The notes beneath the pieces are model-generated. The model ran no database searches and was not told the origin of the DNA. It saw only the letters and a program-made list of their open reading frames with translations. 64,000 nucleotides of DNA from Candidatus Moraniibacteriota bacterium. Its GTDB lineage: Bacteria > Patescibacteriota > Minisyncoccia > Moranbacterales > UBA1568. Shown here in pieces: positions 1-64,000 of this stretch (positions are counted from its first letter, which is position 1; every line of letters begins with the position of its first letter). Both the position numbers and the translations under genes were made by a program. The stretch lies in contig JAAXXZ010000002.1 in the NCBI GenBank assembly GCA_013334245.1, forward strand, positions 21,166-85,165, read 5' to 3'.

Positions 1-2
1 GG

Positions 3-1949
3 TATTATGCCGCAGGCAAGATCAAGGGATCGCGCTTCATCAAGCGCGAGGGCCGTCCTTCGGACGACGCCATCCTTTCGGGGCGGGCGGTGGACCGTAC
101 GGTGCGACCGCTGTTCGACGGACGTATGAGAAGCGAGGTGCAGGTCGTTACGACCGTGCTTTCGTTCGACGGTGAGAACGATCCGGATCTCGTGGCGATC
201 ATCGCGGCCTCGGCGGCGCTCGCGATTTCCGATATTCCATGGAACGGTCCGGTCGGGGCGGTTCGGGTCGGACGGATCAACGGCGGCGATTTCATCCTGA
301 ATCCGACGACCGAAGAGCGCGAGAGTTCGCAGAATGCGCTTGACCTCATGATTTCCGGAACCAAGGACAAGATCAACATGATCGAGGCGGGAGCCAACGA
401 GATTCCCGAGTCTGAGATGGCGGAGGCTTTCAAGTTCGGTTTCGAGAGCGTTCAGAAGATCGCCACCTTCATAGAGGGTATCCGCGCCGAAATCGGAAAG
501 CCGAAGTCGGAAGCCATCATGCTCGCCGGCCCGGAAGGATTCGACGAGGATTTGAAAGCGTTCCTTCGAAAGGAAGGACTTTCCGAAGCCCTTTTCGCCT
601 TGGGGAAGAAAGAGGAAAAGGAAGCTCGCTTCAATGAGATCGCGAAGAAAATGAAGGAATACATCGCCGAAAAGTATCCGGAACAGGCATCCGGGTTGGG
701 CGAGGTTTCTTCCTTGGTCATGGACGAGGTTTCCGACGAGATATTGCACGAGAAAATCCTGAAGGAGGGTATCCGACCGGACGGACGCAAACTCGATGAG
801 ATACGGACCATCACGTCGCATGTCGGCGTGCTGCCGCGTACGCATGGGACCGGTCTCTTTACCCGTGGCGAGACGCAGGCGCTGACCGTGACGACCCTCG
901 GCGCTCCCGGCGATCAGATGATCGTGGACACGATGGAGGTCGACATGAAAAAACGGTACATGCATTTCTACAATTTCCCGCCGTATTCGGTGGGAGAGGT
1001 AAGGCCGATGCGCGGCCCTGGGCGGCGCGAAGTCGGACATGGAGCACTCGCGGAGAAGGCCCTTTTGCCGGTGTTGCCGCCGTTTGAGACATTCCCGTAC
1101 ACCATCCTGCTCGTTTCGGAGGTACTTTCCTCGAACGGCTCTTCGTCCATGGCGTCCACCTGCGGATCGACACTGTCGCTCATGGACGCGGGTGTTCCGA
1201 TCAGGAAGCCGGTCGCGGGCATCGCGATGGGCATAGTCGAGGGTGACGGCGAGTACCGCGTACTGTCGGATATACAGGGACTCGAGGATCACTTCGGCGA
1301 CATGGACTTCAAGGTCGCTGGGACCGCGGACGGTATTACGGCCATGCAGATGGACGTCAAGATAGACGGACTTACGCCGGAGACGCTGGCAGAAGCGCTG
1401 AAACAGGCGAAGGAAAGCCGCCTCTTCATCCTCGGAAAGATGCTCGAGACGATAGCCGAGCCGAGACAGCAGATGTCGGCGTATGCGCCGCGCATCATCA
1501 CCCTGCACATCAACCCGGAGAAGATTCGCGACGTCATCGGTCCGGGTGGCAAGATGATCAATAGGATCATCGATGAGACCGGAGTTTCCATCGATATAGA
1601 GGACGATGGATCGGTTTTCATCACCTCGACCGACGAGACAAGCGCCAAGACCGCCGTCGAATGGATCAATAACCTGACGCGTGAGGTGAAGGCCGGGGAG
1701 CTTTTCCAGGGTCGCATCACGAGACTGATGAACTTCGGAGCGTTCGCGGAAGTGCTGCCGAATCAGGAAGGGCTTATCCATATCTCCGAACTGGCGGACT
1801 ACCGTGTCGAGAAGGTGGAAGACGTCGTCAAGGTCGGTGATGTCATTCCGGTTGTCGTCAAGGAGATCGACAGTCAGGGACGAATCAACCTTTCGCACAA
1901 GGCGGCCGTCCGAAGACTCGAGTCGGAGGGTCAGGCGAGCGCCGAGTAA
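3..1949 (+). CDS. pnp: Polynucleotide phosphorylase (PNPase), 5'-partial (continues upstream of window)
   Basis: Frame from nt 3 reads YYAAGKIKGSRFIKREGRPSDDAILSGRAVDRTVRPLF, the second RNase PH-like PNPase domain. KH and S1 domains are at the C-terminus (GRITRLMNFGAFAEVLPNQEGLIHISELADYRVEKVEDVVKVGDVIPVVV). Confidence 0.9.
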   Translation, partial: YYAAGKIKGSRFIKREGRPSDDAILSGRAVDRTVRPLFDGRMRSEVQVVTTVLSFDGENDPDLVAIIAASAALAISDIPWNGPVGAVRVGRINGGDFILNPTTEERESSQNALDLMISGTKDKINMIEAGANEIPESEMAEAFKFGFESVQKIATFIEGIRAEIGKPKSEAIMLAGPEGFDEDLKAFLRKEGLSEALFALGKKEEKEARFNEIAKKMKEYIAEKYPEQASGLGEVSSLVMDEVSDEILHEKILKEGIRPDGRKLDEIRTITSHVGVLPRTHGTGLFTRGETQALTVTTLGAPGDQMIVDTMEVDMKKRYMHFYNFPPYSVGEVRPMRGPGRREVGHGALAEKALLPVLPPFETFPYTILLVSEVLSSNGSSSMASTCGSTLSLMDAGVPIRKPVAGIAMGIVEGDGEYRVLSDIQGLEDHFGDMDFKVAGTADGITAMQMDVKIDGLTPETLAEALKQAKESRLFILGKMLETIAEPRQQMSAYAPRIITLHINPEKIRDVIGPGGKMINRIIDETGVSIDIEDDGSVFITSTDETSAKTAVEWINNLTREVKAGELFQGRITRLMNFGAFAEVLPNQEGLIHISELADYRVEKVEDVVKVGDVIPVVVKEIDSQGRINLSHKAAVRRLESEGQASAE

Positions 1950-1973
1950 TCTTGGAAAACAAAGCGTAGAAAG

Positions 1974-2003
1974 CGACCCGGACGTCCCGGGTCGCTTTTT
2001 TTA
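1974..2003 (+). terminator. Rho-independent terminator after pnp
   Basis: GC hairpin gcgacccggacgtcccgggtcgc followed by a T7 run. Confidence 0.7.
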
Positions 2004-2061
2004 CGCCGGATTCAATGTTATACTTGAACCGTTCCAAAAAATACCGATCCATTCACGCAGT

Positions 2062-3114
2062 ATGAGTGATCTCAAGGAAATGTTCGCAAAACGGGAGGGA
2101 CAGGAGGAACACGCCGACATAACGCCGGAGGAATATAAACATATTCATGTCATGCAGGACGATCTGGATGAACTTTCCGGAAAAAACACTGAAAAGCCCG
2201 TCGAACGGAACACGGAGGAGACGTCGATCGCGGCGGGAGGCAATCCGTTTCTCGGCGATGTTTCGGGCGCTGGCGCCGTTTCTCCGCAAGAATTGGGCGG
2301 TCCTTCGGAAACCAATGCGAAAACAAAGCTTCGGTCACTGAAAATCGATAGGAAAATACTGATCGTTTCCGGCGTAATCGTGCTCGTCATACTGATAGTC
2401 GCGGCCGTATTCGTAATCGTTGGTAGAAGTGCCCCGCCTCAGGATGTGCCTACCGGCGAAGATCTTTCGTCGAAAGCCGCCGTGACCCCGACCGTTTCGG
2501 AGAGTCTTTCCACTCCGGTCGATACGACGGAAAAGCCTTTCGTCGAGACCGGAGCGAATTACCTGCAGCTGAATACCGATTCGACGGATACGACGACAGA
2601 TGACATCGTCTCGATCCTTGACGAAACGGCATCTAAGATGAGCGTCATGGATACATCTGTTCCGGTCGAGTTCCTTGTCCGGGATATGAACAATAACCCG
2701 ATCGCGTTCTCGCGCTTCGCCTATCTTCTCGGACTGAAGCTTCCGGAGGAGCTGCTCGCGAACGTGAATGAGTCGTTTTCGCTGTATTTCGTGCGCGAAC
2801 CGATCGGTGTCCGCAGGGCGCTTGTCATCCAGGTAAAAGATGCCGAAAAGCTGAGCGCCACGATCGTGAAGAGCGAATCTTCTCTCCCGGCGTCGTTCAG
2901 TGCGTTATTGTATGGCAAGGGAGTCGTCGTTTCGTCCGCGCAGTCTTTTCGGGACGGCTCGTTCGGAACGATGCACACGAGGTTTTCCATCGTGAGTGCG
3001 GAAGCGGGACTTTCATTCGATCACGTGGTATTGGAAAAACGCTGGATCATCGGTACGAGCAAAGATTCGTTTGGTTCGGTCCTGGGCGGCGTGCTGCAAA
3101 AGATTTCAAAATAA
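2062..3114 (+). CDS. Hypothetical membrane-anchored protein (single TM ILIVSGVIVLVILIVAAVFVIVG)
   Basis: Long ORF. I prefer the ATG at 2062 (MSDLKEMF) to the track start at 1804, which would overlap pnp and its terminator. It has one TM helix and a Ser/Thr-rich extracytoplasmic part. Confidence 0.6.
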   Translation: MSDLKEMFAKREGQEEHADITPEEYKHIHVMQDDLDELSGKNTEKPVERNTEETSIAAGGNPFLGDVSGAGAVSPQELGGPSETNAKTKLRSLKIDRKILIVSGVIVLVILIVAAVFVIVGRSAPPQDVPTGEDLSSKAAVTPTVSESLSTPVDTTEKPFVETGANYLQLNTDSTDTTTDDIVSILDETASKMSVMDTSVPVEFLVRDMNNNPIAFSRFAYLLGLKLPEELLANVNESFSLYFVREPIGVRRALVIQVKDAEKLSATIVKSESSLPASFSALLYGKGVVVSSAQSFRDGSFGTMHTRFSIVSAEAGLSFDHVVLEKRWIIGTSKDSFGSVLGGVLQKISK

Positions 3115-3136
3115 GCCTTGTCCAAGACAAAAGAAA

Positions 3137-3172
3137 AAAGTGACCGCATTTATTTTTGCGGTCACTTTTTTC
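3137..3172 (+). terminator. Rho-independent terminator
   Basis: aaaaagtgaccgca...tgcggtcactttttt hairpin followed by a T-run. Confidence 0.7.
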
Positions 3173-3240
3173 GATCACGTGCTCGTGAAGGCCAGAGTGA
3201 TCAAGTATTCGCGAGTTGAAGCGAAAACGGAAAGACATGA

Positions 3241-3269
3241 TTGACCGCGCGATAAAAAAATGCTATACT
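3241..3269 (+). promoter_or_regulatory. Consensus sigma70-like promoter (TTGACC-17nt-TATACT) driving a non-coding-looking transcript
   Basis: ttgaccgcgcgataaaaaaatgctatact, with a 17-nt spacer. The nearest credible CDS (yraN) is about 560 nt downstream, beyond an intrinsic terminator. Confidence 0.5.
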
Positions 3270-3771
3270 ACGGAAGTAAAGAACATTTAAAACGAAGTTG
3301 GTGAACGGAGAAAGAAGTTTCAGCCACGAACTCCCCCTGATCGTGACTGAAACCTCTTTCACTGTTCAAACGCATCAGGTTGAACTCTTCCTGGTGCAAC
3401 CTCGGATCTGACCCGGGGACCAAAACAAAAATAAACAAGCCGAAAAATAATATAATCGGCATGTTTGAAACAAAAAGAAAAAGAGAAAACAGTTCTTTCA
3501 AGAAAGGCTATATGCCAGAGAACGGTGAAAGGAAGTCGTCATAGCAGTCAGACAGACGGCAAAAACGGTATGTATGTTCACAAACTACATGCGGCAGAAT
3601 GGACTATGAGACATCTTCACACCCGGGGATGTGTAGTAGCCTCGCCACATGTTGGGACATGCAGTCGGGCGCTTCAGCCACATTATTTATATATTGGGCG
3701 CACGAAGCGCCCGACACCAACAATCTTTATCTCTGATTGTGATGTCGGGCGGTGGCGGATGGCGGTGGATG

Positions 3772-3797
3772 CCCTGATGGGGCGTTTTTTTATTGCT
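3772..3797 (+). terminator. Intrinsic terminator closing the 3277-3797 transcript
   Basis: gccctgatggggc hairpin followed by tttttttatt. Confidence 0.55.
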
Positions 3798-3827
3798 TAA
3801 ACGTGGTGGGAGGGTTATTCTATCGAC

Positions 3828-4226
3828 ATGAAGGCTATCAGGCGCTTCCATCTCAAAAATCCTTTGGGAAATCGCGGAGAGAATGATGCCGCGACTTTCT
3901 TGCGGTCGCTCGGGTACAAGATCCTCGATAGGAATTACAGGAACGCTGTCGGAAAAGCGCTCGGTGAGATCGATATCGTCGCCAAAGACGGCGACGAGAT
4001 CGTGTTTGTCGAGGTGAAAGCTCGGACCGCATCGGAACGCTCATCCGTTCTTCCCGAGGAAAGCATAACGTTTGGAAAACTGAGAAAACTGGAAAGAATA
4101 TCGTCGGCATATCTCCGGGAAAAATCCGTGCTCTCGGCGCAGTATCGCTTCGATGCCGTGCTTGTGATGTATGGCGACTCTCCACACGGAAGTGAGATAC
4201 GCCACTTCAAAAGTATTTTTCTTTGA
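3828..4226 (+). CDS. yraN: YraN family (UPF0102) endonuclease-like protein
   Basis: GE(I)DIVAKDGDEIVFVEVKARTAS motif typical of UPF0102/YraN. RBS ggtgggagg lies upstream. Confidence 0.8.
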   Translation: MKAIRRFHLKNPLGNRGENDAATFLRSLGYKILDRNYRNAVGKALGEIDIVAKDGDEIVFVEVKARTASERSSVLPEESITFGKLRKLERISSAYLREKSVLSAQYRFDAVLVMYGDSPHGSEIRHFKSIFL

Positions 4227-4345
4227 ATCCCTATGTCTGAGGAAGTGAAAGATATCGCTTAAACGAAGCCAAAACGACGTTGCGTGACTTTACTTTCACA
4301 TGCCTTCGTCGTACAATTGACTCGTATAATCCTGTATTCAAACGT

Positions 4346-4705
4346 ATGACTGTCAGCAGCGAATTCCTGGAAGAGATGAAGGAGGCTCTTCTGTTGGAGA
4401 AGTCCCGGATGGAGGCGGAGCTTGGCCGATTTGCGGATAGGACGGATATTCCCGGTGATTACGAGACCCGCTTCGAGGATATCGGAAACGACCGGGATGA
4501 TAATGCGACCGAAGTCGAGCAATACGCGGATAATATCGCTCTTGAGGAGAATCTGGAAGGCCAGCTGTCCGAGGTAAACGAGGCCATTTCAAGGATTGAT
4601 GCCGGCACATACGGCGTATGTGTCAGTTGCGGTGCCGATATCGAAGAGGGCAGACTTCGGGCATATCCGGCCGCGAAGGAATGCATGGCCTGTTTGAAGA
4701 AATAA
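4346..4705 (+). CDS. TraR/DksA family C4-type zinc-finger transcriptional regulator
   Basis: C-terminal CVSCGADIEEGRLRAYPAAKECMACL four-Cys finger after a coiled-coil N-terminus. Start chosen at the MTVSSEFL ATG. Confidence 0.75.
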   Translation: MTVSSEFLEEMKEALLLEKSRMEAELGRFADRTDIPGDYETRFEDIGNDRDDNATEVEQYADNIALEENLEGQLSEVNEAISRIDAGTYGVCVSCGADIEEGRLRAYPAAKECMACLKK

Positions 4706-4709
4706 GTAG

Positions 4710-5135
4710 ATGCTTTCTTGTATTGAAAAAATTCACGTGAAAGGCCGCGAAATGTTATTGTTCGCGGTCTTGTTGTTTGCGGACCTGTCAGTGAAGAGCT
4801 TGTTCGAAGATTCTTCTCGTGCTTATTGTAATCCGGACGGTCCATGGGGGTGGCGAATCGGTATCGGAATGATGACCGTCTTGGTGATTTTTGCGTTGGC
4901 TGGAATCGTGACCGCCTTCGTTCGAAACAGGTCGATGTCGTTCCGTATCGTTCTTATCGTGATTTTGGCAGGTGGGACGGGCAATCTTCTGGATAGGGCA
5001 CTGCTCGGTTGCGTGCGTGATTACACGATCGTACCATGGTTTCCCGCATTCAATTTGGCTGACATGATGATTACCGCGGGCGCGGTACTGGCGCTATGGT
5101 TTGCAGGTATCCGTCGTTCCGACGGACACGTGTGA
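4710..5135 (+). CDS. lspA: Lipoprotein signal peptidase II
   Basis: GGTGNLLDRAL...VRDY...WFPAFNLADMMITAGAVL matches the LspA conserved motifs (NxxDR, FNxAD). It has multiple TM helices. The start may instead be at 4752. Confidence 0.8.
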   Translation: MLSCIEKIHVKGREMLLFAVLLFADLSVKSLFEDSSRAYCNPDGPWGWRIGIGMMTVLVIFALAGIVTAFVRNRSMSFRIVLIVILAGGTGNLLDRALLGCVRDYTIVPWFPAFNLADMMITAGAVLALWFAGIRRSDGHV

Positions 5136-5162
5136 TATAGTTGAAGCACCTATCGAATCAAT

Positions 5163-6686
5163 ATGCCTGCACGAATATTTTCCGTCGCCACGGTCGGACT
5201 CGACGGGGTGACGGTCGAGGCCGAAGTGGATGTCCTGAATCAGGGATTGCATGCGTTTACGCTCGTCGGACTGCCGGATACCTCGGTGAAGGAATCCCGT
5301 GAGCGCGTCAGTTCTTCGATCAAGAACAGCGGTTTCAAGCCGCCACACCAGAACGGTCGCATCACCGTCAATCTGGCCCCGGCGGATTTGCCGAAACAAG
5401 GGCCCGTGTACGATCTTCCGATAGCGCTCGGCTATCTTCGTGCTACCGGACAGTTGGATTTCGAACCCGCGGGAAAGCTGTTTCTTGGGGAACTCGCGCT
5501 CGATGGCGCCGTACGACGCGTAAATGGCGTGATTTCGGCGGCCGTATTGGCACGTGACGCCGGTTTCCCGGAGTTGTACGTACCTGCGGAGAATGCGGCG
5601 GAGGCGTCGCTTATTCCGGGCATAACCGTCTATCCCGTACGGAATCTCTTGTCACTCGTGTCCCATCTGTTGGGTCGCGAGCGTATCGAGGCCTTCGTGT
5701 CCGAAGAGACGCCGTTTGTCGAAGACTCGAAGGATGTTCTCGATATGTCGGAGGTGCGCGGTCAGGAGCATGCGAAGCGCGCGCTTGAAATCGCGGCTTC
5801 CGGGGGTCACAATGCGATTTTGGTCGGCCCGCCGGGATCGGGAAAGACATTGCTTGCGCGAGCTCTTCCGACCATTCTTCCCGCGTTGTCCCTTTCGGAA
5901 AGCCTGGAAGTGACCAAGATTTTTTCGGTCGCCGGAAAGCTGTCGGCGGAAAAGTCGCTCGTACGTCGTCGTCCGTTCCGATCACCGCACCATAGCGCAT
6001 CGGCGATTTCGCTTGTGGGAGGAGGGACCGTTCCGCGGCCTGGAGAAGTGAGTCTGGCACATCGTGGCGTGCTGTTTCTCGACGAATTTGCGGAGTTTCC
6101 GAAGTCCGTGCTGGAGAACCTTCGTCAGCCGCTTGAGGATGGCCATGTGTCGGTTTCCCGCATCAAGGGAACAAGCACGTTTCCTGCCAGGTTTACTCTG
6201 GTCGCGGCCATGAACCCGTGTCCGTGCGGGTACGCCGGGGATCCGGAACGTATGTGCTCCTGTTCGCCGTTTCATGTGCTCCGATACAGGGAAAAGATAT
6301 CCGGGCCGATACTCGACCGCATCGATCTTCAGGTATCCGTTCCGCGACCGAAAATAGAGAAACTCGAGGAAACCGGACGGGGAGAGTCGAGCGCCGATAT
6401 ACGGGAACGGGTGGAGGCTGCCAGGGCGCGGCAGGAGCGTCGTTTCGAAGGCAAGACGATTCATACCAACAGCGAGATGGGTCCGGAGATGATACGGGAG
6501 TACTGCAGACTTGATGAGGATTCGAAACAGTTGCTTCGCGGAGCCGTTTCAGAGTTGAAATTATCCGCCAGAAGCTATCATCGCATCCTGAAAGTCTCCC
6601 GGACGATCGCCGACCTTGCCGGATCGGAAGATATCCTGATGGGCCATGTCGCGGAAGCACTGCAGTTCCGATTCCGCAGCGAGTAA
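5163..6686 (+). CDS. comM: YifB/ComM family Mg-chelatase-like AAA+ ATPase
   Basis: N-terminal Lon-like domain (GLPDTSVKESRERVSSSIKNSGF), Walker A (GPPGSGKT), AAA+ core and C-terminal ChlI-like domain. Confidence 0.9.
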   Translation: MPARIFSVATVGLDGVTVEAEVDVLNQGLHAFTLVGLPDTSVKESRERVSSSIKNSGFKPPHQNGRITVNLAPADLPKQGPVYDLPIALGYLRATGQLDFEPAGKLFLGELALDGAVRRVNGVISAAVLARDAGFPELYVPAENAAEASLIPGITVYPVRNLLSLVSHLLGRERIEAFVSEETPFVEDSKDVLDMSEVRGQEHAKRALEIAASGGHNAILVGPPGSGKTLLARALPTILPALSLSESLEVTKIFSVAGKLSAEKSLVRRRPFRSPHHSASAISLVGGGTVPRPGEVSLAHRGVLFLDEFAEFPKSVLENLRQPLEDGHVSVSRIKGTSTFPARFTLVAAMNPCPCGYAGDPERMCSCSPFHVLRYREKISGPILDRIDLQVSVPRPKIEKLEETGRGESSADIRERVEAARARQERRFEGKTIHTNSEMGPEMIREYCRLDEDSKQLLRGAVSELKLSARSYHRILKVSRTIADLAGSEDILMGHVAEALQFRFRSE

Positions 6687-6785
6687 GGTGTCCTGGAAAT
6701 CTTGAGAGAAACGAGTATTCCGTATCCCGAGCGCCGATGGCGGCGAGTGGAAAGCATTTCGTAAGCGTGATAACGATGTTCTGGC

Positions 6786-7736
6786 ATGAGCAGAAAAAGA
6801 ACCACTATTATCAGCGCCGTCATTCTTGGAAGCGTAGCCATCGCCTCCTTTTTTATCATGTCGCAAAAAACCGCCCACATATATGGTTCATCCGCGCCGA
6901 AATTCGTTTCCGTGGTCGTCGACGGGTTTCCCATGTCGTACCCTTCGGTGACGGAATTGACTGTCGGGGGCTTTATTGACGGTCTTGGCATGGACATATC
7001 GTCGCGAGACGACGTTTTCCCTTCTCGGGACGTTTTGCTTTCATCGGGTATGAACATCATCGTGAACCGCCTGAAGACCGTCTCGATCCGCGCGGACGGG
7101 GAAACGCGGGAAATTAAAACGAATGCGCGGACCTCGGGGGAAGCGCTTATGGAGACGGATATTACGCTCCGTGAAGAGGATTTGGTCGCTCCGGCACGGG
7201 AAGCGCTGCTGTCCCGAAGCGAAAAAATCACCGTGACCCGCGTCGAGATTCGGGAAGAATCGACGGAGAAAAAAATCGCATTCGAGACGAAAACCAAGGA
7301 AGATGATACGCTGAGCTGGAGGAAGAAGGTCACCGAACAGAAAGGCGAATACGGGATACGGACCTACCGGTATCGTGTGAGCTATCATGATGGAAAGGAG
7401 GTCTCCCGAAAGCTGTTGGGCAGCGAGGTGACCAAGGAGCCGGTTACGGAGATCGTCGTGCAGGGGACGTATGTCAAAACAGGGAAAGCGGTCCGAGGGA
7501 TGGGAACGTGGTATTCGTATACCGGAAAGCGTGCGGCGGCAAGCCTTTCCTTGCCCCTGGGCAGTTATGCCAGGGTCACGAATCCGGCGAACGGAAAGTC
7601 GGTCATTGTCGTCATCAATGACAGGGGTCCGTACGGAAAAGGAAGGATTATCGATCTGGACAAGGTAGCCTTTGAGGAGATAGCATCACTCGGGGCGGGG
7701 GTCATCGATGTGAAAGTGGAGCTGGTACTGAACTAG
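6786..7736 (+). CDS. DUF348-G5-3D domain protein (YabE/RlpA-like cell-wall binding protein)
   Basis: N-terminal TM, a G5-like segment, and a C-terminal 3D/DPBB domain (YTGKRAAASLSLPLGSYARVTNPANGKSVIVVINDRGPYGKGRIIDLD). Confidence 0.75.
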   Translation: MSRKRTTIISAVILGSVAIASFFIMSQKTAHIYGSSAPKFVSVVVDGFPMSYPSVTELTVGGFIDGLGMDISSRDDVFPSRDVLLSSGMNIIVNRLKTVSIRADGETREIKTNARTSGEALMETDITLREEDLVAPAREALLSRSEKITVTRVEIREESTEKKIAFETKTKEDDTLSWRKKVTEQKGEYGIRTYRYRVSYHDGKEVSRKLLGSEVTKEPVTEIVVQGTYVKTGKAVRGMGTWYSYTGKRAAASLSLPLGSYARVTNPANGKSVIVVINDRGPYGKGRIIDLDKVAFEEIASLGAGVIDVKVELVLN

Positions 7737-7844
7737 CGGGAAACGAAAAGAAAAGTGAAAAAAGGAAGGACGGGAATATTCGTATCACATTCACCTTCCG
7801 TTCGTTTCATCCCATGAAGATTCTGCACAATATATACTACAGAT

Positions 7845-8666
7845 ATGGAACAAGTGAAGGCGAAAAAATCACTCGGACAGAACTTCCTCCGCGATGTCGA
7901 TATCATCGACGGGATTTTGGAAATCGCGGACCTCGGATCGGAAGATCGGGTGCTTGAGATAGGTCCGGGAACGGGTGCTCTCACATCTCATCTGCTCGCG
8001 CACGTGGCGTCCGTGACCGCCGTCGAGATCGATCACGACATGATCGTCCGTCTCGGAGAGACCTTTTGCGAATCCAAGGGCTTGTCTTTATTGGAAGCGA
8101 ATATCCTCGACATGGATCTCGGCACCTATCTTCGCGACGCCGGTTTCGAGGATGGAAAGTACAAGATCATCGCGAATATCCCCTATTACATAACCGCTCC
8201 GATCATCCGTCTCCTCTTGTCTTTGGCGATACGTCCGGAGAGGATGGTGCTCATGGTGCAAGAAGAGGTAGCCGATCGACTTTCCGCGGCGCCAGGCGAC
8301 ATGAGTCTCCTCTCGCTTATGGCACAGTACTATGCCGACGTTTCGAAGGAACTGTTTGTGCCCCGATCCGCCTTCATTCCCGAGCCGAAGGTTGACAGCG
8401 CGGTGATCAGGCTCGTTCCAAAACGTCCGTATTCGAAGGATACGGATAGGATTCTTTTCCGCACGGCGAGAGCTGGATTCGCCGCGAGGAGAAAGACCCT
8501 CGCGAACAATCTGTCATCCGCTTTTCATATCGAGCGGAAACAAGCCGAAGAAATGATCGTCGGAATCGGGCTTGGTCGCCTGGTCCGTGCGCAGGAACTG
8601 TCGGTCGAGAACTGGATCACGCTTTCAGAGGAGGTCGAGGCTATGCGGAACGAAACCGGAAATTGA
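7845..8666 (+). CDS. rsmA: 16S rRNA (adenine1518/1519-N6)-dimethyltransferase
   Basis: KSLGQNFLRDVDIIDGILEIADL...VLEIGPGTGALT is the classic KsgA/RsmA N-terminus and SAM motif. Confidence 0.9.
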   Translation: MEQVKAKKSLGQNFLRDVDIIDGILEIADLGSEDRVLEIGPGTGALTSHLLAHVASVTAVEIDHDMIVRLGETFCESKGLSLLEANILDMDLGTYLRDAGFEDGKYKIIANIPYYITAPIIRLLLSLAIRPERMVLMVQEEVADRLSAAPGDMSLLSLMAQYYADVSKELFVPRSAFIPEPKVDSAVIRLVPKRPYSKDTDRILFRTARAGFAARRKTLANNLSSAFHIERKQAEEMIVGIGLGRLVRAQELSVENWITLSEEVEAMRNETGN

Positions 8667-8699
8667 CATCCGGCGGACCGTCGAAAAAACCTCAGTAAA

Positions 8700-8725
8700 A
8701 AAGCCGGCCTGAGCCGGCTTTTGCG
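8700..8725. terminator. Bidirectional terminator between convergent rsmA and the UbiA-like gene
   Basis: aaaagccggcctgagccggctttt, a palindrome flanked by A- and T-runs. Confidence 0.65.
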
Positions 8726-8750
8726 GTCGATACGCCTATCGTTTTGTCCT

Positions 8751-10427
8751 TCACGAAAGAAGGATGAGTGCGACGCAGATGCCGTACAGGGCGATGAAAA
8801 GCATATTCCATGCCGGAAGTGAGCGGAAAGAACCCCAACGGGAACTCTTTTTCCCCGCGCGCCGAATACTCATGAACGCGAGTGATCCGAAGAGAAAGGC
8901 CGGCAAGAACAGGCCGGCATCATGCAGCGCGATTGGGCTGCCGACATAGCATGCGAATAGGACGCTGCCGAGAAAAAGCCGGGCTTTTTCTTCGCCGAGT
9001 ATGACGGGAATGGTGAATACCCCGTCTTGTCTGTCTCCCTTCATGTCTTTGAAGTCTTTGAGCGGTATGGTGGCCGCATAACAGACGAAAAGGAACGCGA
9101 GCAGAGGAAGCGGAACCGGGCTGATCGTGGGAACAGGTGCGATGACGGAGTAGCCGGCAAGCATGACGGCGATTCCTGCCGCCGCCGAGAGCGCCGTCGC
9201 GACGACGGGTATCCGCTTGAGACGGAGTGGGGGCATGGAGTATATCCATGCAATCGCCTGATAGGCCAGGAGGAACAGCATGCTTTTAATGCTGACAATC
9301 GAGGAAAACAGGATGGAGGTGAAAAAGAACAGTATTCCGATATGACGGTATCGGTACTCCGATATGGAGCGAACCGGCAACGGGCGGGACGGATTGGTAA
9401 TCGCGTCGATATGGCGGTCCGTCAGGTCGTTGCCGATCACGGAGGCAAGCCACGCGCTTTCGACGGCTATGACCATGACGATGACGGAAAGGATTTCGAA
9501 GAGTCTGAAGTCGGGTTCCGCACCGGCATAGATCATGGCGAGGCATCCGCCGAGAAGGAGGAGGCCTCCATGCCAGAAGACCTGTGGCCATCGTACGTTT
9601 CCGAGGAGGGCGAGGAATGTCTTTCTGAACGAATGAAAAAGGAGTATGCCGACGGAAAGAACTGACAAAATGGCGTATACGAGACTCATGCGATAGCCGA
9701 GCGACATTCGGGGATCTGCCATCTCCATCCCGAAAAACTTTTTGGTGGAGAGCATGTACCCGGCGATATCCGCGCCCGTGACGTGGAACAGTCCCTGCCG
9801 GGAAGCCAGGGCGCCGATCGCGATATAGGAGGGAAACGTGCCGAGAATGTAGAACACGAGATACGACAAGAAGACGATTCCGACGGAGCGGAGCGGTTTA
9901 CGGGTGCGGAATAACGAATACAGACCGAGAGCGATGCTCATGGCGGCGACTTCGAACCGGACCCCGTATGTGATTCCTATGTCCGGTCTGCCTCCGAAAA
10001 AGTGGAAAAAACCGGAGAAAAGTCCCGAAAGTCCGTCGAGCTGGTAGAAGCTCCAGAACGCCTGGTCGCCGAAAATCATCTTGTCGATAATCGGCGGTGT
10101 CCAGATGATGAGAAATCCGGCGAGGAGCAGATTCGTGGCGCGAGACCATGATGTGGCTCCGGCAAGTCGCGCGACAGGTAAGAAAAGGAGGAACGCGAAG
10201 AGAAAGAACAAAAACGTATGTGAGAACTCGTAGAGCATGTAGTTCAGCGGCTCAGAGCCGAAAAGATTCGTCCCGAGCTCGATCAGGATTCGGACGATAA
10301 TGATGGCGAAGAACGCCGTCGCAAAACCTCCGAGGGTGAGGGGCGCCGCTTCTATCGCCTCAAAAAGATCGGTAATTGCCTTATTGAGTCGTTTTAGCGC
10401 TCGACGAAGGGTTGATTTGTTGCTCAT
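8751..10427 (-). CDS. Polytopic membrane protein with C-terminal UbiA-family prenyltransferase domain (N-terminal ~250-aa multi-TM extension)
   Basis: The C-terminal half carries both Asp-rich UbiA motifs (GNDLTDRHIDAITNPSRPLP and KDFKDMKGDRQDG). The N-terminal half is predicted membrane-spanning with no recognisable motif. Confidence 0.7.
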   Translation of the reverse strand: MSNKSTLRRALKRLNKAITDLFEAIEAAPLTLGGFATAFFAIIIVRILIELGTNLFGSEPLNYMLYEFSHTFLFFLFAFLLFLPVARLAGATSWSRATNLLLAGFLIIWTPPIIDKMIFGDQAFWSFYQLDGLSGLFSGFFHFFGGRPDIGITYGVRFEVAAMSIALGLYSLFRTRKPLRSVGIVFLSYLVFYILGTFPSYIAIGALASRQGLFHVTGADIAGYMLSTKKFFGMEMADPRMSLGYRMSLVYAILSVLSVGILLFHSFRKTFLALLGNVRWPQVFWHGGLLLLGGCLAMIYAGAEPDFRLFEILSVIVMVIAVESAWLASVIGNDLTDRHIDAITNPSRPLPVRSISEYRYRHIGILFFFTSILFSSIVSIKSMLFLLAYQAIAWIYSMPPLRLKRIPVVATALSAAAGIAVMLAGYSVIAPVPTISPVPLPLLAFLFVCYAATIPLKDFKDMKGDRQDGVFTIPVILGEEKARLFLGSVLFACYVGSPIALHDAGLFLPAFLFGSLAFMSIRRAGKKSSRWGSFRSLPAWNMLFIALYGICVALILLS

Positions 10428-10549
10428 AAATCTAAATGTGACTTATAACTTTCTTATTATAGACGGTTTTCATAAATTTGAAGACTTCTTTCTGAAATTG
10501 GACCCATTGCGTTTCCCTGGTATACTGTACCCGTGGGGTTATCCGATAC

Positions 10550-11104
10550 ATGAACCATATGATCATATTTGCCATCGTTGCTATTGTTGTCGTGTTGTGG
10601 GGGGTAGTCGTTTATAACCGTCTGGTCACGCTCAAGAACCGGACCGACGAGTCATGGAGCGATATCGATGTGCAGCTCAAGCGCCGGTACGACTTGATTC
10701 CGAATCTCGTGAACACGGTGAAGGGGTATGCCGCTCATGAAAGCGGGGTATTCGAGAAGGTGACCGAGGCACGGACTCGCGCGATGGACGCTGGGAGTCA
10801 GCAGGAGAAAGCGGAAGCGGAGAACGCTCTTGCCGGCACGCTGAAAAGCCTGTTTGCTGTCGCGGAGAACTATCCCGATCTCAAGGCGAATCAGAACTTC
10901 CTCGAATTGCAGCGTGAGCTGTCCGATACGGAAAACAAGATTCAGTCCGCCCGCCGCTTTTACAATGCGAATGTTAGGGATTTCAACACGCAGATACAGT
11001 CATTCCCGACGAATCTGGTCGCATCGGGACTCGGTTTTCCGAAGCGGGACTTCTTCGAGCTCGATGAAGAGGCGGCAAAGAAGCCGGTCGAGGTCGCATT
11101 CTAA
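10550..11104 (+). CDS. lemA: LemA family protein
   Basis: N-terminal TM plus YNRLV...DESWSDIDVQLKRRYDLIPNLV...ENYPDLKANQNF...RRFYNANVRDFN, the canonical LemA sequence. Confidence 0.9.
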   Translation: MNHMIIFAIVAIVVVLWGVVVYNRLVTLKNRTDESWSDIDVQLKRRYDLIPNLVNTVKGYAAHESGVFEKVTEARTRAMDAGSQQEKAEAENALAGTLKSLFAVAENYPDLKANQNFLELQRELSDTENKIQSARRFYNANVRDFNTQIQSFPTNLVASGLGFPKRDFFELDEEAAKKPVEVAF

Positions 11105-11194
11105 GGGCTTCACCCTGGAAAATACTCTCATTTTCGAGTATAAAGAAGAGGCGACTACCCGCCTCTTTTCCTATTCTTCACCTATTTCGCACGT

Positions 11195-12097
11195 ATGCCA
11201 TCCATTTATACCAGCTTCGATCGGAACAGTCGTCTCACCTGGGTCTATCTTACCGGATTTCTCGTCATCGTAATCGGCGCGGGATATGTGTTCGCGCAGG
11301 CACTCGATATGCCGAGTATCCTTCCGATAGCGGTCCTTTTCTCGGTCATCATGAGTTTCGGCTCATACTGGTGGAGCGACAAGATCGTGCTTTCCATGAG
11401 CGGCGCGAGGCAGATCGGTCCCGAAGACGATAAGGAGTTGTTTCGGGTCGTGGAAAACTTGTCCATCACGGCCGGGCTTCCCATGCCACGGATCTATGTC
11501 ATCGACGATACGGCGATGAATGCGTTCGCGACCGGCCGCGATCCGGAACATGGGGTGATCTGTTTCACGACGGGCATCCTTTCAAGGCTTGAAAAAGCCG
11601 AGGTCGAGGGCGTGGCTGCTCATGAACTCTCCCATATAGGTAATCGGGACACGCTCATTTCGACGGTTGTCGTCATTTTGGTCGGCTTCATCGCACTTCT
11701 TGCGGACTGGTTTCGAAATTCGCTCTGGTTCGGCCGGGATCGCGACGATGACAACGGAAATGGCCAGCTCCAGGTGATATTCTTTGTCCTAGCGATCATT
11801 CTGTCCATTTTGGCCCCGCTTGCCGCGACACTCATACAGCTGGCCATATCACGTAAGCGCGAATTCGTCGCTGACGCCTCGGGAGTTCTTCTGACCCGCT
11901 ATCCGGAAGGTCTTGCCTCCGCATTACGGAAGATTTCCGCGGATTCGGAACCGCTCGAGGCGGCGAATCGTGCCACGGCACACCTCTATATCGCCAATCC
12001 GTTCAAGGGAGGGAAGGGAGCGAAACTTTTTATGACCCATCCGCCGATCGAAGAGCGAATCGCGGCACTTCTTGGTGAACATGCAACTGACCACTGA
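11195..12097 (+). CDS. htpX: Zinc metalloprotease HtpX (M48 family)
   Basis: HELSHIGNRD (HExxH), four TM segments, conserved NAFATG, and the C-terminal FMTHPPIEERIAAL. Confidence 0.9.
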   Translation: MPSIYTSFDRNSRLTWVYLTGFLVIVIGAGYVFAQALDMPSILPIAVLFSVIMSFGSYWWSDKIVLSMSGARQIGPEDDKELFRVVENLSITAGLPMPRIYVIDDTAMNAFATGRDPEHGVICFTTGILSRLEKAEVEGVAAHELSHIGNRDTLISTVVVILVGFIALLADWFRNSLWFGRDRDDDNGNGQLQVIFFVLAIILSILAPLAATLIQLAISRKREFVADASGVLLTRYPEGLASALRKISADSEPLEAANRATAHLYIANPFKGGKGAKLFMTHPPIEERIAALLGEHATDH

Positions 12098-12188
12098 TAA
12101 CTGACAACTTACGACGTTCGGCTGTCATTGTATGTATATCGATACGTTTTCGTTGATAGTCGTCGGTTGTAAGTTGTGAGTAGATGAT

Positions 12189-12680
12189 ATGCCGAACCAT
12201 CAGGATTTTCTCAAGATGGCCCGGGAGCGGCACGGAAAATTGTGCGGCGCCCCGAACCGTACGGTTCGGGGAGGCGTGTCGTTCACGCGCCATGCCGAAT
12301 ACAAGATGAAGCAGTACGGTTTGTCGGCGCAGCGGGTCCGAACGGTCATGCGGAACCCGAAGCGCATACAAGAGGGTGTTGCCAAGGATACGGTAGCCGT
12401 GATGCAACCGGTATCCACGCGGCGAAAGGATGGAAAGGAAACGTGGAGCCAGGAAATATGGGTGATGTACGTTCAACAGAAATCAGTTAACACGAAACAG
12501 AAAGCAGAAAACTCAGCATCCGGGGATTCCCGTTATCTGTTATCTGCTAACGGCTCTCTGCGAGTCATCAGCGCCTGGCGGTATCCCGGGGTAAGCCCTG
12601 CCGGGAACCCGATACCGGAGGATATTTTGCGTGAAATCGAGGAAGGGAGTATCTTTGAGGAAGAGGGAATAATCGGATAA
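12189..12680 (+). CDS. Hypothetical protein, DUF4258-like
   Basis: FTRHAEYKMKQYGLSAQRVRTVMRNP...LRVISAWRYPG resembles the DUF4258 pattern (RHAxxRMxxxGIS...viTvy). Unverified. Confidence 0.5.
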   Translation: MPNHQDFLKMARERHGKLCGAPNRTVRGGVSFTRHAEYKMKQYGLSAQRVRTVMRNPKRIQEGVAKDTVAVMQPVSTRRKDGKETWSQEIWVMYVQQKSVNTKQKAENSASGDSRYLLSANGSLRVISAWRYPGVSPAGNPIPEDILREIEEGSIFEEEGIIG

Positions 12681-12690
12681 TAAACGAAAT

Positions 12691-13197
12691 ATGACCGAAG
12701 AAGTGAAGCAGGAGCCGAAGGCGGAAGAGACGAAGACCGGAGCGGCATCGGATGCGAAGAATATCCTCGCCCAGCTCGAGGCGATCCTCGACGAATATAT
12801 GGTGACGAAGGCCCCGTTCACGATTCCGGCGAACGGAAAGGAGCTGATCGTGAAGATCGCTCCGTATCTCGTGATTCTGAGCGCCATCATCGCGGTGCCC
12901 GCCATTCTTGCGGGGATCGGGCTGTCCGCATTTCTCGCTCCGTTCGCGATGCTCGCCGGGCATGTCGGCATAGCGGCATTCATCTCGCTCATCTTTGCGG
13001 CCGTCTCGCTCGTAATCGATATCATGGCCATCCCGGGCCTTTTCGGTCGGACGAAGAAGGGTTGGAGACTTACGTACTATGCGACCGTCGTGAGTCTTGT
13101 CGGCAATGTCCTTTCCTTCAACATCATCGGAGGAATCATCAGTGCCATCATCGGGTGGTTCATCCTCTTCCAGGTCAAGGACAAGTACGTGAACTAG
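12691..13197 (+). CDS. Hypothetical integral membrane protein (4 TM)
   Basis: ORF with a hydrophilic N-terminus then four hydrophobic helices. It starts 11 nt after the previous ORF. Confidence 0.55.
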   Translation: MTEEVKQEPKAEETKTGAASDAKNILAQLEAILDEYMVTKAPFTIPANGKELIVKIAPYLVILSAIIAVPAILAGIGLSAFLAPFAMLAGHVGIAAFISLIFAAVSLVIDIMAIPGLFGRTKKGWRLTYYATVVSLVGNVLSFNIIGGIISAIIGWFILFQVKDKYVN

Positions 13198-13347
13198 CAG
13201 TTCATGTCGGTTCGAAAGCCGCTCCATATCGGAGCGGTTTTCTTTATCAGGCGGTTGTTCTTGACGGGAACGAGAATAGCATGTATAATGCGATTTCCTT
13301 AATATTATATACTTTTCTCAACCACTATCTCTACGGGAGTGTAAACC

Positions 13348-14376
13348 ATGGGCACTATCGAACAGCTATTTACCGCGATCGGCAAAATGCTGGACGCAAT
13401 TTTCGGAATTTTTAAAGGACAGGAAGTGCATGAGCCGCCCGTGCCTGTTTCGAAAGAGAAGGAGAGATCGGGTCCGGTTCGCTTTAAAAACGAGCCATTC
13501 ATGGCGAATTATGACAAATTTGGCGCTGAGCCGGTTAGGCTGACACCGATTGTCTACGATGAGGATTACAATTGCGGTGTGGGCATTGTCGGCCCTGACG
13601 GAAGCGGGTCAGTCTGGGGGCTCGTTGCTCCGCGAGATCTTGTTGCATCATGGAGAGCTACGGAAATACTCAGGAAGCTCAGTATCATCGAACATGGGAC
13701 ACTGTGTGCTTCATACTATGCGGGCCGACGAAATCCTCACGAAAGTGATCGTAAACGTTACGTCGAGCCGATAATCGGAATAATCGGCAGCGAGACCTAT
13801 GACAGTATCATGGCGATGCCGGTTCCCGAGCAGATTATCAGGGCTATTCTTGATTACCAGGACGCAGAGTTTTCGCCGAGCCTGTATCCGATAACCGAGG
13901 AAATCAAGGCAGGGACGATCAAGTGGCGTCAAGAGTTCGCTGATGCGGGAATCAATCATCCGGATGATGTTGAGATCGAGGAAGAAAGGAAGGCGGGAGT
14001 CATCGCCCGGTACGAACAGCTATTATGCGATTACGCGGAGCGACGTAAGCTTCCACGCGAGTGTCTGGGGATGAACCATGTCGAGGGCGCACTGCTGACG
14101 CTTTTAGATAAGGGGTTCAAAGAATCTTCCTCGCATTCGGACCGCACCCTTGTTGCTCTGTCTGGTATCGTCGGAGAGATTGCAAGCTTTGAGTTCTCAA
14201 TGTTTATGCTTCCCTTCGGTCCGCCGGAGGATTATCACGAAACGAAGAAAAAAGAAGCAATTGAGTTTTCCGCAAACTGGCTCTCAGAAGATGGAGAGAT
14301 GCGAAGAGAAGACGCGGAATGTTTTCTGGTCCTGCTGCTTGACGAATACTTCCCTACAGAGGAGATAGCCGGCTGA
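13348..14376 (+). CDS. Hypothetical protein
   Basis: 342-aa ORF with a plausible start and a terminator hairpin downstream (14399-14430). No recognisable motif. Confidence 0.55.
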   Translation: MGTIEQLFTAIGKMLDAIFGIFKGQEVHEPPVPVSKEKERSGPVRFKNEPFMANYDKFGAEPVRLTPIVYDEDYNCGVGIVGPDGSGSVWGLVAPRDLVASWRATEILRKLSIIEHGTLCASYYAGRRNPHESDRKRYVEPIIGIIGSETYDSIMAMPVPEQIIRAILDYQDAEFSPSLYPITEEIKAGTIKWRQEFADAGINHPDDVEIEEERKAGVIARYEQLLCDYAERRKLPRECLGMNHVEGALLTLLDKGFKESSSHSDRTLVALSGIVGEIASFEFSMFMLPFGPPEDYHETKKKEAIEFSANWLSEDGEMRREDAECFLVLLLDEYFPTEEIAG

Positions 14377-14398
14377 GATAACCCAAAATGAAAATCTG

Positions 14399-14430
14399 CC
14401 ACCAGTCTAACGACTCGTGGCGGTTTTTCA
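14399..14430 (+). terminator. Rho-independent terminator
   Basis: gccaccagtctaacgactcgtggcggttttt. Confidence 0.6.
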
Positions 14431-14493
14431 TTTCATCGGTGACGGGCTATACTGGAATCATCGAAAAACAGTCAATCATAAACGGATACGGAT

Positions 14494-15924
14494 ATGAAAA
14501 ACACCAAGATTGTCACGACTATCGGCCCGGCATCGGAATCCAAAGAGATGCTCCGGGCGCTCGCGGAGGCCGGAATGAACGTCGTCCGTCTCAACTTCTC
14601 GCACAACGAACATGCGTGGCATCGCGATGTCATAAACCGTGTCCGGGAGATATCGCAGGAGCTGAATCAGCCGATAGGCATACTGGCGGATCTGCAGGGA
14701 CCCCGCATCCGCATCGGGAACGATGCGGAAGTCGCGGTAGCGGCTGGACAGTCGGTCCGTGTCAGCGATATCGGACATAAGGAGACGCTTTCCGCTTCGG
14801 ATCTTGCGACCGTCTTCCTCGATATAGCCGGCATATCCGATCCGCTCGAGGCGGGACATCAGGTGCTCATCGAGGACGGTACGATCCGACTCTCCGTCAC
14901 GGGCCGGGAGGAAAGGTGTGCCATCGCGACGGTGGAGACCGATGGACTGATACGGCCTCGCAAGGGCGTGAATCTGCCTGATTCCAAACTCGATCTGCCG
15001 ATTCTTTCCGAAAAGGACCGAAAAGACCTGTCGTTCGTCCTTAAGGAAGGAGTCGATTTCGTCGGTCTTTCGTTTGTCGGGTCGGCCCAAGACATCGAGA
15101 GCGCCCGTGAAGTCATGCGGGCCGAGCTGCCCGAAGGGGCGCGTCTGCCGGATATCGTTTCCAAGATCGAGCGCAAGGAGGCGATCAAGAACATCGACGC
15201 GATCATCAAGGCGACGGATGCGGTCATGGTGGCTCGCGGCGACCTCGGTATCGAAATGCCGGAGTCCGAGGTGACACTTCTGCAAAAGGATATCATCCGC
15301 CGAAGCCTTATGGCGGTGAAGCCGGTCATAGTAGCGACGCAGATGATGAAAAGTATGACGGAACAGCCGATCCCGACACGCGCCGAGGTGAGCGATGTGA
15401 CGAATGCGGTCGTGGATCATGCGGATGCCGTGATGCTTTCCGAAGAGTCGGCTATGGGCAAGTATCCTGCGGAGACCGTTTCCATGATGCGCGAAATCAT
15501 CACAAGGACCGAAGAGTCGCCGTTTGACGACGTGTATGACGCCTTGGACCTGAATATCCATTCCGAATACGCCACATTGATCCGGAGCGTGTACGAGCTG
15601 GCCAAGAGTTTCGAGACCAAGGCGATCCTGCTGCTTTCCATGAGTGGATTCACCGCCAAGCTCGCATCCCATTTCCGACCGGATACGGGTATCTTGGTCG
15701 CGACGAACGACCGTCGAACCTATGATCGCATGGCGCTTGTCTGGGGTGTGCGCCCGTACCTGTTCGATGGGGACAAGGATCTCGACAGCTTTATCGACAA
15801 GATGGTCGATTCGGCCAAGGAAGACGGAATCCTCGCGGCCGGTGATCAGACGGTCGTATTCCTCGGCCGCGTGCCCGGCAACCGCGATATGATGCGCCTT
15901 GTCGGAATCCGGGAAATCGGTTAA
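14494..15924 (+). CDS. pyk: Pyruvate kinase
   Basis: MKNTKIVTTIGPASESKEMLRALAEAGMNVVRLNFSHNEH..., the canonical PK N-terminus. Also MVARGDLGIEMP and the C-terminal regulatory domain. Confidence 0.92.
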   Translation: MKNTKIVTTIGPASESKEMLRALAEAGMNVVRLNFSHNEHAWHRDVINRVREISQELNQPIGILADLQGPRIRIGNDAEVAVAAGQSVRVSDIGHKETLSASDLATVFLDIAGISDPLEAGHQVLIEDGTIRLSVTGREERCAIATVETDGLIRPRKGVNLPDSKLDLPILSEKDRKDLSFVLKEGVDFVGLSFVGSAQDIESAREVMRAELPEGARLPDIVSKIERKEAIKNIDAIIKATDAVMVARGDLGIEMPESEVTLLQKDIIRRSLMAVKPVIVATQMMKSMTEQPIPTRAEVSDVTNAVVDHADAVMLSEESAMGKYPAETVSMMREIITRTEESPFDDVYDALDLNIHSEYATLIRSVYELAKSFETKAILLLSMSGFTAKLASHFRPDTGILVATNDRRTYDRMALVWGVRPYLFDGDKDLDSFIDKMVDSAKEDGILAAGDQTVVFLGRVPGNRDMMRLVGIREIG

Positions 15925-15933
15925 TGGATCGGT

Positions 15934-16860
15934 ATGGAAATGGAATTCGGAGACGCTTCATCGGGAGAGGCACGGGAACAGGAGCGAAGTCGAAGGAGAC
16001 GTGTTTTTCTCGACTCTTGCGCACAGCGACTTCAGACGCTCGAACAGGACGGGGTGTTTCCGAGCGATTATATCGAGGCTCGGTTTGCGGCGGCAAAACT
16101 TTCATCTGGTGATTTCAAGAATCCAGAGGCCGAAGGCGAGTCGTTCGCGAGTCTTGGCGTGAAAGAACGGAAACGGTTTCTCAGCGCGATCGACACGTTG
16201 GTCGAAACCGTCCGTCCTGCGATTGTGAGGATAACAGGGAGGTTGGACGGGCTGGAGCTGAAGAAACTTTCTGGAATAATCTGGGGAGAAGCCTTACCGG
16301 TCAGCGTACATGATATCCGGAAATATCTTGAGCGGCCGTGGGAGGAGTTTCGGGATGCCGTGCGTTGCTGGAAAGAAGATCAGCTCTCTCTGCTTTTTGC
16401 AGTCGAAAATCCCGATTTGGACAGGCTTACCAGCGCCTATGGAGAGATGTTCGCGTGGAAGGACTCGTTATCGGATTCGCATGACGGATTAGATGAAGAT
16501 GACCTTACAACACCTCCCTCGGTCCGTATGTCGGAGGACGGATTGGAAAAACTCTTCTCGTTCGCCGAGGATCGACTGCTACGGAAGGCGGACGATTTTC
16601 GCGGACGGATAGAGGATATATTGGAGCTGAAGGAATCCGAAATTCTGCTCCTGCCGGAATTCGAAGAGTCGCTGTATGCGGAATACAGGAAGCTGAGTGA
16701 CAAGATGGATACCTTTCATGAGGATTCGGCGAAAGTGCGAAAGTGGTTCAGAATACTGGATCAGCTGACGGAAGATTCCCGATGGGATGACGTATTCAAG
16801 GCATTCGATCGGGCGATCGCGAGGGCTGCTCGACGCGGTTCGGGAGAAGAGCCTGTTTAG
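15934..16860 (+). CDS. Hypothetical acidic protein
   Basis: 308-aa ORF directly after pyk (10-nt gap). It is Glu/Asp-rich and helical. Confidence 0.5.
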   Translation: MEMEFGDASSGEAREQERSRRRRVFLDSCAQRLQTLEQDGVFPSDYIEARFAAAKLSSGDFKNPEAEGESFASLGVKERKRFLSAIDTLVETVRPAIVRITGRLDGLELKKLSGIIWGEALPVSVHDIRKYLERPWEEFRDAVRCWKEDQLSLLFAVENPDLDRLTSAYGEMFAWKDSLSDSHDGLDEDDLTTPPSVRMSEDGLEKLFSFAEDRLLRKADDFRGRIEDILELKESEILLLPEFEESLYAEYRKLSDKMDTFHEDSAKVRKWFRILDQLTEDSRWDDVFKAFDRAIARAARRGSGEEPV

Positions 16861-16974
16861 GAGTCTTGCCGCGGGTAGAAAACCTGCTCTTGCTCGACGA
16901 GGAAAAATACGATAGGCTGTCTTTCTGGGGAGTCAGGGTATTTTGTTCGAAAAGCGCTTTTCTCCGGTGTAATT

Positions 16975-16989
16975 GGAGAGGTGGCCGAG
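16975..16989 (+). repeat. Direct duplicate of tRNA-Ser 5' end (ggagaggtggccgag)
   Basis: Exact 15-nt match to the first 15 nt of tRNA-Ser at 17142. It is followed by hairpins (ccctgta..tacaggg, cccgttcg..cgaacggg), not by a tRNA body. Confidence 0.7.
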
Positions 16990-17141
16990 CCCTGTATCGT
17001 ACGGTACAGGGCCGAGTGGTTGCCCGTTCGTCACAGCGAACGGGTCCGCGCACTCCGCAAGGCGGAGATGTCGCAGAAAGGTGCACGCCTGTCCGAATTC
17101 AGAAGTCGTCAGTTGTTCGTTGTCAGTCGTCAGTTACTATT

Positions 17142-17228
17142 GGAGAGGTGGCCGAGTGGTTGAAGGCGCGCGCTTGGAAAGCGCGTTAGGGGCAACTCTA
17201 CGCAGGTTCGAATCCTGTCCTCTCCGCC
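17142..17228 (+). tRNA. tRNA-Ser (anticodon GGA), class II with long variable arm
   Basis: Acceptor GGAGAGG/CCTCTCC, D-arm GCCGAGTGGTTGAAGGC, anticodon stem CGCGC/GCGCG with loop TTGGAAA (GGA), long variable arm, T-arm CAGGTTCGAATCCTG, discriminator G. No encoded CCA. Confidence 0.85.
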
Positions 17229-17255
17229 TTCGCTACGCTGAAGCGTAGCTACGGC

Positions 17256-17543
17256 GTGACACAGTCCGCCGTAGAAACGCGAAAGCGAGGTTCGCAAGAG
17301 ATACACGATATGTATTACGTGTATAGTCTCAAATGCAAGGACGGGTATTATGTCGGGTGCACCGACGATTTGAAGGAACGCCTGAGCCGGCACCAGAACG
17401 GGTATGTTCCGGCGACCAAGAACCGTCTTCCGGTCGAATTGGATTTTTACGTCGCGATCCAAGAGAAATACAAGGCATTTGAATTCGAGAAATATCTCAA
17501 GTCCGGATCTGGTAGGGCATTCGTAATGAAGCATCTTCTTTAG
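17256..17543 (+). CDS. GIY-YIG nuclease family protein (small, tRNA-adjacent)
   Basis: YVYSLKCKDGYYVGCTDDLKERLSRHQ is a GIY-YIG motif. The ATG at 17310 (MYYVYSL) is an alternative, more typical start. A terminator hairpin follows at 17547-17578. Confidence 0.8.
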   Translation: MTQSAVETRKRGSQEIHDMYYVYSLKCKDGYYVGCTDDLKERLSRHQNGYVPATKNRLPVELDFYVAIQEKYKAFEFEKYLKSGSGRAFVMKHLL

Positions 17544-17688
17544 AAATACGGCTCCCCTTAACGGGGAGTCGTATTTATTCGGTATTTGTGCAAGGATAGG
17601 ATTCGAAAGCCGGACCGTCAGAAGGCGGGAGGCGGGGTCGCGACCCCGAACGAGGTCTTCCGAGACCTAGCGTTCGGGAGTTGTGACA

Positions 17689-17706
17689 GAATCCTGTCCT
17701 CTCCGC
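17689..17706 (+). repeat. Direct duplicate of tRNA-Ser 3' end (gaatcctgtcctctccgc)
   Basis: Exact 18-nt match to tRNA-Ser nt 17209-17226. It lies 463 nt downstream of the tRNA, bracketing the GIY-YIG gene. Confidence 0.7.
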
Positions 17707-17818
17707 AGTGAAAGGAGTGCGGAGTTCCGAGGGGCACTCATGGCTATGAAATCGGATACGAAAATACGAAAAGAGGCGCTACCATTTCTGATAGCGCCTC
17801 GGTTTGAATAGGATCGGC

Positions 17819-18955
17819 CTATCTGGCCTTCAACTTTTCCAGCGCGGCCTTTATCTGCACGATGAGCGTGTCTCCCTTGAGGAGTACGCTTTCGTATGTG
17901 AACCAGCCGCCACGAAGGGTGAAGAGGTGTAGCCATTGGCCAAACTTCTTGATAATCCGCTGAATAAGCTTTCTGGGGGGATTCGACCGATAGACGTCGG
18001 CCGCGATGCGGATTCGGCCGCTTTCCGCTTCCTTGAACATGGCACCTTCGTCGACCAGGCGTCCCGCACTCGTGTTGACGAAGATACTACCATCTTGAAT
18101 GAGAGACAATTCTTCTCTCCCGATGATGGGTCGGCCGTATTCCTTGATATACTGTGACATCCGGTCATCGATCGAGATGCGGCCTTCTTGATCGACATTC
18201 GCGTATGGGGAAACATGGAGCGTGACGATGTCGGAAGTACGGAGAAGTGTCTCCAGGTCGGCGTAGCCGACGTGCTCATTTTCCAGTTCTTCCTTACGGT
18301 GCAGCGAGTAGTACAGGGCGTTCATGCCGTATCCCGTAGCGATACGTGCCACTCTCTGTCCGATCCGGCCGAACCCGATGATACCGATCGTCTTTCCTTC
18401 GAACGTGTGGTACGGGATGGCATCCATCTTCGGCACGAAGAGCGATGTCTTCAGGAGTTCGTATACCCACTTCCCGCTTGCGACGTCTTTTGCCTGCCTT
18501 GAAGGCATCCTGTAGAGCGTATGAAGCAGTGAAAACACGTATTCGGCGACGGCGGTGGTTCCGTAGTCGGGAAGGGAGGTGACCTCTATTCCCATCTCCT
18601 TCGCCAGTTCCAGGTTGATCCGGTGATTTACCAGGTTCGTCCAGAATCCGATGTAGCGTATCTGCGGATTATTCCGGAGGACCTCGTCAGGAATGTTGGT
18701 CCAGCAGGTAACGACCGCATCCGCACCGGATAAACGCCGGTTGAGTTCCTGATTTGTCACCTCCTCCATGGCGAGAGCCGTGAAGCATACCGCTCCCGGG
18801 TCATGCGCCTGCTCATGCTGCAGTTTTTCGGTTACTTGCTGCGGCGTCAGGCCTGAATATTCCACGACCTCGTCCGCCAAGGAACGAAGTGTTTTCCACT
18901 GATCTTCCGACAGGATGATCCTGTCGAGAACGACCATTTTTTCGAACTTATCCAT
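17819..18955 (-). CDS. D-isomer-specific 2-hydroxyacid dehydrogenase family protein (NAD-binding) with ~55-aa C-terminal extension
   Basis: GKTIGIIGFGRIGQRVA Rossmann motif, catalytic-domain signature (IVTLHVSPYANVDQEGRI...VNTSAGRLVDEGAM), as in PGDH/LDH-D-like enzymes. Confidence 0.8.
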   Translation of the reverse strand: MDKFEKMVVLDRIILSEDQWKTLRSLADEVVEYSGLTPQQVTEKLQHEQAHDPGAVCFTALAMEEVTNQELNRRLSGADAVVTCWTNIPDEVLRNNPQIRYIGFWTNLVNHRINLELAKEMGIEVTSLPDYGTTAVAEYVFSLLHTLYRMPSRQAKDVASGKWVYELLKTSLFVPKMDAIPYHTFEGKTIGIIGFGRIGQRVARIATGYGMNALYYSLHRKEELENEHVGYADLETLLRTSDIVTLHVSPYANVDQEGRISIDDRMSQYIKEYGRPIIGREELSLIQDGSIFVNTSAGRLVDEGAMFKEAESGRIRIAADVYRSNPPRKLIQRIIKKFGQWLHLFTLRGGWFTYESVLLKGDTLIVQIKAALEKLKAR

Positions 18956-19006
18956 GATTGCCTCCGTTTGTTGTGCTGTTTGTGTGAATGCTGTAAGTAA
19001 TAAGAA

Positions 19007-19693
19007 TTAGAGAGTCAGATTCTTGAGATATCCTCCATCGACAGGAATTACTTTGCCCGTAATCCTTTCCTGGTTGCAAAGAGAATAGATTTCCCTCGCG
19101 ACCTCGATCGGTTCCAGTATCCTGCTTCCCAGAGAGTGACTGAGAAATTCCTCGATATCGCATTCGCCGTAAGCCTCTTCGATCATCGGCGTTCTGACCA
19201 GGCTGGGAGCGACACAGTTTGTGATAACGCCCTCGAGACCGAGGATAGCCTCTTCCATTTCCCTCTGGCATCCTTTTTCGAACGATGGAACAAGGGAGTC
19301 TGGCATGAGCGTGAAGAGCGAGCTGACCGCGCAGACATGCGTGATTCGACCCGGGTCCTGTGCTATGAGGCGGCGAATCAGTTCCACTCCGCCCATTTTC
19401 GTCGCCCGGTACGCCTCACGGTATGCTTCGTCTGCCGATCCGTCGCGCCTGAATATTCCGGCGCAGTGCACGATTTTGCTGATACCGAGCGGCTCGAGTC
19501 GCGGCAACAGTCCGTCGATTTCCTTTAGGTCGCTTACATCGAAAGAAATCCTCAGGGATCCATATAATTCGGGATTCGCGGCTATCTTGTTGATGTTTCT
19601 TCCGATGATGATGACTTTGTGATCCTCTCTGAAGAGGAGGGCCGTCGCAAGGCCTATTCCCGATGTTCCTCCGATGATCAGAACCACTTTCAT
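19007..19693 (-). CDS. SDR family short-chain dehydrogenase/reductase
   Basis: MKVVLIIGGTSGIGLATA (TGxxxGxG) and an active-site region (YRATKMGGVELIRRL, YxxxK-like). The track ORF extends to 19777, but the start at MKVV is more plausible. Confidence 0.8.
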   Translation of the reverse strand: MKVVLIIGGTSGIGLATALLFREDHKVIIIGRNINKIAANPELYGSLRISFDVSDLKEIDGLLPRLEPLGISKIVHCAGIFRRDGSADEAYREAYRATKMGGVELIRRLIAQDPGRITHVCAVSSLFTLMPDSLVPSFEKGCQREMEEAILGLEGVITNCVAPSLVRTPMIEEAYGECDIEEFLSHSLGSRILEPIEVAREIYSLCNQERITGKVIPVDGGYLKNLTL

Positions 19694-19881
19694 GTGCTGA
19701 TCCGCCTCGTTCACGTGATGCATTGTCTTCTCCGATTGGTTATGAATGAACGTTCCAACGCAGAATGGTAGCATCATCAGAACGAAAAGTCAATAGGAAA
19801 TGGCTTATAAGAAGCGCAATATTGACAACCGTATACAAAAGATATACACTAGGAATACGGAAATAGCCTGAATATGGCCGT

Positions 19882-20658
19882 ATGAAGAAGAACGAAACGT
19901 ACCAAAGTCTCTACACTTCGCTGAAAGAATTGGGTCTCGGGGACATGGAGGCCGATTTATACATGGTTTCGCTGAAGCTCGGACCGAGTCGGATTTCCGA
20001 TATCGCCAAGCATTTGGGAATCTCCCGTCCCAATGTCTACAAGGTCATACGGTCGTTGGAAAAGCATGCCTTGGTCCGATATTCCGAAAAGGACAAGTAC
20101 TCGAGGAGTTTCATGGTCGAGCCGCCGAGTCTTGTCTTGGAGGCTTTGAGAAAGAGAAAGAGTCGGCTATCCAAGATTGACGAGGGATTGGTCCTGGAGA
20201 TGCCGGATCTGTTGGCGACGTATCATCAGGGCGAAGGATCTACCAAAATAAAGGTCCTGAAGGGAAAAGAACAGTACATCAAGATATTCAATCAGTCGGT
20301 CGAGGAGGAAGACAAAGAGATCCAGTTCTGCGGATCTTCCGGGGACTTCATCGACTTCATTTCCTGGGATGTGGAGAATGACTGGATCAAGAAACGGCTC
20401 AAACGGAATATATCGATCAAGGTCCTGACGGTGCCGGGGGTTATTCCCGATAACCTGAAATCGAGGGATGATCGGGAAAAGCGCGAGACACGAATCCTTC
20501 AGGTCGCGAATCCCTTCCGGTCGTCCTTCATGCTCTACGCCAACAAGATGATCATCTGGCAGCCGGAGGCTCCGCTCGCGGTCCTCGTCGAGGATATCTA
20601 CATCGTCAGGATGATGAGGGAGTTGTTTGATGTGCTGTGGATTGGTTCCGAGCCCTGA
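19882..20658 (+). CDS. TrmB family transcriptional regulator
   Basis: N-terminal winged HTH (LKELGLGDMEADLYMVSLKLGPSRISDIAKHLGISRPNVYKVIRSLEKHALV) plus a C-terminal TrmB-like domain. Confidence 0.75.
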   Translation: MKKNETYQSLYTSLKELGLGDMEADLYMVSLKLGPSRISDIAKHLGISRPNVYKVIRSLEKHALVRYSEKDKYSRSFMVEPPSLVLEALRKRKSRLSKIDEGLVLEMPDLLATYHQGEGSTKIKVLKGKEQYIKIFNQSVEEEDKEIQFCGSSGDFIDFISWDVENDWIKKRLKRNISIKVLTVPGVIPDNLKSRDDREKRETRILQVANPFRSSFMLYANKMIIWQPEAPLAVLVEDIYIVRMMRELFDVLWIGSEP

Positions 20659-20707
20659 ACGGTAGCATTTCATCGATATTAATCCATAATCAGTAGAAAT
20701 AAGTCCT

Positions 20708-21085
20708 ATGCAGTCCAACAACGGGAAAATATTCCTAAATACGGTCTTCTGGGGATTCGTGCTCTGGCTCGTCGGCTATGTGCTGGGTATCGTTTTCTTC
20801 GCTCTTGTGCCCAAGGAGCAGATCGGGTACTTCGTCATGCCACTTGGTATAGCGTTCACCTTGTGGGTGTTGTGGAAGAAGATAGAGCGGGAGGAACTCA
20901 TATGCTATTTCGGACTGGGCATTATCTGGACGATCATGGCGATCATTTTGGACTATCTTTTCAATGTGAAATTGTTTCACCTGACCGATTACTACAAGCC
21001 GGATGTGTATCTGTACTACGTCCTAACCTTTGTCTTGCCAGTTGCCTTCGGGTGGTATAGGTTCAAGGTGGATAAAGGGCAGTAG
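20708..21085 (+). CDS. Hypothetical small membrane protein (4 TM)
   Basis: ORF with four hydrophobic helices. It is slightly AT-richer than its surroundings. Confidence 0.5.
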   Translation: MQSNNGKIFLNTVFWGFVLWLVGYVLGIVFFALVPKEQIGYFVMPLGIAFTLWVLWKKIEREELICYFGLGIIWTIMAIILDYLFNVKLFHLTDYYKPDVYLYYVLTFVLPVAFGWYRFKVDKGQ

Positions 21086-21216
21086 GGGAGATTATATGGT
21101 ACTCGTCATTGGTCATCCCGGGCTAGACCCGGGATCCAGAGCATAGATTCCGGCTCAAAGTCCGGAATGACAGGAAAAAGAATTTCAACAGGTTTAAACC
21201 ATTCATTTGTACGAAT

Positions 21217-21525
21217 ATGTCCAAGATTTGCAACGCGTGCGGGATGCCGCTTGAGAAGAAAGAGGATTTTGCGGGAGGGAACGAGGAGATGGATTATTGT
21301 CTTCATTGCGCGGATGAGAGCGGAAGCGTGCATTCGTGCGAGGAAATCTTTGAGGGAGGCGTTCAGTTTTTCATGGGGGCGACGGGTGCGGACCGCGCAC
21401 TCGCGGAGCGCGTGACACGCAAGAATATGAAGGGGCTGCCATATTGGCAGGGGAAGACCTGCACCATACTCGAAGGGGAGGAAGCGACCGACGCCGAGTT
21501 CGCTGAGGCGCTCGCAAAGCTGTGA
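21217..21525 (+). CDS. Zinc-ribbon domain protein
   Basis: Two Cys pairs (CNACGMP ... CLHCADE), as in zinc-ribbon family proteins. Confidence 0.6.
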   Translation: MSKICNACGMPLEKKEDFAGGNEEMDYCLHCADESGSVHSCEEIFEGGVQFFMGATGADRALAERVTRKNMKGLPYWQGKTCTILEGEEATDAEFAEALAKL

Positions 21526-21857
21526 GAGAGGATATGACTACCAAATCGTACAAACTCGTCGTGTTCGTGCCGATCACGTATGCGGACGCGGTGCGGGAAG
21601 CGATGGGAAAGGTCGGGGCTGGGAAGATCGGAAACTATACGCACTGCTCGTTCAGTTCGCGTGGGACGGGGCGGTTCCTGCCCGGGGAAGGCGCGCATCC
21701 GTCGATCGGTGAAGTCGGAAAACCTGAGGAGGTCGAGGAGGAGCGGATCGAAGTCTTATGTACCGAGGAATCGATCGATGCGGTCATCGCCGTGATGAAA
21801 TCAGCCCATCCGTACGAGGAAGTCGCGTACGATGTGTATCCGTTGGAGCTGCGGTAG
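21522..21857 (+). CDS. Hypothetical protein (Nif3/YqfO C-terminal-like fold suspected)
   Basis: KLVVFVP...AVREAMGKVGAGKIGNYTHCSFSSRGTGRFLPGEGAHPSIGEVGKPEEVEEERIEV resembles the inserted domain of NIF3-family proteins. Unverified. Confidence 0.5.
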   Translation: MREDMTTKSYKLVVFVPITYADAVREAMGKVGAGKIGNYTHCSFSSRGTGRFLPGEGAHPSIGEVGKPEEVEEERIEVLCTEESIDAVIAVMKSAHPYEEVAYDVYPLELR

Positions 21858-21966
21858 AGTAGAGTGAGGCGGGGAAGGGGAAAACGGTCTTCGGACCGTT
21901 TTTCTTTGTCCGGAACCGTGATAGACTGTCGCGGTACCCGTCGTCCGATGATGCCAGCCGAATCCT

Positions 21967-23130
21967 ATGAAAAAAATGTCGCCGAAATCACTCATCCTCT
22001 TTACCGTCTTTGTCGACGTGCTGGGTATCGGGGTGGTCATTCCGGTATTGCCGTTCTACATCGGCACGTTCAATTCGTCCCCGCAGGTCGTGACGTGGCT
22101 TATCGTCGCGTTCTCCTTCTTTTCGTTCCTTTCGGCGCCGCTGCTCGGGACCCTGTCCGACCGATTCGGACGGCGACCCGTTTTTCTTGTCAGCATCTTC
22201 AGTACGTTCCTTGGGTGGCTCGTCTTCGCGATGGGACAGAGTCTCTGGGTCCTGTTTCTCGGACGCATTATCGACGGACTCGCGGCAGGAAATATCTCGA
22301 CGGCACAGAGCGCGCTTTCCGATATCGCCAAAGACCGCAATGAGCGGATGCACAACCTCGGTTCTATCGGCGCGATATTCGGCATCGGGTTCATCATCGG
22401 TCCGTTGGTGGGAGGATTTCTCGGGAGCATCGACCATCGGCTGCCGTTCCAGTTCGTCGCGGGGCTCGCGTTCGTCAACTTCGTTCTTGCGGTATTTCGT
22501 CTTCCCGAAACCAGGAAGGGCGATTTTTCCGGACAATTCGATATTTCGCTCGCGGATCCGACACTTCCGATCCGGAGCGCCTTCCGCGACCGTGCACTTC
22601 GACCGACGTTCCTCGCCTGGTTCCTGTTTGGAACGGCATTCGCCGCGCAGCAGTCCGTCTTCGCACTCTATATGGGGAGGCTGTTCGGATCCGGAGAGGT
22701 GGTCGTGGGACTTTTTATGACCGGCGTCGGGGTCATGATCGCGCTCAATCAGGGATTTCTGCTCAAAAAATTCTGGCTGAAGCGGTTCACGGAACATGCG
22801 CTCGAGCCCGTGCTGCTCGCGCTGCTTTCCATCGCGTTCCTGGTCATGGGACTTCCGTGGTTCTGGGCCTTTACGGCAGGAATCGTCCTTTTGTCCGCCG
22901 TCCAGCCGGTTATCCGTGTCATCATGAACGGCCGTTTCGCACACGAGGAATCCCGAAGAGGTGAGCTTCTCGGCATGTCTGCGTCCGTCATGTCGCTTTC
23001 GATGATCGTAGGACCTATCGTGGCCGGGTGGCTGTTCGATATCAGGCCGTTCCTCCCGTTCGTGTTCGCGGCCGCGGTCGTCGCGTTTACGCTCGCCTTG
23101 CTTCGGCGGAATCGTGGCGTTCTCGCGTGA
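21967..23130 (+). CDS. MFS transporter
   Basis: 12 predicted TM helices and the MFS motif GTLSDRFGRRPV between TM2 and TM3. Confidence 0.85.
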   Translation: MKKMSPKSLILFTVFVDVLGIGVVIPVLPFYIGTFNSSPQVVTWLIVAFSFFSFLSAPLLGTLSDRFGRRPVFLVSIFSTFLGWLVFAMGQSLWVLFLGRIIDGLAAGNISTAQSALSDIAKDRNERMHNLGSIGAIFGIGFIIGPLVGGFLGSIDHRLPFQFVAGLAFVNFVLAVFRLPETRKGDFSGQFDISLADPTLPIRSAFRDRALRPTFLAWFLFGTAFAAQQSVFALYMGRLFGSGEVVVGLFMTGVGVMIALNQGFLLKKFWLKRFTEHALEPVLLALLSIAFLVMGLPWFWAFTAGIVLLSAVQPVIRVIMNGRFAHEESRRGELLGMSASVMSLSMIVGPIVAGWLFDIRPFLPFVFAAAVVAFTLALLRRNRGVLA

Positions 23131-23190
23131 TCCGGGGTACAGTAGTGGCATGGATGCTCTCCGCCTTGAAGCGTCGGAAAGCGGGAGTGT

Positions 23191-23574
23191 GTGGACTCAT
23201 GGTATACCGCTATGAACCGCGAACTGACCCCCGAAGAAGGGCGCGTGATCGTCGGCAAGGGGACGGAGCCTCCGTTCTTGGGGAAGTATGACGATTTCTT
23301 CGAATCGGGGACGTATCGTTGCCGGCGGTGCGGTGTCGCGCTCTATCGTTCCCGTGACAAGTTCCCTTCCGGTTGCGGCTGGCCGAGCTTCGACGACGAG
23401 ATTGCCGGTGCGGTCACGCGCGTTCCCGATGCGGACGGGCGACGGACCGAGATTACCTGCTCGTCCTGCGGGGCGCATCTCGGACACGTGTTTACGGGTG
23501 AGGGGATGACGCCGAAGAATGTGCGACACTGCGTCAATTCGATCTCGCTTGAGTTTGAGAAAGAAAAGGAATAG
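23191..23574 (+). CDS. msrB: Peptide-methionine (R)-S-oxide reductase
   Basis: Zn-binding CxxC pairs ([21 protein letters not shown]) and the catalytic RHCVNS motif. Confidence 0.9.
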
Positions 23575-23801
23575 CCTTCTGTCATCCCGGACTTGTCACA
23601 GTCGTTCTCGAACGACGTGACTTGATCCAGGATACAAGATGTGAGAGTGGGGAGGATGTGGATTCCGGGTCAACCCGCATACGCCGGTCGGAAGCCCGGA
23701 ATGACATGTGGGAGCATCTTGATATCGACATACTGCGTTATTCAGAGTCAGGATGCCGATATTCTGATGATAAGTCGGAATAATCCGTAACTGAAAATCC
23801 T

Positions 23802-24317
23802 ATGAATACGCGACAGACCGAAACAGCCTATTTCGCGGGAGGGTGCTTTTGGGGCGTCGAGTACTGGATGAAGCGGCTCGACGGCGTGTTATCGGTACGA
23901 TCCGGGTATATGGGCGGAACGGTTCAAAATCCGACCTATGAGGAAGTGTGTACCGGGAAGACCGGACACGCGGAAACGGTTGAAGTCGTCTTTGACTCGA
24001 AACGGACATCATATCGCGACCTTGCAAAACGGTTCTTCGAAATTCATGATCCGACCGAGCTGAATCGGCAGGGTCCAGATATCGGTACGCAGTACCGGTC
24101 GGCAGTCTTTTATACGGACGAAGATAAGAAGCGGCTCACCGGGGAACTGATCGGCATTCTTCGCGACCGGGAATACGACGTACGGACGGAAGTCGTCCCT
24201 GCCGAGACCTTCTATAATGCGGAGGACTATCATCAGGAGTACTATGACAGGTCCGGAGGTGCGCCGTACTGCCATACTCCGGTCGACCGATTCGGGAAAT
24301 CGACCGAGGGACGTTGA
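23802..24317 (+). CDS. msrA: Peptide-methionine (S)-S-oxide reductase
   Basis: AYFAGGCFWGVE (catalytic GCFWG motif), TGHAETVEVVFD, YHQxYY. Confidence 0.9.
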   Translation: MNTRQTETAYFAGGCFWGVEYWMKRLDGVLSVRSGYMGGTVQNPTYEEVCTGKTGHAETVEVVFDSKRTSYRDLAKRFFEIHDPTELNRQGPDIGTQYRSAVFYTDEDKKRLTGELIGILRDREYDVRTEVVPAETFYNAEDYHQEYYDRSGGAPYCHTPVDRFGKSTEGR

Positions 24318-24392
24318 CAAAACATCCGGGATAGGCAAGAATCACCAGTTGTCGTTTTCCAATAACAAAGAAGAGAAAAAAGGAGGTGCCGG

Positions 24393-24888
24393 TATGTCAA
24401 AGTCAATCGAGACGACCATACTCTGGACGGGAGGGAAAGATAAGGCTTTTTCCGGACAGAAGAACGAATTCGTTGCCGTTTTTGGCGGACTCTTCAGAGA
24501 TCTGTTCGGAGTTCTTCCCGGTTTCCGTGTGCCGAAACGGGAAAGAGGGTGTCCGTTCGGGTATGTCGCTATTTTCGGAGAAAAAGAAGTCCTTCGTCTG
24601 GCGCATCCCGATCCGGACCGACCGTTTTCCCGTCGTCCGGATAAATCGCTCGAGAGCGAATTTCTGCTCTCGGTCGACATATCGGACATGTCGGAAGAGA
24701 TACGTGATATGTTCCTGGACGCCCTGTTCCGGTTCCTGACCTACGGACGGGGGCATATAGGGAGAACGTCGAGGATATTTCAGGAGCGGTTGTTGGTGAA
24801 CGGTACCTTCATACGGCTGCCGGACGTGATGCAGGAGTCGGTCGAGCCACAGTGCACAGAGTTTATGAAAGCCATCCTGAAGGAATAA
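24393..24888 (+). CDS. Hypothetical protein
   Basis: ORF with a strong RBS (aaaggaggtgccggtATG). The track ORF from 24217 overlaps msrA, so I prefer the internal start. A terminator follows at about 24860-24902. Confidence 0.55.
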
Positions 24889-24955
24889 GGGTGGCTTTTT
24901 GTTAGAGGAAAGTACGCGCATCTCCCGTATGCTATGATGCCGGTATCGATCCGTC

Positions 24956-25678
24956 ATGTTTATGCGCGAGATTCCGAAATCCATTCCTATCCTTCTCACC
25001 GTCATGTTCCTGCTTTTCACGGCAGCCGTCGTTCTTTTTGGTAAGCCGTCCGAGCCAACGGTTCCGAATCAAACTCCGGTATCACCGGGTTCGACTTCGA
25101 ATGTACGGATGAACGGCCTGTCGGAGTCGGATCAGGTTTCGTCGGTGACGTCGGAATCGGGGGACGGTTCAAACTTCGTCCCGCCGTTCGCGCTCGCGAA
25201 CGAACGCGTGACGAAAAAGCCGTTCGGCATCTTTATCACGAAAGCCGCGTCGCCGGTTCAACCGGAACGGTTTTCGGGGTATCATACGGGAACGGATTTC
25301 GAAGTCTTTCCGGATGAGACGGATACTGACGTGGGCGTATCGGCAATCTGCGACGGCACACTGCTTATGAAACGCTCTGCAAGCGGTTACGGTGGCGTCG
25401 CGGTCCAATCGTGCGCATACGATGGGCGGCCGATAACGGTCGTATACGGTCATCTACGACTTTCAAGTATCCGGGTAAAGGTTGGGGAACCGATTGCCGC
25501 CGGTGATTTCCTAGGAAATCTTGGAGCGGGATACTCTTTGGAAACGGATGGGGAGCGGAAGCACCTCCATCTCGGAATACACAGGGGAGACATCGTCGAC
25601 ATACGCGGGTATGTGACGACCGTTCGACAGATGTCGGACTGGATGGATCCGTATGAACTGATACACTCTCAGCAATAA
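24956..25678 (+). CDS. M23 family metallopeptidase (LytM-like), membrane anchored
   Basis: N-terminal TM. The C-terminus carries the M23 motifs HTGTDF...VYGHL...HLHLGIH. Confidence 0.8.
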   Translation: MFMREIPKSIPILLTVMFLLFTAAVVLFGKPSEPTVPNQTPVSPGSTSNVRMNGLSESDQVSSVTSESGDGSNFVPPFALANERVTKKPFGIFITKAASPVQPERFSGYHTGTDFEVFPDETDTDVGVSAICDGTLLMKRSASGYGGVAVQSCAYDGRPITVVYGHLRLSSIRVKVGEPIAAGDFLGNLGAGYSLETDGERKHLHLGIHRGDIVDIRGYVTTVRQMSDWMDPYELIHSQQ

Positions 25679-25687
25679 TAATGGCTT

Positions 25688-26302
25688 ATGGACAAGAAAG
25701 TGATCATATTCGATTTCGACGGGACGATAGCGGACACGTTTCCGGTTTTCGTCGAATTCGCCCGCAGTGAGGGCTTCGATTTCAGTCCGGAGGAAACCGA
25801 AGAACTTCGGAATTTTTCCATGCGCGACGTAATCGCGAAACTGGACATATCCATGTGGAAAGTCCTGTTTCTTGCGAGCAAGTTTCACGGATATTTCCAA
25901 AAAGCGTCTCCGCGGGTGCCCCTGTTCGAGGGAATCGTCGATGTGATCCGAGATCTCCGTGAGAGTGGACACACCCTGGCGATCGTGACGTCGAACAGTC
26001 GATCGAACGTGGAGAATCTCCTGAACCGTGACGGAATTTACGATTGTTTCGAAACAATACATTCCGAACGAAGCCTTTTCGGAAAAGCGAGACCGCTGCG
26101 AAACATCATGCGACAGCTGCGGGCACTGCCAAACGATGCATGGTACGTTGGCGACGAGGTTCGTGATGTGGAAGCCGCGCGCGGAGCCGGAATGAGATCG
26201 CTGGCCGTTTCCTGGGGGTTCAATTCCGAGTCGGCGTTACGGGCGTCGCATCCGGATAGTCTCGCCTTCGAGCCTTCCGAACTGTCCTCGCTTCTCAACT
26301 GA
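25688..26302 (+). CDS. HAD-IA family hydrolase (phosphatase)
   Basis: MDKKVIIFDFDGTIADT (DxDGT motif I), VTSNS (motif II), and the GDEVRDVEAARGAG (DD) motif. Confidence 0.85.
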   Translation: MDKKVIIFDFDGTIADTFPVFVEFARSEGFDFSPEETEELRNFSMRDVIAKLDISMWKVLFLASKFHGYFQKASPRVPLFEGIVDVIRDLRESGHTLAIVTSNSRSNVENLLNRDGIYDCFETIHSERSLFGKARPLRNIMRQLRALPNDAWYVGDEVRDVEAARGAGMRSLAVSWGFNSESALRASHPDSLAFEPSELSSLLN

Positions 26303-26655
26303 TGTCATTCTATCGTATGAGTCCCGCCACCTTGCCGATCCTTGTCGGAGTAGCGCTGTCCTTCATCACCGTCGGGGCGGACTATCTTGTCAAAAGGTCT
26401 TCACAGGCACCTGGCTTTTGGGGATGGCGATCATTGTTGCTGGGCGCCACGATTTACGCGCTGACAGCGGTAGGCTGGTTCTTCGTCATGCGCTATGTGA
26501 AACTCTCGGTTCTCGGCGTGCTATACGCGGTAACCTGTGCCGTTCTCCTCGTCTTTCTCGGAGTGGCGCAATTCCATGAGCGACTCGTCTGGCAGGAGGT
26601 GATGGGGGTCGCATTCGCTCTCGTTTCATTGGTTCTCCTGTCGAGATTCGCATAA
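26302..26655 (+). CDS. DMT-superfamily small membrane protein (EamA/SMR-like, 4 TM)
   Basis: 117 aa, four TM helices. Overlaps the HAD stop (TGATG). ArnE/EamA-like topology. Confidence 0.6.
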   Translation: MSFYRMSPATLPILVGVALSFITVGADYLVKRSSQAPGFWGWRSLLLGATIYALTAVGWFFVMRYVKLSVLGVLYAVTCAVLLVFLGVAQFHERLVWQEVMGVAFALVSLVLLSRFA

Positions 26656-26667
26656 ACGCGAACACAA

Positions 26668-26700
26668 AAAAAGACCCGCCGAAGCGGGTCTTTTTTTCCG
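26668..26700. terminator. Bidirectional rho-independent terminator
   Basis: aaaaaaagacccgccgaagcgggtcttttttt between convergent genes. Confidence 0.8.
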
Positions 26701-26709
26701 ACTACCGTA

Positions 26710-26991
26710 TTAGTAGCGCGGGCGATCGTCGCGGCGCGGGCGATCCTCAAGCGGGCGGGCCTCGTTGACCACGAGCTCACGTCCGTCGAGTTCCTTTCCG
26801 TTCCACATGTCGATAGCCTTGTCGGCATCGGCATCTTCCATCTCGACAAAACCGAAACCGCGGGAGCGGCCCGTCATTTTGTCCATGATGACTGCAACCG
26901 AGACGACGGTTCCTGCCTGCTGGAAAGCGGCGCGGAGTCCCTCATCAGTCGTGTTGTAGGAAAGATTGCCAATGTAAAGCTTCTTTGCCAT
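26710..26991 (-). CDS. RRM-domain RNA-binding protein
   Basis: KLYIGNLSY (RNP2) and RGFGFVEM (RNP1) motifs, with an Arg/Asp-rich tail. Confidence 0.85.
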   Translation of the reverse strand: MAKKLYIGNLSYNTTDEGLRAAFQQAGTVVSVAVIMDKMTGRSRGFGFVEMEDADADKAIDMWNGKELDGRELVVNEARPLEDRPRRDDRPRY

Positions 26992-27224
26992 ATCTTCGAT
27001 AGAATCCTGAATTTACGCGTAAGACGACCTTCTTCTGGCGCGCCTCAGGTCGAATGGCCTTAACGCGCTCCCTTGCCGGCAAGCCGGGTGGGAAAAACCA
27101 AAAAGAAAACTTACAGGGCCATTATAGCGTAAAGGCGCGGAAAAGGCAAGTCCTGGCTGGAGACGGTCGAAAATCGGTCTTGAAGGGCATGGTATACTGA
27201 ATCAATAATCCGTTCCGAAACCAT

Positions 27225-27590
27225 ATGACATATTTTTTGGGAAATATCGCCGATAAGACGCTTGGCAATGTCAATTATCGCGAAGTTCTCTATTCCGGTC
27301 CGAAAATGCAGCTCGTGGTTATGTCTCTCGAGCCTGGAGAAGAGATCGGGGAGGAGATTCACGCGGATCACGATCAACTTCTTCATTTTGAGGCTGGTGA
27401 GGGAAAGGCGGTTCTCGATGGCGTCCCACATGACGTCAAAGTGGGTGACGTAGTCATCGTTCCGGCGGGAATGCGGCACAACATCATCAACTCCTCGACC
27501 GATGCCATGATGAAGCTTCATACCGTGTACGCGCCGCCGGAGCACAAGCCGGGGACGATACAGCCGCGGAAACGCGACTCGATATCATGA
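27225..27590 (+). CDS. Cupin domain protein
   Basis: Cupin motifs G(x)5HxH(x)3E...G(x)5PxG(x)2H: EEIHADHDQLLHFEAGEG...VIVPAGMRHNI. Confidence 0.7.
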   Translation: MTYFLGNIADKTLGNVNYREVLYSGPKMQLVVMSLEPGEEIGEEIHADHDQLLHFEAGEGKAVLDGVPHDVKVGDVVIVPAGMRHNIINSSTDAMMKLHTVYAPPEHKPGTIQPRKRDSIS

Positions 27591-27674
27591 CGAACCATTT
27601 CGGATGCCATAGCGGCGTCCGATTTTTTTTACTTGCATCGTTTGTGGTATACTTGACGTATCGTTATCACGAAT

Positions 27675-28250
27675 ATGCAGAACGAAACGAACGAAAAGAA
27701 AAGTCCGGGAGTTTCCTCCGGAAGCGCCGCTTTGGTGCGCGTCGCGGTCGTTATCGGGATAGCGATACTCATAAATGTCTTTCTCGCGTACCTGGTGCGC
27801 GTATTCTATCTGGAACCGACGTATACGGATTTTTGTCCCGAGTCGCAGGTGGTGAAGCCCGTTTCGGATCAGGAATCCTGCCTGTCGATCGGTGGGCAGT
27901 GGAATGAATCGGGGACATCGGGGCCTGTTTTGGAGGGAAAGGGGTCCGATTCGGCGTACTGCAACGAGCAGTTCACCTGTTCGAAGGATTTCGAGACGGC
28001 GAATTCGCTCTACAATCGCAACCTGTTCATCGTCTTCGTCATTGCCGGCGCGGCATTGTTGCTTGGCAGTTCTTTTCTTACAGCCGCCCGAACGGTTTCC
28101 TCGGGATTGTCCCTGGGCGGTGTGATCGCGCTGATTTTCGGTTCTCTGCGATACTGGTCGGATATGGATGATCGGTTGCGGGTCGTCGTTTCCGGGGCGG
28201 CATTGCTCGCATTGCTCGCCATCGCATGGAGAAGGTTCAAGGACGAATAA
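27675..28250 (+). CDS. Hypothetical membrane protein
   Basis: N-terminal TM, Cys-containing extracytoplasmic segment, two C-terminal TM helices. Confidence 0.5.
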   Translation: MQNETNEKKSPGVSSGSAALVRVAVVIGIAILINVFLAYLVRVFYLEPTYTDFCPESQVVKPVSDQESCLSIGGQWNESGTSGPVLEGKGSDSAYCNEQFTCSKDFETANSLYNRNLFIVFVIAGAALLLGSSFLTAARTVSSGLSLGGVIALIFGSLRYWSDMDDRLRVVVSGAALLALLAIAWRRFKDE

Positions 28251-28861
28251 ACGTCGTACGGAATCATATGAAAAAGGGTGAGGAACAGATTGCGGCGGAT
28301 ACACGAAACACCGTCTCGAAACCGGGTATGTATCGGGAAAGCCGACGGGATGATTTACTCGGGAAGACCGTCATGTTCTCGGTGGCCGTCCTTGTTGTCG
28401 GCGTCGCGGCTTTTTTCGTGTATATCGCGTATCGCATGGCAGGCTCGGATGCGACGGAAGGCGCCTCGATAGCGTCTATCGCGAACGAGAATCAGACTCC
28501 CACAGACGCGAAGGAGACATCAAAAGCGGAAGAGGCGCCCATAACGGAAAAAAAGATCGAGGACGCGTCTTTCAAAAAAGACTCGGTTGCCATATCCGTA
28601 CTCAATGGCGGTGCCCCGAAAGGTTCCGCGGCGATTATCGCCGACATCTTGAAGTCCGACGGGTTTTCGAGGACGACGACGGGCAACTCTTCTGGTGACT
28701 ATTCTGGGTTGGTCGTGTATCGGAAAGAGGGGAATGAAGAGGCCGCCGAGGCGGTGAGAAAAACGCTTTCCGTGAAATATCCCTCTGTCAGCGTGAAAGC
28801 CGCCGATCTGAAAAACAGCGAGACGTCGGTAACTCCTGTCGTCGTCGTGTTCGGAAAATAA
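28226..28861 (+). CDS. LytR_C (cell-envelope related) domain protein, membrane anchored
   Basis: TM anchor then VAISVLNGGAPKGSAAIIADILKSDGF...VVYRKEGNEEAAEAVRKTL, typical of the LytR C-terminal domain. The start may be at 28269. Confidence 0.6.
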   Translation: MEKVQGRINVVRNHMKKGEEQIAADTRNTVSKPGMYRESRRDDLLGKTVMFSVAVLVVGVAAFFVYIAYRMAGSDATEGASIASIANENQTPTDAKETSKAEEAPITEKKIEDASFKKDSVAISVLNGGAPKGSAAIIADILKSDGFSRTTTGNSSGDYSGLVVYRKEGNEEAAEAVRKTLSVKYPSVSVKAADLKNSETSVTPVVVVFGK

Positions 28862-28888
28862 ACGTTCGATAAGCGTCAATACACAACT

Positions 28889-30490
28889 ATGAGGATCATC
28901 CGGAACAGGGTCTTTTTTTTGGTAAGTCTCATCGTTGCCGTGACGATGACGGTCATGTTCCTCGTGACCTCCTACTTTCTCATGAAGGGATTCGGACAGG
29001 AAGAGGTTTCCCGCGCAAACGAGGAAGCTAATCGCGCGACGGAGCTTCTTTCAAGCCAGATCGATCAGCTGAACCTGAAATTGGCCGATTGGGCCCAGTG
29101 GGACGACTCGTATGAGTTCATACAGGATTCGGATCCGGACTACATAAAGTCGAACGTGAACAACGAGGCGTTGAAGATTCTCGGCATCGAGTCGATGATC
29201 TTCGTCAATGATGAAGGGCGGATCGTCCAATCTCTCAGTATCGACCCCGAGACCGGGACCGAGATGTCGTTGCCGCGCGGCTTGGAGGAGCACCTTCGGA
29301 AGGGGGATTTCCTCGTCAGCCACGAGGATGTAAAGAGTGCGAAGAAGGGCGTGCTCAATCTCGATGATGGGCCCGTCATGGTCGCGTCTCAGCCTGTCGT
29401 GAAAAGCGACGGTGAGGGGCCTGCGAAGGGTACGATCGTTTTTGTCAGTTATCTTGATAAGAAGTGGCAGAAGGATTTTACGGGTATCATCCATTTTCCG
29501 TTTTCAGTCGCATCGTTCCGTGATCCGAGGCTTTCACGCGAATTTTCCCAGGCCAAAGCCGGGCTTTCCGCGGACCGGCCCGTAACGGTCACAGAGCTGA
29601 ACGATGAGACTCTTGCCGTGTTCGGGCTGATGCCGGACGTATACGGTGAGCCGGGACTGCTGTTTCGGATGGAGATTTCCCGGGACATGCATCAGCAGGG
29701 TATGCGGACCTTGTACGTTTTCGCTTTCCTGCTCGCGGCGATAGGCCTGTTGTTTTTCTTCTCGCTCTCCTCGCTTCTGCGTCGTGAGGTCCTCGCGAGG
29801 CTTGAACAATTGTCGGAGGTCGTTTCCGAGATACGGCTTTCCGGAGGCTCGAAGATTCCCCATATTTCAATTTCTGGAGACGATGAGATCGCACAGCTGG
29901 CCGAAAAAATCAACGAGATGGTCGACGTATTGCGCAAGACGAAGTTGCGCGGCGAGGAGAGCGAACGGCGTTTTCAGACGATCGCCGATACGACCCCTAT
30001 CATGATCTGGATGTCGGACAAAACAGGGCTGTTCACATATTTGAACAAGGGGTGGCTTGAATATACGGGAAGAGAGTTCGATGACGTGATCGGGGAGGGA
30101 TATATGCAGGATATCCACATTCTCGATCGGGAGAAGGCCGTTGCCGCGTATCGTGAGGCATTCGAGAAGAGGCGGCCGTTCCGCACGGAGTTCCGATTGA
30201 GGCGGCATGATGGCGAATATCGGTACATGTTGGGAAACGGCGTGCCATACTATGCCGCACTCGGGGAGTTCCTCGGGTATGTGGGTGTGTGTTTTGATAT
30301 ACAGGACCGGCATGCCGTGGAGATGAAGCGTGAGGAGCGTATCGAGGAAGTCGAAAAACTGAACGCGGTCATGATCAGCCGCGAGCTTCGTATGGTCGAG
30401 CTCAAGGAGGAAGTGAAGCGTCTGCGCAAGGAGCTGGACGAAATGGGCGCGGCGATGTCACGTAAGAAGTCGGGAAGATCGGAAAAGTGA
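28889..30490 (+). CDS. Sensor protein: 2-TM periplasmic CHASE4-like sensor domain - HAMP-like linker - PAS; lacks kinase core (probable N-terminal part of a split histidine kinase)
   Basis: TM1 (aa 8-30), about 240-aa periplasmic domain (LADWAQWDDSYEFIQDSDPDYIKSNVNNEALKILGIESMIFVNDEGRIV), TM2, amphipathic linker, PAS (IMIWMSDKTGLFTYLNKGWLEYTGREF...). There is no HisKA/HATPase domain. Confidence 0.75.
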   Translation: MRIIRNRVFFLVSLIVAVTMTVMFLVTSYFLMKGFGQEEVSRANEEANRATELLSSQIDQLNLKLADWAQWDDSYEFIQDSDPDYIKSNVNNEALKILGIESMIFVNDEGRIVQSLSIDPETGTEMSLPRGLEEHLRKGDFLVSHEDVKSAKKGVLNLDDGPVMVASQPVVKSDGEGPAKGTIVFVSYLDKKWQKDFTGIIHFPFSVASFRDPRLSREFSQAKAGLSADRPVTVTELNDETLAVFGLMPDVYGEPGLLFRMEISRDMHQQGMRTLYVFAFLLAAIGLLFFFSLSSLLRREVLARLEQLSEVVSEIRLSGGSKIPHISISGDDEIAQLAEKINEMVDVLRKTKLRGEESERRFQTIADTTPIMIWMSDKTGLFTYLNKGWLEYTGREFDDVIGEGYMQDIHILDREKAVAAYREAFEKRRPFRTEFRLRRHDGEYRYMLGNGVPYYAALGEFLGYVGVCFDIQDRHAVEMKREERIEEVEKLNAVMISRELRMVELKEEVKRLRKELDEMGAAMSRKKSGRSEK

Positions 30491-32280
30491 GCACTCATAT
30501 GGAAACAGGAACGACAAAAGTCGGCGCTTCGGGGCGAAGGATGTCCCCCCGGTCGCTCGATGCCGTGTCTGTCGCAAAAAACTCAGACAAAAAATTGGTA
30601 ATATCCGATGATGTGAACAGTGGCGATGTCGAGGACGTCGTATCGCTTGCTGAGCTGGAATCCCGCAACAGGACCCTTCGGAATACCGAGCGTGCCATCA
30701 TGAATGTTCTGGAGGATACGCTTGAAATCCAGGAGAAATATCGGTACGAGGCCGAGGAGCTTCGGAAGTTCCGCATGGCTGTTGACAATAGTCCTATCCA
30801 TACGGTGATAACGGATATCGACGGTCTTATCCTGTATGCCAACGATGCCGTCGAAAGGACAACGGGATATACCGCGGAGGAGATGTTCGGTGAGACGCCG
30901 CGACTGTGGGGGAAGCAGATGCCGATCGAATTCTATGAGGATCTCTGGAAAACCATAAAAACCCTCAAGAAGCCGTTTTTCAGCGAGATTACGAACAAAC
31001 GGAAAAATGGACGGCAGTATATAGTGGACGCGGGAATTTTTCCGTTGCTCGATGAGAAGGGAGACGTGAGTTTTTTTGTCGGGGTCGAGCGGGACGTCAC
31101 TCCCGAAAAGCGGTATCAGGAAGAGTTGCTTGCTCAGGCATCGGTTCTCGAAAAGACGAATATTGAAATCCTGAAGGAGAAGGAGCGCGCCGAAGGAGTG
31201 CTACGGTTCCTGCGCTCCATCGGCAGCGGGGTATTCGCGACCGATCGTGAAGGAAGAATCGTATTCATGAACAAGTCGGCGGAAGATCTGACGGGATATC
31301 CGGTGTCCGACACCGAAGGAAGCCATTATTCGAAGATATTCTGCTTTTCGTTCGAACATAATCGTACGCCGGGCTGTGCGAGAATAGTCGAGGAGGCTAT
31401 CGATGAAAATCGGTCGGATCGGGGCGGCGCGACCCGTATCGTCATTACCCGTCGGGATGGGGAGGAAGTTCCCGTCACGTATACGGCCGCGCCGATACGC
31501 GATGCGGAGGGGGTGGCGATCGGCTGCATCGTGACGTTGGAAGACGCGAGCCGGGACCGGCAGACGGAAGCCCTCCGTGATGACTTTCTTTCGGTCGCGG
31601 CTCATCAGCTTCGTACTCCGCTTACCGGCATCCGCTGGGGACTCGAGTTGCTGCTCGAAGAGAAAGACGTTCCCGAATCCGTCCGGAAAGAGTTGACCAA
31701 GATCCACGAAAGCAGCCGTCAGATGTCGTACCTCATTGACGGACTTATCGATGAGTCAAGGTTGGACCAGGTGATCCGCACGGAAATGCCCGAGTGCGTC
31801 GATCCGGCCAATATCGTGGCGGAAGTGGTGGACGGCTTGCGTTCCGAGGCGAAACGGATCGGAACGAAAATGTCGTTGCATTCCGAGGGAAAGGGTGGGG
31901 CCATGGTCGTCCCACGCGCCGGATTGTTGGAGGTCGTGCGAAATATCGTTTCGAATGCCGTGAAATACAGTCGCAAGGGAGGGTCGGTGGAGATAGTGAC
32001 GTCACGTAAGGACGGATATTTCCTCGTGAGCGTCGCAGACAGCGGCATAGGGATACCGAAGAGCGAACAGGACCGCGTATTCTCGAAATTCTTCCGGGCG
32101 ACGAATGCCGTACTGAAGGAAAGCGAGGGTGCCGGAATCGGGCTTTCGGCGGTGAAGTCATTTCTTGACGGGATGGGCGGTCGGATCTGGTTTGAGAGCG
32201 AGGAGGGCGTCGGTACGACGTTTTACGTCGAGGTTCCCGATCTGTCGGCTTCGAAACATGGGAAGCGTAAGGCAAAATGA
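30487..32280 (+). CDS. PAS-PAS-HisKA-HATPase_c histidine kinase (C-terminal part of split sensor kinase)
   Basis: Two PAS domains, an H-box (LSVAAHQLRTPLTGIRWGLELL), and N/G1/G2 boxes (NAVKYSRKGGSV, DSGIGIP, GAGIGLS). The GTG start overlaps the upstream stop (GTGA). An alternative ATG lies at 30499. Confidence 0.85.
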   Translation: MSTHMETGTTKVGASGRRMSPRSLDAVSVAKNSDKKLVISDDVNSGDVEDVVSLAELESRNRTLRNTERAIMNVLEDTLEIQEKYRYEAEELRKFRMAVDNSPIHTVITDIDGLILYANDAVERTTGYTAEEMFGETPRLWGKQMPIEFYEDLWKTIKTLKKPFFSEITNKRKNGRQYIVDAGIFPLLDEKGDVSFFVGVERDVTPEKRYQEELLAQASVLEKTNIEILKEKERAEGVLRFLRSIGSGVFATDREGRIVFMNKSAEDLTGYPVSDTEGSHYSKIFCFSFEHNRTPGCARIVEEAIDENRSDRGGATRIVITRRDGEEVPVTYTAAPIRDAEGVAIGCIVTLEDASRDRQTEALRDDFLSVAAHQLRTPLTGIRWGLELLLEEKDVPESVRKELTKIHESSRQMSYLIDGLIDESRLDQVIRTEMPECVDPANIVAEVVDGLRSEAKRIGTKMSLHSEGKGGAMVVPRAGLLEVVRNIVSNAVKYSRKGGSVEIVTSRKDGYFLVSVADSGIGIPKSEQDRVFSKFFRATNAVLKESEGAGIGLSAVKSFLDGMGGRIWFESEEGVGTTFYVEVPDLSASKHGKRKAK

Positions 32281-32369
32281 ATCAAAGCGGTCTTTTCGTG
32301 GAAGGGTGAGTGAAGCGGCGCAAGGCGACAGGGCATAATTTTGTCGAAATAAGTATTCCAAGAACGCGT

Positions 32370-32747
32370 ATGGCGTCAACGAAAGGAAATGTGTTAGTCG
32401 TCGAAGACGACGAGTTTATCTCTGCAATCTATGAGAAGAAGCTGACGACGGAGGGATATTCGGTCAGATTGGCGAAAAACGGCGAAGAGGCGCTTCGGAT
32501 GATGCGCGAGGAACGGCCAGACGTCGTCTTGCTCGATATTATTATGCCGATAAAGGACGGGTTTGATACGTTGACGGAGATGCGGGCGGACGAACACCTG
32601 AAAGACATACGAGTGGCTGTGCTTTCGAATCTGAGCGATGACCGTGAAATGGGTCGTATGAAAGAGCTTCACGCGATAGACTACCTCGTCAAGGCGAACG
32701 TGTCGGTTCAGGAACTGGCTGGGAAGGTCGCGGCCTATATTGGCTGA
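32370..32747 (+). CDS. Single-domain response regulator (CheY-like receiver)
   Basis: NVLVVEDDEF...DVVLLDIIMP (phospho-acceptor Asp)...VAVLSNLS...K. The track ORF starts at 32310, but MASTKGNVLVV is the more typical start. Confidence 0.85.
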   Translation: MASTKGNVLVVEDDEFISAIYEKKLTTEGYSVRLAKNGEEALRMMREERPDVVLLDIIMPIKDGFDTLTEMRADEHLKDIRVAVLSNLSDDREMGRMKELHAIDYLVKANVSVQELAGKVAAYIG

Positions 32748-33846
32748 ATTGGCGACGGAAAAGGGAACGAGTATGTCTGAAGTATTCCATGTCAAACGCC
32801 GACAGATCGGCGCACTGTATCGGCTGTGTGCGTTGTTCGTATTCGTTTTCCCGGCGAGTGCGAATTATCAGCTGCAGGGATACGGATTCGGAAGCGGAGG
32901 GGAGGAGAATGCGACGTCGGCGAATTACGCGCTGGACGCCATGACCGGTGAGACCGGAGCGAGCAATCTGGTTGGAGCGAATTATTCTCTGGGCGCCGGG
33001 CTTTCGTTTGCCCAGCAGGCGGATGTGCCGGCTGCCCCGACGTTCACGAATCCGAGCAATTATTACAACAAGCTCCATCTCGTCATCAATACGTCCGGCA
33101 ACGCGAGCGATGCACTCTTTGCGATCGCCATCAGCACGGACGGTTTTGCGACCACGAACTACGTGAAAAGCGACCATACGGTCGGTGCCACGCTCACGCT
33201 TTCCGACTATCAGACCTATGCGGCCTGGGGCGGCGCAACGGGTATCGATGTTATCGGACTCACCGCAAATACGACGTACCAGGTGAAGGCCAAGGCCATG
33301 CACGGCAAATTCACGGAAACCGGATACGGTCCGACTGCGAGCGCGGCCACCGTCAATCCGACGCTTTCCTTCGGTATCACGACCGATACGCAATCGAGCC
33401 CGCCGTTTTCCGTCGATTTCGGCGTCATGGTTCCCGGATCGGTCAATACGAGTCCTCATCAGGTCAACGTCACCATGAATACGAACGGGGCGAACGGGGG
33501 ACAGGTATACCTATCCGGTGCTAATGCTGGTTTGCGGAGTGCCGGCGTCAGTTACACGATCGCCGCGGTGTCCGGAAACCTCTCGTCGCTGTCCGAAGGA
33601 TTCGGCGCACAGGGGATTTCCGCGACCCAGACATCCGGTGGCCCGTTCACGATCGCGACGCTTTACAATCAGGGGAGTGATATCGTTGGCATCACCGATA
33701 CGAACGTGCGGACCATTTTCACCAGCGCGGGACCTGTGGTCGGCGCAGCCGGATCGTTCAATTTCAAGGCGAAGCCGTCCTCGATCGCACCCGCCGCAAG
33801 CGATTATTCGGAAACGCTGACGATAGTGGCAGCGGGTAGTTTCTGA
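32740..33846 (+). CDS. Secreted Thr/Ser/Gly/Ala-rich protein, paralog A (C-terminal ...DYSETLTIVAAGSF; SCPU/Csu-pilin-like C-terminal motif suspected)
   Basis: N-terminal hydrophobic signal (ALYRLCALFVFVFPASA), beta-rich low-complexity body, and a C-terminal motif shared with the next ORF. Confidence 0.65.
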   Translation: MAELATEKGTSMSEVFHVKRRQIGALYRLCALFVFVFPASANYQLQGYGFGSGGEENATSANYALDAMTGETGASNLVGANYSLGAGLSFAQQADVPAAPTFTNPSNYYNKLHLVINTSGNASDALFAIAISTDGFATTNYVKSDHTVGATLTLSDYQTYAAWGGATGIDVIGLTANTTYQVKAKAMHGKFTETGYGPTASAATVNPTLSFGITTDTQSSPPFSVDFGVMVPGSVNTSPHQVNVTMNTNGANGGQVYLSGANAGLRSAGVSYTIAAVSGNLSSLSEGFGAQGISATQTSGGPFTIATLYNQGSDIVGITDTNVRTIFTSAGPVVGAAGSFNFKAKPSSIAPAASDYSETLTIVAAGSF

Positions 33847-33897
33847 TCGATGTGACTCAAATGATTCTTAGCGACGGTTTTGGACGCTTGTCGAAAT

Positions 33898-33909
33898 AAG
33901 TGCTATAAT
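33898..33909 (+). promoter_or_regulatory. Extended -10 promoter (TGcTATAAT) upstream of paralog B
   Basis: gtgctataat about 40 nt upstream of the 33948 ATG. Confidence 0.4.
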
Positions 33910-33947
33910 TTCACCAAGATTTCCGAAACGCAAAGTCGCAAACGAGT

Positions 33948-34997
33948 ATGGAATTCAAAGGAAAGAAAATCGTCTCGATAATCGGCGTGGTCGCCATCCT
34001 CGTGGCGATAGTGGCGCCGATCGTGATGATTCAGAACGCGAAAGCTTCCGGTCTTACGCAGGCATACGTACGTCTGGATCGACTGAAGACCGCGACCGCG
34101 ACTACGGGTTTGGTGTGCGCGCGACCGACGACCGCAACGACAACGAATATTGATGTCGCAGTCACTTTTCCGACCGTTGCCGTTACGAATTATATCGTCA
34201 GTTCGACGGCATCGAAATGGGCGGCAACCGGTTCCAATATCCCAACAGGAACGACTGCATGGCCGGGAATAGCATCGGCCACGGTGACAGTTTCCGGGCA
34301 AAAGGTCACGTGGACCTATGCTGCACAGACGCTCAATACCGGTACGACATATTGCTTCACGTGGGCAGATTCGACGGCACTGACGACGTCAGCTGCCGGA
34401 GTGGATCAGTTGGGTCTTATCGAGCTGCATAATACCGGTCCGACGCTTACGGATTCCTCACAATATGCGCTTTCAATCATCGCCAACGATCAGGTATTGA
34501 TTACCGGTACGGTAAATCCAACCTTTACCTTCAGTCTCTCACAGACTTCTACCTCGTTCTCCAGTATCGGTACATCCGTAGTCAATGCCAGTCCGACTCC
34601 CGTCGTCTCGGTTACGACCAATGCGAGGAACGGATATACGGCCTGGGTGCAGGACGCAAATAATGGAACGCTGAATTCGGCTGGTGCAAGTACCAATATT
34701 CCCGCTCCGGGCGCTGTCGGTTCGAATTACGATCTGGCGACACTGACGGCTAACGGCGCGTTCGGACTCGGTGTCACCGTAAGCGGCGGCAGTACGACTG
34801 CGGCTACGGAATACAACGGGGCTACGACGGGTCATGCCGGAGCATTGTCCACGTCTTTTCGACCGATGGCTTCCTCGACGACAGTTTCAGCAGGGGATAC
34901 GATAACGATGATTCCACGAGCTATCGCGAAAAGCACACAGGCACCGGCCAACGACTATACGGATACGCTGACGGTAGTTGCTGCCGGACAATTCTAA
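33948..34997 (+). CDS. Secreted Thr/Ser/Gly/Ala-rich protein, paralog B (C-terminal ...DYTDTLTVVAAGQF)
   Basis: Signal/TM (IVSIIGVVAILVAIVAPIV), a similar composition, and a C-terminal motif matching paralog A. A terminator follows at 35006-35041. Confidence 0.65.
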   Translation: MEFKGKKIVSIIGVVAILVAIVAPIVMIQNAKASGLTQAYVRLDRLKTATATTGLVCARPTTATTTNIDVAVTFPTVAVTNYIVSSTASKWAATGSNIPTGTTAWPGIASATVTVSGQKVTWTYAAQTLNTGTTYCFTWADSTALTTSAAGVDQLGLIELHNTGPTLTDSSQYALSIIANDQVLITGTVNPTFTFSLSQTSTSFSSIGTSVVNASPTPVVSVTTNARNGYTAWVQDANNGTLNSAGASTNIPAPGAVGSNYDLATLTANGAFGLGVTVSGGSTTAATEYNGATTGHAGALSTSFRPMASSTTVSAGDTITMIPRAIAKSTQAPANDYTDTLTVVAAGQF

Positions 34998-35005
34998 AGC
35001 CTGAA

Positions 35006-35041
35006 GGCCTCTAAGGCCCCGGAGAAGTCCGGGGCTTTTTA
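35006..35041 (+). terminator. Rho-independent terminator
   Basis: gccccggagaagtccggggcttttt. Confidence 0.7.
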
Positions 35042-35051
35042 ATAACGAAAA

Positions 35052-36182
35052 ATGGTGTATAATTGGGGCATTACAGATATCATCCCTATGATCCAAAACT
35101 TCTTCCGAAGAATCGGAACAGTCGGGGTTCTCGTTACGTCTCTTATTTGCTTCTACCCGATTGCCTCTCAGGCACAATCAACCGGCGAACTGCGTCTGAC
35201 CACATCGCCATTGCCAATCAATCTGAAGGTGGCGCCGGGATCGTCGGTGTCCGCGCCTATCAAGATTAAGAATGACGGGAATCTGAACGAGAATCTCAAG
35301 GTGATTCTGATGAAGTTCAAGGCGGATTCGGATACCGGCGTAGCGCAGTTGGTGGAGCGCGGGCCTTCGGACAGCTATTTCGATTGGGTCACCTTTTCCG
35401 ATCCGACGTTCACACTGACTCCGAACGAGTGGAAGACCGTCACCGCGACGTTCAATGTCCCGTCGACGGCGGCGTTCGACTATTACTACGCCATCGTCTT
35501 TTTCCGGGCGGATCAGCAGGTCGGTGCCGGAGATCGGCAAGCGGTTCTCAATGGGGGCACGGCAACGCTTGTATTGCTGACCGCCGACGTACCGAACGCG
35601 AAGAAGCAGTTGAATCTTGATTCGTTCTCCGTTGACAAGAACATCTTTGAGTTTCTGCCGGCGACATTCGATGTCCGAATCAGGAATACCGGTGATGTCC
35701 ATGTGATTCCACACGGGAACATCTTCATCAGCGATCAGGGCGGGAAGGATGTCGCCACGCTCAACGTCAACGATACACAGGGCTCCATACTTCCGGACTC
35801 GCCGCGTGATTTTCAATCGGCTTGGAGTGACGGTTTCCCAAAATACGTTTTTAAGGAAGAGAACGGAGTGAAGACGAAAGATTCCAAAGGGAATCCGATT
35901 CAGGAACTGAACTGGAACTGGGCAGATGCCGCGAAACTGCGGTGGGGAAAATATACCGCGAAGATGGTCATGGTGTATGACGACGGCCGTCGGGACGTAC
36001 CGATCGAAGCTGAGGCCTCCTTCTGGGTCATACCGTGGAGACTGATCGGTGGATCGCTGGTGATACTCCTGCTCGTCCTCATCGGATTGAGATCGGCCCT
36101 GCTCAATTTCTGGAACCGACTGCGGCGTGTTTCCGGCGGGAAGTCGGGCACCGGAAGCGGAACGGGACAGAAGAAGAAATAA
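35052..36182 (+). CDS. Cell-surface protein with signal peptide and C-terminal TM anchor (DUF916/DUF3324-like architecture), paralog 1
   Basis: Signal peptide (VTSLICFYPIASQAQS), beta-sandwich-like body (LRLTTSPLPINLKVAPGSSVSAPIKIKNDGNLNENLKV...), C-terminal TM (LIGGSLVILLLVLIGL), and a basic/Gly tail. Clear paralogy with the 36323 ORF. Confidence 0.65.
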   Translation: MVYNWGITDIIPMIQNFFRRIGTVGVLVTSLICFYPIASQAQSTGELRLTTSPLPINLKVAPGSSVSAPIKIKNDGNLNENLKVILMKFKADSDTGVAQLVERGPSDSYFDWVTFSDPTFTLTPNEWKTVTATFNVPSTAAFDYYYAIVFFRADQQVGAGDRQAVLNGGTATLVLLTADVPNAKKQLNLDSFSVDKNIFEFLPATFDVRIRNTGDVHVIPHGNIFISDQGGKDVATLNVNDTQGSILPDSPRDFQSAWSDGFPKYVFKEENGVKTKDSKGNPIQELNWNWADAAKLRWGKYTAKMVMVYDDGRRDVPIEAEASFWVIPWRLIGGSLVILLLVLIGLRSALLNFWNRLRRVSGGKSGTGSGTGQKKK

Positions 36183-36322
36183 CACCGTGTAAGAGTCGTC
36201 GCGACACATCAGATCGGCTATCTACGTAGCCGATTTGATTGTCACTGGTATACTTGAAGATATCGACGCGGGGTGAACGGCGGATTCGGATCCGTACATG
36301 CGTCGAAGAATGATCAAACGAT

Positions 36323-37249
36323 ATGAAGCATGTATTTTCAGTGTCGGTACTGCTCGCAGGGCTTTTCCTTCCCCTTCCATTTTCAAGATGTTTCGCCGAG
36401 TCGGCTCCCGCATCCGGATTCACTATCAGTCCGTTCTATCGGGAAATAGACATCCAAAAGAGTCAGGAAAGGGTTTCCTTCGCGATCGACGTGACGAATA
36501 ATTCCCAACAGATCGCGGAATTCCGCGTTTCAGTGCTCGATTTCGGCGCGCTCGACGAGACGGGCGGCGTCGCCTTTCTGGGATCATCGGATTCTTTGAA
36601 GTATGCACTCGCTTCCTGGGTGCAACTTGAGAACGATACGCTCCTTATCAAGGCCGGCGAGACCCAGACCGTCAGGGGGTATGTCGAAAACAGGGATTCC
36701 CTGTCACCCGGGGGTCATTACGGGGCGATTTATCTGAAATCCGAAGGGCCGGGTGTCTCCGCTGAAACGCGCCGGAATGTCGCCTTCGACCCGTCCATGG
36801 CATCGCTCCTGTTCGTCCGTAAAGTCGGCGGCGAGGTATACGATATGCGGCTTGATGGTCGGGAGTATCCGCAGTCGCTTTTCACACTTCCATCGTCGGT
36901 CACGCTTCGGTTTCAAAATATCGGAAACGTGCATGTCATACCGCGCGGAACGGTCAAGATCACAGATCCTCTCGGTCGTGTCGTGCGGAGCGGGGTTATC
37001 AATGAGCAGTCTGGTATCGTCCTGCCGGAGGCGTTCCGGAAGCTGTCGGCGAACCTGATGCGTGTGGAAACGCCTTTCATCCCCGGCCGATACACCGTGA
37101 CGATCGGCTACCGGTATGACGGAAAGGATTCAACCGACAGCAATATATCGGATTATATCTACATACCGCCCATCTTCGCACTGGCAATGGCCGTCATTGT
37201 AGTACTATCCATGCTTACGTTCCGTTATCTGCGCGCAAAAAACGTATGA
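36323..37249 (+). CDS. Cell-surface protein with signal peptide and C-terminal TM anchor, paralog 2
   Basis: Signal peptide (VSVLLAGLFLPLPFSRCFAES), shared motifs with paralog 1 (GHYGAIYLKS vs YYYAIVFFRAD; NVHVIPRGTVKITD vs DVHVIPHGNIFISD), C-terminal TM. Confidence 0.65.
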   Translation: MKHVFSVSVLLAGLFLPLPFSRCFAESAPASGFTISPFYREIDIQKSQERVSFAIDVTNNSQQIAEFRVSVLDFGALDETGGVAFLGSSDSLKYALASWVQLENDTLLIKAGETQTVRGYVENRDSLSPGGHYGAIYLKSEGPGVSAETRRNVAFDPSMASLLFVRKVGGEVYDMRLDGREYPQSLFTLPSSVTLRFQNIGNVHVIPRGTVKITDPLGRVVRSGVINEQSGIVLPEAFRKLSANLMRVETPFIPGRYTVTIGYRYDGKDSTDSNISDYIYIPPIFALAMAVIVVLSMLTFRYLRAKNV

Positions 37250-37845
37250 GCGAAGCAAACGTCAAGCCCGGTCGAGCAAAGCGTCTCGTGACCATTTTTC
37301 TGGTAGTTCTTTGTATTTGCGGTGCCGTCTTCCTCTACTTTTTTGCGAATCAGCCGTCGCGAGATACCAAAAAGAGCACATTGGCAACTTCGGATACCAA
37401 AACGGCGGTCCAAAAACCACAAGAAGAATTTGCAGGGAAGTACGTTTCGTTCACACATGGCGGTGATTACGTGGTCAAGACGCATGATACGGATGAGCGA
37501 GAGGGCGCCGTTATTTTGGAAAGCGCCTATCTGAGTGAAACGTCGGCATTATCAAAAAAAATCGGCTTGACGGTGCGATTTCTGCCCTCAAAGAGCGCGG
37601 ATGCTGATCCGGACTATACCATGCGACGGCAGAATCCCGATCGTTACCGGATGGATTCGTTCGATTTTGACGGGATGCAGGGAACATCGTTCACGTCCGT
37701 CGACACGGGGACATTCGAGAAGACGTGCTTTATGCGACACGGGGACAAAATGGTTTCCCTTACGCTGGGTGCTCCCGGCGCGGAAGATGCAAAAGTCGAT
37801 GCCGAGGCCGAAGCGCTCGTGCGGAGCATCCGATGGAACCAATAG
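37246..37845 (+). CDS. Hypothetical membrane-anchored protein (translationally coupled to preceding gene, ATGA overlap)
   Basis: N-terminal TM (LVTIFLVVLCICGAVFLYFFA) and a soluble domain with no recognisable motif. Confidence 0.55.
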   Translation: MSEANVKPGRAKRLVTIFLVVLCICGAVFLYFFANQPSRDTKKSTLATSDTKTAVQKPQEEFAGKYVSFTHGGDYVVKTHDTDEREGAVILESAYLSETSALSKKIGLTVRFLPSKSADADPDYTMRRQNPDRYRMDSFDFDGMQGTSFTSVDTGTFEKTCFMRHGDKMVSLTLGAPGAEDAKVDAEAEALVRSIRWNQ

Positions 37846-38015
37846 GAACGTTCCATGAATACATAATTTTTTAAATGTGATGATGCGTTTTTGATACCGG
37901 AAATAATCTCTGATTCAAGCCAAATTTCGTCAGAAAAGGATTCAAAAAGAAGTAGACGCACTTTTTATGAATGCAAAAAGACTTTCTTCTGTCCGATTTG
38001 AGTAAGTCAACCTGA

Positions 38016-38044
38016 TTTGAGGCTTGACCAAAGGATTTTTTTGC
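38016..38044 (+). promoter_or_regulatory. Consensus promoter TTGACC-17-TATACT upstream of giant gene
   Basis: cttgaccaaaggatttttttgctgtatact. Confidence 0.55.
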
Positions 38045-38067
38045 TGTATACTGTCTCTAGAGATATA

Positions 38068-38115
38068 TGAACGGGTGGCCCGGATTCCTTTTCCGGGCAC
38101 CCGTTTTCTTTTTGC
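38068..38115 (+). promoter_or_regulatory. Leader stem-loop with T-run (terminator/attenuator-like) in 5'UTR of giant gene
   Basis: aacgggtggcccgg-attcctttt-ccgggcacccgtt followed by ttctttttg, between the promoter and the ATG at 38123. Confidence 0.45.
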
Positions 38116-38122
38116 GGCAGCT

Positions 38123-41100
38123 ATGTTGGAGGGAAAAACAAAACACATTTCAAAAATTGCCTTGTATTCCGGAATTCTCGTGATTCTCGGGATTTTTTCG
38201 TTTTCTCAGGAGGCCTTGGCGGCTACTGGAATCAACAGTCAGATCAATTTTCAGGGCAAAGTGGTCAATACCGACGGCACGAACGTTGCGAACGGGAACT
38301 ACAACATGATATTTCGCGTCTATACGGCCTCATCCGGCGGATCGGCGATCTGGACGGAGACATGGAACTCGGGCACGTCGCAGGTCGGCGTTACGGACGG
38401 CATATTCCAGGTCGCGCTCGGAACGCATACATCGTTTCCCGGGTCTATCGACTTCAACACGGACAACATCTACCTCACGGTCGAGTTTAACGGCAACGGC
38501 GAAATGAGCCCGCGTATCCGATTCACTGCCGTTCCCTATGCCTTCAACGCGGAAAAGGTTTCGGGACTGACCGTGACGGATACGACGGGAACGCTGACCG
38601 TCGCGAACGGGAAAACGGTCTCATTCGCCGACGCGTTCACGACTTCCGGAGCCTATCCCCTTACGCTGACAACGACCGCCTCGACCAGCCTTACGCTTCC
38701 GACGACGGGGACGCTGGCGACGCTCGCCGGATCGGAACAGCTCACGAACAAGACCATCGGCTCCACGGGACTGGTATTTTCCGGGGCAACGACGGATATT
38801 GATGCTGCAACCGGGGAAGGGCTTGCGATTCAGGGTCGCGCCGCGTCCTCGTTTTCGACGACGTCCGGGACATTGACGTTCGAGTCTGCCGGAACAGGAA
38901 CAACGGGTATCGTGCAGGTAGGCTCGGGCGGATCCGGATCTGCGACACCGGACTATTTCGGTCTTGACGTGAAGTCGACGACTGGGGATCCCGCCGCCGG
39001 TTTCGAGGGAGCGATGTACTACAACACGTACGACAATAAATTCCGTTGTTATCAGGGTTCGGCCTGGGCGGATTGTATCGGGAGCGGATCGGGCGGCATG
39101 AGCATCGGTGGCACGATTACGAGCGCTACGCAGGGCTCAATCCTTTTCGCCGGATCGGCTGGTATTCTTGCTCAGGATAACGCGAACTTTTTTTGGGACG
39201 ATGCGAATGATTCCCTTGGCCTTGGCACAGCCACCCCGGCTGCCACCCTCGATGTCATTGGCGACGCTCATTTTGGCGACGTCACGAACTATACGGGTAT
39301 CGATGTTGACGGGGACCTTTCCTTTACCGGTACCGCTGACTATCTGGTCGGCGCTAATGACTATGCCTTTCGATATTCCGGAGACGAGGATTTCGGCATG
39401 TTCTTTAATGGCACCAGTGGGACGGTCGACTTACTCGGAGACGGACAGGCGCTCGCCCACCGGTTCAGTGTTGTTGGCGGCACATCATATATCAGCACGG
39501 CACTCGGCATCGGGACGACAGGACCGGATCATATGCTCGACGTCCTCGACGCGTCCAATCCGCAACTGCGCCTCACACATACCGATGGGACCGTCTATAC
39601 CGACTTCCAGACGACCTCTGCCGGAGACCTCACGATCACGCCGTCGGGCGGAGATATGACACTTGTCGGCAATCTTCTCCCGGGAGGCACTTCCGGCACC
39701 TACAACCTCGGTTCCGATACCGCCCGATGGGGTGACCTCTACCTCGACGGCGACACGATCCATATCGGCGCCTCCACAACTGACGAAGGCACCATCGGTT
39801 ACAATGCCTCGACGAACATTCTCTCTTTCGGCACCGATGCTACGACCAACGGCGACATCGCCTTCTTCACCGACGATCTGTATCTCGACAAGTCGAGCGG
39901 ATATGTGGGGATCAATACCACCGCTCCATCCGACCGTTTTCACCTCAAGGGTGGCACGCTACGTGTGGATGCGCCGTCGAATCCCACACTGACAGGTACC
40001 TACAATACGAGCGGATATGCACAAGGTGTCGCCGTGTCCGGTCGCTATGCCTATGTCGCCGATTCTACCGCAGGCCTCCACATCATCGACATATCCAATC
40101 CCGCAAGCCCGTCCCTTGTCGGTACCTACAATACGAGTGGAACTGCATACAGTGTCGCCGTGTCCGGCCGTTATGCCTATGTTGACGACTCCGCTTCAGG
40201 CCTCCACATCATCGACATATCCAATCCCGCAAGTCCGTCCCTTGTCGGTACCTACGATACGAGCGGATATGCATACAGTGTCGCTGTCTCCGGCCGCTAT
40301 GCCTATGTCGCCGATTCTACCGCAGGCCTCCACATCATCGACATATCCAATCCCGCAAGCCCGTCCCTTGTCGGTACCTACGATACGAGTGGAGACGCAA
40401 TCGGCGTCGCCGTGTCCGGTCGCTATGCCTATGTTGCCGATCATAGCTCAGGCCTCCACATCATCGACATATCCAATCCCGCAAGCCCGTCCCTTGTCGG
40501 TACCTACAATACGAGTGGAACTGCATACAGTGTCGCCGTGTCCGGTCGCTATGCCTATGTTGCCGATGTGGGTTCCGGCCTCCACATCATCGACATATCC
40601 AATCCCGCAAGCCCGTCCCTTGTCGGTACCTACGATACGAGCGGATATGCACAAGGTGTCGCCGTGTCCGGCCGCTATGCCTATGTTTCTGATTCTACCG
40701 CAGGCCTCCAAGTCATCGACATATCCAATCCCGCAAGCCCGTCCCTTGTCGGTACCTATAATACGAGCGGAGAAGCAATCGGCATCGCCGTGTCCGGCCG
40801 CTATGCCTATGTTTCCGATTCTACCGCAGGCCTCCAAGTCATCGACATCGGCGGTACCGATACCCATGCCCTCGTCGCCGGCGAAACCGAGACCGGCTTC
40901 CTCTCCGTCAATGGCAATGCCCAAGTGGCGCAGAACCTCTCGGTGAACGGGGGACTGTCTGTCGGTCCGGGTGGTATTCTCTCGCAGGGAGCGGGATCGG
41001 TGTATGCCAACGGTGCCAATACCGCCTTTACAGTGACACAGTATGGTACTGGCGACATTCTCAATCTTTTCGACGGCGCGACCGAAGTATTGACCGTTCT

Positions 41101-43810
41101 TGACGGTGGCAACGCCGGTATTGGCACTTCCTCCCCCGACCGTCGTCTCGACGTCCTCGACACCTCCAATCCGCAACTGCGCCTCACCTATACCGACGGC
41201 TCGGTCTATACCGACTTCCAGACGACCTCTGGTGGAGACCTCACGATCACGCCGTCGGGTGGGGATACCCGCGTTGCGGGAACCCTGGGCATTCTCGAAG
41301 GTGGCACCACACCTAGCTACTACACGATCTTCCAGGGAGGGGACCAGAGTGCCGACATTACCTATACCCTCCCGACCGGAGCTCCGGCGTCGAACGGGTA
41401 TGTGCTCTCGTCAACGACCGAGGGCGTGATGTCGTGGATTGCGGCGGGATCTGGCAGTACGACGCTTCAAACCGCTTATAATACCACTAGCGGTAACACC
41501 ATAACGACGACGACCGGAAGGAACGTCATCTTCACGTTGGCGGAACTCGCGACAGCGACCTCGTTTACGATCGAGAACCAGGATACGGGCGGTGCGGCGG
41601 CGGAGAAGATTACGAACTCCATCGCGTCCGGCACGCTGACTAACGGACTCCAGTTCGAGCAGACCGGTGCAGGCACGGTTACGAATGCCATAAGCATCCT
41701 GAGAACGGCGGGGACCATCACGAAAGGCATCGACATTTCCGGCACCGTGGGAACGGGCATTTCGATCGGCTCGAGCGTTACGACCGGCATCGCCTTCGCC
41801 GGGACGACGAATACGATCGATATGAACAATGCCTCGAACAGTACGCTTTCCATAACAAACTCGGGGACCGGTGTCGCGTCGGTCTCTGTCGAGGCGGGAG
41901 GTTCCTATACCGGCGCGGGCGCGGTGACGCTCTCATCTGCCGCTGCGACGGGTCTGACGATCGACTCCGGTACGACGGGCAACCTTGATATCGGCACCGG
42001 TGCCAATGCCAAGACCGTTACGATCGGAAACGCCACCGGAGCAACCGCGGTGAACATCAGTTCTGGGACGGCCGGTATCAAACTGCAGGCAGCCGGAACC
42101 GGCACTACCGGAACCGTGCAGATCGGTGAGGGCGGCCTTACGGGGTCGACGACGCCCGATCTCCTGGCTTTCGATACGAAGAGTGACTCGGGAAATCCGG
42201 CCGGAGCGGAAGGAAAGATGTACTATAACCTGTACGATCACAAGTTCCGCTGCTATCAGAACTCAGACTGGACGGATTGCGTGGGTATCACGTCCATCAA
42301 TACCACGTTGCCGGTGTTCCGTGCCGTGGGAACGTCGGCTACTGGAACCGGCGCGGTCAACCCGGGACTGCCTGCCGGGCACGTCGCGAACGATATCTTG
42401 ATCTTGTTCGTGCAGTCCGACAACGAGGCGGTGACGGCACCGGCCGGATATACGCAGATCGGCCCACAGCACGGCAGCGGTACGAACGCGACCGCCCTCG
42501 GGAACCGTTTGGCCATGTTCTGGAAACGTGATTCCGGATCGGAAAGCGCCCCGACCGTCGCGGACTCCGGGGACCACACTTTCGCGGTCATAGCGGCGTT
42601 CAGCGGTTGTCCGACGACGGGCGATCCGTTCAAATATATCGCTGGCGGCGAGAAATCGACGGCGAGCGTGACGGGAACGGCTAGCGGCGGACAGACGACC
42701 ATAGACAATTCGCTCGTCGTCGTGGCATTCGCCAACTCCGTCGACGGGGCGACATCGACGATGTATAGCGGTTGGACGAATGCGAGCCTTTCAAGTGTCA
42801 CGGAAATATTCGATACGGGTGTCGCGGATGGAAACGGCGGCAGTATCGGTATCATGACAGGCGCGAAGGCATCGGCTGGATCGGTCAGTTCGACGACGGT
42901 GACGGAGACCAGTGCCGTAGACGCTTATACGACCATAGCCCTTCTTCCTGCCGATGAAAAACAGATCGGAGCCTCGAACGAGGGTGTCGAGATACAGGAA
43001 TTCACCAATACCAACGCGACCGCGGATACGTGGGTCATGCCGTACGGCGCGCAGTCGGTGGAAATCATTGCAATCGGTGGCGGCGGTGCAGGAGGCCAGG
43101 GTATCGCTGCGACCGCCGCAGGCGGTGGTGGTGGTGGAGGTGGAGCCTATTCTAGAAAAGTTTTCGATGCATACGAATTGCCATCTACTCTGACGGTTAC
43201 CGTCGGCAAAGGCGGTGTCGGCGGCGCGACCAAATCCGCCGCGACGGCGTCGACCGTGACGGGAGGCGGTAGGACGCTTGTCAGCGCGGGATTCGGCGTG
43301 ATCGGAATCGCAGCTTCGTCTGGGAGCGGCGGCGGAGGCGGTGGCGGTGGTTCGGTGGGATCGCTGGCAGTCGCGGCAAACGGAAATCCCGGCGTACAGG
43401 GCCCTGGCGGCGGTGGCGCGGGCGGTGGAACGGGCGCGACGACCGGAGCTGTCGGAGGAAAAGGCTATGAAGGCGGTGGCGGTGGTGGAGGCGGAAAGAA
43501 CGCCGCAGGAACGGGAACCGGTGGGACCTCGGAACACGGTGGTGGTGGTGGAGGAGGGGGAGGTTCCGTGACGAACGGAGCCGTCGGTGGTGTCGGCGGC
43601 GCGGGTCAGGCTGGCGGTAGCAACGCGGGTGGGTCCGCGACGGCAACCGGTATGTTCACGCTGGGAGGGTCCGGGGGAGGAGGAAACTTCAGCACGGGAA
43701 CCGGCGGCAACGGCGCACAGCCGGGCGGTGGTGGCGGTGGAGGAGGTGCCACGACGAACAACGGTGGTAACGGCGCTGCCGGTGCGATCACAATCATCGT
43801 GCATTTCTAG
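38123..43810 (+). CDS. Giant secreted surface protein (~1896 aa) with 7 LVIVD beta-propeller repeats, internal large-scale duplication and C-terminal poly-Gly region
   Basis: Signal peptide ([24 protein letters not shown]). LVIVD-type repeats ([31 protein letters not shown]) x7. Duplicated blocks (MYYN.YD.KFRCYQ.S.W.DC.G; [36 protein letters not shown]). Gly-rich tail (runs of 8-9 Gly). The track start at 38024 precedes the predicted promoter, so the ATG at 38123 is preferred. Confidence 0.8.
39989..40870 (+). repeat. Seven near-identical in-frame 126-bp tandem repeats (LVIVD units) inside giant gene
   Basis: The unit cttgtcggtacctacaatacgag...ccaatcccgcaagcccgtcc recurs at 40115, 40241, 40367, 40493, 40619 and 40745, with a first degenerate unit at about 39989. 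Nucleotide identity is very high. Confidence 0.9.
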
Positions 43811-43841
43811 ACTCAGGTGATTTCGACCAAGAAAGATACAT

Positions 43842-44624
43842 ATGCGGAAAATGCAGTTCATCATCATCGGAATCGTTTTCGTTCTCCCGTTCCGTGCGGA
43901 GGCGGCGTATTTCACTCGGACGGAGGATAACCGGATCGAGGTATCCGGAGACTGTCGTTCGAACGGTGTCGACGTACTTATCCGGCTTTCGGAGGCAAGA
44001 AACGCATCGAAGACCGTCTATACGGCCGGTTCGTCGTGCGCGAACGGAAAATTCTTATTCAGCGACGACCTGACGAAGTGGCATTTTCCGGACGGACGGT
44101 ATGTCGTGACGGTGAATGGCGAAAAGACCGGGAAAGCGGTGGAGAAAAAATCTGATGCCGTCGAAGTCCGTGATGATGCGGAGCCGTCCGAAACAAAACG
44201 ACAGGATGCATCGTCGTCGGATGTCCCAGGTGTTGAGAGAGTCTCGGAACCGAAAGTGAATTTCTTGGAAGCATTCGCGACGCTTCAGCAATCCCTCGCG
44301 GATATGCGTTTGTGGCTTGCCGATTCCGAGTATCCGGAACCGATGAAAGTCGGCTTGGATGCGGCGATTGACGGGGTAGACCTCGCTGCCGGAAAGATCG
44401 CCGACCTTTTGTTCGCATCGGAAAGCGCACACGCTGCCACGACCGATGGAAGCGAGACGACAGGAAAGGTGCAGGCGACGGAAAACGCGACAATATCGCA
44501 GGGCGAGGCTTCCGGCACGGCGGACGCGACGACGACTTCGATACGTGAAGCGTCGGATCTTGCCACAACGTCGATCGATGCGGGAGGATTGCTGACCTCG
44601 GGCGGTCTGAGTGTTTCGCCTTAG
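43842..44624 (+). CDS. Hypothetical secreted protein
   Basis: Signal peptide (MQFIIIGIVFVLPFRAEAA). The C-terminal half is acidic and Thr/Ala-rich. Confidence 0.55.
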   Translation: MRKMQFIIIGIVFVLPFRAEAAYFTRTEDNRIEVSGDCRSNGVDVLIRLSEARNASKTVYTAGSSCANGKFLFSDDLTKWHFPDGRYVVTVNGEKTGKAVEKKSDAVEVRDDAEPSETKRQDASSSDVPGVERVSEPKVNFLEAFATLQQSLADMRLWLADSEYPEPMKVGLDAAIDGVDLAAGKIADLLFASESAHAATTDGSETTGKVQATENATISQGEASGTADATTTSIREASDLATTSIDAGGLLTSGGLSVSP

Positions 44625-44716
44625 GGAACGACGAATGTTCGTCCGGAGAGGTGGAGATGCCGTCTTCCGGGTAATGAACAATCAAAAGGAACGCGCCTTC
44701 CCGGCGCGTATTTTTC

Positions 44717-45742
44717 TTGCGTGTGATTTTCGTAATGGGTATAATGGTCTCAAAGAGAAATATAAACGGAACACGTATGCCGCAAAAGAAAAAAACGAAT
44801 GCCATATCGGCGGAGGCGCCGCTTGAGTCGGAAACCGAACCGAAGAAAACGCTTGCCACGATGAAGACATTCCAGAAAAATGAATCCGTTCAGGTGGCTC
44901 CCGTCGCAGTGAAGACGAAGCCAGGTATCAAGATCACGAAAGTTTCGGATTCCGGTAAGACGAGCCGGAAAGACAAGACCGGGATGACGATGTGGTTCGT
45001 CGGTGCTGTCCTTCTGTTGGCCGCACTCGGAGCGGCGATCTATTTCTATATCGCGTACCGCCAGGCGATCGAAGCCAGACCGGCGGAAAGCGAGGTCGGA
45101 CAGCTGATCGCCCGCATCTCTCGTTTTATGGAGCTCCCGGCCGGAGAGACGCCCACTTTGGCGACCGTCACCGATAAGGGAAAGTTGTCCGGTCAGGATT
45201 TTTTTGCGATCGCCGAAAACGGGGACAAGGTCCTGATCTACGAAAAGGCGGCGAAGGCGGTATTGTTCCGCCCATCGACCGGCAGGGTCATGAATGTCGC
45301 TCCTATAAATACGTCGGCGGAGACGGAGAAAACGTCGGCCGAACCCGCCACCCAGACGCTAGCCGAGTCTCCCTCGGAGAATGTGACGCCGACGGAGCCG
45401 GCGACGACGGATGGCGCTGCAGCGGCCCAGATTCAATCTGCGCCGGTCGGTAAGGCGAAGGTGGCGCTCTATAACGGCAGTACGACGGTCGGGATAACGA
45501 CGAAGGTGGAAAAGGAGCTTGCAACGGGCTTGGCCGATTCGGTGGAAGTGGTCGCCAAGGACGCCGCTTCCAAGAAAGATTACGAGGGGGTGACGGTCGT
45601 TGATCTTTCGGGGGCGAGGTCGCAGGATGCGTCGTCCATAGCGGGTTTGCTCGGGGGGGCCGTCGCAACCGCTCTTCCAGACAGCGAGGCGACTCCGGAG
45701 GGGGCGGATATCGTCGTCATCATCGGCAACGTGAAAAAGTGA
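44717..45742 (+). CDS. Membrane-anchored protein with C-terminal LytR_C-like domain
   Basis: TM (MWFVGAVLLLAALGAAIYFYIA). The C-terminus (KVALYNGSTTVGITTKVEKELATGLADSVEVVAKDAA...VVIIGN) resembles the LytR_C domain of the 28226 ORF. Start uncertain (alternative MPQKKK at 44778). A terminator follows at 45768-45795. Confidence 0.55.
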   Translation: MRVIFVMGIMVSKRNINGTRMPQKKKTNAISAEAPLESETEPKKTLATMKTFQKNESVQVAPVAVKTKPGIKITKVSDSGKTSRKDKTGMTMWFVGAVLLLAALGAAIYFYIAYRQAIEARPAESEVGQLIARISRFMELPAGETPTLATVTDKGKLSGQDFFAIAENGDKVLIYEKAAKAVLFRPSTGRVMNVAPINTSAETEKTSAEPATQTLAESPSENVTPTEPATTDGAAAAQIQSAPVGKAKVALYNGSTTVGITTKVEKELATGLADSVEVVAKDAASKKDYEGVTVVDLSGARSQDASSIAGLLGGAVATALPDSEATPEGADIVVIIGNVKK

Positions 45743-45822
45743 GGAGACTTTTCTTTCGGACTGAAAATCCCCTGAGAAGGGGATTTTTTTCTTTTTTATC
45801 CGCTTTTCCGTATAATGGAATC

Positions 45823-47268
45823 ATGAAATCAAGGAAGCAAAAAAACAAGTGGAAGAAAGTCGCGGGAATCCATGTCCGTGTGTCCGTTTGGATGTTCGTC
45901 TCGTACCTCGTCCTTTCGGTCGCCTACAGCCCGGAGTTCCTGGTTTCCGATATCCGACATAAATGGAGCGCGCTTGCCGACGACACCATAACGATAACGG
46001 GTCGGGTATTGGGACCGCCGCAGAAGGCAGTCGTGACGGCTGATTCGGTATGTTCGGCCGGAACTCTTTCCGTGAGGCTGGATTGGGCGGATGACGAGAA
46101 CTCCCAGTCGTTCGATGTGCTGCGCGATGGCGCTCCGCTTGTGACGGGGCTCGGGTCCTCTTCATATGTCGATACGACGGTCGTTGTCGGGGAAACGTAC
46201 TCGTATGAGGTCGTTTCAAACGGCCCCATGAGCCCCGGCTCGGCGACATCGGATCCGGTTGCCGCGGTCATGCCGGACGAATGTGTCGTCGTGTTCGTGC
46301 CTTCCGTCGAGATAGTTTCTTTCCAAGGAAAGGCGATTTCCGATTACGTTGGCATCCCGAAGACGGACGCGAGGAAACCGACTATAACCGGGACGACGAA
46401 TATCCCGTCCGCACAGGTCGATTTCCTCATAAACGATTCTGTGGTCGTATCGTCGCGCGTATTCGCGAATACGAACGGCTACTGGAGCTTCAGGGTTCCG
46501 ACGAACCTGTCGTATGGGACGCATACAATATTCGTGACGGCTTCGGATCCCGCCAATCCCTCTGTTACCGTTTCAAAAAGTCTTACGTTCCGTATCGTGA
46601 AGAATAAGAGCGACGGCGATGACGATACGAAGACCGAGCCGGCGTTGCCGAGTACTCCCAAGCCGTCCGTTCCGGGTACCGCGCCCACCCTTTCTCTGGA
46701 ACGACCGGCCACGACGTCCCCGGAATCGGTTCCGCTCGATTATACCCTCCGTCCGCTTTCGGAAGAGGTTTATCAGGGTCGCGACGTGTCTTTCGAAGTA
46801 CGGATTATCCGACTTGATCCCGCATACGCCGGCACGTCGGCGGTGGCGAAATATTCGTTGATCGACCATGAGGGCAGAGTGGTCGCTACGTCCGTCGGTA
46901 ACGTCGCGCTACGGTCAGGCGAATCGGTTTTCGATCGGATATATCTTCCACCATACGTGAGCGGGGGGCAGTACCGGCTGCGCGCCGAACTTTTCTTTGG
47001 CAAGTATGCGGTAAGCCGGGAAGCTCCCGTGACCGTTCTGCCGTTGCCGATATTGTCCTTCGGCGGGGGACTTATGCTAACGTATCCGGATTTGCTGAGC
47101 CGTATCGGCACGATATCCATGCTCCTCCTCCTGCTCCTCCTCTTATGGCTGTCACTGTTCTTGCGTGAGTATCTCCTCTATTCCGAATCGATCCGTCACA
47201 TCACTGAGCGGAATCTGATCGGTGCCGGCTTTTTCGGCCGGAAAAAAAGGAAGGGGGTGTCAGGCTGA
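45823..47268 (+). CDS. Hypothetical membrane-anchored protein with Ig/FN3-like segments and C-terminal poly-Leu TM
   Basis: Start MKSRKQKNK preceded by a TATAAT box at 45811. The track start at 45739 would span the upstream terminator. N-terminal TM, beta-rich middle, C-terminal LLLLLLLLWLSLFL. Confidence 0.55.
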   Translation: MKSRKQKNKWKKVAGIHVRVSVWMFVSYLVLSVAYSPEFLVSDIRHKWSALADDTITITGRVLGPPQKAVVTADSVCSAGTLSVRLDWADDENSQSFDVLRDGAPLVTGLGSSSYVDTTVVVGETYSYEVVSNGPMSPGSATSDPVAAVMPDECVVVFVPSVEIVSFQGKAISDYVGIPKTDARKPTITGTTNIPSAQVDFLINDSVVVSSRVFANTNGYWSFRVPTNLSYGTHTIFVTASDPANPSVTVSKSLTFRIVKNKSDGDDDTKTEPALPSTPKPSVPGTAPTLSLERPATTSPESVPLDYTLRPLSEEVYQGRDVSFEVRIIRLDPAYAGTSAVAKYSLIDHEGRVVATSVGNVALRSGESVFDRIYLPPYVSGGQYRLRAELFFGKYAVSREAPVTVLPLPILSFGGGLMLTYPDLLSRIGTISMLLLLLLLLWLSLFLREYLLYSESIRHITERNLIGAGFFGRKKRKGVSG

Positions 47269-47269
47269 T

Positions 47270-47587
47270 ATGGAAACGCTTTCATTGATCGTCGACTCGA
47301 TTCTCTTCGTCTCACTCCTACTTTCCATCGTTTTCACCGCCGGAGTGGTGTGGCGAGTCGAAATGAGGCTCGATGTCTCATATAAGTTCTATCTCGCGGC
47401 CATCGTCTGTTTTCTCCTGGCGGAAATTTTCGATCTCTGGTATGTTCCGGAGACCAGGGAGATAGCGATCTTAGCCTCTCATGCGCTCCGAACGCTCTTT
47501 TCGGTCCTGTTCCTGGCCGGCATCCTGTCCATGCGGCGCATCGTGCGCGATATGGACGGGGAACGCCGAAAGAAGGGACGAAAATAA
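47270..47587 (+). CDS. Hypothetical small membrane protein
   Basis: Three hydrophobic helices. Start at METLSLIV, 2 nt after the previous stop. Confidence 0.45.
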   Translation: METLSLIVDSILFVSLLLSIVFTAGVVWRVEMRLDVSYKFYLAAIVCFLLAEIFDLWYVPETREIAILASHALRTLFSVLFLAGILSMRRIVRDMDGERRKKGRK

Positions 47588-47614
47588 GGGAATAACCGGT
47601 AATGCCCAGAGACA

Positions 47615-49405
47615 ATGGATTCCATCGTTCCAGAAATCAAGTCGAAACTCAATATCGTGGACGTGGTCGGATCGTATCTCCGGCTTACGAAGGCCGGTGC
47701 CTACTGGAAAGCCTGCTGCCCGTTCCACAATGAAAAGACGCCGTCCTTCACCGTGAACGAGGAACGGCAGGCTTTTCATTGCTTCGGATGCGGGAAAGGC
47801 GGGGACATATTCTCGTTTGTCGAGGAAATCGAGGGTATCGAATTCCGAGAAGCGCTTAAACTTTTGGCGGAACGTGCCGGAGTCGAGATTCCGGCATATC
47901 GGAAATCGTCGGTATTTTCGAAAGATGGCGTCGAGAAACCGGATCGGACAAGGGAAATTCTCGAACTTTCGACAAAGTTTTTTGAAAAACAGCTCTGGGA
48001 AGGCGAGGGCGCGAAGACGGCGCTTCCATACCTGCGAAAGCGTGGGCTCTCGGATGAAAGCATAAAGACTTTCCGGGTTGGCTATTCGCTTTCGGGGTGG
48101 CGGCATCTGCACGATTTTCTGGCCTCCAGGGGGTATAGACCGGAAGAGCTCGAACGTGCCGGGCTCGTCATCGCAAAGGACGGTCGGACGGGATACTATG
48201 ACCGTTTCCGCGACCGGATCATGTTCCCGATATCCGACGTGGTCGGACGTGTCATCGGATATTCCGCACGCGTAGCCCCGGGAGGGGACGAGAGCCAGGC
48301 AAAATATATCAATACGCCGGAAACGCCCGTCTATCACAAGGGACGTGTCCTGTATGGCCTGTATCAGGCGAAGCAGGCGATCAAGGCGGAAGGGGTATCG
48401 GTGCTGGTCGAGGGACAGATGGACGTGATCGCCTGTCATCAGGCCGGCATAAAAAACGCTATCGCGGCATCGGGTACCGCGCTTACCGGCGAACAGCTGG
48501 ATATTCTCAAGCGATACGGAAGGGAAATACGTTTGTTCTTCGATATGGATGGAGCCGGACAGGCCGCCGCCTGGAAGAGCGCGCTTCTTTCTTTGGGAAA
48601 GGAAATGTCCGTGTCCGTCGTACTATTGCCAGAGGGGAAGGATGCGGCCGATGCGGCGCTTGAAGATCCTGAGGCGCTGCGACAGGCGGTGATCCGATCC
48701 ACTCCCGCGGCGAAATATTTTCTGGACCGGGCGGTCTCGGCGAACGACGTCAGGATTCCGGACGGAAAGCGTTCCGTGGCGGAGGGATACGCCCCGCTTC
48801 TGGCAGCGATGACGAATCGGATAGACCGCGATTTTTGGCAGCGTGAGCTTGCGGACGCGATCGGGGTCGAGGAGCGTTCACTCCTCGCGACGTTACGGGC
48901 CGCCGAGGTGGCTCCGCGCGAGTCTGCTCCCGAAATACCCAAGACGAAGTCGTCCGGGGAGCGTGGAGACGTGTTTCTGACCCGTTCAGACGTTTTATGT
49001 GACCGGATTCTCGGGCTTATGCTGCTTGAGCCGGTGTTCCGCAAGGATTCGCGCATTTCGGGAAGGGTCGAAGAGGCTCTTTCCAGTGACCCGCTCTTTC
49101 TGTTGATCCGTTCGGCGTCACCGGATGACCTGTTTCCGGTTTCGGAAGACGAAGCGGTGAAACGTCGCCTGGCCAGGTTGTTGTTCGATGCCGAGGAACT
49201 TCTTGCCGGGGAGCGGGGAGAGGATGAACAGGACAAGCGAAAAGAAGTCGTCTTTTCCGAACTGCTTGGTCAGCTCTCTGAGGAATTCCGCAAGGAAGAA
49301 TTGCAGCGTATCGTAAAGGCTATCGGGGCCGCTCGTGTGGACGGTGACCGCGCGCTTGAAAAAAAGCTTCTCGAACGCTTCGCGGAACTTTCGCGGGAAA
49401 ATTGA
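47615..49405 (+). CDS. dnaG: DNA primase
   Basis: CHC2 zinc finger (CCPFHNEKTPSFTVNEERQAFHCFGCGKGGD) and TOPRIM region (VLVEGQMDVIA...DMDGAGQAAA). Confidence 0.92.
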   Translation: MDSIVPEIKSKLNIVDVVGSYLRLTKAGAYWKACCPFHNEKTPSFTVNEERQAFHCFGCGKGGDIFSFVEEIEGIEFREALKLLAERAGVEIPAYRKSSVFSKDGVEKPDRTREILELSTKFFEKQLWEGEGAKTALPYLRKRGLSDESIKTFRVGYSLSGWRHLHDFLASRGYRPEELERAGLVIAKDGRTGYYDRFRDRIMFPISDVVGRVIGYSARVAPGGDESQAKYINTPETPVYHKGRVLYGLYQAKQAIKAEGVSVLVEGQMDVIACHQAGIKNAIAASGTALTGEQLDILKRYGREIRLFFDMDGAGQAAAWKSALLSLGKEMSVSVVLLPEGKDAADAALEDPEALRQAVIRSTPAAKYFLDRAVSANDVRIPDGKRSVAEGYAPLLAAMTNRIDRDFWQRELADAIGVEERSLLATLRAAEVAPRESAPEIPKTKSSGERGDVFLTRSDVLCDRILGLMLLEPVFRKDSRISGRVEEALSSDPLFLLIRSASPDDLFPVSEDEAVKRRLARLLFDAEELLAGERGEDEQDKRKEVVFSELLGQLSEEFRKEELQRIVKAIGAARVDGDRALEKKLLERFAELSREN

Positions 49406-49494
49406 CTTTTCGCCTGAATAAAGCTATTTTATGATTACTGTCGCTTCGGCGACCCTTCGTGTTTCCTTTCGTTTTTGAATACTATCAAAACCGT

Positions 49495-50967
49495 ATGAGC
49501 GTCAAGAAGAAGCCCGTAAAAAAGCCGGTGAAAAAGGGTTCGAAAAAGCCTGTGAAAAAGGTGGCCCCGAAGAAGCCCGTAAAAAAGACGTCTTCAAGCA
49601 AAGCGGCAATGAAAAAGCTGGTGAAAAAGGTTGTTTCGAAGAAGGTTCCAGCGAAAAAAGTAACATCGATACCGAAAAAGACCGTGAAAAAAGCACCGAT
49701 CAAGAAAGTCATCGCCAAGTCCGTTCCGAAGAAGGCTGCGCCAAAGAAAGCGGCACCGAAGAAACTTCCGTCGAAGCAGGCGAAGGCGGCGCCAAAAAAG
49801 AAGGTGTCCGCTCCGAAGTCGGAACCGAAGAAAACCAAGGCCGAGGTCAAGAAGGAAGAGAAGAATGACGCGTTCGAGGAGATCGTGAACCGTGGCAAGC
49901 AGCGCGGTTTCGTGACGGAAGACGAGATCATCCATATCCTCCCGGATGTCGAGACCGACCTCGATGCCCTTGAACGGTTGTATGGAAGTCTTGAAGAGGC
50001 CGGTGTCCGCGTGGTCACGTCCGACGAGATGCTCAAGGTGGAGACCGACCAGATTGCCGAGACCTTCGAGACCGTCAAGGAGAAGGTGCCGAAGAAGAAA
50101 TCCCAGGAGCGCCCTCAGCCGGTGGACGGTGAGGATGATACCTCCGATCTCGTGCAGATGTATCTTCGGGAAATCGGTCGTGTCGCGCTTCTGAACGCCG
50201 AGGAGGAAGTGCGTCTTGCCAAGAATATCGAAAAGGGCGATATCGCGTCCAAGCAGAAGCTGACCGAGGCAAACCTTCGTCTTGTGGTCTCGATCGCGAA
50301 GAAGTATGTCGGCCGTTCACACAATCTCTCCCTTCTCGATCTCATTCAGGAGGGGAATATGGGGTTGTTTCGCGCCGTCGAGAAATTCGATTATCGCAAG
50401 GGGTATAAGTTCTCGACGTATGCCACCTGGTGGATCCGTCAGGCCATCACCCGCGCACTCGCGGACCAGTCCCGTACTATCCGCATCCCGGTCCATATGG
50501 TGGAGACGATCAATAAGTATCTTCAGGTAACCCGACGACTGGTTCAGGACCTTGGCCGTGAACCGTTGCCGGAGGAGATCGCCGCGGAAATGGGCATGGA
50601 GGTTGACAAGGTCCGTCATATACAGAAGATCTCGCAGGAGACCGTCTCCCTCGAGACGTCCATCGGGGACAGCGACGATGATTCGGTGCTGGGCGATTTC
50701 ATCGAGGACACCGAAACCGTCATGCCGAACCAGTCCGCAGCACGAAAGCTCCTGAAAGAGCATATCGCCGACATTTTGGGCGAGCTGACTCCTCGCGAGC
50801 AGAAGATCCTTCGGATCCGGTTCGGTCTCGAGGACGGTGTGACTCATACGCTCGAGGAGGTCGGTCAGGAGTTCGGCGTCACTCGCGAGCGCATCCGACA
50901 GATCGAGGCCAAAGCGCTCGAGAAGATCCGCGAGCACGACAACGTGAAGAAGCTCCGGCATTACTAA
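49495..50967 (+). CDS. rpoD: RNA polymerase sigma-70 factor RpoD with N-terminal Lys/Pro/Ala-rich (KKPVKK) histone-H1-like repeat extension
   Basis: Regions 1.2-4.2 are present ([54 protein letters not shown]). About 120 aa of KKPVKK/AAPKK repeats precede them. Classic dnaG-rpoD synteny. Confidence 0.92.
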
Positions 50968-51180
50968 AACTCGTCGAAAGCATGCCCCGTAGCAGAGTCC
51001 GCGAGGCTTTACGGGGTCAAAAGCCCATAAAGTCTATCAAGTCGGAATGTGGGGGCTGAATCAGGAATAGGGAATAAGGAATCAGGAAAGAACGCAAGAA
51101 TCCGTCCGAAAGGGCGGATTCTTGCCAATATGGAAGGGTTTGGTTATACTGTCTCTGTTTCAAGTTCGCTTGAAAATCAG

Positions 51181-51196
51181 ATTCCGGTGTAGCTCA
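51181..51196 (+). repeat. Direct duplicate of tRNA-Asn 5' end plus 2 upstream nt (attccggtgtagctca)
   Basis: Exact 16-nt match to 51596-51611. The two copies bracket the GIY-YIG ORF. Confidence 0.7.
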
Positions 51197-51245
51197 ACCC
51201 AACGGGTCCCCTTCGGGGGCGGTAGGGCAGGGTGAATTAAATGAT

Positions 51246-51608
51246 ATGAAGTATTTTGTTTATCTTCTGCAGAGCGAAAAAGATAAGCGTTTTTATATCG
51301 GTTCGACATCGGATCTTGAAAAAAGACTGACGTACCATAATCGCGGTTCGAACAAGTCGACACGGCATAGGAGACCGTTGAAGCTTGTACACGTCGAGGA
51401 GTACGATGAGAAGTCGGATGCGACGAAACGAGAATTTCTTCTGAAAAGTCCGAAAGGTTTTTTGGAAAAGAAGAGAATTATAGAAGATGTACGAAATTCC
51501 GGCGAACCTCAAACAAACGGGTTCCCTTCGGGTGTGGCAGAGCAGGAGAAAGGAGTTTCGTTTGATGAGAATGGTGATGTCTTGAAAGAGAATGATATTC
51601 CGGTGTAG
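51246..51608 (+). CDS. GIY-YIG nuclease family protein (tRNA-adjacent; stop codon lies inside tRNA-Asn 5' end)
   Basis: MKYFVYLLQSEKDKRFYIGSTSDLEKRLTYHN is a GIY-YIG motif. It is a paralog of the 17256 ORF. Its TAG stop is at 51606-51608, within the tRNA acceptor/D region. Confidence 0.8.
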   Translation: MKYFVYLLQSEKDKRFYIGSTSDLEKRLTYHNRGSNKSTRHRRPLKLVHVEEYDEKSDATKREFLLKSPKGFLEKKRIIEDVRNSGEPQTNGFPSGVAEQEKGVSFDENGDVLKENDIPV

Positions 51609-51671
51609 CTCAGCGGTAGAGCAGGGGACTGTTAATCCCTTGGTCGCAGGTTCGAATCCTGCCGCCGGAGC
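51599..51671 (+). tRNA. tRNA-Asn (anticodon GUU)
   Basis: Acceptor TCCGGTG/CGCCGGA, D-arm GCTCAGCGGTAGAGC, anticodon stem GGGGA/TCCCT with loop CTGTTAA (GTT), T-arm GCAGGTTCGAATCCTGC, discriminator G. A terminator hairpin follows (51681-51706). Confidence 0.85.
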
Positions 51672-51756
51672 CGACAAATGCAAGGCCACCCATTCGGGTG
51701 GCTTTTGCGTTTGCTTCGGCTCCGAGCGGAGCGAGTGAACGGTTTCACTCGCGTCA

Positions 51757-52052
51757 GGATTCGAAAGGCGGAGCGTCGTTCGGTCAGCAGACCGGACAGC
51801 GAGCCGGGGTCGAGGAATTATCCCGCGACGGCGGGATAATATTTGTGACCGAATCCGCCGCCGGATATTCAGATGTGCTTCCGTCAGGATGAGAACGCCG
51901 GAGCGTCTTTTGCCAGCAGGCAAAAGCGCTTGTCACGTCGCTCACGAACGACGTGATGAAACGGTGCCCAGCCCGAGGGGCGCGACGGCGCACCGAGAGG
52001 CGAGTCACGTCATTCGCGAACGACGTGGCGAGGGAGCATCCTGCCGCCGGAA
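51757..52052 (+). repeat. Two degenerate tandem ~130-nt units each ending in a tRNA-Asn 3'-end-like segment (aatcc(t)gccgccgga)
   Basis: The units begin cgtcaggat..gaa..gccggagcgtc (51757 and 51886). tRNA-3'-like matches are at 51851-51865 (gaatccgccgccgga) and 52038-52051 (atcctgccgccgga, exact 14 nt). Confidence 0.5.
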
Positions 52053-52375
52053 CCCTGTGCCGTTTTCTGAATTTTCAGGGCATACTGCCGTTTACGAAAT
52101 ATGATGTTATTTGATTCTTCCAGTATTTCCAAAGATAACTTTACCGAAAGATTATCCGTCACGTTCAGGACAAGTCTATTCCCGAATTTCTCGTGCAACG
52201 GCCGAAGGAATTCATCTCCCCAGGAAGGGGAAAACGTGGTTACCCCGTCAAAATCGACGATGACATCTTGATTGTCTTTGACATCATTGAGAGTCGGAGT
52301 AAATGCTGAAAGCGCCTCTTTTCCGGCCTGGCGGGAGGTGAGGACAGTCCCGAATTTTTTCAGTTCGATGTTCAT
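52010..52375 (-). CDS. STAS-like (DUF4325-type) protein
   Basis: About 120 aa with SpoIIAA/STAS-like pattern (VIVDFDGVTTFSPSWGDEFL). Immediately downstream of the GHKL ATPase gene. Start chosen at MNIELKK. Confidence 0.55.
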   Translation of the reverse strand: MNIELKKFGTVLTSRQAGKEALSAFTPTLNDVKDNQDVIVDFDGVTTFSPSWGDEFLRPLHEKFGNRLVLNVTDNLSVKLSLEILEESNNIIFRKRQYALKIQKTAQGSGGRMLPRHVVRE

Positions 52376-52386
52376 ATCGGTCAATT

Positions 52387-53112
52387 CTAAAAAGTGATGT
52401 ACGTGAAGCATCCCGAAACGGTATCCGGCGTTTCCTGGATATCAAGGCCGGTCCTTTCCTTTGAGATTTCAACGGTCGCGTTACCGGTCTGAAAGAATAT
52501 GTCCATATTCGCGATCGGAGCGACTTTTCTCACGAACTTTAGTCCGTTGCCTCGTTCCTCGGGGGCTCTTCCGGAAAGAATCTCCGTGAACGCCGTCCTG
52601 AGCGCCTCCGCATCATTCTTCAGGGATGGCTTGACTCGCTTCAACGTTTTCAGGATGCCTTGTCCCTTGTCCGCGAGAACGATCTGTCCTTTTGCGACGT
52701 CATAGCCGAAAAATATGCCTCGGATATCCGGCCAGTTGCCGATATTATGATCGTAGGAGTTGTTCCCGATTTCGCTGGTAGCCGCCACGATAAGGGAAAA
52801 CGAGGCGCTGAGGTCGGGGTTTAACCGCAGATCTCGCTCCAGATTCTCGATTCTTGATTGAAATACGGCTGTGCTGGGACAGTAAAAGTCCGGAGGGGGC
52901 AGTGTTCCATTGGGAGCGTTCAGCCACTCTATCGCCTGGTTATACAAAGAGTCTCCCAGAAAAATTCGGATTTTTCGTACTGAAAAACGCCGACTCCCAC
53001 CCGGGGTCCGAATCGCGGTCAGTTTCCCGTTCTTATCCCACGCCCTGAGCGTGGTAGGGGTAACGCCGAGTATTTTCGCCGCCTTTCCTATCGATATGTA
53101 TTCTTCGTCCAT
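52387..53112 (-). CDS. HTH_17 (excisionase/MerR-like) DNA-binding domain fused to GHKL/SpoIIAB-like ATPase domain
   Basis: N-terminal ISIGKAAKILGVTPTTLRAWDKNGKLTAIRTPGGSRRF (HTH_17 pattern). The C-terminal part carries an N-box (EIGNNSYDHN) and G-box (ERGNGLKFV) of the anti-sigma-factor kinase-like ATPase fold. Confidence 0.65.
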   Translation of the reverse strand: MDEEYISIGKAAKILGVTPTTLRAWDKNGKLTAIRTPGGSRRFSVRKIRIFLGDSLYNQAIEWLNAPNGTLPPPDFYCPSTAVFQSRIENLERDLRLNPDLSASFSLIVAATSEIGNNSYDHNIGNWPDIRGIFFGYDVAKGQIVLADKGQGILKTLKRVKPSLKNDAEALRTAFTEILSGRAPEERGNGLKFVRKVAPIANMDIFFQTGNATVEISKERTGLDIQETPDTVSGCFTYITF

Positions 53113-53215
53113 ATTTCGGAAATATATTCACAGTGTATCAAAAGTTATAAATATTGTCAAAGAATATAAAAATATATAAATCTGAATATTATATATAAAT
53201 AAATCTTTACTCCCC

Positions 53216-53239
53216 GACATCTTCGGGAGGGAGTATGAC
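53216..53239 (+). repeat. Intergenic repeat family copy R1 (core cgacatcttcgggagggagtatga)
   Basis: Identical 24-nt core to the copies at 54706 and 56541. Confidence 0.7.
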
Positions 53240-53287
53240 TTCGATAATCCATCTTCTGATTTTGCGTAGCATTCGCATGGCGAATGA

Positions 53288-53983
53288 CTACTTCTCATTC
53301 TCGATTGCCACGTTCAGGAAGAAGATCGTTTCACTTTTCAGTTTCGCGCGGGCCCAGTCTTTTTGCGGTTCACCCAGGAGTTCTCCGAGGCCGTCGAGGA
53401 TATGCCGGTCGTCCATGTGCTCAAGCATATCGACGCACTTTTGCAGGGCCTCTTTGAAGGGGAGTCCGGAACGCTGCTCCGCTATTTCGCGGTTGATCTC
53501 CCAGCCTTGTTTGAAGAAATAATACACGTCGAAGACATCGCGGCTCGTTTTGCCGATCCGTTCGTACATGGCCATGAGCTTGTGCGCGAACATGTCCGGC
53601 TCGGTCATGACGAGCATGGAAATCCCCAGAAAGGTCTTCATCTCGTAGTTCGATCCGAACTGTCTTCGGTTGATCTCGATCTTTATATTCTGCGCTCCCG
53701 CCTCGTATGAAATAACGGTAAGCAGATTGAAGCGTTTTCTATGGGAATCCACGATGACCCCGTACGTTTCGGCGATTTTCTGGATTTTCCCGAACACGAA
53801 CTCCTCCTTGGAGTCGTCCAAGAGATCGAGATCGATATCGACCGAATATCGGTCGAGACCGTAGAAGAGCATCGCGGCCGTCCCGCCCTTGAATCCGAGG
53901 TACGGAGCGATAGTCGTATCGGTATAGATATCCTTGAGGATCCGGAGCAGGATGCTCTTATGTTTGGCGTAGTTCGCAGCCAT
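53288..53983 (-). CDS. Nucleotidyltransferase AbiEii/AbiGii toxin family protein
   Basis: LGFKGGTAAMLFYGLDRYSVDIDLDL, the characteristic AbiEii NTase motif (GGTAL...S.DIDL). Confidence 0.8.
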   Translation of the reverse strand: MAANYAKHKSILLRILKDIYTDTTIAPYLGFKGGTAAMLFYGLDRYSVDIDLDLLDDSKEEFVFGKIQKIAETYGVIVDSHRKRFNLLTVISYEAGAQNIKIEINRRQFGSNYEMKTFLGISMLVMTEPDMFAHKLMAMYERIGKTSRDVFDVYYFFKQGWEINREIAEQRSGLPFKEALQKCVDMLEHMDDRHILDGLGELLGEPQKDWARAKLKSETIFFLNVAIENEK

Positions 53984-53984
53984 A

Positions 53985-54581
53985 TCATTTCGTGTTTATG
54001 AAGTTCCGGTGAAATTTCCGTACCTGTTTTTCCAGCCGCTTGTTGCCATATACGGGCAGGATTTCGAAAACCTTGTCCCAATCCAAGACATTCAGGCTAT
54101 CGAAGTAATATTCCTTGGTCACATACAACCGGTCCAGAAAAGCCCGCTCTTTCGTAGCCCAGGCGACGCCGTTTCTATGATCGATTCCCGTGGTATCGCT
54201 CAAGACGGAACTTTTCATGCGGACATAGTTGATTTTCTGACCGTTAGCCTCTATCTCGCGGTTCAGATACGATGCGACGAAGATATTCCCATAGTACTGG
54301 AAACTGACTCCTTCACGGGTCAAAACGGTCTCGAAGCCGATATAGGAGGGGGTATAGATCCGCGTCGCCAGCTCGTACCGGTCGTAGTTTTCGTCTTTGG
54401 CATACAGGCCATGGCGGACCCGTAACAGCTTCCCTGCGCGGATGTACTTCTTCAGGCGATTGGTGATGGTCGCACTCTCTGATTCGCCCCACAGCAAAGC
54501 CACGTCCTGAACGGAGAAGACGGTTTTCGATGATCGTAGCAGTATTTCCAGGAAATTTCCCTTTGAAGGTCTATTTTCCAT
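53985..54581 (-). CDS. AbiEi-family type IV antitoxin
   Basis: N-terminal wHTH and C-terminal domain typical of AbiEi (FSVQDVALLWGESESATITNRLKKYIRAGKLLRVRHGLY...). 1-nt gap to AbiEii. The track start at 54632 is possible. Confidence 0.75.
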   Translation of the reverse strand: MENRPSKGNFLEILLRSSKTVFSVQDVALLWGESESATITNRLKKYIRAGKLLRVRHGLYAKDENYDRYELATRIYTPSYIGFETVLTREGVSFQYYGNIFVASYLNREIEANGQKINYVRMKSSVLSDTTGIDHRNGVAWATKERAFLDRLYVTKEYYFDSLNVLDWDKVFEILPVYGNKRLEKQVRKFHRNFINTK

Positions 54582-54652
54582 ATATGTACTGATATGGTAC
54601 TTTAAGTACCCTTTCAGTAACAATAGTAGCATATTTTGATACTGCGCGCAAG

Positions 54653-54731
54653 GACCCGGGTTTTTGATTGCTCAAGAAAGGCTTCACAAAGCGACACTTG
54701 CGACATCTTTGGGAGGGAGTATGATGATATG
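54653..54731 (+). repeat. Intergenic repeat family copy R2 (palindrome cccgggtttttgattg + ggcttcacaaagcgacacttgcgacatctttgggagggagtatgatgatatg)
   Basis: Shares about 75 nt with R3 and the 3' core with R1 and R4. Confidence 0.75.
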
Positions 54732-54838
54732 TAACCTTGGAAACGCACCTGACTTCTTTTCTGTTCTGGTATAAGGAATTATATGGAAAAACTTGAACTC
54801 AGGAATAGAAAAATCAGAAGATCGTCGGTATACTCGAG

Positions 54839-55579
54839 ATGCCGGAGGGGCTAGTACATGGTACGGCTGTGGTTTTGCACGGTTTCGGTGGGATAAAGGA
54901 ACAGGATCATATTCTGAAGATGGCGGCCACATTCCGAGACAACGGATTTATCACGTTCAACTTTGATGCCACTAACTCTTTCGGCGAGAGTGAGGGGGAG
55001 TACTGGGACGCGCGGCTCGGGCTACACGCTGAGGATTTGGAGGATGTCGTGAAATGGGTGCGACAGCAGGTCTGGTTCAGGGAACCTCTGGCATTGACGG
55101 GGCACAGTATGGGCGGGTATGCCGTTGCTCGATACGCGGAACGATATCCGGACGAAGTCTCGATCCTTGTCCCGATCGCCCCGGTCGTTTCGGGCAAGCT
55201 TTCTTTTGAAGCGCATCATGAGGAAGACCCCGTCGCATTCGAGGAATTCAGGCGGCGTGGATTCAAAGAATCCGTGAGTCATACATCCGGTCGTCTCAAG
55301 CGTTCCTCGTGGGCGGAAATGGAGGAACGGCTGCATCATGATCTTTTGCCGGATGCGAAGAAACTCGTCATGCCGACGCTTCTGGTCGTCGGGTCGAAGG
55401 ACTTCTCGATCAGACCTCGGGATGTGCAATCACTCTACGACGCGCTTCCGGCGAGAAAAGACAACGAGATCCGGATTATCGAGGGGGCGCCGCACACGTA
55501 TCGAAGTCGGGAAGATGTCGATGCCTTGTATGAGATCATCTCGAACTGGTTGAAGGACTTGATGCTGAAGAAACATTAG
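54839..55579 (+). CDS. Alpha/beta hydrolase
   Basis: HGFGG oxyanion region and GHSMGG nucleophile elbow. GC-rich, unlike its neighbours. Flanked by R2 and R3. Confidence 0.75.
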   Translation: MPEGLVHGTAVVLHGFGGIKEQDHILKMAATFRDNGFITFNFDATNSFGESEGEYWDARLGLHAEDLEDVVKWVRQQVWFREPLALTGHSMGGYAVARYAERYPDEVSILVPIAPVVSGKLSFEAHHEEDPVAFEEFRRRGFKESVSHTSGRLKRSSWAEMEERLHHDLLPDAKKLVMPTLLVVGSKDFSIRPRDVQSLYDALPARKDNEIRIIEGAPHTYRSREDVDALYEIISNWLKDLMLKKH

Positions 55580-55636
55580 GAATAAGCCAGAAAAGGAGCC
55601 ATGCACCATTGTTGTGAACAGCTTCTATCCCGATTG

Positions 55637-55732
55637 AATCAATCAAAAACAACCAAAAACCCGGCCATCCACACGGACCCGGGTTTTTGATTGAGAAAAA
55701 AGGCTTCACAGAGCGACGCTTGCGACATCTTC
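55637..55732 (+). repeat. Intergenic repeat family copy R3 (long hairpin caatcaaaaac...cccgggtttttgattg + ggcttcacagagcgacgcttgcgacatcttc)
   Basis: Direct repeat of R2, diverging after cgacatcttc. Confidence 0.75.
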
Positions 55733-55790
55733 TGAAAGTGAGCGCGTCATTATTAGCTCTTGAAAACAAGTGATTTCGTCTGTAGCTTGA

Positions 55791-56258
55791 TTATTTTATT
55801 GCATTCAATTCGACAGGAAAATTGTGAAGATTATCACATTCGCTGCAAATGTAGGTCATACTTCCAGCATAGCTCTCATTTAATCCTGTTATTGAAATAA
55901 CAAATGAGCCTGCTCCTTTTATCCTATGTTTTTGGTCAAAATAATTAATTACTCCTATTCTGTCCGGAGTAACAAAACCTTGAAGAATAAAAGCGACCTT
56001 TAGAATAGAGTTTGAAAAAACTTCATATTTACCGGTAATGCGTTTTCCATGCTGTGATATGGATAAAATACCTTTTTCGCCTTCGAACCACGGCTTTTGC
56101 CGGTCTTGATTGCCATACACAATTTCATATTTCCCTGAAATGTTCGGATAGAACTTCATAAACAGTGAATAATACCATTCAAATATCTTATTTTTTAGTA
56201 AATAAGCAATGAATGTGGCAAAGAGTGATGAAACGATGCCTGTAATGAAAGCGCTCAT
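55791..56258 (-). CDS. Hypothetical membrane-anchored protein (AT-rich, island)
   Basis: 155 aa with an N-terminal TM (ITGIVSSLFATFIAYLL) and a soluble domain with CSEC. About 30% GC. Confidence 0.5.
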   Translation of the reverse strand: MSAFITGIVSSLFATFIAYLLKNKIFEWYYSLFMKFYPNISGKYEIVYGNQDRQKPWFEGEKGILSISQHGKRITGKYEVFSNSILKVAFILQGFVTPDRIGVINYFDQKHRIKGAGSFVISITGLNESYAGSMTYICSECDNLHNFPVELNAIK

Positions 56259-56540
56259 AGGTTCGAAAATAGTAAAATAATTAAGCCAATACTATATATC
56301 ATACCCCAATTAAACCGAAATACAATTTTGCAGGAAAGTAATTTGGATGCCAAAATGAACTAGGCACTTTGCTCCCTTTGGGCCTAATTGTTTTAGGTAT
56401 TGGTTGCTGATATAAAAAAGGGTATACACATGAAGTGGCATACGCCTCTTTGGTTAATTGCTGGTCAAGCTGGCACCGGCACCGCCCATAAGGGATGCCT
56501 TTTTGGCGCAATCCTCGATTTTGAAACAAATCTGCCTTTT

Positions 56541-56571
56541 CGACATCTTCGGGAGGGAGTATGATGATATG
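56541..56571 (+). repeat. Intergenic repeat family copy R4 (cgacatcttcgggagggagtatgatgatatg)
   Basis: Identical core to R1 and R2. Confidence 0.7.
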
Positions 56572-56777
56572 AACTCCGAAATGTACAAATATCTGTTCCG
56601 GATTAATTCATATTTTTCCGGCCCGGAAGGCATAAGGGGGGGGTGCTGACGGGACAAAATGTACCTGATGCATTTTCTGAGATCAAAATGAGAAAGATGT
56701 TAATGATTTCTTTGCCTCATTAAATTAGCTTTGACTAAGGCTAGTTTGGGGCGTAGAATCTATAAAATCATTACTTT

Positions 56778-59270
56778 ATGATTCCGGTTAGAATTAAGAA
56801 CAATTTATATAGATTTAAGAGTTTTTGGCTGTTCAAGAAATGGCTTAACAGGCCTGTATTTTTGTTTTGGGCAAATATGTTCCATGGGCATTACACTATG
56901 GATAATACTAAAAATTACATACGAATATTAAAGCCAACCATAGTTCCCTTTTTGGGATCTGTATTGTATAGCGCCTTTATCATATTTATTCTTGAGCTTT
57001 ACAATAAATATTTTCCAATAAATTCTCAGTTTTTTGATAAGGCTTCAACTGATTCATTGCTTACTGCTGTGGCTAGTCTTATGGGTGTATTTCTCGGACT
57101 TTATTTTGCAGCTCTTTCTGGCATTGCAAGCAATTTCTTAATAAGAGCAACACAGGATGTCAGAAGATTCTTTTTTTCTGCTCCCCTGGGGTTGCAATAT
57201 GTTCGCACTATTGCAATTACTGGAATTGTAAGCGTATTTTATTTATTCCTTAAATCGTTTGGGCACACCTTTCACCCCGTTGGCCTTGCTTTTCTGTCTC
57301 TATTAGCTGCATACATAATTATAAGGTTCTGGAGTATTGGATCTTCGGTTTTTAATTCAATGGAACCGGGCAGCTCCTTTCCATTTGTTAGAAAGGATAT
57401 AGAAGATTCTATAAAAGATATTGCACCACCAGGATTTCAATGGCAAACGCCATTGCTTCAAAATCATAGACGTAGATTGGTTGTTACTGATTTGGATTTG
57501 CTAGCAAACTTGGTAGATTTTGGAATTAAAGAACTCGAACTTCCTGATGAGCAGTTGCTTACAGCTATTGCTCACTTGCGATTAATCTTACTCAAATATT
57601 CAGAAAGCAAGGGAAAAATACCCAGAAAGAGTCTCTGGCATGAGACCAAAAGCCAGTTTGAGAATTGGGCATTTACTGACTCTACCCGAATTAGTCTTGC
57701 TCTAAATACCGGAACATCTATCCAGCCTAAATCAATTCAGGATTTCTTCTGGTTTGAAAATAGAGTCTTTGATATTGTCGTCAAAATACTCAATGAGCTT
57801 GGAAAAAAGAACAAAATACTATCTGTATTTCAGGGCTCTGAATATTTTATTGATGTGGCTGAAGAATATGGGGAAAATCTTGAAGAAGAAAATGTAAAAA
57901 CATTGCTTCAAAAACTAGAGGGAATTTTTTCCAACACTCATTTGGAGAAAACAGATGAAGGTCAAGTTGCGCACAAGGAGCAACTTGCACTTTTAGAAAC
58001 CCAGGGAAGATTAGCCATAGCCGCATTACTTGGGCTAATTAGACACATTGATAAATATCCTTGTGAAAAAATTTCATCGAAAATATCTGGGATTAATTGG
58101 AATTCCAAAAAGAAAGAAACTATTTATTTGACGGGACTTCCATCTTCCATGCTGCCAAGATTAGAAGAAATAGAAGCTAATCTGGAAAATGAAAAGGTTA
58201 TTGAGGGCAAGATACAATCTCCTAGATGGTATATAAAAACTCTTTGCATGCAACAGTACTTATACTCTCTTGAGAAGTATTTTATTTATATAAAATCATT
58301 GCATTCTAATTATTTTCAACGAAAATTCGATAAATTATTAGCAGAGGAACAATATTCGCTTGCAGTGCATTTCCTTCAAAGATGGCTTGAGTTTTCCAAT
58401 AAGTATCAGAGTTTAATTGGATATCTCAAAAAACAGGCTGAATGCTGTAGAAAATTTCATTGGGTAAAAGATTTGCCATTTCCAGACTTTGATTTTTCTC
58501 AAGAAGAAAAAACTGCTTTAGACAGAGAAAGAGAGGTTACTGATAAAATGATTCAGTTACTTCCCAAATTAAAATCAGCAGTAACTGGAAAAGAATTACC
58601 TGACTACTTTGGTCAAGCGCTCACTCTTGGGCTCCAAGCTTGCTATGAAGCATGCATGGATAATGATGTGGAAAGATTTATAAATATTTTCCCAATTATT
58701 TTTGATGCATCGCTGGTATCTCATGATAAAATTCGGAAAGAAGTTCAAAATTGGAGCCAGGACGATAGTAAGATTATTTACTCAACAGAACCACTGGCTA
58801 ATCTGTTCGAAATAAGTGGGTTTGCTCTTCTTTATGCGGAGCTATATCAAAAAAATGAACTCTGGGACATAACAAAAAAAACGTGGAATGCATATTTAAA
58901 AATTGTAGATGCTAAAGCGGCAATTCAGTTTATGATTGCAATTGTGGGATACCGAAATAGCTTGTTTGTCTTGATGCCCCAAGCAATTCTGAGAACAAAC
59001 TGGCAGATGAATTTTAATAGAAAAATGAAAGAAGCGGGGTTGCCAGTTTTTCCTGAAGATAGATATGGCAGAAAAGGAAAAATATCTCATAAAAGTGCGT
59101 TAATAAGAGTTATTGCAAAATGGGGAGGCCTATCAATATTTTCTGCCCAAGAAGTATTTTTCACTATTTATTTATCGAATCGTCCTGAAGCAAAAGACCT
59201 AGCTTTCCTAGATAAGCATGAGCTTAAAGAGGAGGTTGAAAAAGAGGAAAAAGGAAACATTGAAGAATAA
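56778..59270 (+). CDS. Hypothetical 830-aa protein: N-terminal 4-TM domain + large all-alpha cytoplasmic domain (AT-rich island, unknown function)
   Basis: Long ORF at about 31% GC. TM helices at about aa 55-75, 95-120, 150-170 and 175-195. No recognisable catalytic motif. Confidence 0.6.
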   Translation: MIPVRIKNNLYRFKSFWLFKKWLNRPVFLFWANMFHGHYTMDNTKNYIRILKPTIVPFLGSVLYSAFIIFILELYNKYFPINSQFFDKASTDSLLTAVASLMGVFLGLYFAALSGIASNFLIRATQDVRRFFFSAPLGLQYVRTIAITGIVSVFYLFLKSFGHTFHPVGLAFLSLLAAYIIIRFWSIGSSVFNSMEPGSSFPFVRKDIEDSIKDIAPPGFQWQTPLLQNHRRRLVVTDLDLLANLVDFGIKELELPDEQLLTAIAHLRLILLKYSESKGKIPRKSLWHETKSQFENWAFTDSTRISLALNTGTSIQPKSIQDFFWFENRVFDIVVKILNELGKKNKILSVFQGSEYFIDVAEEYGENLEEENVKTLLQKLEGIFSNTHLEKTDEGQVAHKEQLALLETQGRLAIAALLGLIRHIDKYPCEKISSKISGINWNSKKKETIYLTGLPSSMLPRLEEIEANLENEKVIEGKIQSPRWYIKTLCMQQYLYSLEKYFIYIKSLHSNYFQRKFDKLLAEEQYSLAVHFLQRWLEFSNKYQSLIGYLKKQAECCRKFHWVKDLPFPDFDFSQEEKTALDREREVTDKMIQLLPKLKSAVTGKELPDYFGQALTLGLQACYEACMDNDVERFINIFPIIFDASLVSHDKIRKEVQNWSQDDSKIIYSTEPLANLFEISGFALLYAELYQKNELWDITKKTWNAYLKIVDAKAAIQFMIAIVGYRNSLFVLMPQAILRTNWQMNFNRKMKEAGLPVFPEDRYGRKGKISHKSALIRVIAKWGGLSIFSAQEVFFTIYLSNRPEAKDLAFLDKHELKEEVEKEEKGNIEE

Positions 59271-59271
59271 T

Positions 59272-60321
59272 ATGAATAGCTTGATAAAAAAAATTATAGA
59301 AAAAATTAAACCTGTCTTGCGGGATCCTCTTTGTCTGAAAAAATGGGATTCTCCTGATCATTATGGGCATCGCTTAGAAGACAGTAATCGTCTATCCGTA
59401 AGGGTTTCAGGCTCCATGAGAAGAGATTTGTACTCTTATAATGGGGATGCTTTTATGTTCACTCAAGATATCTATGCTGGAATAATGCCATTCATGCATT
59501 ACAGAGGAAAAAGAGAAGCCTACCCAACTAAAGTAATGCCTGCAAATAAAGAGAAAGAGCAAATGATTTGCGAAGGAATTTCAGATAGAGGCAATGCATA
59601 TTTCATTGAGGATGCATTGTGTGATTTTGTTAGAAAAACAGCACAAATATTATGCACTGATGGCATTGTATTTTATGAGATAATTTATGACAAAGATGAA
59701 AATGGACAAATTGAGAGTTTTGAATTAGAAACAATCAGGTCAAAATATTTTTTCCGTTTTCTTGGAAATTATTACCAAATAATACCTTGGTGGGAGGCAA
59801 AAAGATCTCACGTTAGAGTTCAGCTTGTAAAAATTCCAAAAGACAAAATTTTAAGAATAGATATCCCTCTTGAACTTGGGGGTGGTAGAAAATTAAAGAG
59901 AGTAATCAAGCGGTTATGGAAATTGAGTAAAGAAATAATACCTATATTTCAAATGGAAGCGATGGAGAATGATAAGAGTATCGGTTTTGATATGGAAAAA
60001 TTTAGCATGGCCAAATATTTAGAAATAGCAAAAGTAACAAGAGATTTTGGGTGGAGCCAGAGACAACGAGCTGAGAGTAGTTCAATCACTGAATACTATC
60101 TGATATTGCGTCATTTAAGAACAAAGAAGGCGGAAGCTTTAATTAGGGAAAAAATTATATTGGAGTTAAACAATACTCTCAATGGACTAGTTTTAAATTT
60201 GGGCGTAAAAGTAAGTATGGACAACTTGTTTACGTTACGAGACGTGGAAAAACAAGAGGAAATTCTAAAAAAAGGAAATGTTACTTTTGTGGATATTGTT
60301 AATGCTATAAAACTAGAATAG
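59272..60321 (+). CDS. Hypothetical 349-aa protein, translationally coupled to upstream 830-aa gene (unknown function)
   Basis: ATG 2 nt after the upstream TAA. AT-rich. No recognisable motif. Confidence 0.6.
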   Translation: MNSLIKKIIEKIKPVLRDPLCLKKWDSPDHYGHRLEDSNRLSVRVSGSMRRDLYSYNGDAFMFTQDIYAGIMPFMHYRGKREAYPTKVMPANKEKEQMICEGISDRGNAYFIEDALCDFVRKTAQILCTDGIVFYEIIYDKDENGQIESFELETIRSKYFFRFLGNYYQIIPWWEAKRSHVRVQLVKIPKDKILRIDIPLELGGGRKLKRVIKRLWKLSKEIIPIFQMEAMENDKSIGFDMEKFSMAKYLEIAKVTRDFGWSQRQRAESSSITEYYLILRHLRTKKAEALIREKIILELNNTLNGLVLNLGVKVSMDNLFTLRDVEKQEEILKKGNVTFVDIVNAIKLE

Positions 60322-60447
60322 CTAAGCTTTATTCATCAAGGTTCTGACTTCTTCCATAACGTGGAGCAAAACGAAATCCGCCCGGAGCCGGAAAATGGGT
60401 TAAGTGCATTTTTTTAAAGATCACGTCTGATTCATTTCGCTTCTTAA

Positions 60448-60482
60448 CTAATATAAAAGGGTATACGTACGTATACCCTTTT
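60448..60482 (-). terminator. Perfect palindromic intrinsic terminator closing the rSAM-peptide operon
   Basis: aaaagggtatacgtacgtataccctttt. Confidence 0.75.
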
Positions 60483-60484
60483 GG

Positions 60485-60523
60485 TTACTTGCCGGCGGAG
60501 CCGGTGCTTGCGCCACTATCCAT
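60485..60523 (-). CDS. Tiny ORF 2: MDSGASTGSAGK (12 aa) with consensus SD, candidate ribosomal peptide
   Basis: Minus strand reads GAGGAGGtaaacgctATGGATAGTGGCGCAAGCACCGGCTCCGCCGGCAAGTAA. 8-nt SD-to-ATG spacing. It resembles tiny ORF 1. Confidence 0.45.
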   Translation of the reverse strand: MDSGASTGSAGK

Positions 60524-60576
60524 AGCGTTTACCTCCTCTGCGTCATTGTTTTTTTTTGAAAAAAGCCTCTGTTTGA

Positions 60577-60612
60577 CTACTTGCCTGTGGAACCGGTGTT
60601 TGCGCCGCCCAT
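60577..60612 (-). CDS. Tiny ORF 1: MGGANTGSTGK (11 aa), SD formed by last two Arg codons of rSAM gene, candidate ribosomal peptide
   Basis: Minus strand reads AGGAGGTGAgaataATGGGCGGCGCAAACACCGGTTCCACAGGCAAGTAG, immediately after the rSAM stop. Confidence 0.45.
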   Translation of the reverse strand: MGGANTGSTGK

Positions 60613-60617
60613 TATTC

Positions 60618-61760
60618 TCACCTCCTTTCGTGTTCGTTTTGATTTTGGAAAATTGTCGCTTCTATTGCAATTGCCTGTTCGAAATGCATGTCGAGCCACC
60701 TTCGCACGCATTCTTGATAGAGTTTCGAGAGGGTGTTGTCCGGTCCGATGGGGCCGACGGTGAGCGGAGAAAAGTCTTTGCCGAAACGCGATATGCCTGA
60801 CTGAAGCTCCCGTAGGGAATACGCATTGGCGTAGGGGAGCCGGAAACAGGCATCGGCATCGATGACGAAGGTTTCCTTCGGGGCTATGGAGTGCGGGAAA
60901 TATCGGATCTCGATACCGTCGATCTCGAACCAGACCGATGAATAGTCCGCGATTGCTTGTGAGAATGCGCAATCGAAGACTTTTCGCCCTACGGCTTCAA
61001 TCAGTTTTGGTACATCATCTGTCCAGTAGAACTTTAACGTGACGGGTCGATGTTTACTGATTTGCTTCAGTTGTCTCCAGGATTCCTTGAATTGTTCTGC
61101 GGTCACGGAGAGCGGCATGAGCTCGGGTCTGGCCGGGGTTACGGTCGTCACGTGCCACGCTTCGATACTTTGTGTCAGTGTATCGCATGTCGCGACGAGC
61201 GTATCGTAATTGAGGCCTGTGAGCGTGGTCAGCGCGCTTACCGATCCATTTGCAACAAGGATATCATGTGCGGCGTCGATGCCTGTGAGCGCATTACGGA
61301 ACGCCGTAGTGGAACATCGCTGCCGGTTGTGGACGGCCTCTGGTCCGTCTATCGAGATATCAAGCCCGTCGAAGCGGAATCCGGAGGCGAGAATCTCTGG
61401 CAGGTGCCGGACATACGAACCATTGTCGATAAGACCGATATAGGCATCTGGCCGTATTTGTCGTACCGCACGGAGCCAGTCGAGGTGTTCCGGCGAGAAG
61501 GTTCGGCCTTCGTGAATGAGGGCGAATCCATGGGGCATCTGCCGGGAAATCGTTTCGACGGCGATACCGAGAGCGTGACTGTCGGCTGGCAGCGAGTCAT
61601 CGTGGGGGAATATGCAGTGTCGGCATTGCAGATTACACTTCCTCGTACCGATGACAGAGAGAATGTTCGGGAGATCGTCGGGCATACGGGTACGGATCGC
61701 TTCGGCGGAACCCGCCTGACGCATGTATGCCAGCCACAAGTCGGCGACGGAATGTTTCAT
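60618..61760 (-). CDS. Radical SAM domain protein
   Basis: CNLQCRHC (Cx3Cx2C) near the N-terminus. The track ORF extends to 61820, but I prefer the start at MKHSVADLW. No SPASM-like Cys cluster. Confidence 0.75.
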   Translation of the reverse strand: MKHSVADLWLAYMRQAGSAEAIRTRMPDDLPNILSVIGTRKCNLQCRHCIFPHDDSLPADSHALGIAVETISRQMPHGFALIHEGRTFSPEHLDWLRAVRQIRPDAYIGLIDNGSYVRHLPEILASGFRFDGLDISIDGPEAVHNRQRCSTTAFRNALTGIDAAHDILVANGSVSALTTLTGLNYDTLVATCDTLTQSIEAWHVTTVTPARPELMPLSVTAEQFKESWRQLKQISKHRPVTLKFYWTDDVPKLIEAVGRKVFDCAFSQAIADYSSVWFEIDGIEIRYFPHSIAPKETFVIDADACFRLPYANAYSLRELQSGISRFGKDFSPLTVGPIGPDNTLSKLYQECVRRWLDMHFEQAIAIEATIFQNQNEHERR

Positions 61761-61946
61761 GGTCGTTTTGCTAGGGGTTGTGAAAGGGCTTTTCTGTCCA
61801 GAGTATGAGCTGGTGTTCAAGAATAGACAAAATAGATGAATGAAACAAAGTTCGATTTTGTATTTATATAAAGCAAAAGAAACGACATCTGATTCTATTC
61901 ATCAAAAATATTGACTCTTTGGATGATTCGGGAATATCATAGGCGT

Positions 61947-62744
61947 ATGGAACTCATGGAATCGCTCATCAATCTGGGACTCAACGACAAGGAAGCCAAG
62001 GTGTACCTGGCTCTGCTTCCGCTTGAAAAGGCGACGGCCTATACGGTCGCGGTCCGGAGTGGGCTCAAAAAGCCGACGGCCTATGTCGTGCTCGATACGT
62101 TGGTGGGAAAAGGGTTCGTCTTGAAGATACCGGGCTCGGACAAGCATCTGTTCATGGCGAAGTCCCCGAAGGAATGCGTCGCGGCCGCTCGACAACGACT
62201 CTCGACTGCCGAGGACGCCTTGCCGGAACTCATGGCCCTGCGCAAGAAAGGGGAGGAGAAGGCGAACGTTTCCTATTTCGAGGGGTTCGACGGGATACGG
62301 GAAATGTATACACGATTGGTGACGGATATGAAGGGGAGGCCGATCGGGGACCGCTCGTTTGTCGCCTTCTATGCGCACCAGAAACACACGCCGGACTTTC
62401 TTCGCGACTACTGGCTGGAATTGAACGAGACGTATCGGGAAGCCGGTATCCGTCGGAAGGCGATCACGACACTCGATCCGTCGATTCGGCAGTACCTGGA
62501 GGAAGAGACGAAACGTCGCTTCGGCATGGACCTGCGTCCGCTTCCGGAATCCGAGTATGCAAGCAATGTCTCCATCGAAATCTACGGCGACCGCGTGCAG
62601 ATCGTCTCGCATCGCGGGATTCAGGGCGTACTCATCGAACACCAAGATATCGCCGACGTCATGCGGCAGATATTCGCCTTGGTGTGGAAAACGACGGAAG
62701 TGACGAACGAAGGAAATGAATCGCAGGAACACCTAAACGGATGA
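61947..62744 (+). CDS. TrmB family transcriptional regulator (paralog of 19882)
   Basis: wHTH LINLGLNDKEAKVYLALLPLEKATAYTVAVRSGLKKPTAYVVLDTLVGKGFV. Divergent from the rSAM gene. Confidence 0.75.
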   Translation: MELMESLINLGLNDKEAKVYLALLPLEKATAYTVAVRSGLKKPTAYVVLDTLVGKGFVLKIPGSDKHLFMAKSPKECVAAARQRLSTAEDALPELMALRKKGEEKANVSYFEGFDGIREMYTRLVTDMKGRPIGDRSFVAFYAHQKHTPDFLRDYWLELNETYREAGIRRKAITTLDPSIRQYLEEETKRRFGMDLRPLPESEYASNVSIEIYGDRVQIVSHRGIQGVLIEHQDIADVMRQIFALVWKTTEVTNEGNESQEHLNG

Positions 62745-63838
62745 CTCTTGAAGACCTGGGATACGATGACTTTTTCGAATCGAGCCGCGCGGAGCGCGGA
62801 TCGGAGGGTGTTCGTGTCGCGCGGGTGATCGCGCAGGCGCGCGGCGGGTACCGGGTGAAGGATGCGGACGGGGAATATGTCGCCAAGGTGACGGGAAAGC
62901 GCATGCACACGGCTTCGTCGCGGGAGGACTATCCGGCCGTAGGGGACTGGGTGGAGCTCTCGGACGTCGCGGGAGGTCAGGCGGTGATTCAACAGATACT
63001 GCCGAGAAAAACCGTTATCCGGAGGAAGTCCGTCGGGAAGGGCAACGGATACGAGGGAAAGAGCGGGGTCCAGATTATCGCGACGAACGTCGACGTGGCC
63101 TTCGTCGTCGAGGCGGTCGACCGCGACTACAACCTGAACCGGATGGAGCGCTACTTCGCCATCGCACGTGACGGAGGCGTACGGCCGGCACTCATTTTGA
63201 ACAAAATGGATCTGATACCCGAAGAGGAGCGGGACGCGAAGGTCGCTGAAATCCGTGGACGGTTCGGGAATATCGACGTGATGACGACCAGCACCGTGAA
63301 CGGGGAAGGGGTGGGTTCGGTGCGGAACGCTATCGAGAAAGGGAAGACGTATTGCTTTCTGGGCTCATCGGGCGTCGGGAAGTCGTCGCTTATAAACGGT
63401 CTCCTTGAATCGGATGGCATCCTGACAGGTGAGATCGGCTCGTATTCCGGACGAGGAAAACATGTGACCACCGCGCGCGAGATGTATTTCCTCACAAACG
63501 GTGGGATAGTGATCGACAACCCCGGTGTCCGGGAAGTGGGGATGACGGATACGGAAACCGGTATCGAGGAAAGTTTCGACGAAATCGCTTCGCTTTCCGG
63601 AAAATGCCGGTTCGCCGACTGTACGCACGAACATGAGCCGGGATGTGCGGTCTTGGCCGCGCTTGGATCGGGGGAGATGAACCGGGAACGATACGACAAC
63701 TATCACAGGCTCCGGAAAGAGGCGGAGTTCTTCGGCTCGTCCGCGTTGGAGCGTCGCGACAAGGACCGGAGCTTCGGGAAATTCATGAAGACCGCCAAGA
63801 AGGAACTGAAGAAGCGCAAAGGGTGCTACGTGGACTGA
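62741..63838 (+). CDS. rsgA: Ribosome small-subunit-dependent GTPase A
   Basis: G4-G1-G3 circular permutation (LNKMDL, GSSGVGKSSLIN, DNPGVRE) and a C-terminal Zn finger (CRFADCTHEHEPGC). ATGA overlap with the TrmB stop. Confidence 0.9.
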   Translation: MTLEDLGYDDFFESSRAERGSEGVRVARVIAQARGGYRVKDADGEYVAKVTGKRMHTASSREDYPAVGDWVELSDVAGGQAVIQQILPRKTVIRRKSVGKGNGYEGKSGVQIIATNVDVAFVVEAVDRDYNLNRMERYFAIARDGGVRPALILNKMDLIPEEERDAKVAEIRGRFGNIDVMTTSTVNGEGVGSVRNAIEKGKTYCFLGSSGVGKSSLINGLLESDGILTGEIGSYSGRGKHVTTAREMYFLTNGGIVIDNPGVREVGMTDTETGIEESFDEIASLSGKCRFADCTHEHEPGCAVLAALGSGEMNRERYDNYHRLRKEAEFFGSSALERRDKDRSFGKFMKTAKKELKKRKGCYVD

Positions 63839-63860
63839 CGGAGCTATTGATTCAGCCTTT

Positions 63861-64000
63861 CTATTTCTTCGCCACCGCCCAGAGGGTGTCGAACTGGAGC
63901 TTTTGGAGAGCGGCGAATTCGGCACTCTCGACGATGAACCCGAACGATTCCTTGTTCGAGCTGATAAAGGCGACTTTCTGGTCGTACAGGATGTAGCTCA
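63861..64000 (-). CDS. Hypothetical protein, 3' end only (continues beyond window)
   Basis: Minus-strand open frame ending ...FDTLWAVAKK* with its stop at 63861-63863. Confidence 0.35.
   Translation of the reverse strand, partial: SYILYDQKVAFISSNKESFGFIVESAEFAALQKLQFDTLWAVAKK

What the first reader, a model, noticed from the sequence alone, without database searches (positions are those of the whole stretch)
51672..60447. AT-rich (~33% GC vs ~57% backbone) genomic island integrated next to tRNA-Asn, with stacked degenerate tRNA-3'-end remnants and defence-type cargo but no integrase
Downstream of tRNA-Asn there are two degenerate tandem units, each ending in a tRNA-Asn 3'-like segment (51851-51865 and 52038-52051). 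A further degenerate copy (gaaatccgcccggagccg, 60374-60390) lies near where AT-rich DNA gives way to GC-rich DNA. The cargo is an HTH_17-GHKL ATPase plus STAS(DUF4325) pair, an AbiEi/AbiEii system, an orphan membrane protein, and a two-gene module of unknown function. Stacked att-like remnants fit serial integrations at the tRNA. No integrase remains, so the island is fixed or was mobilised in trans. The right-hand remnant is short and degenerate and should be treated cautiously.
Basis: partly seen in the sequence, partly recalled or inferred. Interest (0 to 1): 0.7.

Follow-up and report, generated by a model that had tools for sequence, protein, structure and literature searches.

The report
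tRNA-Asn cassette island with portal-like module
Downstream of tRNA-Asn in a Moranbacteria (CPR) genome lies a real, integrase-less variable island built from swappable gene cassettes, and its newest AT-rich cassette carries an undescribed, widespread gene pair (a membrane protein plus a protein with a phage-portal fold) that often sits among anti-phage defence genes.

Summary
The island is real, but its description needs correcting. tRNA-Asn (51599-51672) follows dnaG-rpoD in a Candidatus Moranbacteria genome. The two proximal tRNA-3'-like remnants are genuine: relatives carry cleaner stacked copies at the same site, each followed by a terminator hairpin. Only 55733-60423 is AT-rich (35% GC, strongly foreign k-mers). 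The part from 52061 to 55732 is 49% GC and host-like. The backbone is 54.6% GC.

The cargo is confirmed, and an alpha/beta hydrolase was missed. No recombinase is present, but relatives carry large serine recombinases overlapping the tRNA-Asn 3' end.

Three new findings:
- The island is a cassette array punctuated by a composite repeat (terminator hairpin, promoter, RBS). All copies lie in one orientation and share the core CGACATCTTCGGGAG. Other Moranbacteria have the same repeat with shuffled cassettes.
- The 830-aa/349-aa unit (56685-~60368) is a 3.7-kb cassette, 94% identical in a different genome.

I read the pair as a probable new defence module, but this is untested.

The parts
51599..51672 (+). 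tRNA-Asn (GTT), intron-less; the integration hot spot downstream of dnaG-rpoD
   Evidence: ARAGORN; Rfam RF00005 72.7 bits; dnaG and rpoD by Pfam
51673..51865 (+). Scar unit 1. It has a terminator hairpin (51685-51702), an inverted T-arm-like CAGGATTCGAA (~51755-51765), and ends in the decayed tRNA 3' copy CGAATCC-GCCGCCGGA (51850-51865).
   Evidence: Sequence; terminator scan; 97% identical copy in L007 18507-18730, and L007's own unit ends in an exact 28-nt tRNA-3' copy
51866..52055 (+). Scar unit 2, ending in a tRNA 3' copy: exact 14-mer at 52038-52051, 16/17 to 52054
   Evidence: homologous units in L003 (12846-12968) and L004 (8084-8231) also end in tRNA-3' copies followed by hairpins
52010..52411 (-). 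STAS-like DUF4325 protein. The ORF's last ~20 codons read into the att scar; cassette homology with L043 ends at 52091.
   Evidence: Pfam PF14213 2.7e-6; L043 comparison
52387..53112 (-). MerR/HTH_17 N-terminal domain fused to a GHKL-type ATPase-like C-terminus (N-box, DxGxG and GxGL motifs)
   Evidence: Pfam MerR 8e-12; residues 95-223 align to a HATPase_c-positive protein paired with DUF4325 in L008, E 1e-7; phrog_3364 2.7e-12
53215..53238 (+). Cassette-junction repeat, core only (CGACATCTTCGGGAGGGAGTATGA)
   Evidence: 3 copies in the window, 0 expected; the AbiE cassette homology with L004 starts exactly here
53288..53983 (-). AbiEii nucleotidyltransferase toxin
   Evidence: Pfam 2.2e-17; PADLOC PDLC02324 7.8e-77; 90-92% aa identity in L004 and L008
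53985..54632 (-). AbiEi antitoxin/regulator
   Evidence: PADLOC PDLC02255 2.6e-60; 86-93% aa identity in L004 and L008
54649..54731 (+). Cassette-junction repeat: hairpin/terminator, -35 TTGCGA / -10 TATGAT, GGGAGGGAG RBS and ATG
54839..55579 (+).
   Evidence: Pfam Hydrolase_4 2e-21; GC
55618..55732 (+). Cassette-junction repeat: left arm, hairpin and core up to CATCTTC. It marks the left edge of the AT-rich block.
55791..56258 (-). 155-aa protein with an N-terminal TM helix, 34% GC; function unknown
   Evidence: Only a weak PADLOC '2TM effector' hit, E 1e-3; no Pfam, NCBIfam or PHROG hit
56413..56492 (-). Paralogous copy of the right-flank 'palindromic terminator + tiny peptide gene' (MGGAGASLTSN, 56454-56489)
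   Evidence: Repeat family D3; alignment A5
56526..56574 (+). Cassette-junction repeat, right part with core. It is followed by a 26-codon ORF and a second right-arm copy at ~56656-56681.
56685..60368 (+). The 3.7-kb mobile AT-rich cassette, defined by 94.2% nucleotide identity to L037 in a 47%-GC backbone. It ends ...CGTGGAGCA.
   Evidence: blastn and end sequences; GC of L037
56778..59270 (+). 830-aa protein: N-terminal transmembrane helices plus a large all-alpha solenoid
59272..60321 (+). 349-aa portal-fold protein (the ORF could start at 59218; homologues favour 59272)
60373..60390 (+). Degenerate tRNA-3'-like remnant CGAAATCCGCCCGGAGCCG, directly after the cassette end
   Evidence: Sequence; Smith-Waterman score 22 = noise level; positional support from the L037 comparison
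60424..60524 (+). Right junction. Homology with the L007 flank resumes here and covers the palindromic terminator (60455-60482) and a tiny peptide gene.

Best explanation
The region is a hypervariable, recombinase-less cassette island at the tRNA-Asn 3' end of a Candidatus Moranbacteria (CPR) chromosome. I propose four steps.

(1) Shown by comparison: the tRNA-Asn 3' end is a recurrent integration site in this clade. Repeated integration and loss left 130-190-nt scar units, each a terminator hairpin plus a partial tRNA 3' copy.

(2) Inferred: the enzyme is a large serine recombinase supplied in trans. Such genes overlap the tRNA-Asn 3' end, or a copy of it, in three relatives.

(3) Architecture shown, mechanism inferred: distal to the scars, one- or two-gene cassettes are joined by a composite repeat made of a bidirectional terminator hairpin, a sigma-70-like promoter, an RBS and an ATG. 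All copies have one orientation. The partial copies all break at the core CGACATCTTCGGGAG. Cassettes are exchanged among Moranbacteria by recombination at this repeat, whether site-specific or homologous.

(4) Shown: the newest cassette (56685-~60368, 35% GC) arrived recently from a low-GC donor as a 3.7-kb unit. It ends in the tRNA-like GGAGCA.

The cassette's two genes encode a membrane-anchored alpha-solenoid and a phage-portal-fold protein that work as one complex. I infer that this pair is an anti-phage or anti-MGE module. The portal-like subunit would act as a ring, decoy or sensor for phage packaging or DNA, and the membrane subunit would act as anchor or effector.
For: Site and scars:
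- tRNA-Asn and its flanks are established.
- Stacked tRNA-3' copies followed by hairpins occur in L003, L004 and L007.
- Exact 22-23-nt tRNA-3' copies lie about 5.7 kb downstream in L006 and L011.
- Empty or different site states exist: L003 has ilvC right after the stack; in L007 unit 1 (97% identical to the window's) abuts the sequence equivalent to window 60424.

Recombinase in trans:
- Serine recombinase genes overlap tRNA-Asn in L012 and L013, and overlap the tRNA-3' copy in L011 (with tRNA coordinates).

Repeat and cassettes:
- The repeat occurs 3-4 times in the window and only inside the island, with 0 expected.
- It also occurs, in the same orientation and downstream of tRNA-Asn, in L004, L007 and L008.
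- Cassettes are shuffled. The AbiE cassette is in the window, L004 and L008 at 86-93% aa identity. The GHKL-STAS cassette is joined to a different neighbour in L043.
- The left arm of the repeat is the 3' end of a KamA-family radical SAM gene that is intact in L007.

Composition: two tiers.

AT-rich cassette:
- 94.2% nucleotide identity to L037 over exactly 56685-~60368, in a backbone of different GC.

The gene pair:
- The pair is present in all eight other complete contexts fetched, L037-L041, L044, L045 and L048; in L047 and L049 the upstream gene is cut by the contig end.
- One protein, P0249, is a fusion of both.
- Portal fold.
- Defence neighbourhoods: type I R-M plus an AAA_15/21 ATPase plus IS66 in L044; type I R-M plus ThsB-TIR in L048; Imm_superinfect/SHOCT in L041; AbiE in the window.
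- A second independent instance sits directly after rpoD-tRNA-Asn, with a GC dip, in L039.
- A serine recombinase lies immediately upstream in L038 and L040.
Against: - No recombinase is present in the 64-kb window, so the enzyme is unidentified for this genome.
- By sequence alone the tRNA-like remnants score no better than one chance site, and the distal remnant is at noise level.
- The junction repeat contains a plausible terminator, promoter and RBS. Conservation of its core could reflect expression signals rather than a recombination site. A different CPR contig (L040) also has repeated intergenic units between single genes.
- No att repeats were found around the pair in L038, L039 or L040.
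- The defence role of the pair rests only on neighbourhood and fold. It has no hit in PADLOC, Pfam, PHROGs or NCBIfam.
- A role in the mobile element's own DNA transfer is equally compatible with a portal-like ring in a membrane complex.
- All loci are metagenome assemblies. Junctions at repeats could be mis-joined.
Confidence: 0.68

Rival explanations
1. The array is vertically inherited and not mobile. The junction repeat is only a duplicated terminator/promoter/RBS expression unit. Differences between genomes come from homologous recombination and deletion between these units, without any site-specific integration.
For: The repeat holds a convincing hairpin with a T-run, a TTGCGA-N16-TATGAT promoter and an RBS/ATG. 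The left half of the island is compositionally host-like and about as diverged from relatives (83-85% nt) as rpoD is (82%). L040 shows analogous repeated intergenic units in another CPR genome. No recombinase is present in the window.
Against: The 3.7-kb AT-rich cassette is 94% identical in a genome with a different backbone, with sharp ends. Cassette order is permuted between genomes, not only deleted. Partial repeat copies all break at one 10-15-nt core. tRNA-3' copies and recombinases at this tRNA in relatives show that real integration events occur here.
Confidence: 0.2
2. The array is an integron-like cassette array (a CALIN, i.e. a cluster of attC sites without an integrase). A tyrosine IntI encoded elsewhere would insert cassettes at attC-like hairpins.
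For: Cassettes of one or two genes are separated by imperfect-palindrome repeats of about 80-120 nt, all in one orientation. The repeats are homogeneous within a clade, as in chromosomal superintegrons. There is a toxin-antitoxin cassette in reverse orientation (AbiE). The long hairpin has a 2-nt bulge.
Against: No IntI or other tyrosine recombinase was found in the window. The hairpin arms (CAATCAAAAACCCGG/CCGGGTTTTTGATTG) do not fit the RYYYAAC/GTTRRRY boxes (read from the sequence). The repeat carries its own promoter and RBS. The homology breakpoints lie outside the hairpin, at CGACATCTTC. Gene orientations are mixed. Rfam gave no attC-like hit. A literature search for integrons in Patescibacteria found nothing relevant.
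Confidence: 0.07
3. The AT-rich block is the remnant of a prophage that integrated at tRNA-Asn. The portal-fold gene and its large neighbour are decaying structural genes with no cellular function.
For: Portal fold; tRNA-adjacent position; a serine recombinase and a ParB-methyltransferase next to the pair in L038 and L040; lower GC than the host.
Against: Both ORFs are intact and are conserved as a strict pair at 46-95% identity across many lineages. The family has 1059 clusters and includes a fusion protein. None of ten fetched contexts carries a gene with a capsid-, terminase- or tail-family Pfam hit nearby, though many neighbouring genes have no Pfam hit at all. There is no hit in IMG/VR with the family patterns and no PHROG match. 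The upstream protein is a membrane alpha-solenoid, not a terminase.
Confidence: 0.08
4. The join is an assembly or binning artefact. The AT-rich 4.7-kb block was joined to a high-GC Moranbacteria contig through shared repeats.
For: An identical 4816-bp stand-alone contig (L002) spans exactly 55699-60514 and ends in the repeats. Contigs of relatives also break at these repeats (L003 at a position equivalent to window ~53284; L037 starts in the repeat arm).
Against: Independent assemblies place the same gene pair right after rpoD-tRNA-Asn (L039). L037 has the same repeat arm on the left and a tRNA-like GGAGCA plus hairpin on the right. L007 has a different low-GC gene (607 aa, 39% GC) at the equivalent distal position of its array.
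Confidence: 0.05

Closest known systems
tRNA-linked genomic/defence islands with tandem accretion (integrative elements that target a tRNA 3' end)
   Same: The island sits directly 3' of a tRNA gene and has partial direct copies of the tRNA 3' end. Relatives show variable or empty states. The newest part has foreign composition. The cargo includes defence genes (AbiE). Recombinases sit at the same tRNA in relatives.
   Different: No integrase is present. Most internal junctions are not tRNA copies but a separate promoter-containing repeat. Half of the island is compositionally native. The recombinases seen at this site in relatives are large serine recombinases rather than the more usual tyrosine integrases (this last contrast is from general knowledge).
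Chromosomal integron cassette arrays / CALINs (e.g. Vibrio superintegron with VCR repeats)
   Same: There is an array of small cassettes separated by homogeneous, same-orientation, hairpin-containing repeats. It includes a toxin-antitoxin cassette. Cassette content differs between close relatives.
   Different: There is no IntI. The repeats do not fit the attC R/L boxes and carry their own promoter and RBS. The apparent crossover core lies outside the hairpin. Gene orientations are mixed.
Tailed-phage and GTA portal proteins (HK97/SPP1-type portal fold)
   Different: There is no detectable sequence membership in any portal Pfam or PHROG family. It is small (about 320-350 aa). Its genes lie beside a membrane alpha-solenoid instead of a terminase and capsid. 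It is found in defence islands and small integrative elements, not in viral contigs.
Two-gene membrane-sensor defence systems such as Kiwa (KwaA/KwaB) or Zorya-type membrane complexes (recalled from general knowledge)
   Same: The layout is a multi-TM protein followed by an overlapping soluble partner gene. Both are carried on mobile islands among R-M and Abi genes.
   Different: There is no sequence match to any PADLOC v2 model. The soluble partner has a portal fold. This is an analogy of layout only, and no function was tested.
AbiE (AbiEi/AbiEii) type IV toxin-antitoxin abortive-infection system
   Same: Adjacent AbiEi and AbiEii genes give strong PADLOC and Pfam matches.
   Different: Nothing unusual. 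It is an ordinary member, shared as one cassette with other Moranbacteria.

Membership tests
tRNA-linked integrative genomic island | Located immediately 3' of a tRNA gene | tested here: met
   tRNA-Asn is at 51599-51672 and variable DNA starts at 51673.
tRNA-linked integrative genomic island | Direct repeat of the tRNA 3' end marking island boundaries | tested here: inconclusive
   The proximal copies at 51850-51865 and 52038-52054 are supported by cleaner copies in L003, L004 and L007. The distal copy at 60373-60390 is at noise level by score, but it abuts the cassette end defined by L037, which itself ends in GGAGCA.
tRNA-linked integrative genomic island | Integrase/recombinase encoded at one end | tested here: not met
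   No recombinase domain was found in the island ORFs or in the other ORFs tested; tblastn with serine recombinases was negative. Serine recombinases are present at the same tRNA in L011, L012 and L013.
tRNA-linked integrative genomic island | Composition deviating from the host | tested here: met
   Met only for 55733-60423 (35.3% GC, 4-mer z 9-10). The segment 52061-55732 is host-like.
tRNA-linked integrative genomic island | Absent (empty site) in related genomes | tested here: met
   In L003 the att stack is followed by ilvC. In L007 unit 1 lies 40 nt from the right-junction sequence. Other relatives have different cargo.
Integron / CALIN | IntI tyrosine recombinase with attI and Pc | tested here: not met
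   No tyrosine recombinase was found in the window. The rest of the genome cannot be tested.
Integron / CALIN | attC sites with R''-L''/L'-R' boxes (RYYYAAC...GTTRRRY) | tested here: not met
   The hairpin arms CAATCAAAAACCCGG/CCGGGTTTTTGATTG do not fit the boxes, and the homology breakpoints lie at CGACATCTTC outside the hairpin. No IntegronFinder attC model was available.
AbiE abortive-infection / type IV TA | Adjacent AbiEi (wHTH antitoxin) and AbiEii (nucleotidyltransferase toxin) genes | tested here: met
   PADLOC 2.6e-60 and 7.8e-77; Pfam AbiEii 2.2e-17 and AbiEi_4 7.9e-5. The genes are 1 nt apart.
Phage portal protein | Portal fold (wing, stem, clip, crown) | tested here: met
Phage portal protein | Sequence membership in a portal family (Pfam/PHROG) | tested here: not met
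   No hit for the protein itself or for 39 remote family members. A profile search against PDB sequences found no portal.
Phage portal protein | Encoded with terminase, capsid and other head genes | tested here: not met
   None in ten contexts. The family was not found in IMG/VR.
Phage portal protein | Dodecameric ring with a DNA channel | not testable with these tools
   This needs multimer prediction or cryo-EM.
GHKL-STAS partner-switching pair (RsbW/RsbV-like) | GHKL ATPase/kinase motifs plus an adjacent STAS protein | tested here: met
   DUF4325 STAS 2.7e-6. The N-box, G1 and G2 motifs can be read in the sequence. The protein aligns to a HATPase_c-positive homologue paired with DUF4325 in L008. 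Phosphorylation was not tested.
Any catalogued defence system (PADLOC-DB v2) for the 830/349 pair | Profile match to a catalogued component | tested here: not met
   No PADLOC hit at E <= 0.01 for either protein.

The most novel reading that the evidence does not exclude
The 830-aa membrane alpha-solenoid and the ~350-aa portal-fold protein form a previously undescribed, widespread two-component system (at least 1059 clusters at 50% identity; sometimes fused) in which a domesticated phage portal has been recruited by cells or mobile islands. It would work either as an anti-phage defence (a portal decoy or sensor coupled to a membrane effector) or as a membrane DNA conduit. It travels as a recombinase-less 3.7-kb cassette inside an integron-like but IntI-independent cassette system at tRNA-Asn in CPR bacteria.
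Probability: 0.4. Interest if true: 0.85.

Novelty: new variant of a known kind. Interest (0 to 1): 0.62.

Why it matters
The island itself is a familiar kind of object, a tRNA-linked variable or defence island. Three aspects go beyond that.

First, it documents in the little-studied CPR bacteria a hot spot that is conserved across genera (rpoD-tRNA-Asn). The hot spot has serine recombinases and stacked att scars.

Second, its internal organisation points to a cassette-exchange mechanism that is not an integron. Same-orientation composite repeats with a sharp common core separate cassettes, and those cassettes are shuffled between species. One 3.7-kb cassette moves between genomes without its own recombinase.

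Third, the 'unknown' two-gene module pairs a phage-portal-fold protein with a membrane alpha-solenoid. The pair is large, unannotated and repeatedly embedded in type I R-M, TIR and Abi neighbourhoods. If it is a defence system, it would be an example of a viral structural protein (the portal) co-opted for immunity, and it is directly testable. If instead it is a DNA conduit, it bears on how genome-reduced CPR cells exchange DNA.

Tried and rejected
- An exact-protein look-up of DnaG found nothing. Look-ups of AbiEii and the 830-aa protein found only short metagenome contigs.
- Tandem Repeats Finder did not detect the two 'tandem units'.
- The Rfam E-value scan of 49-64 kb found only the tRNA, so the junction repeat matches no known RNA family.
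- The junction-repeat core searched in JGI metagenome contigs gave only 2 loci, one of which is the same organism as L004.
- The 830-aa family was searched in IMG/VR: no relatives.
- Pfam, NCBIfam, PHROGs and PADLOC gave nothing for the 830-aa, 349-aa and 155-aa proteins, apart from one weak PADLOC 2TM hit for the 155-aa protein.
- Profile searches against PDB sequences gave no meaningful hit for either protein.
- A search for att-type direct repeats around the pair in L038, L039 and L040 found none.
- The window's radical SAM protein is unrelated to the KamA-family gene whose 3' end forms the repeat's left arm, so the repeat does not derive from the window's own right flank.
- Literature searches (integron + Patescibacteria; portal-like + anti-phage; portal protein + defense island; CPR + serine recombinase + tRNA) found no description of this array or of the pair.
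- I rejected the integron, prophage-remnant and assembly-artefact readings as the main explanation (see rivals).

Full report
**1. Observation**

ARAGORN and Rfam confirm tRNA-Asn(GTT) at 51599-51672. It lies downstream of dnaG (47615-49405) and rpoD (49459-50967). The far side of the region holds a radical SAM gene (60618-61820, minus strand), a TrmB-like regulator and RsgA.

A scan of reference genomes with RpoD identifies the organism as Candidatus Moranbacteria/Moraniibacteriota, a CPR/Patescibacteria lineage. The closest hit is L003, with 98% RpoD identity.

The tRNA-3'-like segments are present as described:
- 51850-51865 is CGAATCC-GCCGCCGGA, with one deletion relative to the tRNA.
- 52038-52051 is an exact 14-mer, and 16/17 to 52054.

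Score alone does not establish them. A Smith-Waterman scan of the whole window with the tRNA 3' 26-mer gives them 29 and 28, but a chance site near 62771 also scores 28. The right-hand remnant at 60373-60390 scores 22, level with several chance hits.

**2. Comparative evidence rescues the proximal remnants**

- In L004, the tRNA end is followed by two further copies (TCCTGCCGCCGGAGCA at 8005-8020 and GAATCCTaCCGCCGGAGCA at 8213-8231), each followed by a terminator-like hairpin.
- L003 has the same layout.
- L007 has an exact 28-nt copy of the tRNA 3' end plus downstream bases at 11722-11749.
- L006 and L011 carry exact 22-23-nt copies about 5.7 kb downstream of the tRNA.
- The window's unit 1 is 97% identical to L007 18507-18730.
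- The units occur in permuted order in different genomes.
- Each unit also holds an inverted T-arm-like CAGGATTCGAA (minus strand).

I conclude that stacked att-type scars at tRNA-Asn are a clade-wide feature.

**3. Boundaries and empty site**

In L007, unit 1 is followed after 40 nt by sequence that matches window 60424-60524 at 88%. That stretch covers a palindromic terminator and a tiny peptide gene. Relative to L007, the window therefore carries about 8.5 kb of extra DNA between ~51892 and 60423. In L003, the closest relative, the scar stack is followed directly by ilvC.

**4. Composition**

- Backbone: 54.6% GC.
- 52061-55732: 49.3% GC, GC3 0.52-0.73, tetranucleotide distance z of 1.4 or less. 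This part is not anomalous.
- 55733-60423: 35.3% GC, GC3 0.28-0.31, z 9-10.

The description 'about 33% GC island' holds only for the right-hand 4.7 kb.

**5. Cargo**

| Coordinates | Strand | Product | Evidence |
|---|---|---|---|
| 52010-52411 | - | DUF4325/STAS | |
| 52387-53112 | - | MerR/HTH_17 plus GHKL-type C-terminus | |
| 53288-53983 | - | AbiEii | |
| 53985-54632 | - | AbiEi | |
| 55791-56258 | - | 155-aa TM protein, function unknown | |
| 56778-59270 | + | 830-aa protein | |
| 59272-60321 | + | 349-aa protein | |

The GHKL assignment rests on motifs read in the sequence and on an E 1e-7 alignment to a HATPase_c-positive protein that is paired with DUF4325 in L008. The 830-aa and 349-aa proteins hit nothing in Pfam, NCBIfam, PHROGs or PADLOC.

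No recombinase domain occurs in the island ORFs or in the other window ORFs I tested, and tblastn with serine recombinases from relatives is negative.

**6. Recombinases at this site in relatives**

Large serine recombinase genes overlap the tRNA-Asn 3' end in L012 (13339-11909 against tRNA 11858-11930) and in L013. One overlaps the tRNA-3' copy in L011 (18196-19833 against 18241-18262). This makes mobilisation in trans by a serine recombinase a concrete hypothesis. It remains inferred for the window's genome.

**7.

A composite repeat separates the gene modules. Window copies are at:
- 53215-53238 (core only),
- 54649-54731,
- 55618-55732,
- 56526-56574.

The 24-nt core was searched in the whole window: 3 matches against 0.00 expected, all inside the island.

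The consensus, built with copies from L004, L007 and L008 (alignments A1 and A2), has four parts:
- the last ~60-170 nt of a KamA-family radical SAM gene, which is intact only in L007 15039-16193;
- a 15-bp hairpin flanked by A- and T-runs, which looks like a bidirectional terminator;
- TTGCGA-N16-TATGAT;
- GGGAGGGAG plus ATG.

All copies have the orientation of the tRNA and, in every genome, lie only downstream of tRNA-Asn.

Partial copies break at one place. Left-only copies end at ...CGACATCTTC(GGGAG), and right-only copies begin at CGACATCTTC. That is the pattern expected of a recombination core. Selection on an RBS or leader motif is an alternative explanation.

Cassettes are shared and shuffled:
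- AbiE is in the window, L004 and L008 (86-93% aa; its homology starts exactly at the core, 53215).
- GHKL-STAS is joined to an IMP-cyclohydrolase cassette in L043.
- L007 and L008 carry other cargo: MazG, IMP cyclohydrolase, TrmB plus KamA, a methyltransferase, an Exo_endo_phos protein, a cupin, and a different HATPase_c plus DUF4325 pair.

The array is not an integron. It has no IntI, the hairpin arms do not fit the attC boxes, and the repeats carry promoters.

**8. The AT-rich cassette**

Window 56685-~60368 is 94.2% identical at the nucleotide level to L037, where the backbone is 47% GC and the flanking genes are different (purM, nusA, tig).
- On the left, homology starts right after a copy of the repeat's right arm (GTACCTGAC...TTTTCT), in both genomes.
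- On the right, it ends in ...CGTGGAGCA. GGAGCA is the 3' end of tRNA-Asn in L003, L004 and L007.
- In L037 this end is followed by a hairpin like those that follow tRNA-Asn.

The remnant is therefore positionally credible, and the cassette is a discrete 3.7-kb mobile unit without its own recombinase.

An identical stand-alone contig, L002, spans 55699-60514 and breaks at the repeats. In addition, 56413-56492 is a paralogue of the right-flank 'terminator plus tiny peptide gene', so the cassette is also bracketed by direct repeats of about 80 nt at about 70% identity. I could not resolve what this means.

**9. The two-gene module**

The 830-aa family has 68 full-length homologues at 46-95% identity, mostly from Patescibacteria, all annotated 'hypothetical'. 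The partner family behaves in parallel. A profile search of 1.8 billion representative proteins finds 1059 clusters with E <= 1e-3.

The pair is adjacent in all eight other complete contexts fetched (L037-L041, L044, L045, L048); in L047 and L049 the upstream gene is cut by the contig end. P0249 (1145 aa) fuses both halves: hhalign gives 100% probability for residues 4-796 against the 830-aa family, and the partner profile matches residues 860-1142.

Structure predictions:
- The 830-aa model (pLDDT 83.5) is all-alpha, with N-terminal membrane helices and a solenoid that matches only generic helical repeats.
- Sequence methods see no portal family.

Contexts of the pair:
- L039: rpoD, a 410-aa gene, tRNA-Asn, then the pair, with a GC dip.
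- L038 and L040: a divergent serine recombinase immediately upstream and a ParB-methyltransferase downstream.
- L044: between HsdR plus an AAA_15/21 ATPase and IS66, with HsdM/HsdS further downstream.
- L048: directly after a type I R-M operon that contains a ThsB-type TIR gene.
- L041: next to an Imm_superinfect/SHOCT gene.

No gene with a capsid- or terminase-family Pfam hit lies nearby in any context, and the family was not found in IMG/VR.

**10. Interpretation**

Best supported: a tRNA-Asn-anchored cassette island. It is assembled by repeated site-specific integration (a serine recombinase in trans; inferred) and by cassette exchange at a composite repeat (mechanism inferred).

Its latest arrival is a low-GC cassette encoding a membrane alpha-solenoid/portal-fold complex. 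I consider this complex most likely to be an anti-phage or anti-MGE module: about 0.4-0.45 for defence, with a DNA-conduit role as the main alternative.

The rival readings are a vertical array with expression-signal repeats, an integron-like array, a prophage remnant and a chimeric assembly. I weigh them in the Rival explanations section.

**11. Novelty**

The island concept is ordinary. The IntI-independent cassette architecture in CPR bacteria and the portal-fold/membrane pair appear to be undescribed in the libraries and literature I could search.

Noticed in passing
L004 7163-7789 (also L003, L006, L008, L015 at the equivalent site; window position 51632/51633): In several relatives tRNA-Asn is split in the anticodon loop by an insert of about 630-660 nt. 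The insert matches the group I intron model over its full length (RF00028, 48.1 bits vs gathering score 50, E 4.7e-11). It carries an HNH-type ORF (L004 7192-7515). ARAGORN therefore misses these tRNAs. The window's tRNA-Asn has no intron.
   Followed up: partly
window 51197-51608: About 390 nt between rpoD and tRNA-Asn are absent from L003, L004, L006 and L015. They hold a 120-aa ORF (51246-51608) whose N-terminus resembles GIY-YIG group I intron/homing endonucleases (TIGR01453 8e-7; phrog_314 1e-5). This may be a free-standing or degenerate homing endonuclease next to an intron-less allele of a tRNA that carries an intron in relatives.
   Followed up: partly
window 60485-60523 (-), 60577-60612 (-), 56454-56489 (-); radical SAM 60618-61820 (-): Three tiny Gly/Ser/Thr-rich ORFs (MDSGASTGSAGK, MGGANTGSTGK, MGGAGASLTSN) are present. 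Two have strong RBSs and sit immediately downstream of a radical SAM protein with weak SPASM-maturase similarities (TIGR04133 5e-10). This looks like a RiPP-type precursor/maturase locus. One peptide gene is conserved in L007.
   Followed up: partly
L007 16308-16358, L007 13814-; window 56569-56649; L008 17604-: Short ORFs start at the ATG of the junction repeat. Two conserved types are seen: MSSGKWLDAFACPARA / MNSGKGLEAFTCPARA... and MNSEMYKYLFRINSYFSGPEGIRGGC. They may be leader peptides or small products downstream of the KamA-family gene. Their significance is unknown.
   Followed up: no
L040 12622-12718, 13626-13721, 14606-14671: Another CPR contig has three copies of a different 66-97-nt intergenic repeat (85-97% identity). 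It separates single-gene units (polyprenyl synthase, Polbeta nucleotidyltransferase, beta-lactamase-like) a few kb from the 845/358-aa pair. Repeat-punctuated cassette arrays may be more general in CPR genomes.
   Followed up: no
L012 1979-3274 and L038 6529-7857, near tRNA-Ser(GGA) (L012 1774-1861; L038 1796-1881): A second serine recombinase type (74-86% identical between L012, L038 and L040) lies near tRNA-Ser(GGA). In L038 and L040 it lies directly upstream of the 830/350-type pair. The window also has a tRNA-Ser(GGA) at 17142-17228, which I did not examine for an island.
   Followed up: no
L007 16572-18395: A 607-aa ORF (39% GC in a backbone of about 55% GC, no Pfam, NCBIfam or PHROG hit) occupies the distal, most recently acquired position of the L007 array. 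This is analogous to the AT-rich cassette in the window.
   Followed up: no
window 38024-43810: A 1928-aa ORF lies in a region whose tetranucleotide usage deviates from the rest of the backbone (z 2.5-3.2) at normal GC. It is probably a large repetitive surface protein. I did not examine it.
   Followed up: no

What the first reader, a model, noticed from the sequence alone, without database searches (positions are those of the whole stretch)
53195..56575. Four-copy intergenic repeat family in the island (palindromic cccgggtttttgattg hairpin + conserved ...gcgacatcttygggagggagtATGA core)
Copies sit at 53216, 54653, 55637 and 56541, all in + orientation and spaced 1.0-1.5 kb apart, between cargo genes that lie on both strands. 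The two long copies, R2 and R3, flank the GC-rich alpha/beta-hydrolase gene as direct repeats. Each begins with a perfect hairpin (aaaaacccgggttttt). The 3' core holds a strong SD (GGGAGGG) and an ATG, but what follows differs: MMI-stop in two copies, an antisense read-through into AbiEii in another. So the conserved unit is a 5'-leader/RBS module, not a gene. Two readings fit: a MITE-like element, or a cassette-boundary repeat marking modular gene insertions (an attC-like idea).
Basis: seen in the sequence. Interest (0 to 1): 0.6.

Follow-up and report, generated by a model that had tools for sequence, protein, structure and literature searches.

The report
Cassette-junction repeat in a Moranbacteria island
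A 50-170-base sequence (a leftover gene end, a terminator hairpin and a highly conserved ribosome-site-like core) recurs at the borders of swappable gene cassettes in a variable island of several uncultured Moranbacteria genomes, so it marks, and probably mediates, cassette shuffling with no integrase in sight.

Summary
The repeat is real: the 24-nt core occurs 3 times against 0 expected, and a fourth copy carries the left half. Only R3 has a two-armed hairpin, R2 keeps only its 3' arm, and R1 and R4 have none. R3 lacks the SD/ATG part, and MMI-stop occurs only in R4.

The window comes from a Candidatus Moranbacteria (CPR/Patescibacteria) genome. I found 28 copies of the same unit in 10 related assemblies. 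All copies share one orientation, and all lie in the island between rpoD/tRNA-Asn and rsgA wherever those flanks are on the contig. There were none elsewhere in 1.49 Mb searched.

The unit is a copy of the 3' end and downstream intergenic region of a KamA-like radical-SAM gene. It holds a variable remnant of that gene, a bidirectional terminator (Block A), a fast-evolving spacer, and a conserved core, CATCTTCGGGAGGG (Block B).

The same cassettes (AbiE, hydrolase, IMP-cyclohydrolase-like, MerR+DUF4325 and others) sit in different orders in different genomes, with the units at the joints.

Best reading: a cassette-boundary module that punctuates expression and supplies portable homology for cassette gain, loss and replacement. 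A dedicated site-specific recombinase is not excluded. It is not a MITE, not attC, and not the 5' UTR of a gene family. No recombinase was found nearby.

The parts
53201..53238 (+). R1, a core-plus-right copy: a pyrimidine tract, then CGACATCTTC, then GGGAGGGAGTATGA. It forms the joint between the MerR/DUF4325 cassette and the AbiE cassette.
   Evidence: The nhmmer hit covers 53202-53245. Cassette homology to L007, L086, L088 and L093 starts at 53215-53219. In L093 the same joint carries a full unit.
54649..54766 (+). R2, the only complete unit apart from a missing 5' hairpin arm. Block A 3' arm GGACCCGGGTTTTTGATTG at 54652-54670, spacer 54671-54700, core 54701-54710, GGGAGGGAGTATGATGATATG at 54711-54731, and a short-ORF remnant up to about 54766.
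   Evidence: 54652-55592 is 94.5% identical to L086 9868-10811. The junction 'gcgcgcaag|gacccggg' is shared with L088.
55618..55732 (+). R3, a left-plus-core copy. Remnant of the last codons and stop of a KamA-like gene (55618-55637), bidirectional terminator hairpin (55650-55693), spacer, and core CGACATCTTC (55723-55732). Unrelated sequence follows.
   Evidence: Hairpin -21.7 kcal/mol on the + strand and -26.5 on the - strand, z about -5 to -6. KamA-end homology appears.
56527..56577 (+). R4, a core-plus-right copy: a short diverged spacer, CGACATCTTC (56541-56550), then GGGAGGGAGTATGATGATATGA.
   Evidence: 56538-56679 is 85.5% identical to L086 6957-7101, where a different cassette lies upstream.
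56569..56649 (+). 26-aa ORF (MNSEMYKYLFRINSYFSGPEGIRGGC) that starts at the unit's third ATG. It is conserved in L086 and followed by motif C at 56656-56677.
52010..53112 (-). Cassette: DUF4325 (52010-52411) plus a MerR-type HTH protein (52387-53112).
   Evidence: Pfam. The same cassette appears next to a different neighbour (an IMP-cyclohydrolase-like gene) in L084.
53288..54632 (-). Cassette: the AbiEii toxin and AbiEi antitoxin pair.
   Evidence: Pfam and PADLOC, E = 8e-77 and 3e-60. Present at 83-93% identity in L007, L086, L088 and L093 (AbiEii protein 90% identical in L096), each time with different neighbours.
54783..55579 (+). Cassette: alpha/beta hydrolase, frameshifted in an A-run at 54809-54813. 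The intact ORF runs from 54839.
   Evidence: Pfam. Homologues are 260-265 aa long. The run is A5 here and A6 in L086.
55733..56540 (-). Cassette with a 155-aa ORF (55791-56258, 34% GC, weak 2TM-effector hit). It is bracketed by the 10-nt core CGACATCTTC of R3 and of R4.
56680..60390 (+). Low-GC (34%) block with 830-aa and 367-aa ORFs of unknown function. It is absent at the corresponding point in L086 and bracketed by inverted copies of motif C.
60383..60602 (.). Right-end element of the island: inverted motif C, a terminator hairpin, and two tiny ORFs on the - strand. It is conserved at the array ends in L086, L008 and L088.
51599..51672 (+). tRNA-Asn, the left anchor of the island, downstream of dnaG-rpoD.

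Best explanation
The repeat is the junction module of a gene-cassette array. The array is a flexible island between tRNA-Asn and rsgA in a clade of Candidatus Moranbacteria.

Each unit is a copy of the 3' end and downstream intergenic region of a KamA-like radical-SAM gene. From left to right it contains:
- 0-49 leftover KamA codons;
- a strong bidirectional intrinsic terminator, whose 3' arm GGACCCGGGTTTTTGATTG (Block A) is about 96% conserved;
- a fast-evolving A-rich spacer;
- a conserved element, pyrimidine tract-CGA-CATCTTCGGGAGGG(A/G)G (Block B), followed by a short ORF start.

Shown:
- Units sit exactly where cassette content switches between genomes.
- The same cassettes occur with different neighbours.
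- Some cassettes are far more similar between genomes than the housekeeping flanks are.
- Different parts of a unit (hairpin, spacer type, core) are recombined with each other.

Inferred mechanism:
- The units act as portable homology. Blocks A and B give 19-30 nt, and up to about 300 nt with the KamA remnant.
- Host homologous or short-homology recombination uses this after DNA uptake, or between array copies. A crossover in Block B on one side and Block A on the other would replace a cassette. Recombination between two units would loop out or re-insert circles, or delete cassettes.
- At the same time each unit insulates its neighbours. The terminator works in both directions, and a strong SD drives only a dummy mini-ORF.

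In this reading no dedicated recombinase is needed.
For: Reality and distribution:
- The core occurs 3 times against 0 expected.
- There are 28 non-redundant unit copies in 10 assemblies. All have one orientation relative to dnaG-rpoD or AbiE and all are inside the island. None occur elsewhere in 101 sequences totalling 1.49 Mb, including the other roughly 54 kb of the window.

Origin:
- A full KamA-like gene precedes the unit in L008 and L088.
- Other units carry fragments covering aa 336-384, 357-384 or 359-384, or only the last codons (tblastn; sequences).

Cassette shuffling:
- window: MerR | AbiE | hydrolase | 155aa | 26aa + low-GC block
- L086: AbiE | 141aa | 26aa | HATPase+DUF4325 | NTP_transf | hydrolase
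- L088: IMPCH | AbiE | TrmB-KamA | 155aa' | SEC-C
- L084: MerR | IMPCH
- L007: cupin | AbiE | ...
- L096: DUF1801 | AbiE | cupin | 155aa' | HATPase+DUF4325

Horizontal exchange:
- Window against L086: hydrolase cassette 94.5% and AbiE 89%, but rpoD 75.5% and rsgA 79.6%.

Mosaicism inside units:
- The AbiE right junction (half hairpin) is shared by the window and L088, but the spacer that follows is 'main' type in one and 'var' type in the other.
- The spacer type follows the upstream cassette (IMPCH gives var twice, KamA gives main twice), while the post-core sequence follows the downstream cassette.
- Left of the core, identity between window R2 and its L086 counterpart falls to about 83% by my count on the printed sequences, against 94.5% for the whole cassette match.

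Block conservation as mean pairwise identity:
- Block A 0.96, Block B1 0.91, spacer 0.62.

Terminator and recombinase checks:
- Terminator -21.7 and -26.5 kcal/mol on the two strands, z about -5 to -6.
- No recombinase domain in Pfam scans of 44 window ORFs or of 32 ORFs from L004, L007, L008, L011/L086 and L088. None among the precomputed Pfam families of the called genes of L086 and L088 either.
Against: - Blocks A and B are much more conserved than needed for a terminator or an SD. The 3' hairpin arm is at 96% against 86% for the 5' arm with no compensating changes, and CATCTTC upstream of the SD is nearly invariant. This is what protein-binding or recombination sites look like.
- Several joints fall within the same 10-14 nt (CATCTTCGGG) although the sequence on one side is unrelated: R1, R3/R4, L086_6198 and four different left contexts of AbiE. 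That stretch is short for RecA-type recombination and resembles att-type crossover.
- R3 and R4 bracket the 155-aa cassette with an identical 10-nt core, like attL and attR.
- No direct evidence of recombination events, such as circles or population variants, was available.
- Only part of each genome could be searched.
Confidence: 0.45

Rival explanations
1. The core is a true site-specific recombination site: a roughly 7-nt overlap ACATCTT flanked by imperfect inverted arms CTTTCCG and CGGGAGG. It would be used by a recombinase encoded elsewhere, such as a Xer-like tyrosine recombinase or an IS110/IS1111-type RNA-guided recombinase. That would make the array a functional analogue of an integron, with cassettes captured and excised at the core.
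For: - Joints cluster at the edges of CGACATCTTC even where one side has no homology. Examples are R1, R3, R4, L086_6198, and AbiE joined to four different left contexts.
- R3 and R4 carry the same 10-nt core on both sides of an 808-nt insert, like attL and attR.
- The core is 91% conserved across genomes whose spacers are only 62% identical.
- The core region is an imperfect palindrome.
- In L093 a 5'-truncated IS110-family element sits where a unit is expected, after AbiE. Its 3' flank is ...CCCCGACATCTTC. From my own knowledge, IS1111-attC elements target integron attC sites in a similar way.
Against: - No recombinase was found in any array or in the 44 window ORFs tested.
- Breakpoints also occur elsewhere in the unit. 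One is between the hairpin and the spacer in window R2 against L088 U2. KamA remnants differ in length. AbiE abuts DUF1801 stop-to-stop in L096 and L098 with no unit.
- 'Right-only' copies such as L086_6960 and L007_9946 turn out to have their own terminator and a diverged spacer, so they are not clean truncations.
- The CGACATCTTC in L093 lies inside the C-terminal coding region of a 285-aa ORF, and could be chance at roughly 3% in 16 kb (my estimate).
- No bridge-RNA family matched.
Confidence: 0.25
2. The unit is purely a cis-regulatory punctuation element: a terminator plus a translational leader or operator. Block B might be an SD-sequestering hairpin of the thermosensor or riboregulator type, or a binding site for the TrmB-family regulators encoded in the arrays. 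It would have been copied passively by local duplication and play no part in recombination.
For: - The terminator is strong in both directions.
- Most copies can fold into YYUUYCGA-CAUCU-UCGGGAGG, which buries the SD, at -6 to -18 kcal/mol. Changes in the 5' arm are mostly C/U changes opposite G.
- The chosen register pairs best (78.9%) against slid controls (52-70%).
- TrmB genes recur at or within the arrays: window 61911, L008 16152, L086 3 and 14505, L088 9141 and 13722.
- There is a weak sub-threshold ROSE_3 hit on R1 (17.8 bits, E = 2.4).
Against: - The structure is not supported statistically. The 78.9% paired equals the shuffle mean of 78.6%. No helix has real compensatory change.
- Folding z-scores of the window copies run from -0.1 to -0.8.
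- No Rfam family matches.
- The ORFs behind the SD are 1-46 aa and heterogeneous, so there is nothing obvious to regulate.
- Passive duplication does not explain why the same cassettes have different neighbours in different genomes, or why cassettes are exchanged between lineages.
Confidence: 0.15
3. The repeat is a MITE-like or REP-like selfish dispersed repeat.
For: It is short, non-coding and multi-copy, and one part is palindromic.
Against: - There are no terminal inverted repeats and no target-site duplications around the copies.
- All 28 copies have one orientation and lie in one locus.
- There are none in the remaining 54 kb of the window or in about 80 other Moranbacteria/CPR loci.
- Copy boundaries vary, and the copies contain a gene-end remnant.
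Confidence: 0.03
4. The repeat is the conserved 5' UTR of a multi-copy (paralogous) gene family.
For: An SD plus ATG is conserved. Several downstream mini-ORFs start MNS(E/G).
Against: - The genes behind the units belong to unrelated families: AbiE, alpha/beta hydrolase, IMP-cyclohydrolase-like, cupin, NTP_transf_2, HATPase, radical SAM and unknowns.
- They lie on either strand and have their own starts.
- The ORFs fused to the conserved ATG are 1-46 aa.
Confidence: 0.03

Closest known systems
Integron cassette arrays (attC sites, IntI); comparison from my own knowledge
   Same: - One-orientation repeats separate short, functionally unrelated cassettes, including toxin-antitoxin modules.
- Cassette order differs between relatives.
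- The repeat includes a hairpin.
- Cassette homology tends to run from one repeat core to the next.
   Different: - No IntI, attI or Pc was found.
- The repeat is conserved in sequence, not just in structure. It has no R''/L''...L'/R' layout and no GTTRRRY.
- The hairpin is an ordinary terminator.
- Genes lie on both strands, and at least some have their own promoter-like sites.
- The repeat is visibly derived from one gene's 3' end plus its intergenic region.
Homology-driven cassette exchange at conserved flanks (Neisseria 'minimal mobile elements'; replacement or additive flexible genomic islands of marine bacteria); comparison from my own knowledge
   Same: - Different cassettes occupy the same chromosomal slot in different strains.
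- Exchange is explained by uptake of DNA and recombination in conserved flanking sequence.
- No mobility genes are present.
   Different: Here the conserved flank is itself repeated inside the island, up to 6 times. One locus therefore holds many independently exchangeable slots. The flank is a 50-300-nt non-coding module rather than core genes.
tRNA-adjacent tandem islands with repeated att sites (for example Prochlorococcus tycheposons and their satellites); comparison from my own knowledge
   Same: - The island abuts a tRNA gene.
- Direct repeats that copy the 3' end of a target gene delimit tandem modules.
- Many modules lack their own integrase.
   Different: - The repeated target remnant is the end of a protein-coding kamA-like gene plus its intergenic region, not the tRNA.
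- No integrase-bearing member was seen in any of the 10 assemblies.
IS1111-attC / IS110-family elements that target conserved cassette-boundary repeats; comparison from my own knowledge
   Same: One relative (L093) has an IS110-family element at the position of a unit, with the unit core at its 3' flank.
   Different: - There is a single, 5'-truncated copy.
- Targeting of the core is not demonstrated.
- It cannot account for the arrays that lack the element.
SD-sequestering RNA thermometers (ROSE, fourU); comparison from my own knowledge
   Same: A pyrimidine tract can pair, with many G-U pairs, to the SD across a 5-nt loop.
   Different: - There is no significant fold or covariation.
- No family match reaches threshold.
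- There is no real gene behind the SD.

Membership tests
Integron / attC | An adjacent IntI tyrosine recombinase gene with attI and Pc | tested here: not met
   Pfam scans of 44 window ORFs and of 32 ORFs from L004, L007, L008, L011/L086 and L088, plus the precomputed Pfam families of the called genes of L086, L088, L093 and L096. No Phage_integrase hit anywhere. Only part of each genome was visible.
Integron / attC | An imperfect palindrome R''-L''...L'-R' ending in GTTRRRY, conserved in structure but not in sequence | tested here: not met
   The alignment of 16 units shows that the only palindrome is a terminator stem. There is no conserved RYYYAAC/GTTRRRY pair. Conservation is at the sequence level (Block A 96%, Block B 91%).
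Integron / attC | Cassettes mostly promoterless and co-oriented | tested here: not met
   AbiE, MerR/DUF4325, the 155-aa ORF and TrmB lie on the opposite strand. Promoter-like sites occur inside cassettes, for example at 56731-56759.
MITE | Terminal inverted repeats and target-site duplications | tested here: not met
   Inspection of the copy ends shows variable boundaries, no terminal inverted repeats and no flanking duplications. The shared 10-nt core of R3 and R4 brackets a cassette, not the repeat itself.
MITE / REP-type dispersed repeat | Many copies dispersed over the genome in both orientations | tested here: not met
   nhmmer over 1.49 Mb finds copies only in the island and in one orientation. 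A complete genome was not available.
Intrinsic (rho-independent) terminator | A GC-rich stem-loop followed by a T-run, at a gene end | tested here: met
   R3 at 55650-55693 folds at -21.7 kcal/mol, z = -5.8, and is followed by TTTTT. The reverse strand folds at -26.5 kcal/mol with a T-run. It lies directly after gene ends in L008, L088 and L086. R2 keeps only half of it. The function was not tested.
att repeats of a tRNA-targeting integrative element | The repeat equals the 3' end of the adjacent tRNA, and an integrase lies within the element | tested here: not met
   The unit has no similarity to tRNA-Asn, and no integrase was found. A separate tRNA-3'-like repeat does exist at about 52038.
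Conserved 5' UTR of a paralogous gene family | Homologous genes start at the conserved SD/ATG | tested here: not met
   ORFs starting at the unit's ATG are 1-46 aa and heterogeneous. The cargo genes belong to unrelated Pfam families.
Known structured RNA / RNA thermometer | A match to a curated family, or a covariation-supported structure | tested here: inconclusive
   No Rfam hit below E = 0.4. RNAalifold finds only the terminator. The SD hairpin is 78.9% paired against 78.6% in shuffles. Fold z-scores are -0.1 to -0.8.
Homology-driven flexible island (replacement or additive cassettes) | The same slot holds different cassettes in relatives, and breakpoints fall in conserved flanking sequence | tested here: met
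   Searches show cassette order differing in 8 arrays, with homology blocks ending inside units.
Homology-driven flexible island (replacement or additive cassettes) | Recombination is carried out by host homologous recombination after DNA uptake | not testable with these tools
   This needs population or long-read variants, or experiments.

The most novel reading that the evidence does not exclude
The units are the recombination sites of a previously undescribed cassette-capture platform in CPR/Patescibacteria. This would be a functional analogue of the integron. The site is a sequence-conserved core, CATCTT, within an imperfect palindrome next to a terminator. The recombinase would be encoded in trans, either a Xer-like enzyme or an RNA-guided IS110-type enzyme.
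Probability: 0.2. Interest if true: 0.85.

Novelty: new variant of a known kind. Interest (0 to 1): 0.6.

Why it matters
CPR/Patescibacteria have tiny genomes, and very little is known about how they gain and lose accessory genes.

This locus shows a compact island built from small cassettes. Two are recognisable defence or toxin-antitoxin-type genes (AbiE, Fic) and several are metabolic genes. The cassettes are reshuffled between related species, and a conserved non-coding module sits at every recognisable joint. No integrase, transposase or phage genes accompany it. The one exception is a decayed IS110-family element in a single relative.

If the module simply provides homology, it shows how a repeated intergenic sequence can turn one locus into a multi-slot exchange platform. 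If it is a true recombination site, it would be a new integron-like system.

Either way the unit is a practical marker. A search pattern for Block A plus Block B can find such arrays in metagenomes.

Tried and rejected
- **Exact core scans.** The 23-nt core gave 0 hits in genome contigs and 0 in metagenome contigs. The source genome is not in those collections, and relatives differ by 1-2 nt. A gapped Block A...Block B pattern then found 3 metagenome loci.
- **Viral contigs.** One hit to an 18-mer was a chance match inside a GC-rich coding sequence. Two further patterns gave none.
- **Promoter reading.** TTGCGA-16-TATGAT in R2 and TCGACA-17-GATGAT in R4 are picked up at 9 of 12. But 10 promoter-like sites in the region is within the chance expectation of 6.1 +/- 2.7. 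Also, the most conserved bases lie in the would-be spacer, so I rejected this as the main function.
- **Structured RNA.** No Rfam family matched. RNAalifold found only the terminator. The SD-hairpin covariation test was not above its controls.
- **uORF reading.** MMI-stop overlapping the next ATG is present in many copies. In others it is replaced by TTG or GTG variants or lost. Left open, not relied on.
- **Recombinase search.** Nothing in 44 window ORFs or in the arrays. PADLOC recognised only AbiE.
- **155-aa ORFs.** The 155-aa ORF of the window and the 155-aa ORF of L088 are unrelated.
- **Distant KamA homologues.** Those at 47-57% identity keep the TrmB-KamA pair but have no unit.
- **Bridge or seek RNA.** None was detected next to the L093 IS110 element.
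- **Literature.** Two full-text searches found no description of such arrays in CPR.

Full report

The 24-nt core CGACATCTTYGGGAGGGAGTATGA occurs at 53215, 54701 and 56541, all on the + strand, with at most 1 mismatch. None is expected by chance. The left part GACCCGGGTTTTTGATTG occurs at 54653 and 55676, against 0.11 expected. The repeat finder recovers the same families (D1/D3/D15).

- R2 (54649-54731) is the only copy with left part, core and right part.
- R3 (55618-55732) has the left part and the 10-nt core CGACATCTTC, then diverges.
- R1 (53201-53238) and R4 (56527-56577) have only the core and the right part.

Only R3 has a real hairpin: 55650-55693, -21.7 kcal/mol, z = -5.8, and -26.5 kcal/mol on the other strand. 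R2 keeps just the 3' arm (z = -0.3). MMI-stop exists only in R4.

**2. Context**

The host DNA is about 55% GC. The cassettes are about 50% GC, and a 3.7-kb block is 34% GC.

The island starts after dnaG-rpoD-tRNA-Asn (tRNA at 51599-51672). It contains, in order:
- DUF4325 + MerR-HTH (- strand)
- AbiEii/AbiEi (- strand; PADLOC E = 8e-77 and 3e-60)
- a frameshifted alpha/beta hydrolase (+)
- a 155-aa ORF (-)
- a 26-aa ORF
- two large low-GC ORFs with no Pfam or PADLOC match (+)

A radical-SAM gene (-), TrmB (+) and rsgA follow.

**3. Where does it come from, and is it found elsewhere?**

Exact scans with the 23-nt core found nothing in the genome and metagenome collections. A near-identical 2.2-kb JGI contig (L002) contains R1.

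Using DnaG as a handle, the organism is a Candidatus Moranbacteria (CPR/Patescibacteria). BLAST of the repeat against the fetched loci then showed the same unit downstream of rpoD-tRNA-Asn in relatives L007, L008 and L011. More copies came from:
- a gapped Block A...Block B pattern (L083-L085);
- contigs that encode homologues of the hydrolase (L086);
- contigs that encode homologues of the KamA-like gene (L088-L090);
- contigs that encode homologues of AbiEii (L093, L096-L098).

A profile search over all 101 sequences held (1.49 Mb) finds 28 non-redundant copies in 10 assemblies. All have the same orientation relative to dnaG-rpoD or AbiE, and all lie inside the island. There are none in about 80 other Moranbacteria/CPR dnaG loci, and none in the other 54 kb of the window. 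Close relatives without the unit also exist, for example L004.

**4. Anatomy of the unit**

This section rests on the alignment of 16 full copies.

(a) *KamA remnant.* There is a remnant of variable length from the 3' end of a KamA-like radical-SAM gene.
- The intact gene, divergently paired with a TrmB regulator, precedes the unit only in L008 and L088.
- Other copies keep aa 336-384, 357-384 or 359-384.
- Window R3 keeps only the last few codons and the stop.
- Some copies keep nothing.

(b) *Terminator.* There is a bidirectional terminator hairpin. Its 3' arm and T-run, GGACCCGGGTTTTTGATTG (Block A), show 96% mean pairwise identity. The 5' arm shows only 86%, and the loop 78%.

(c) *Spacer.* There is an A-rich spacer of about 30 nt at 62% identity, falling into at least two sub-types ('main' and 'var').

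(d) *Block B.* This is a pyrimidine tract, then CGA-CATCTTCGGGAGGG at 91% identity. It is followed by (A/G)GTATGATGATATGA at 63%, in which the last RTGA is the best-kept feature.

The ORFs that begin at that ATG are 1-46 aa long and unrelated apart from an MNS(E/G) start in some. The cargo genes have their own starts 50-250 nt downstream. So the unit is a copy of the kamA-downstream intergenic region with a little of both flanking genes. It is not the leader of the cargo genes.

More distant KamA homologues (47-57% identity) keep the TrmB-KamA pair but have no unit.

**5. The units are cassette joints**

Gene orders come from Pfam and the precomputed gene tables and from all-against-all BLAST. 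A bar marks a unit. L096 is the exception: its first bar, between DUF1801 and AbiE, is a stop-to-stop joint with no unit.

| Assembly | Cassette order |
|---|---|
| window | DUF4325-MerR \| AbiE \| hydrolase \| 155aa \| 26aa + low-GC block |
| L093 | DUF4325-MerR \| AbiE, then IS110 remnant ... 100aa \| |
| L084 | 3-dmu, DUF1801, DUF4325-MerR \| IMP-cyclohydrolase-like |
| L088 | KARI, PRTase, 3-dmu, DUF1801, IMPCH \| AbiE \| TrmB-KamA \| 155aa' \| SEC-C ... |
| L008 | MazG, 100aa \| IMPCH \| TrmB-KamA \| 607aa |
| L007 | ... \| cupin \| AbiE \| small ORF + membrane protein |
| L086 | ... 163aa \| AbiE \| 141aa \| 26aa \| HATPase+DUF4325 \| NTP_transf_2 \| hydrolase, then Fic, rsgA |
| L096 | DUF1801 \| AbiE \| cupin \| 155aa' \| HATPase+DUF4325 |

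Cassette-level homology typically starts or stops inside a unit:
- AbiE, window 53218-54718 = L088 7584-9084 (93%). This runs from one core to the next.
- Hydrolase, window 54652-55592 = L086 9868-10811 (94.5%).
- The 26-aa cassette, window 56538-56679 = L086 6957-7101.

Relative to L086, the window carries an extra 55593-60382, because window 60383-60530 matches the sequence just after the L086 hydrolase.

Cassettes are exchanged between lineages. Between the window and L086 the hydrolase is 94.5% identical and AbiE 89%, against rpoD 75.5% and rsgA 79.6%. L088 has flanks about 95% identical to the window yet shares only AbiE.

**6. Where are the crossovers?**

Many joints fall in the invariant stretch CATCTTCGGG:
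- AbiE is joined there to four different left contexts. These are the window (no left part), L088 and L093 (var spacer after IMPCH or MerR) and L007 (main spacer after cupin).
- The 26-aa cassette is joined there to two different upstream cassettes.
- R3 and R4 carry the same 10-nt core on either side of the 155-aa cassette.

This looks att-like. But other breakpoints lie elsewhere:
- The window and L088 share the AbiE-side junction 'gcgcgcaag|gacccggg' in mid-hairpin. A main-type spacer follows in one and a var-type spacer in the other, so an exchange took place between Block A and the spacer.
- KamA remnants differ in length.
- In L096 and L098, AbiE abuts DUF1801 stop-to-stop with no unit.
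- Apparent 'right-only' copies (L086_6960, L007_9946) have their own different terminator and a diverged spacer.
- The window's R1 corresponds to a full unit in L093, with 35 nt of unrelated AT-rich sequence in place of about 245 nt.

Overall the units are mosaics whose conserved blocks recombine independently. I take this as favouring homology-driven exchange, with the two near-invariant blocks as preferred crossover zones.

**7. Other functions tested**

- *Promoter.* R2 and R4 score 9 of 12 as sigma-70-like sites, but the total count in the region is not above chance. The conserved bases sit in the would-be spacer.
- *RNA.* No Rfam family matches. RNAalifold finds only the terminator, with no compensatory pairs.
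- *SD-sequestering hairpin.* YYUUYCGA-CAUCU-UCGGGAGG forms in most copies at -6 to -18 kcal/mol. However, 78.9% paired equals the shuffle mean of 78.6%, and fold z-scores in the window are -0.1 to -0.8. This is inconclusive.
- *Recombinases.* None among the 44 window ORFs tested, nor in the gene tables of L086 and L088.
- *IS110 exception.* L093 has a 5'-truncated IS110-family element at the place of the unit after AbiE. Its 3' non-coding region ends at ...CCCCGACATCTTC. That core lies inside the end of a 285-aa ORF and may be chance. No bridge RNA family matched. I keep it as a lead for the site-specific rival.

**8. Interpretation**

Shown: the repeat is a conserved, lineage-restricted, single-orientation junction module of a cassette array, derived from the kamA 3' end and intergenic region. 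Cassettes are reshuffled and horizontally exchanged with the units at the joints.

Inferred, at about 0.45: the units work as portable homology for host recombination, giving cassette replacement, loop-out, re-insertion and deletion. They also work as bidirectional terminators and insulators.

Rivals:
- A true site-specific site for an unseen recombinase (about 0.25). This is supported by the very high conservation of Blocks A and B and by the clustering of joints in 10-14 nt.
- A purely regulatory element (about 0.15).
- A MITE/REP-type repeat, or a gene-family 5' UTR (about 0.03 each). Both failed their defining tests.

**9. Comparison with known systems (from my own knowledge)**

It works like an integron array or a Neisseria-type minimal-mobile-element or flexible-island slot. 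It is not a member of the integron family, because it has no IntI, no attC architecture and genes on both strands.

It also differs from tRNA-targeting tandem islands. The repeated remnant is a protein-gene end plus its intergenic region, and no integrase-bearing member was seen.

Two full-text literature searches found no description of such arrays in CPR bacteria.

I rate it a new variant of a known kind, with interest 0.6.

Noticed in passing
window 60485-60523 (-) and 60577-60612 (-): Two tandem tiny ORFs, MDSGASTGSAGK* and MGGANTGSTGK*, each with a good SD. The first starts 6 nt after the stop of the radical-SAM gene 60618-61820 (-), which is divergently paired with TrmB (61911-62744). 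This looks like a precursor-peptide plus radical-SAM maturase (RiPP-like) set. The peptide-bearing segment 60383-60602 is conserved at the array ends in L086, L008 and L088 (twice).
   Followed up: partly
window 51172-51672; L007 7125-7831: In most relatives the tRNA-Asn gene is split in the anticodon loop by a roughly 630-nt insertion. It scores as a group I intron (Rfam Intron_gpI, 48.1 bits, E = 5e-11, just under the gathering score) and contains a weak HNH ORF. The window's tRNA-Asn has no intron. It is preceded by a GIY-YIG ORF (51246-51608, Pfam E = 8e-17) flanked by two partial copies of the tRNA 5' end (51181-51231, 51496-51546).
   Followed up: partly
window 54809-54813: The alpha/beta-hydrolase gene is frameshifted. 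The A-run is A5 here and A6 in the 94%-identical L086 gene. The full-length protein would start at 54783 (MEKLELRNRK...). This could be a pseudogene, a restart at 54839, or a homopolymer sequencing error.
   Followed up: yes
window 56680-60390: A 34%-GC block carries 830-aa and 367-aa ORFs with no Pfam or PADLOC match. It is absent at the corresponding place in L086. It is bracketed by inverted copies of a 22-nt motif, AAAATGTACYTGACCCTTTTTC (56656 on +, 60391 on -), that also recurs after units in L008, L085 and L086.
   Followed up: partly
L093 3620-4705 (JGI Ga0071116_1000662): A 5'-truncated IS110-family element (DEDD_Tnp_IS110 + Transposase_20) sits where the unit after AbiE is expected. 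Its roughly 165-nt 3' non-coding region ends at ...CCCCGACATCTTC, the unit core. This is a possible case of an RNA-guided IS targeting the cassette-boundary repeat, as IS1111-attC elements do in integrons.
   Followed up: partly
window 51667-51891 vs L008 20471-20694: The stretch just downstream of tRNA-Asn is 97% identical to a second copy at the far end of the L008 island, although the housekeeping flanks of the two genomes are only about 80% identical. A tRNA-3'-end-like repeat (atcctgccgccgga) also lies at window ~52038. These are signs of older tRNA-directed integration and of recent exchange.
   Followed up: no
window 19882-20658, 61911-62744; L086, L088, L008, L091, L092, L094: TrmB-family regulators recur, usually divergently paired with a different gene each time (KamA-like, radical SAM, methyltransferase, DUF3800, AbiE). 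'TrmB + X' seems to be a common two-gene cassette format in these genomes.
   Followed up: no

What the first reader, a model, noticed from the sequence alone, without database searches (positions are those of the whole stretch)
56778..60321. Translationally coupled two-gene module of unknown function (830-aa 4-TM + all-alpha protein; 349-aa soluble protein) inside defence island
Both genes are about 30% GC in a 57% GC genome. They are separated by a single nt (TAA-t-ATG), sit beside an Abi TA system and a family of intergenic repeats, and carry no motif I can assign. The architecture, a polytopic N-terminal membrane domain fused to a large cytoplasmic helical domain with a soluble partner, recalls membrane-anchored sensor/effector pairs of anti-phage systems (for example Kiwa-like or Zorya-like logic). 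The sizes and sequences do not match systems I know. This is a candidate novel defence or abortive-infection module.
Basis: inference. Interest (0 to 1): 0.78.

Follow-up and report, generated by a model that had tools for sequence, protein, structure and literature searches.

The report
Membrane protein paired with portal-like protein
A mobile two-gene unit in a Candidatus Moranbacteria genome pairs a large membrane protein with a protein folded like the DNA-entry ring (portal) of tailed phages; it has no virus genes around it, it repeatedly sits just behind restriction enzyme genes, and it is probably an undescribed kind of anti-phage system.

Summary
Gene A (56778-59270, 830 aa, four transmembrane helices plus an all-helical cytoplasmic domain) and gene B (59272-60321, 349 aa) are joined by TAA-t-ATG. 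Their GC is 0.35 against 0.54 for the rest of the window, and they lie 2.1 kb from an AbiEi/AbiEii pair. Neither protein matches Pfam, NCBIfam, PADLOC or PHROGs.

The pair is inherited as a unit down to about 22% identity and is fused into one protein in one case. Both genes are under purifying selection (dN/dS 0.06-0.13). The B profile finds about 1,000 clusters across phyla, including plasmids of Burkholderia glumae and Paenibacillus lautus. No capsid or terminase genes were seen nearby, and no phage genome carries the pair.

The pair often lies directly downstream of, and co-directional with, unrelated restriction systems (type I, III-like, IV, AlwI), or inside serine-recombinase elements.

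Best reading: a new restriction-linked anti-phage module built around a membrane-tethered portal mimic. Function and mechanism are untested.

The parts
56731..56759 (+). Promoter-like site TTGACT-17-TAGAAT, 19 nt upstream of the start of gene A
   Evidence: Consensus scan, 10 of 12 matches. The number of such sites in the region is no higher than chance, so this is only a candidate.
56778..59270 (+). Gene A: 830-aa inner-membrane protein (4 TM helices plus a roughly 640-aa all-alpha cytoplasmic domain). It belongs to an orphan family.
56937..57347 (+). Transmembrane bundle of A (residues 54-190). TM2-TM4 is the most conserved part of the protein, including the invariant LGLYF motif (residues 106-110).
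   Evidence: Kyte-Doolittle peaks and charge distribution; column identity is 0.72-0.76 for residues 101-200 against 0.49-0.69 elsewhere.
57348..59267 (+). Cytoplasmic all-alpha domain of A (residues 191-830). No nucleotide-binding or nuclease motif was found.
59268..59274 (+). Junction TAA-t-ATG: the stop of A and the start of B are one base apart, which suggests translational coupling.
   Evidence: Sequence. In other loci the two genes overlap by about 8-14 nt.
59272..60321 (+). Gene B: 349-aa cytoplasmic protein with the fold of a tailed-phage portal protein
60455..60482 (.). 12-bp palindromic hairpin flanked by A and T runs, 134 nt after the stop of B. It is a candidate bidirectional terminator that closes the operon.
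   Evidence: Terminator scan and sequence.
60486..60502 (+). Degenerate copy (13 of 17 bases) of the 3' end of tRNA-Asn, at the point where GC returns to the host level. It is a possible right border of the island that starts at tRNA-Asn (51599-51672).
   Evidence: Two such copies lie downstream of the tRNA, against 0.11 expected.

Best explanation
A and B form a self-contained, horizontally mobile two-gene anti-phage module.

Shown:
- B has the portal fold, the ring through which tailed phages pass double-stranded DNA and on which the terminase motor docks.
- A is a polytopic inner-membrane protein whose large helical domain faces the cytoplasm.
- The two genes are always adjacent, translationally coupled, co-inherited down to about 22% identity, and fused in one lineage.
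- Both genes are under purifying selection.
- The module travels with restriction systems and recombinase-borne elements, not with virion genes.

Inferred:
- B assembles into a portal-like ring that A holds at the inner face of the membrane.
- The ring engages what real portals engage: a free end of linear phage DNA, the terminase-DNA packaging complex, or both.
- This intercepts phage DNA translocation, either at entry or at packaging.
- The highly conserved 4-TM bundle of A then acts as the membrane sensor or effector, giving an abortive-infection-type outcome.

My estimates: about 0.6 that the module is a defence system of some kind, and about 0.3 that the portal mimic acts by intercepting DNA or terminase. 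The overall figure given is for the combined statement.
For: Portal fold:
- There is a weak but co-linear sequence echo. The best sub-threshold Pfam hit among 150 relatives is PF04860 Phage_portal (E 0.0014). hhalign of 150 B relatives against 11 HK97-type portals gives E 0.0036 over 76 columns in equivalent regions.

Obligate pairing:
- A is followed by B in every locus examined.
- This includes distant pairs: L026, L030, L031, Burkholderia glumae and Paenibacillus lautus plasmids.
- P0258 is a 1,145-aa A-B fusion.

Selection: dN/dS is 0.06-0.13.

Not a virus:
- No B relative was found in IMG/VR or in 50,697 phage records.
- No capsid or terminase family appears in the listed top 25 of 133 families from the neighbour census.
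- Only A and B are shared between loci.

Defence context:
- AbiE in the window.
- Type I R-M directly upstream in L008/L018. In L030 the pair is embedded in a type I locus together with an AAA_15/21 ATPase.
- AlwI R-M in L006 and L031, the latter also with DUF4238.
- EcoRI-type methylase plus GmrSD-HNH in L010/L047; type III-like Mod+Res in L050; a ResIII-TnsA-like nuclease in L052; a methylase-S fusion in L061; GmrSD in L063.
- In these loci the gap to A is only 6-32 nt and the genes are co-directional.

Mobility:
- Large serine recombinases flank the pair in L001, L003, L005 and L006.
- Pair GC is 0.35 against 0.54 for the host.
- Close relatives at 95% and 80% identity sit in different chromosomal places.

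Topology: it puts the helical domain of A and B in the same compartment.
Against: - No phenotype exists for any family member. Defence is inferred from neighbourhood only.
- About a third to a half of the loci examined show no recognisable defence gene nearby (L004, L020, L026, L027, L028, L033, L068).
- The neighbourhood sample is small, about 25 independent loci out of about 1,000 clusters.
- The portal assignment rests on a predicted monomer model. Ring formation, DNA binding and contact with A were not and could not be tested here.
- Sequence-level homology to portals is not significant by the usual standards (hhalign probability 9%).
- No ATPase, nuclease or other effector motif was found, so the killing or blocking step is undefined.
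- A decoy for terminase would have to match phage-specific interfaces.
Confidence: 0.42

Rival explanations
1. It is a defence module, but the portal fold serves only as a ring-shaped oligomerisation scaffold. In this view, twelve or so A-B units build a gated membrane pore that opens on an unrelated infection signal and depolarises the cell. This would be a pure abortive-infection effector, and the portal surfaces would not mimic anything in the phage.
For: - The A-B fusion implies 1:1 stoichiometry.
- The TM bundle is the best-conserved part of A, with an invariant LGLYF motif.
- No enzymatic motif occurs in either protein.
- The defence-island context is the same as for the main explanation.
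Against: No sensor domain is apparent. Nothing here distinguishes this reading from the main one. Preservation of the whole portal architecture across about 1,000 clusters would be unnecessary for a mere scaffold, although it remains possible.
Confidence: 0.2
2. The pair works for the mobile element that carries it, not against phages. In this view it is a membrane-anchored portal-like conduit that exports or imports the element's own DNA, for example by transfer between an episymbiont and its host or by loading into vesicles, or it excludes competing elements.
For: - Large serine recombinases flank the pair in four independent loci, and ParB-methylase genes lie nearby.
- The pair occurs on plasmids flanked by IS66.
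- It inserts at tRNA-Asn.
- Portals are DNA channels.
Against: - No motor ATPase, relaxase or coupling protein is conserved with the pair. Only A and B are shared between loci.
- Many copies have no recombinase nearby and sit as the last genes of restriction operons.
- Restriction genes are themselves typical cargo, so mobility does not argue against defence.
Confidence: 0.15
3. It is a decaying remnant of a prophage (portal gene plus a neighbour) with no present function.
For: Portal fold of B. Atypical GC and location in an island.
Against: - dN/dS is 0.06-0.13 in both genes.
- Lengths are conserved across 71 and 1,057 clusters.
- The same two genes, and only these two, recur in unrelated contexts and phyla.
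- No other virion gene was seen beside them in the listed census families.
- They are absent from the phage collections searched.
Confidence: 0.03
4. It is a housekeeping membrane complex of Patescibacteria, for example for envelope biogenesis or nutrient and DNA uptake.
For: Most close homologs are in Patescibacteria. B is a possible DNA channel, and these organisms depend on uptake from hosts.
Against: - The distribution is very patchy: 16 loci among 185,579 species genomes.
- The pair's composition is foreign to this genome.
- Close relatives sit at different chromosomal sites.
- The pair occurs on plasmids of Burkholderia and Paenibacillus.
- It is associated with restriction genes and recombinases.
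Confidence: 0.04

Closest known systems
Portal proteins of tailed phages and gene transfer agents (HK97, SPP1, Chi, 80alpha and GTA types; Pfam PF04860 and relatives)
   Different: - B passes no Pfam or PHROG portal model.
- B is never next to terminase, protease, scaffold or capsid genes.
- B was not found in phage genomes.
- B is always paired with, and once fused to, a 4-TM membrane protein. No such partner is known to me for virion portals.
- Ring assembly is untested.
Kiwa (KwaA/KwaB)
   Same: Both are two-gene operons made of a 4-TM membrane protein and a cytoplasmic partner of about 300-350 aa, and both are found in defence islands. From my own knowledge of the Kiwa literature, it acts at the membrane against phage DNA.
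   Different: There is no sequence match to the KwaA or KwaB (DUF4868) models in PADLOC or Pfam. A carries an extra helical cytoplasmic domain of about 640 aa that KwaA lacks (own knowledge). B is portal-like.
Zorya (ZorA/ZorB with ZorC/D/E)
   Same: Both have a membrane-embedded component with a long cytoplasmic helical part, thought to signal phage entry to cytoplasmic partners (abstract of bioRxiv 10.1101/2023.12.18.572097, listed).
   Different: There is no MotA/MotB-like domain, no PADLOC Zorya hit and no nuclease or helicase partner.
Dallas defence system (ddgA) from functional metagenomics, Cell Host Microbe 2025, PMC12366544
   Same: Dallas was recovered from Patescibacteria DNA. [quoted passage not shown] A portal mimic might be expected to select such an escape mutation.
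   Different: The Dallas sequences and gene sizes are not in the texts available here, so identity could not be tested. The authors do not mention a portal fold and name only DdgA as Patescibacteria-restricted. I estimate about 10-15% that Dallas is this family.
TERi (TerI) of Listeria prophages, bioRxiv 10.1101/2025.02.27.640495
   Same: [quoted passage not shown]
   Different: TerI is a small prophage protein with its own anti-TerI partners. It has no membrane component and is not portal-like.

Membership tests
Tailed-phage portal protein | Portal fold (wing, stem helices, clip, crown) | tested here: met
Tailed-phage portal protein | Sequence membership in a portal family (Pfam PF04860, PF05133 and others; PHROG portal families) | tested here: not met
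   - B has no hit in Pfam or PHROGs.
- Only 1 of 150 relatives reaches PF04860, at E 0.0014.
- Profile against PDB sequences finds nothing.
- hhalign against 11 HK97-type portals gives E 0.0036, probability 9%.
Tailed-phage portal protein | Encoded in a virion morphogenesis cluster (terminase, protease/scaffold, major capsid protein) of a phage, prophage or GTA | tested here: not met
   Only A and B are conserved between loci. The listed top 25 of 133 families in the census of 123 neighbours contain no capsid or terminase family. No match was found in IMG/VR (pattern-limited scan) or in 50,697 phage records.
Tailed-phage portal protein | Dodecameric ring with a central DNA channel | not testable with these tools
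   Only monomer prediction was available. Testing needs multimer prediction or cryo-EM.
Kiwa | KwaA-type 4-TM protein plus KwaB with the DUF4868 domain | tested here: not met
   PADLOC and Pfam give no Kiwa or DUF4868 hit for A or B at E up to 1.
Zorya | ZorA/ZorB homologous to the MotA/MotB (ExbB/TolQ-type) proton channel | tested here: not met
Dallas defence system | Sequence identity or homology with DdgA and the other Dallas gene(s) | not testable with these tools
   The sequences are deposited in BioProject PRJNA1262520 and Zenodo 15758252 and are not held here.
Anti-phage defence system (generic) | Preferential location next to known defence genes | tested here: inconclusive
   Restriction, Abi or toxin-antitoxin genes lie within about 5 kb in about 12 of about 25 independent loci, and directly upstream and co-directional in at least 8. 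The sample is small and not systematic. Several loci show none.
Anti-phage defence system (generic) | Protection against phage when expressed | not testable with these tools
   This needs an experiment.

The most novel reading that the evidence does not exclude
A phage portal protein has been captured by cells and mobile elements and turned into immunity. In this reading, a ring of portal mimics is tethered under the membrane by a dedicated 4-TM partner. The ring traps the phage terminase-DNA complex, or the end of the entering genome, and triggers a membrane response. This would be the first use of the portal fold outside a virion or GTA. It would also be a widespread defence family (about 1,000 clusters, several phyla) that operates by mimicking the assembly hub of the virus and is commonly wired behind restriction systems.
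Probability: 0.3. Interest if true: 0.9.

Novelty: categorically new. Interest (0 to 1): 0.8.

Why it matters
- Portal proteins are a hallmark of tailed phages, herpesviruses and GTAs. In the libraries and papers searched here, no stand-alone portal-fold protein that is under selection, paired with a membrane protein and free of any virion genes has been described.
- If it is a defence system, it adds a new principle: mimicry of the viral DNA gate. It would also explain a family of about 1,000 'hypothetical protein' clusters that current defence finders miss.
- The recurrent position as the last genes of five different kinds of restriction operon suggests a second layer coupled to restriction.
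- Members on plasmids of culturable Burkholderia glumae and Paenibacillus lautus make the hypothesis directly testable.
- It bears on how Patescibacteria, in which few defence systems are known, resist phages.

Tried and rejected
- Sequence family searches of A and B in Pfam, NCBIfam, PADLOC and PHROGs gave nothing usable. The only hits were chance-level: Cas5 at E 0.016 and GerR at E 0.1.
- The afdb50 library was not available.
- A second profile search with the A alignment returned the same 71 proteins.
- A second large-plus-346-aa gene pair in L012 looked like a paralogous pair but is unrelated.
- hhalign of the B profiles against a single HK97 portal sequence, and of the narrow B alignment against the portal alignment, gave nothing. 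Only the 150-sequence profile gave a weak signal.
- Profile searches of B against PDB sequences gave nothing.
- Literature searches for portal-like defence proteins found none.
- I tried to obtain the Dallas sequences or gene sizes from the paper, its preprint and its supplements, without success.
- I considered and rejected that A is a diverged large terminase, on the grounds of its position upstream of a portal-like gene. A is all-alpha, membrane-embedded and has no Walker A motif.
- No direct repeat of the tRNA-Asn end was found downstream of the pair in L004.
Full report
**1. Observation**

A is at 56778-59270 (830 aa) and B at 59272-60321 (349 aa). The stop of A and the start of B are separated by one base, TAA-t-ATG. 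A longer in-frame B ORF starts at 59218, but the conserved N-terminus of the family starts at 59272.

The pair has GC 0.346, against 0.540 for the rest of the window. The low-GC stretch runs from about 55.6 to 60.5 kb.

Hydropathy gives four transmembrane segments in A, at residues 54-72, 95-122, 144-162 and 164-182. They follow a basic N-terminus, so both termini and the large C-terminal domain should be cytoplasmic.

AbiEii and AbiEi lie at 53288-54632. A 24-nt intergenic repeat occurs three times in the island and nowhere else in the window.

The window belongs to a Candidatus Moranbacteria (Patescibacteria) MAG. NCBI lists A as a hypothetical protein.

**2. No sequence family**

Pfam, NCBIfam, PADLOC and PHROGs give no credible hit for either protein.

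**3. Structure**

With family alignments, AlphaFold2 gives confident models. A has pLDDT 84 and pTM 0.77 and is entirely helical. B has pLDDT 80 and pTM 0.80 and is mixed alpha/beta with a 30-residue helix.

- The best-matching small portals are the size of B: GTA 360 aa, GBSV1 338 aa, Borrelia BB1 317 aa.

Sequence methods barely see this relationship.
- Among 150 diverse B relatives, the single best sub-threshold Pfam hit is PF04860 Phage_portal, at E 0.0014.
- A profile of those 150 relatives against a profile of 11 HK97-type portals aligns 76 co-linear columns at E 0.0036, but with probability only 9%.

I conclude that B has the portal fold with good confidence. Common descent from a portal is likely but not established at sequence level.

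A has no informative structural neighbour in the PDB (generic helical bundles) or among viral predicted structures. It has no Walker A motif or other recognisable catalytic motif. Its most conserved part is the TM2-TM4 region, with an invariant LGLYF motif.

**4. The pair is a unit**

Every A homolog examined is followed by a B homolog, usually with an 8-14-nt overlap. Between loci, nothing else is conserved.

The coupling persists at great divergence:
- L026: A about 22% identical; the partner is a B homolog at hhalign E 1.4e-16.
- L030 and L031: A-like at E 2e-64 and 5e-80.
- Plasmids of Burkholderia glumae and Paenibacillus lautus.

One protein, P0258 (1,145 aa), is an A-B fusion. This argues for physical interaction in 1:1 stoichiometry.

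Both genes are under purifying selection, with dN/dS of 0.06-0.13 in five comparisons.

The close subfamily is small and mostly patescibacterial: 71 A clusters, 44 B clusters and 16 loci in 185,579 species genomes. However, an exhaustive profile search with B finds 1,057 cluster representatives, 772 of them at E below 1e-10. Those sampled are all unannotated.

**5. Not a virus**

No B relative was found in IMG/VR (a pattern-limited scan) or in 50,697 phage records. In a census of 123 neighbouring proteins from 13 loci, the 25 most frequent Pfam families contain no capsid, terminase or tail family. Singletons beyond the listed 25 of 133 families cannot be excluded.

**6. Genomic company**

The most frequent neighbours are large serine recombinases and DNA methylases.

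Restriction systems of unrelated types lie directly upstream of A, co-directional, with gaps of only 6-32 nt:
- type I in L008/L018, one island lineage at about 80% identity;
- EcoRI-type methylase plus GmrSD_N-HNH in L010/L047;
- methylase plus ResIII (type III-like) in L050;
- a ResIII/SNF2-TnsA-like protein in L052;
- an N6-methylase/S-subunit fusion in L061;
- GmrSD plus DUF2779 in L063.

In L030 the pair is embedded in a type I locus beside an AAA_15/21 ATPase. L006 and L031 carry AlwI restriction-modification genes, and L031 also a DUF4238 protein. The Burkholderia copy sits beside VapBC between IS66 copies.

Other loci show nothing of the kind: L004, L020, L026, L027, L028, L033 and L068.

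Relatives of the window's pair at 95% and 80% identity sit in different chromosomal contexts.

In both the window and L004, the pair lies downstream of dnaG-rpoD-tRNA-Asn. In the window, degenerate copies of the tRNA 3' end at 52038-52054 and 60486-60502 bracket the island.

**7. Interpretation**

The data show a mobile, selected, two-protein membrane-associated complex whose cytoplasmic subunit is portal-like. Its preferred company is restriction systems and integrative elements.

The best-supported function is anti-phage defence. The most economical mechanism is that a portal-like ring, tethered by A, engages the things that portals engage: a free double-stranded DNA end or the terminase motor. 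A's conserved transmembrane bundle would then act as sensor or effector.

None of these mechanistic steps is shown. Ring assembly, A-B contact, DNA or terminase binding and any phenotype remain to be tested.

Rivals are:
- a gated-pore abortive-infection effector that uses the ring only as a scaffold;
- a DNA conduit or exclusion function serving the carrier element;
- a prophage remnant, or a housekeeping complex. Both are strongly disfavoured.

**8. Comparison with what is known**

The module fails the membership tests for Kiwa and Zorya. It resembles them only in logic.

B meets the structural criterion for portal proteins but fails the sequence-family and genomic-context criteria.

Literature searches found no portal-fold protein in a defence role.

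Two functional precedents are relevant.
- TERi blocks packaging by targeting terminase.
- Dallas is an uncharacterised Patescibacteria-derived system whose T4 escaper carries a TerL mutation on the portal-facing side. I think it unlikely (about 10-15%), because the authors report no structural similarity to known proteins.

**9. Verdict**

The defence interpretation is partly supported by context.

The main new fact is the portal fold of B in an obligate pair with an orphan membrane protein. On the evidence available here, this is a new kind of module. It has high interest and clear experiments to settle it.

Noticed in passing
window 51172-51672: A GIY-YIG/T5orf172-type gene (51246-51608) sits immediately before tRNA-Asn (51599-51672). 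It is bracketed by duplicated pieces of the tRNA 5' part and upstream sequence: 51172-51231 matches 51496-51546, and 51172-51196 matches 51588-51612. This looks like a homing-endonuclease-type insertion beside the tRNA gene.
   Followed up: partly
window 51599-60502; L004 7726-8001: tRNA-Asn(GTT) downstream of dnaG-rpoD appears to be an integration hot spot. In L004 the A-B pair starts 199 nt after it. In the window, about 9 kb of accessory modules follow it. Degenerate copies of the tRNA 3' end lie at 52038-52054 (16 of 17 bases) and 60486-60502 (13 of 17), the latter at the GC transition. No integrase gene is present in the window's island.
   Followed up: partly
window 53215-53238, 54701-54724, 56541-56564 (weaker copy near 55708-55753): The 24-nt repeat CGACATCTTYGGGAGGGAGTATGA is always on the + strand and always lies between gene modules of the island (MerR-like/DUF4325, AbiE, hydrolase plus the 155-aa gene, A-B). 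Similarity extends over 45-100 nt between some copies. It contains a Shine-Dalgarno-like GGGAGG followed by ATG and a mini-ORF. It could be a cassette boundary or a shared regulatory site. Its function is unknown.
   Followed up: partly
window 52010-53112 (- strand): Two overlapping genes lie next to AbiE. One is a 241-aa protein with a MerR/HTH_17 N-terminus (PADLOC mad1 hit on the HTH part only). The other is a 133-aa DUF4325 (STAS-like) protein. This is possibly another small accessory or defence module.
   Followed up: no
window 55791-56258 (- strand): A 155-aa ORF with a hydrophobic N-terminus, GC about 0.33 like A-B, divergent from A. It has no hit in Pfam, PADLOC or PHROGs and no homolog next to A-B in the other loci. 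It may have arrived with the same low-GC segment.
   Followed up: partly
window 56778-56897: NCBI annotates A from Met41 (790 aa, NTW89469.1). However, residues upstream of Met41 are conserved across the family (for example W17 and F28 in at least 90% of sequences), which favours the 830-aa start at 56778.
   Followed up: yes
L029 8001-11438: A natural fusion of the A-like and B-like proteins in one 1,145-aa polypeptide (P0258). It stands alone in a chromosome near an SNF2-family helicase gene.
   Followed up: partly
window versus L028: B of the window is 93% identical to B of L028, whereas the adjacent A proteins are only 80% identical. This hints at recombination within the module.
   Followed up: no
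L001/L022/L023/L025 and L003: A shared patescibacterial element carries a 442-aa serine recombinase divergent from A-B, followed by ParB_N-methylase and methylase genes and, in L001, a second recombinase. It looks like an integrative element that carries A-B as cargo. Its ends were not defined.
   Followed up: no
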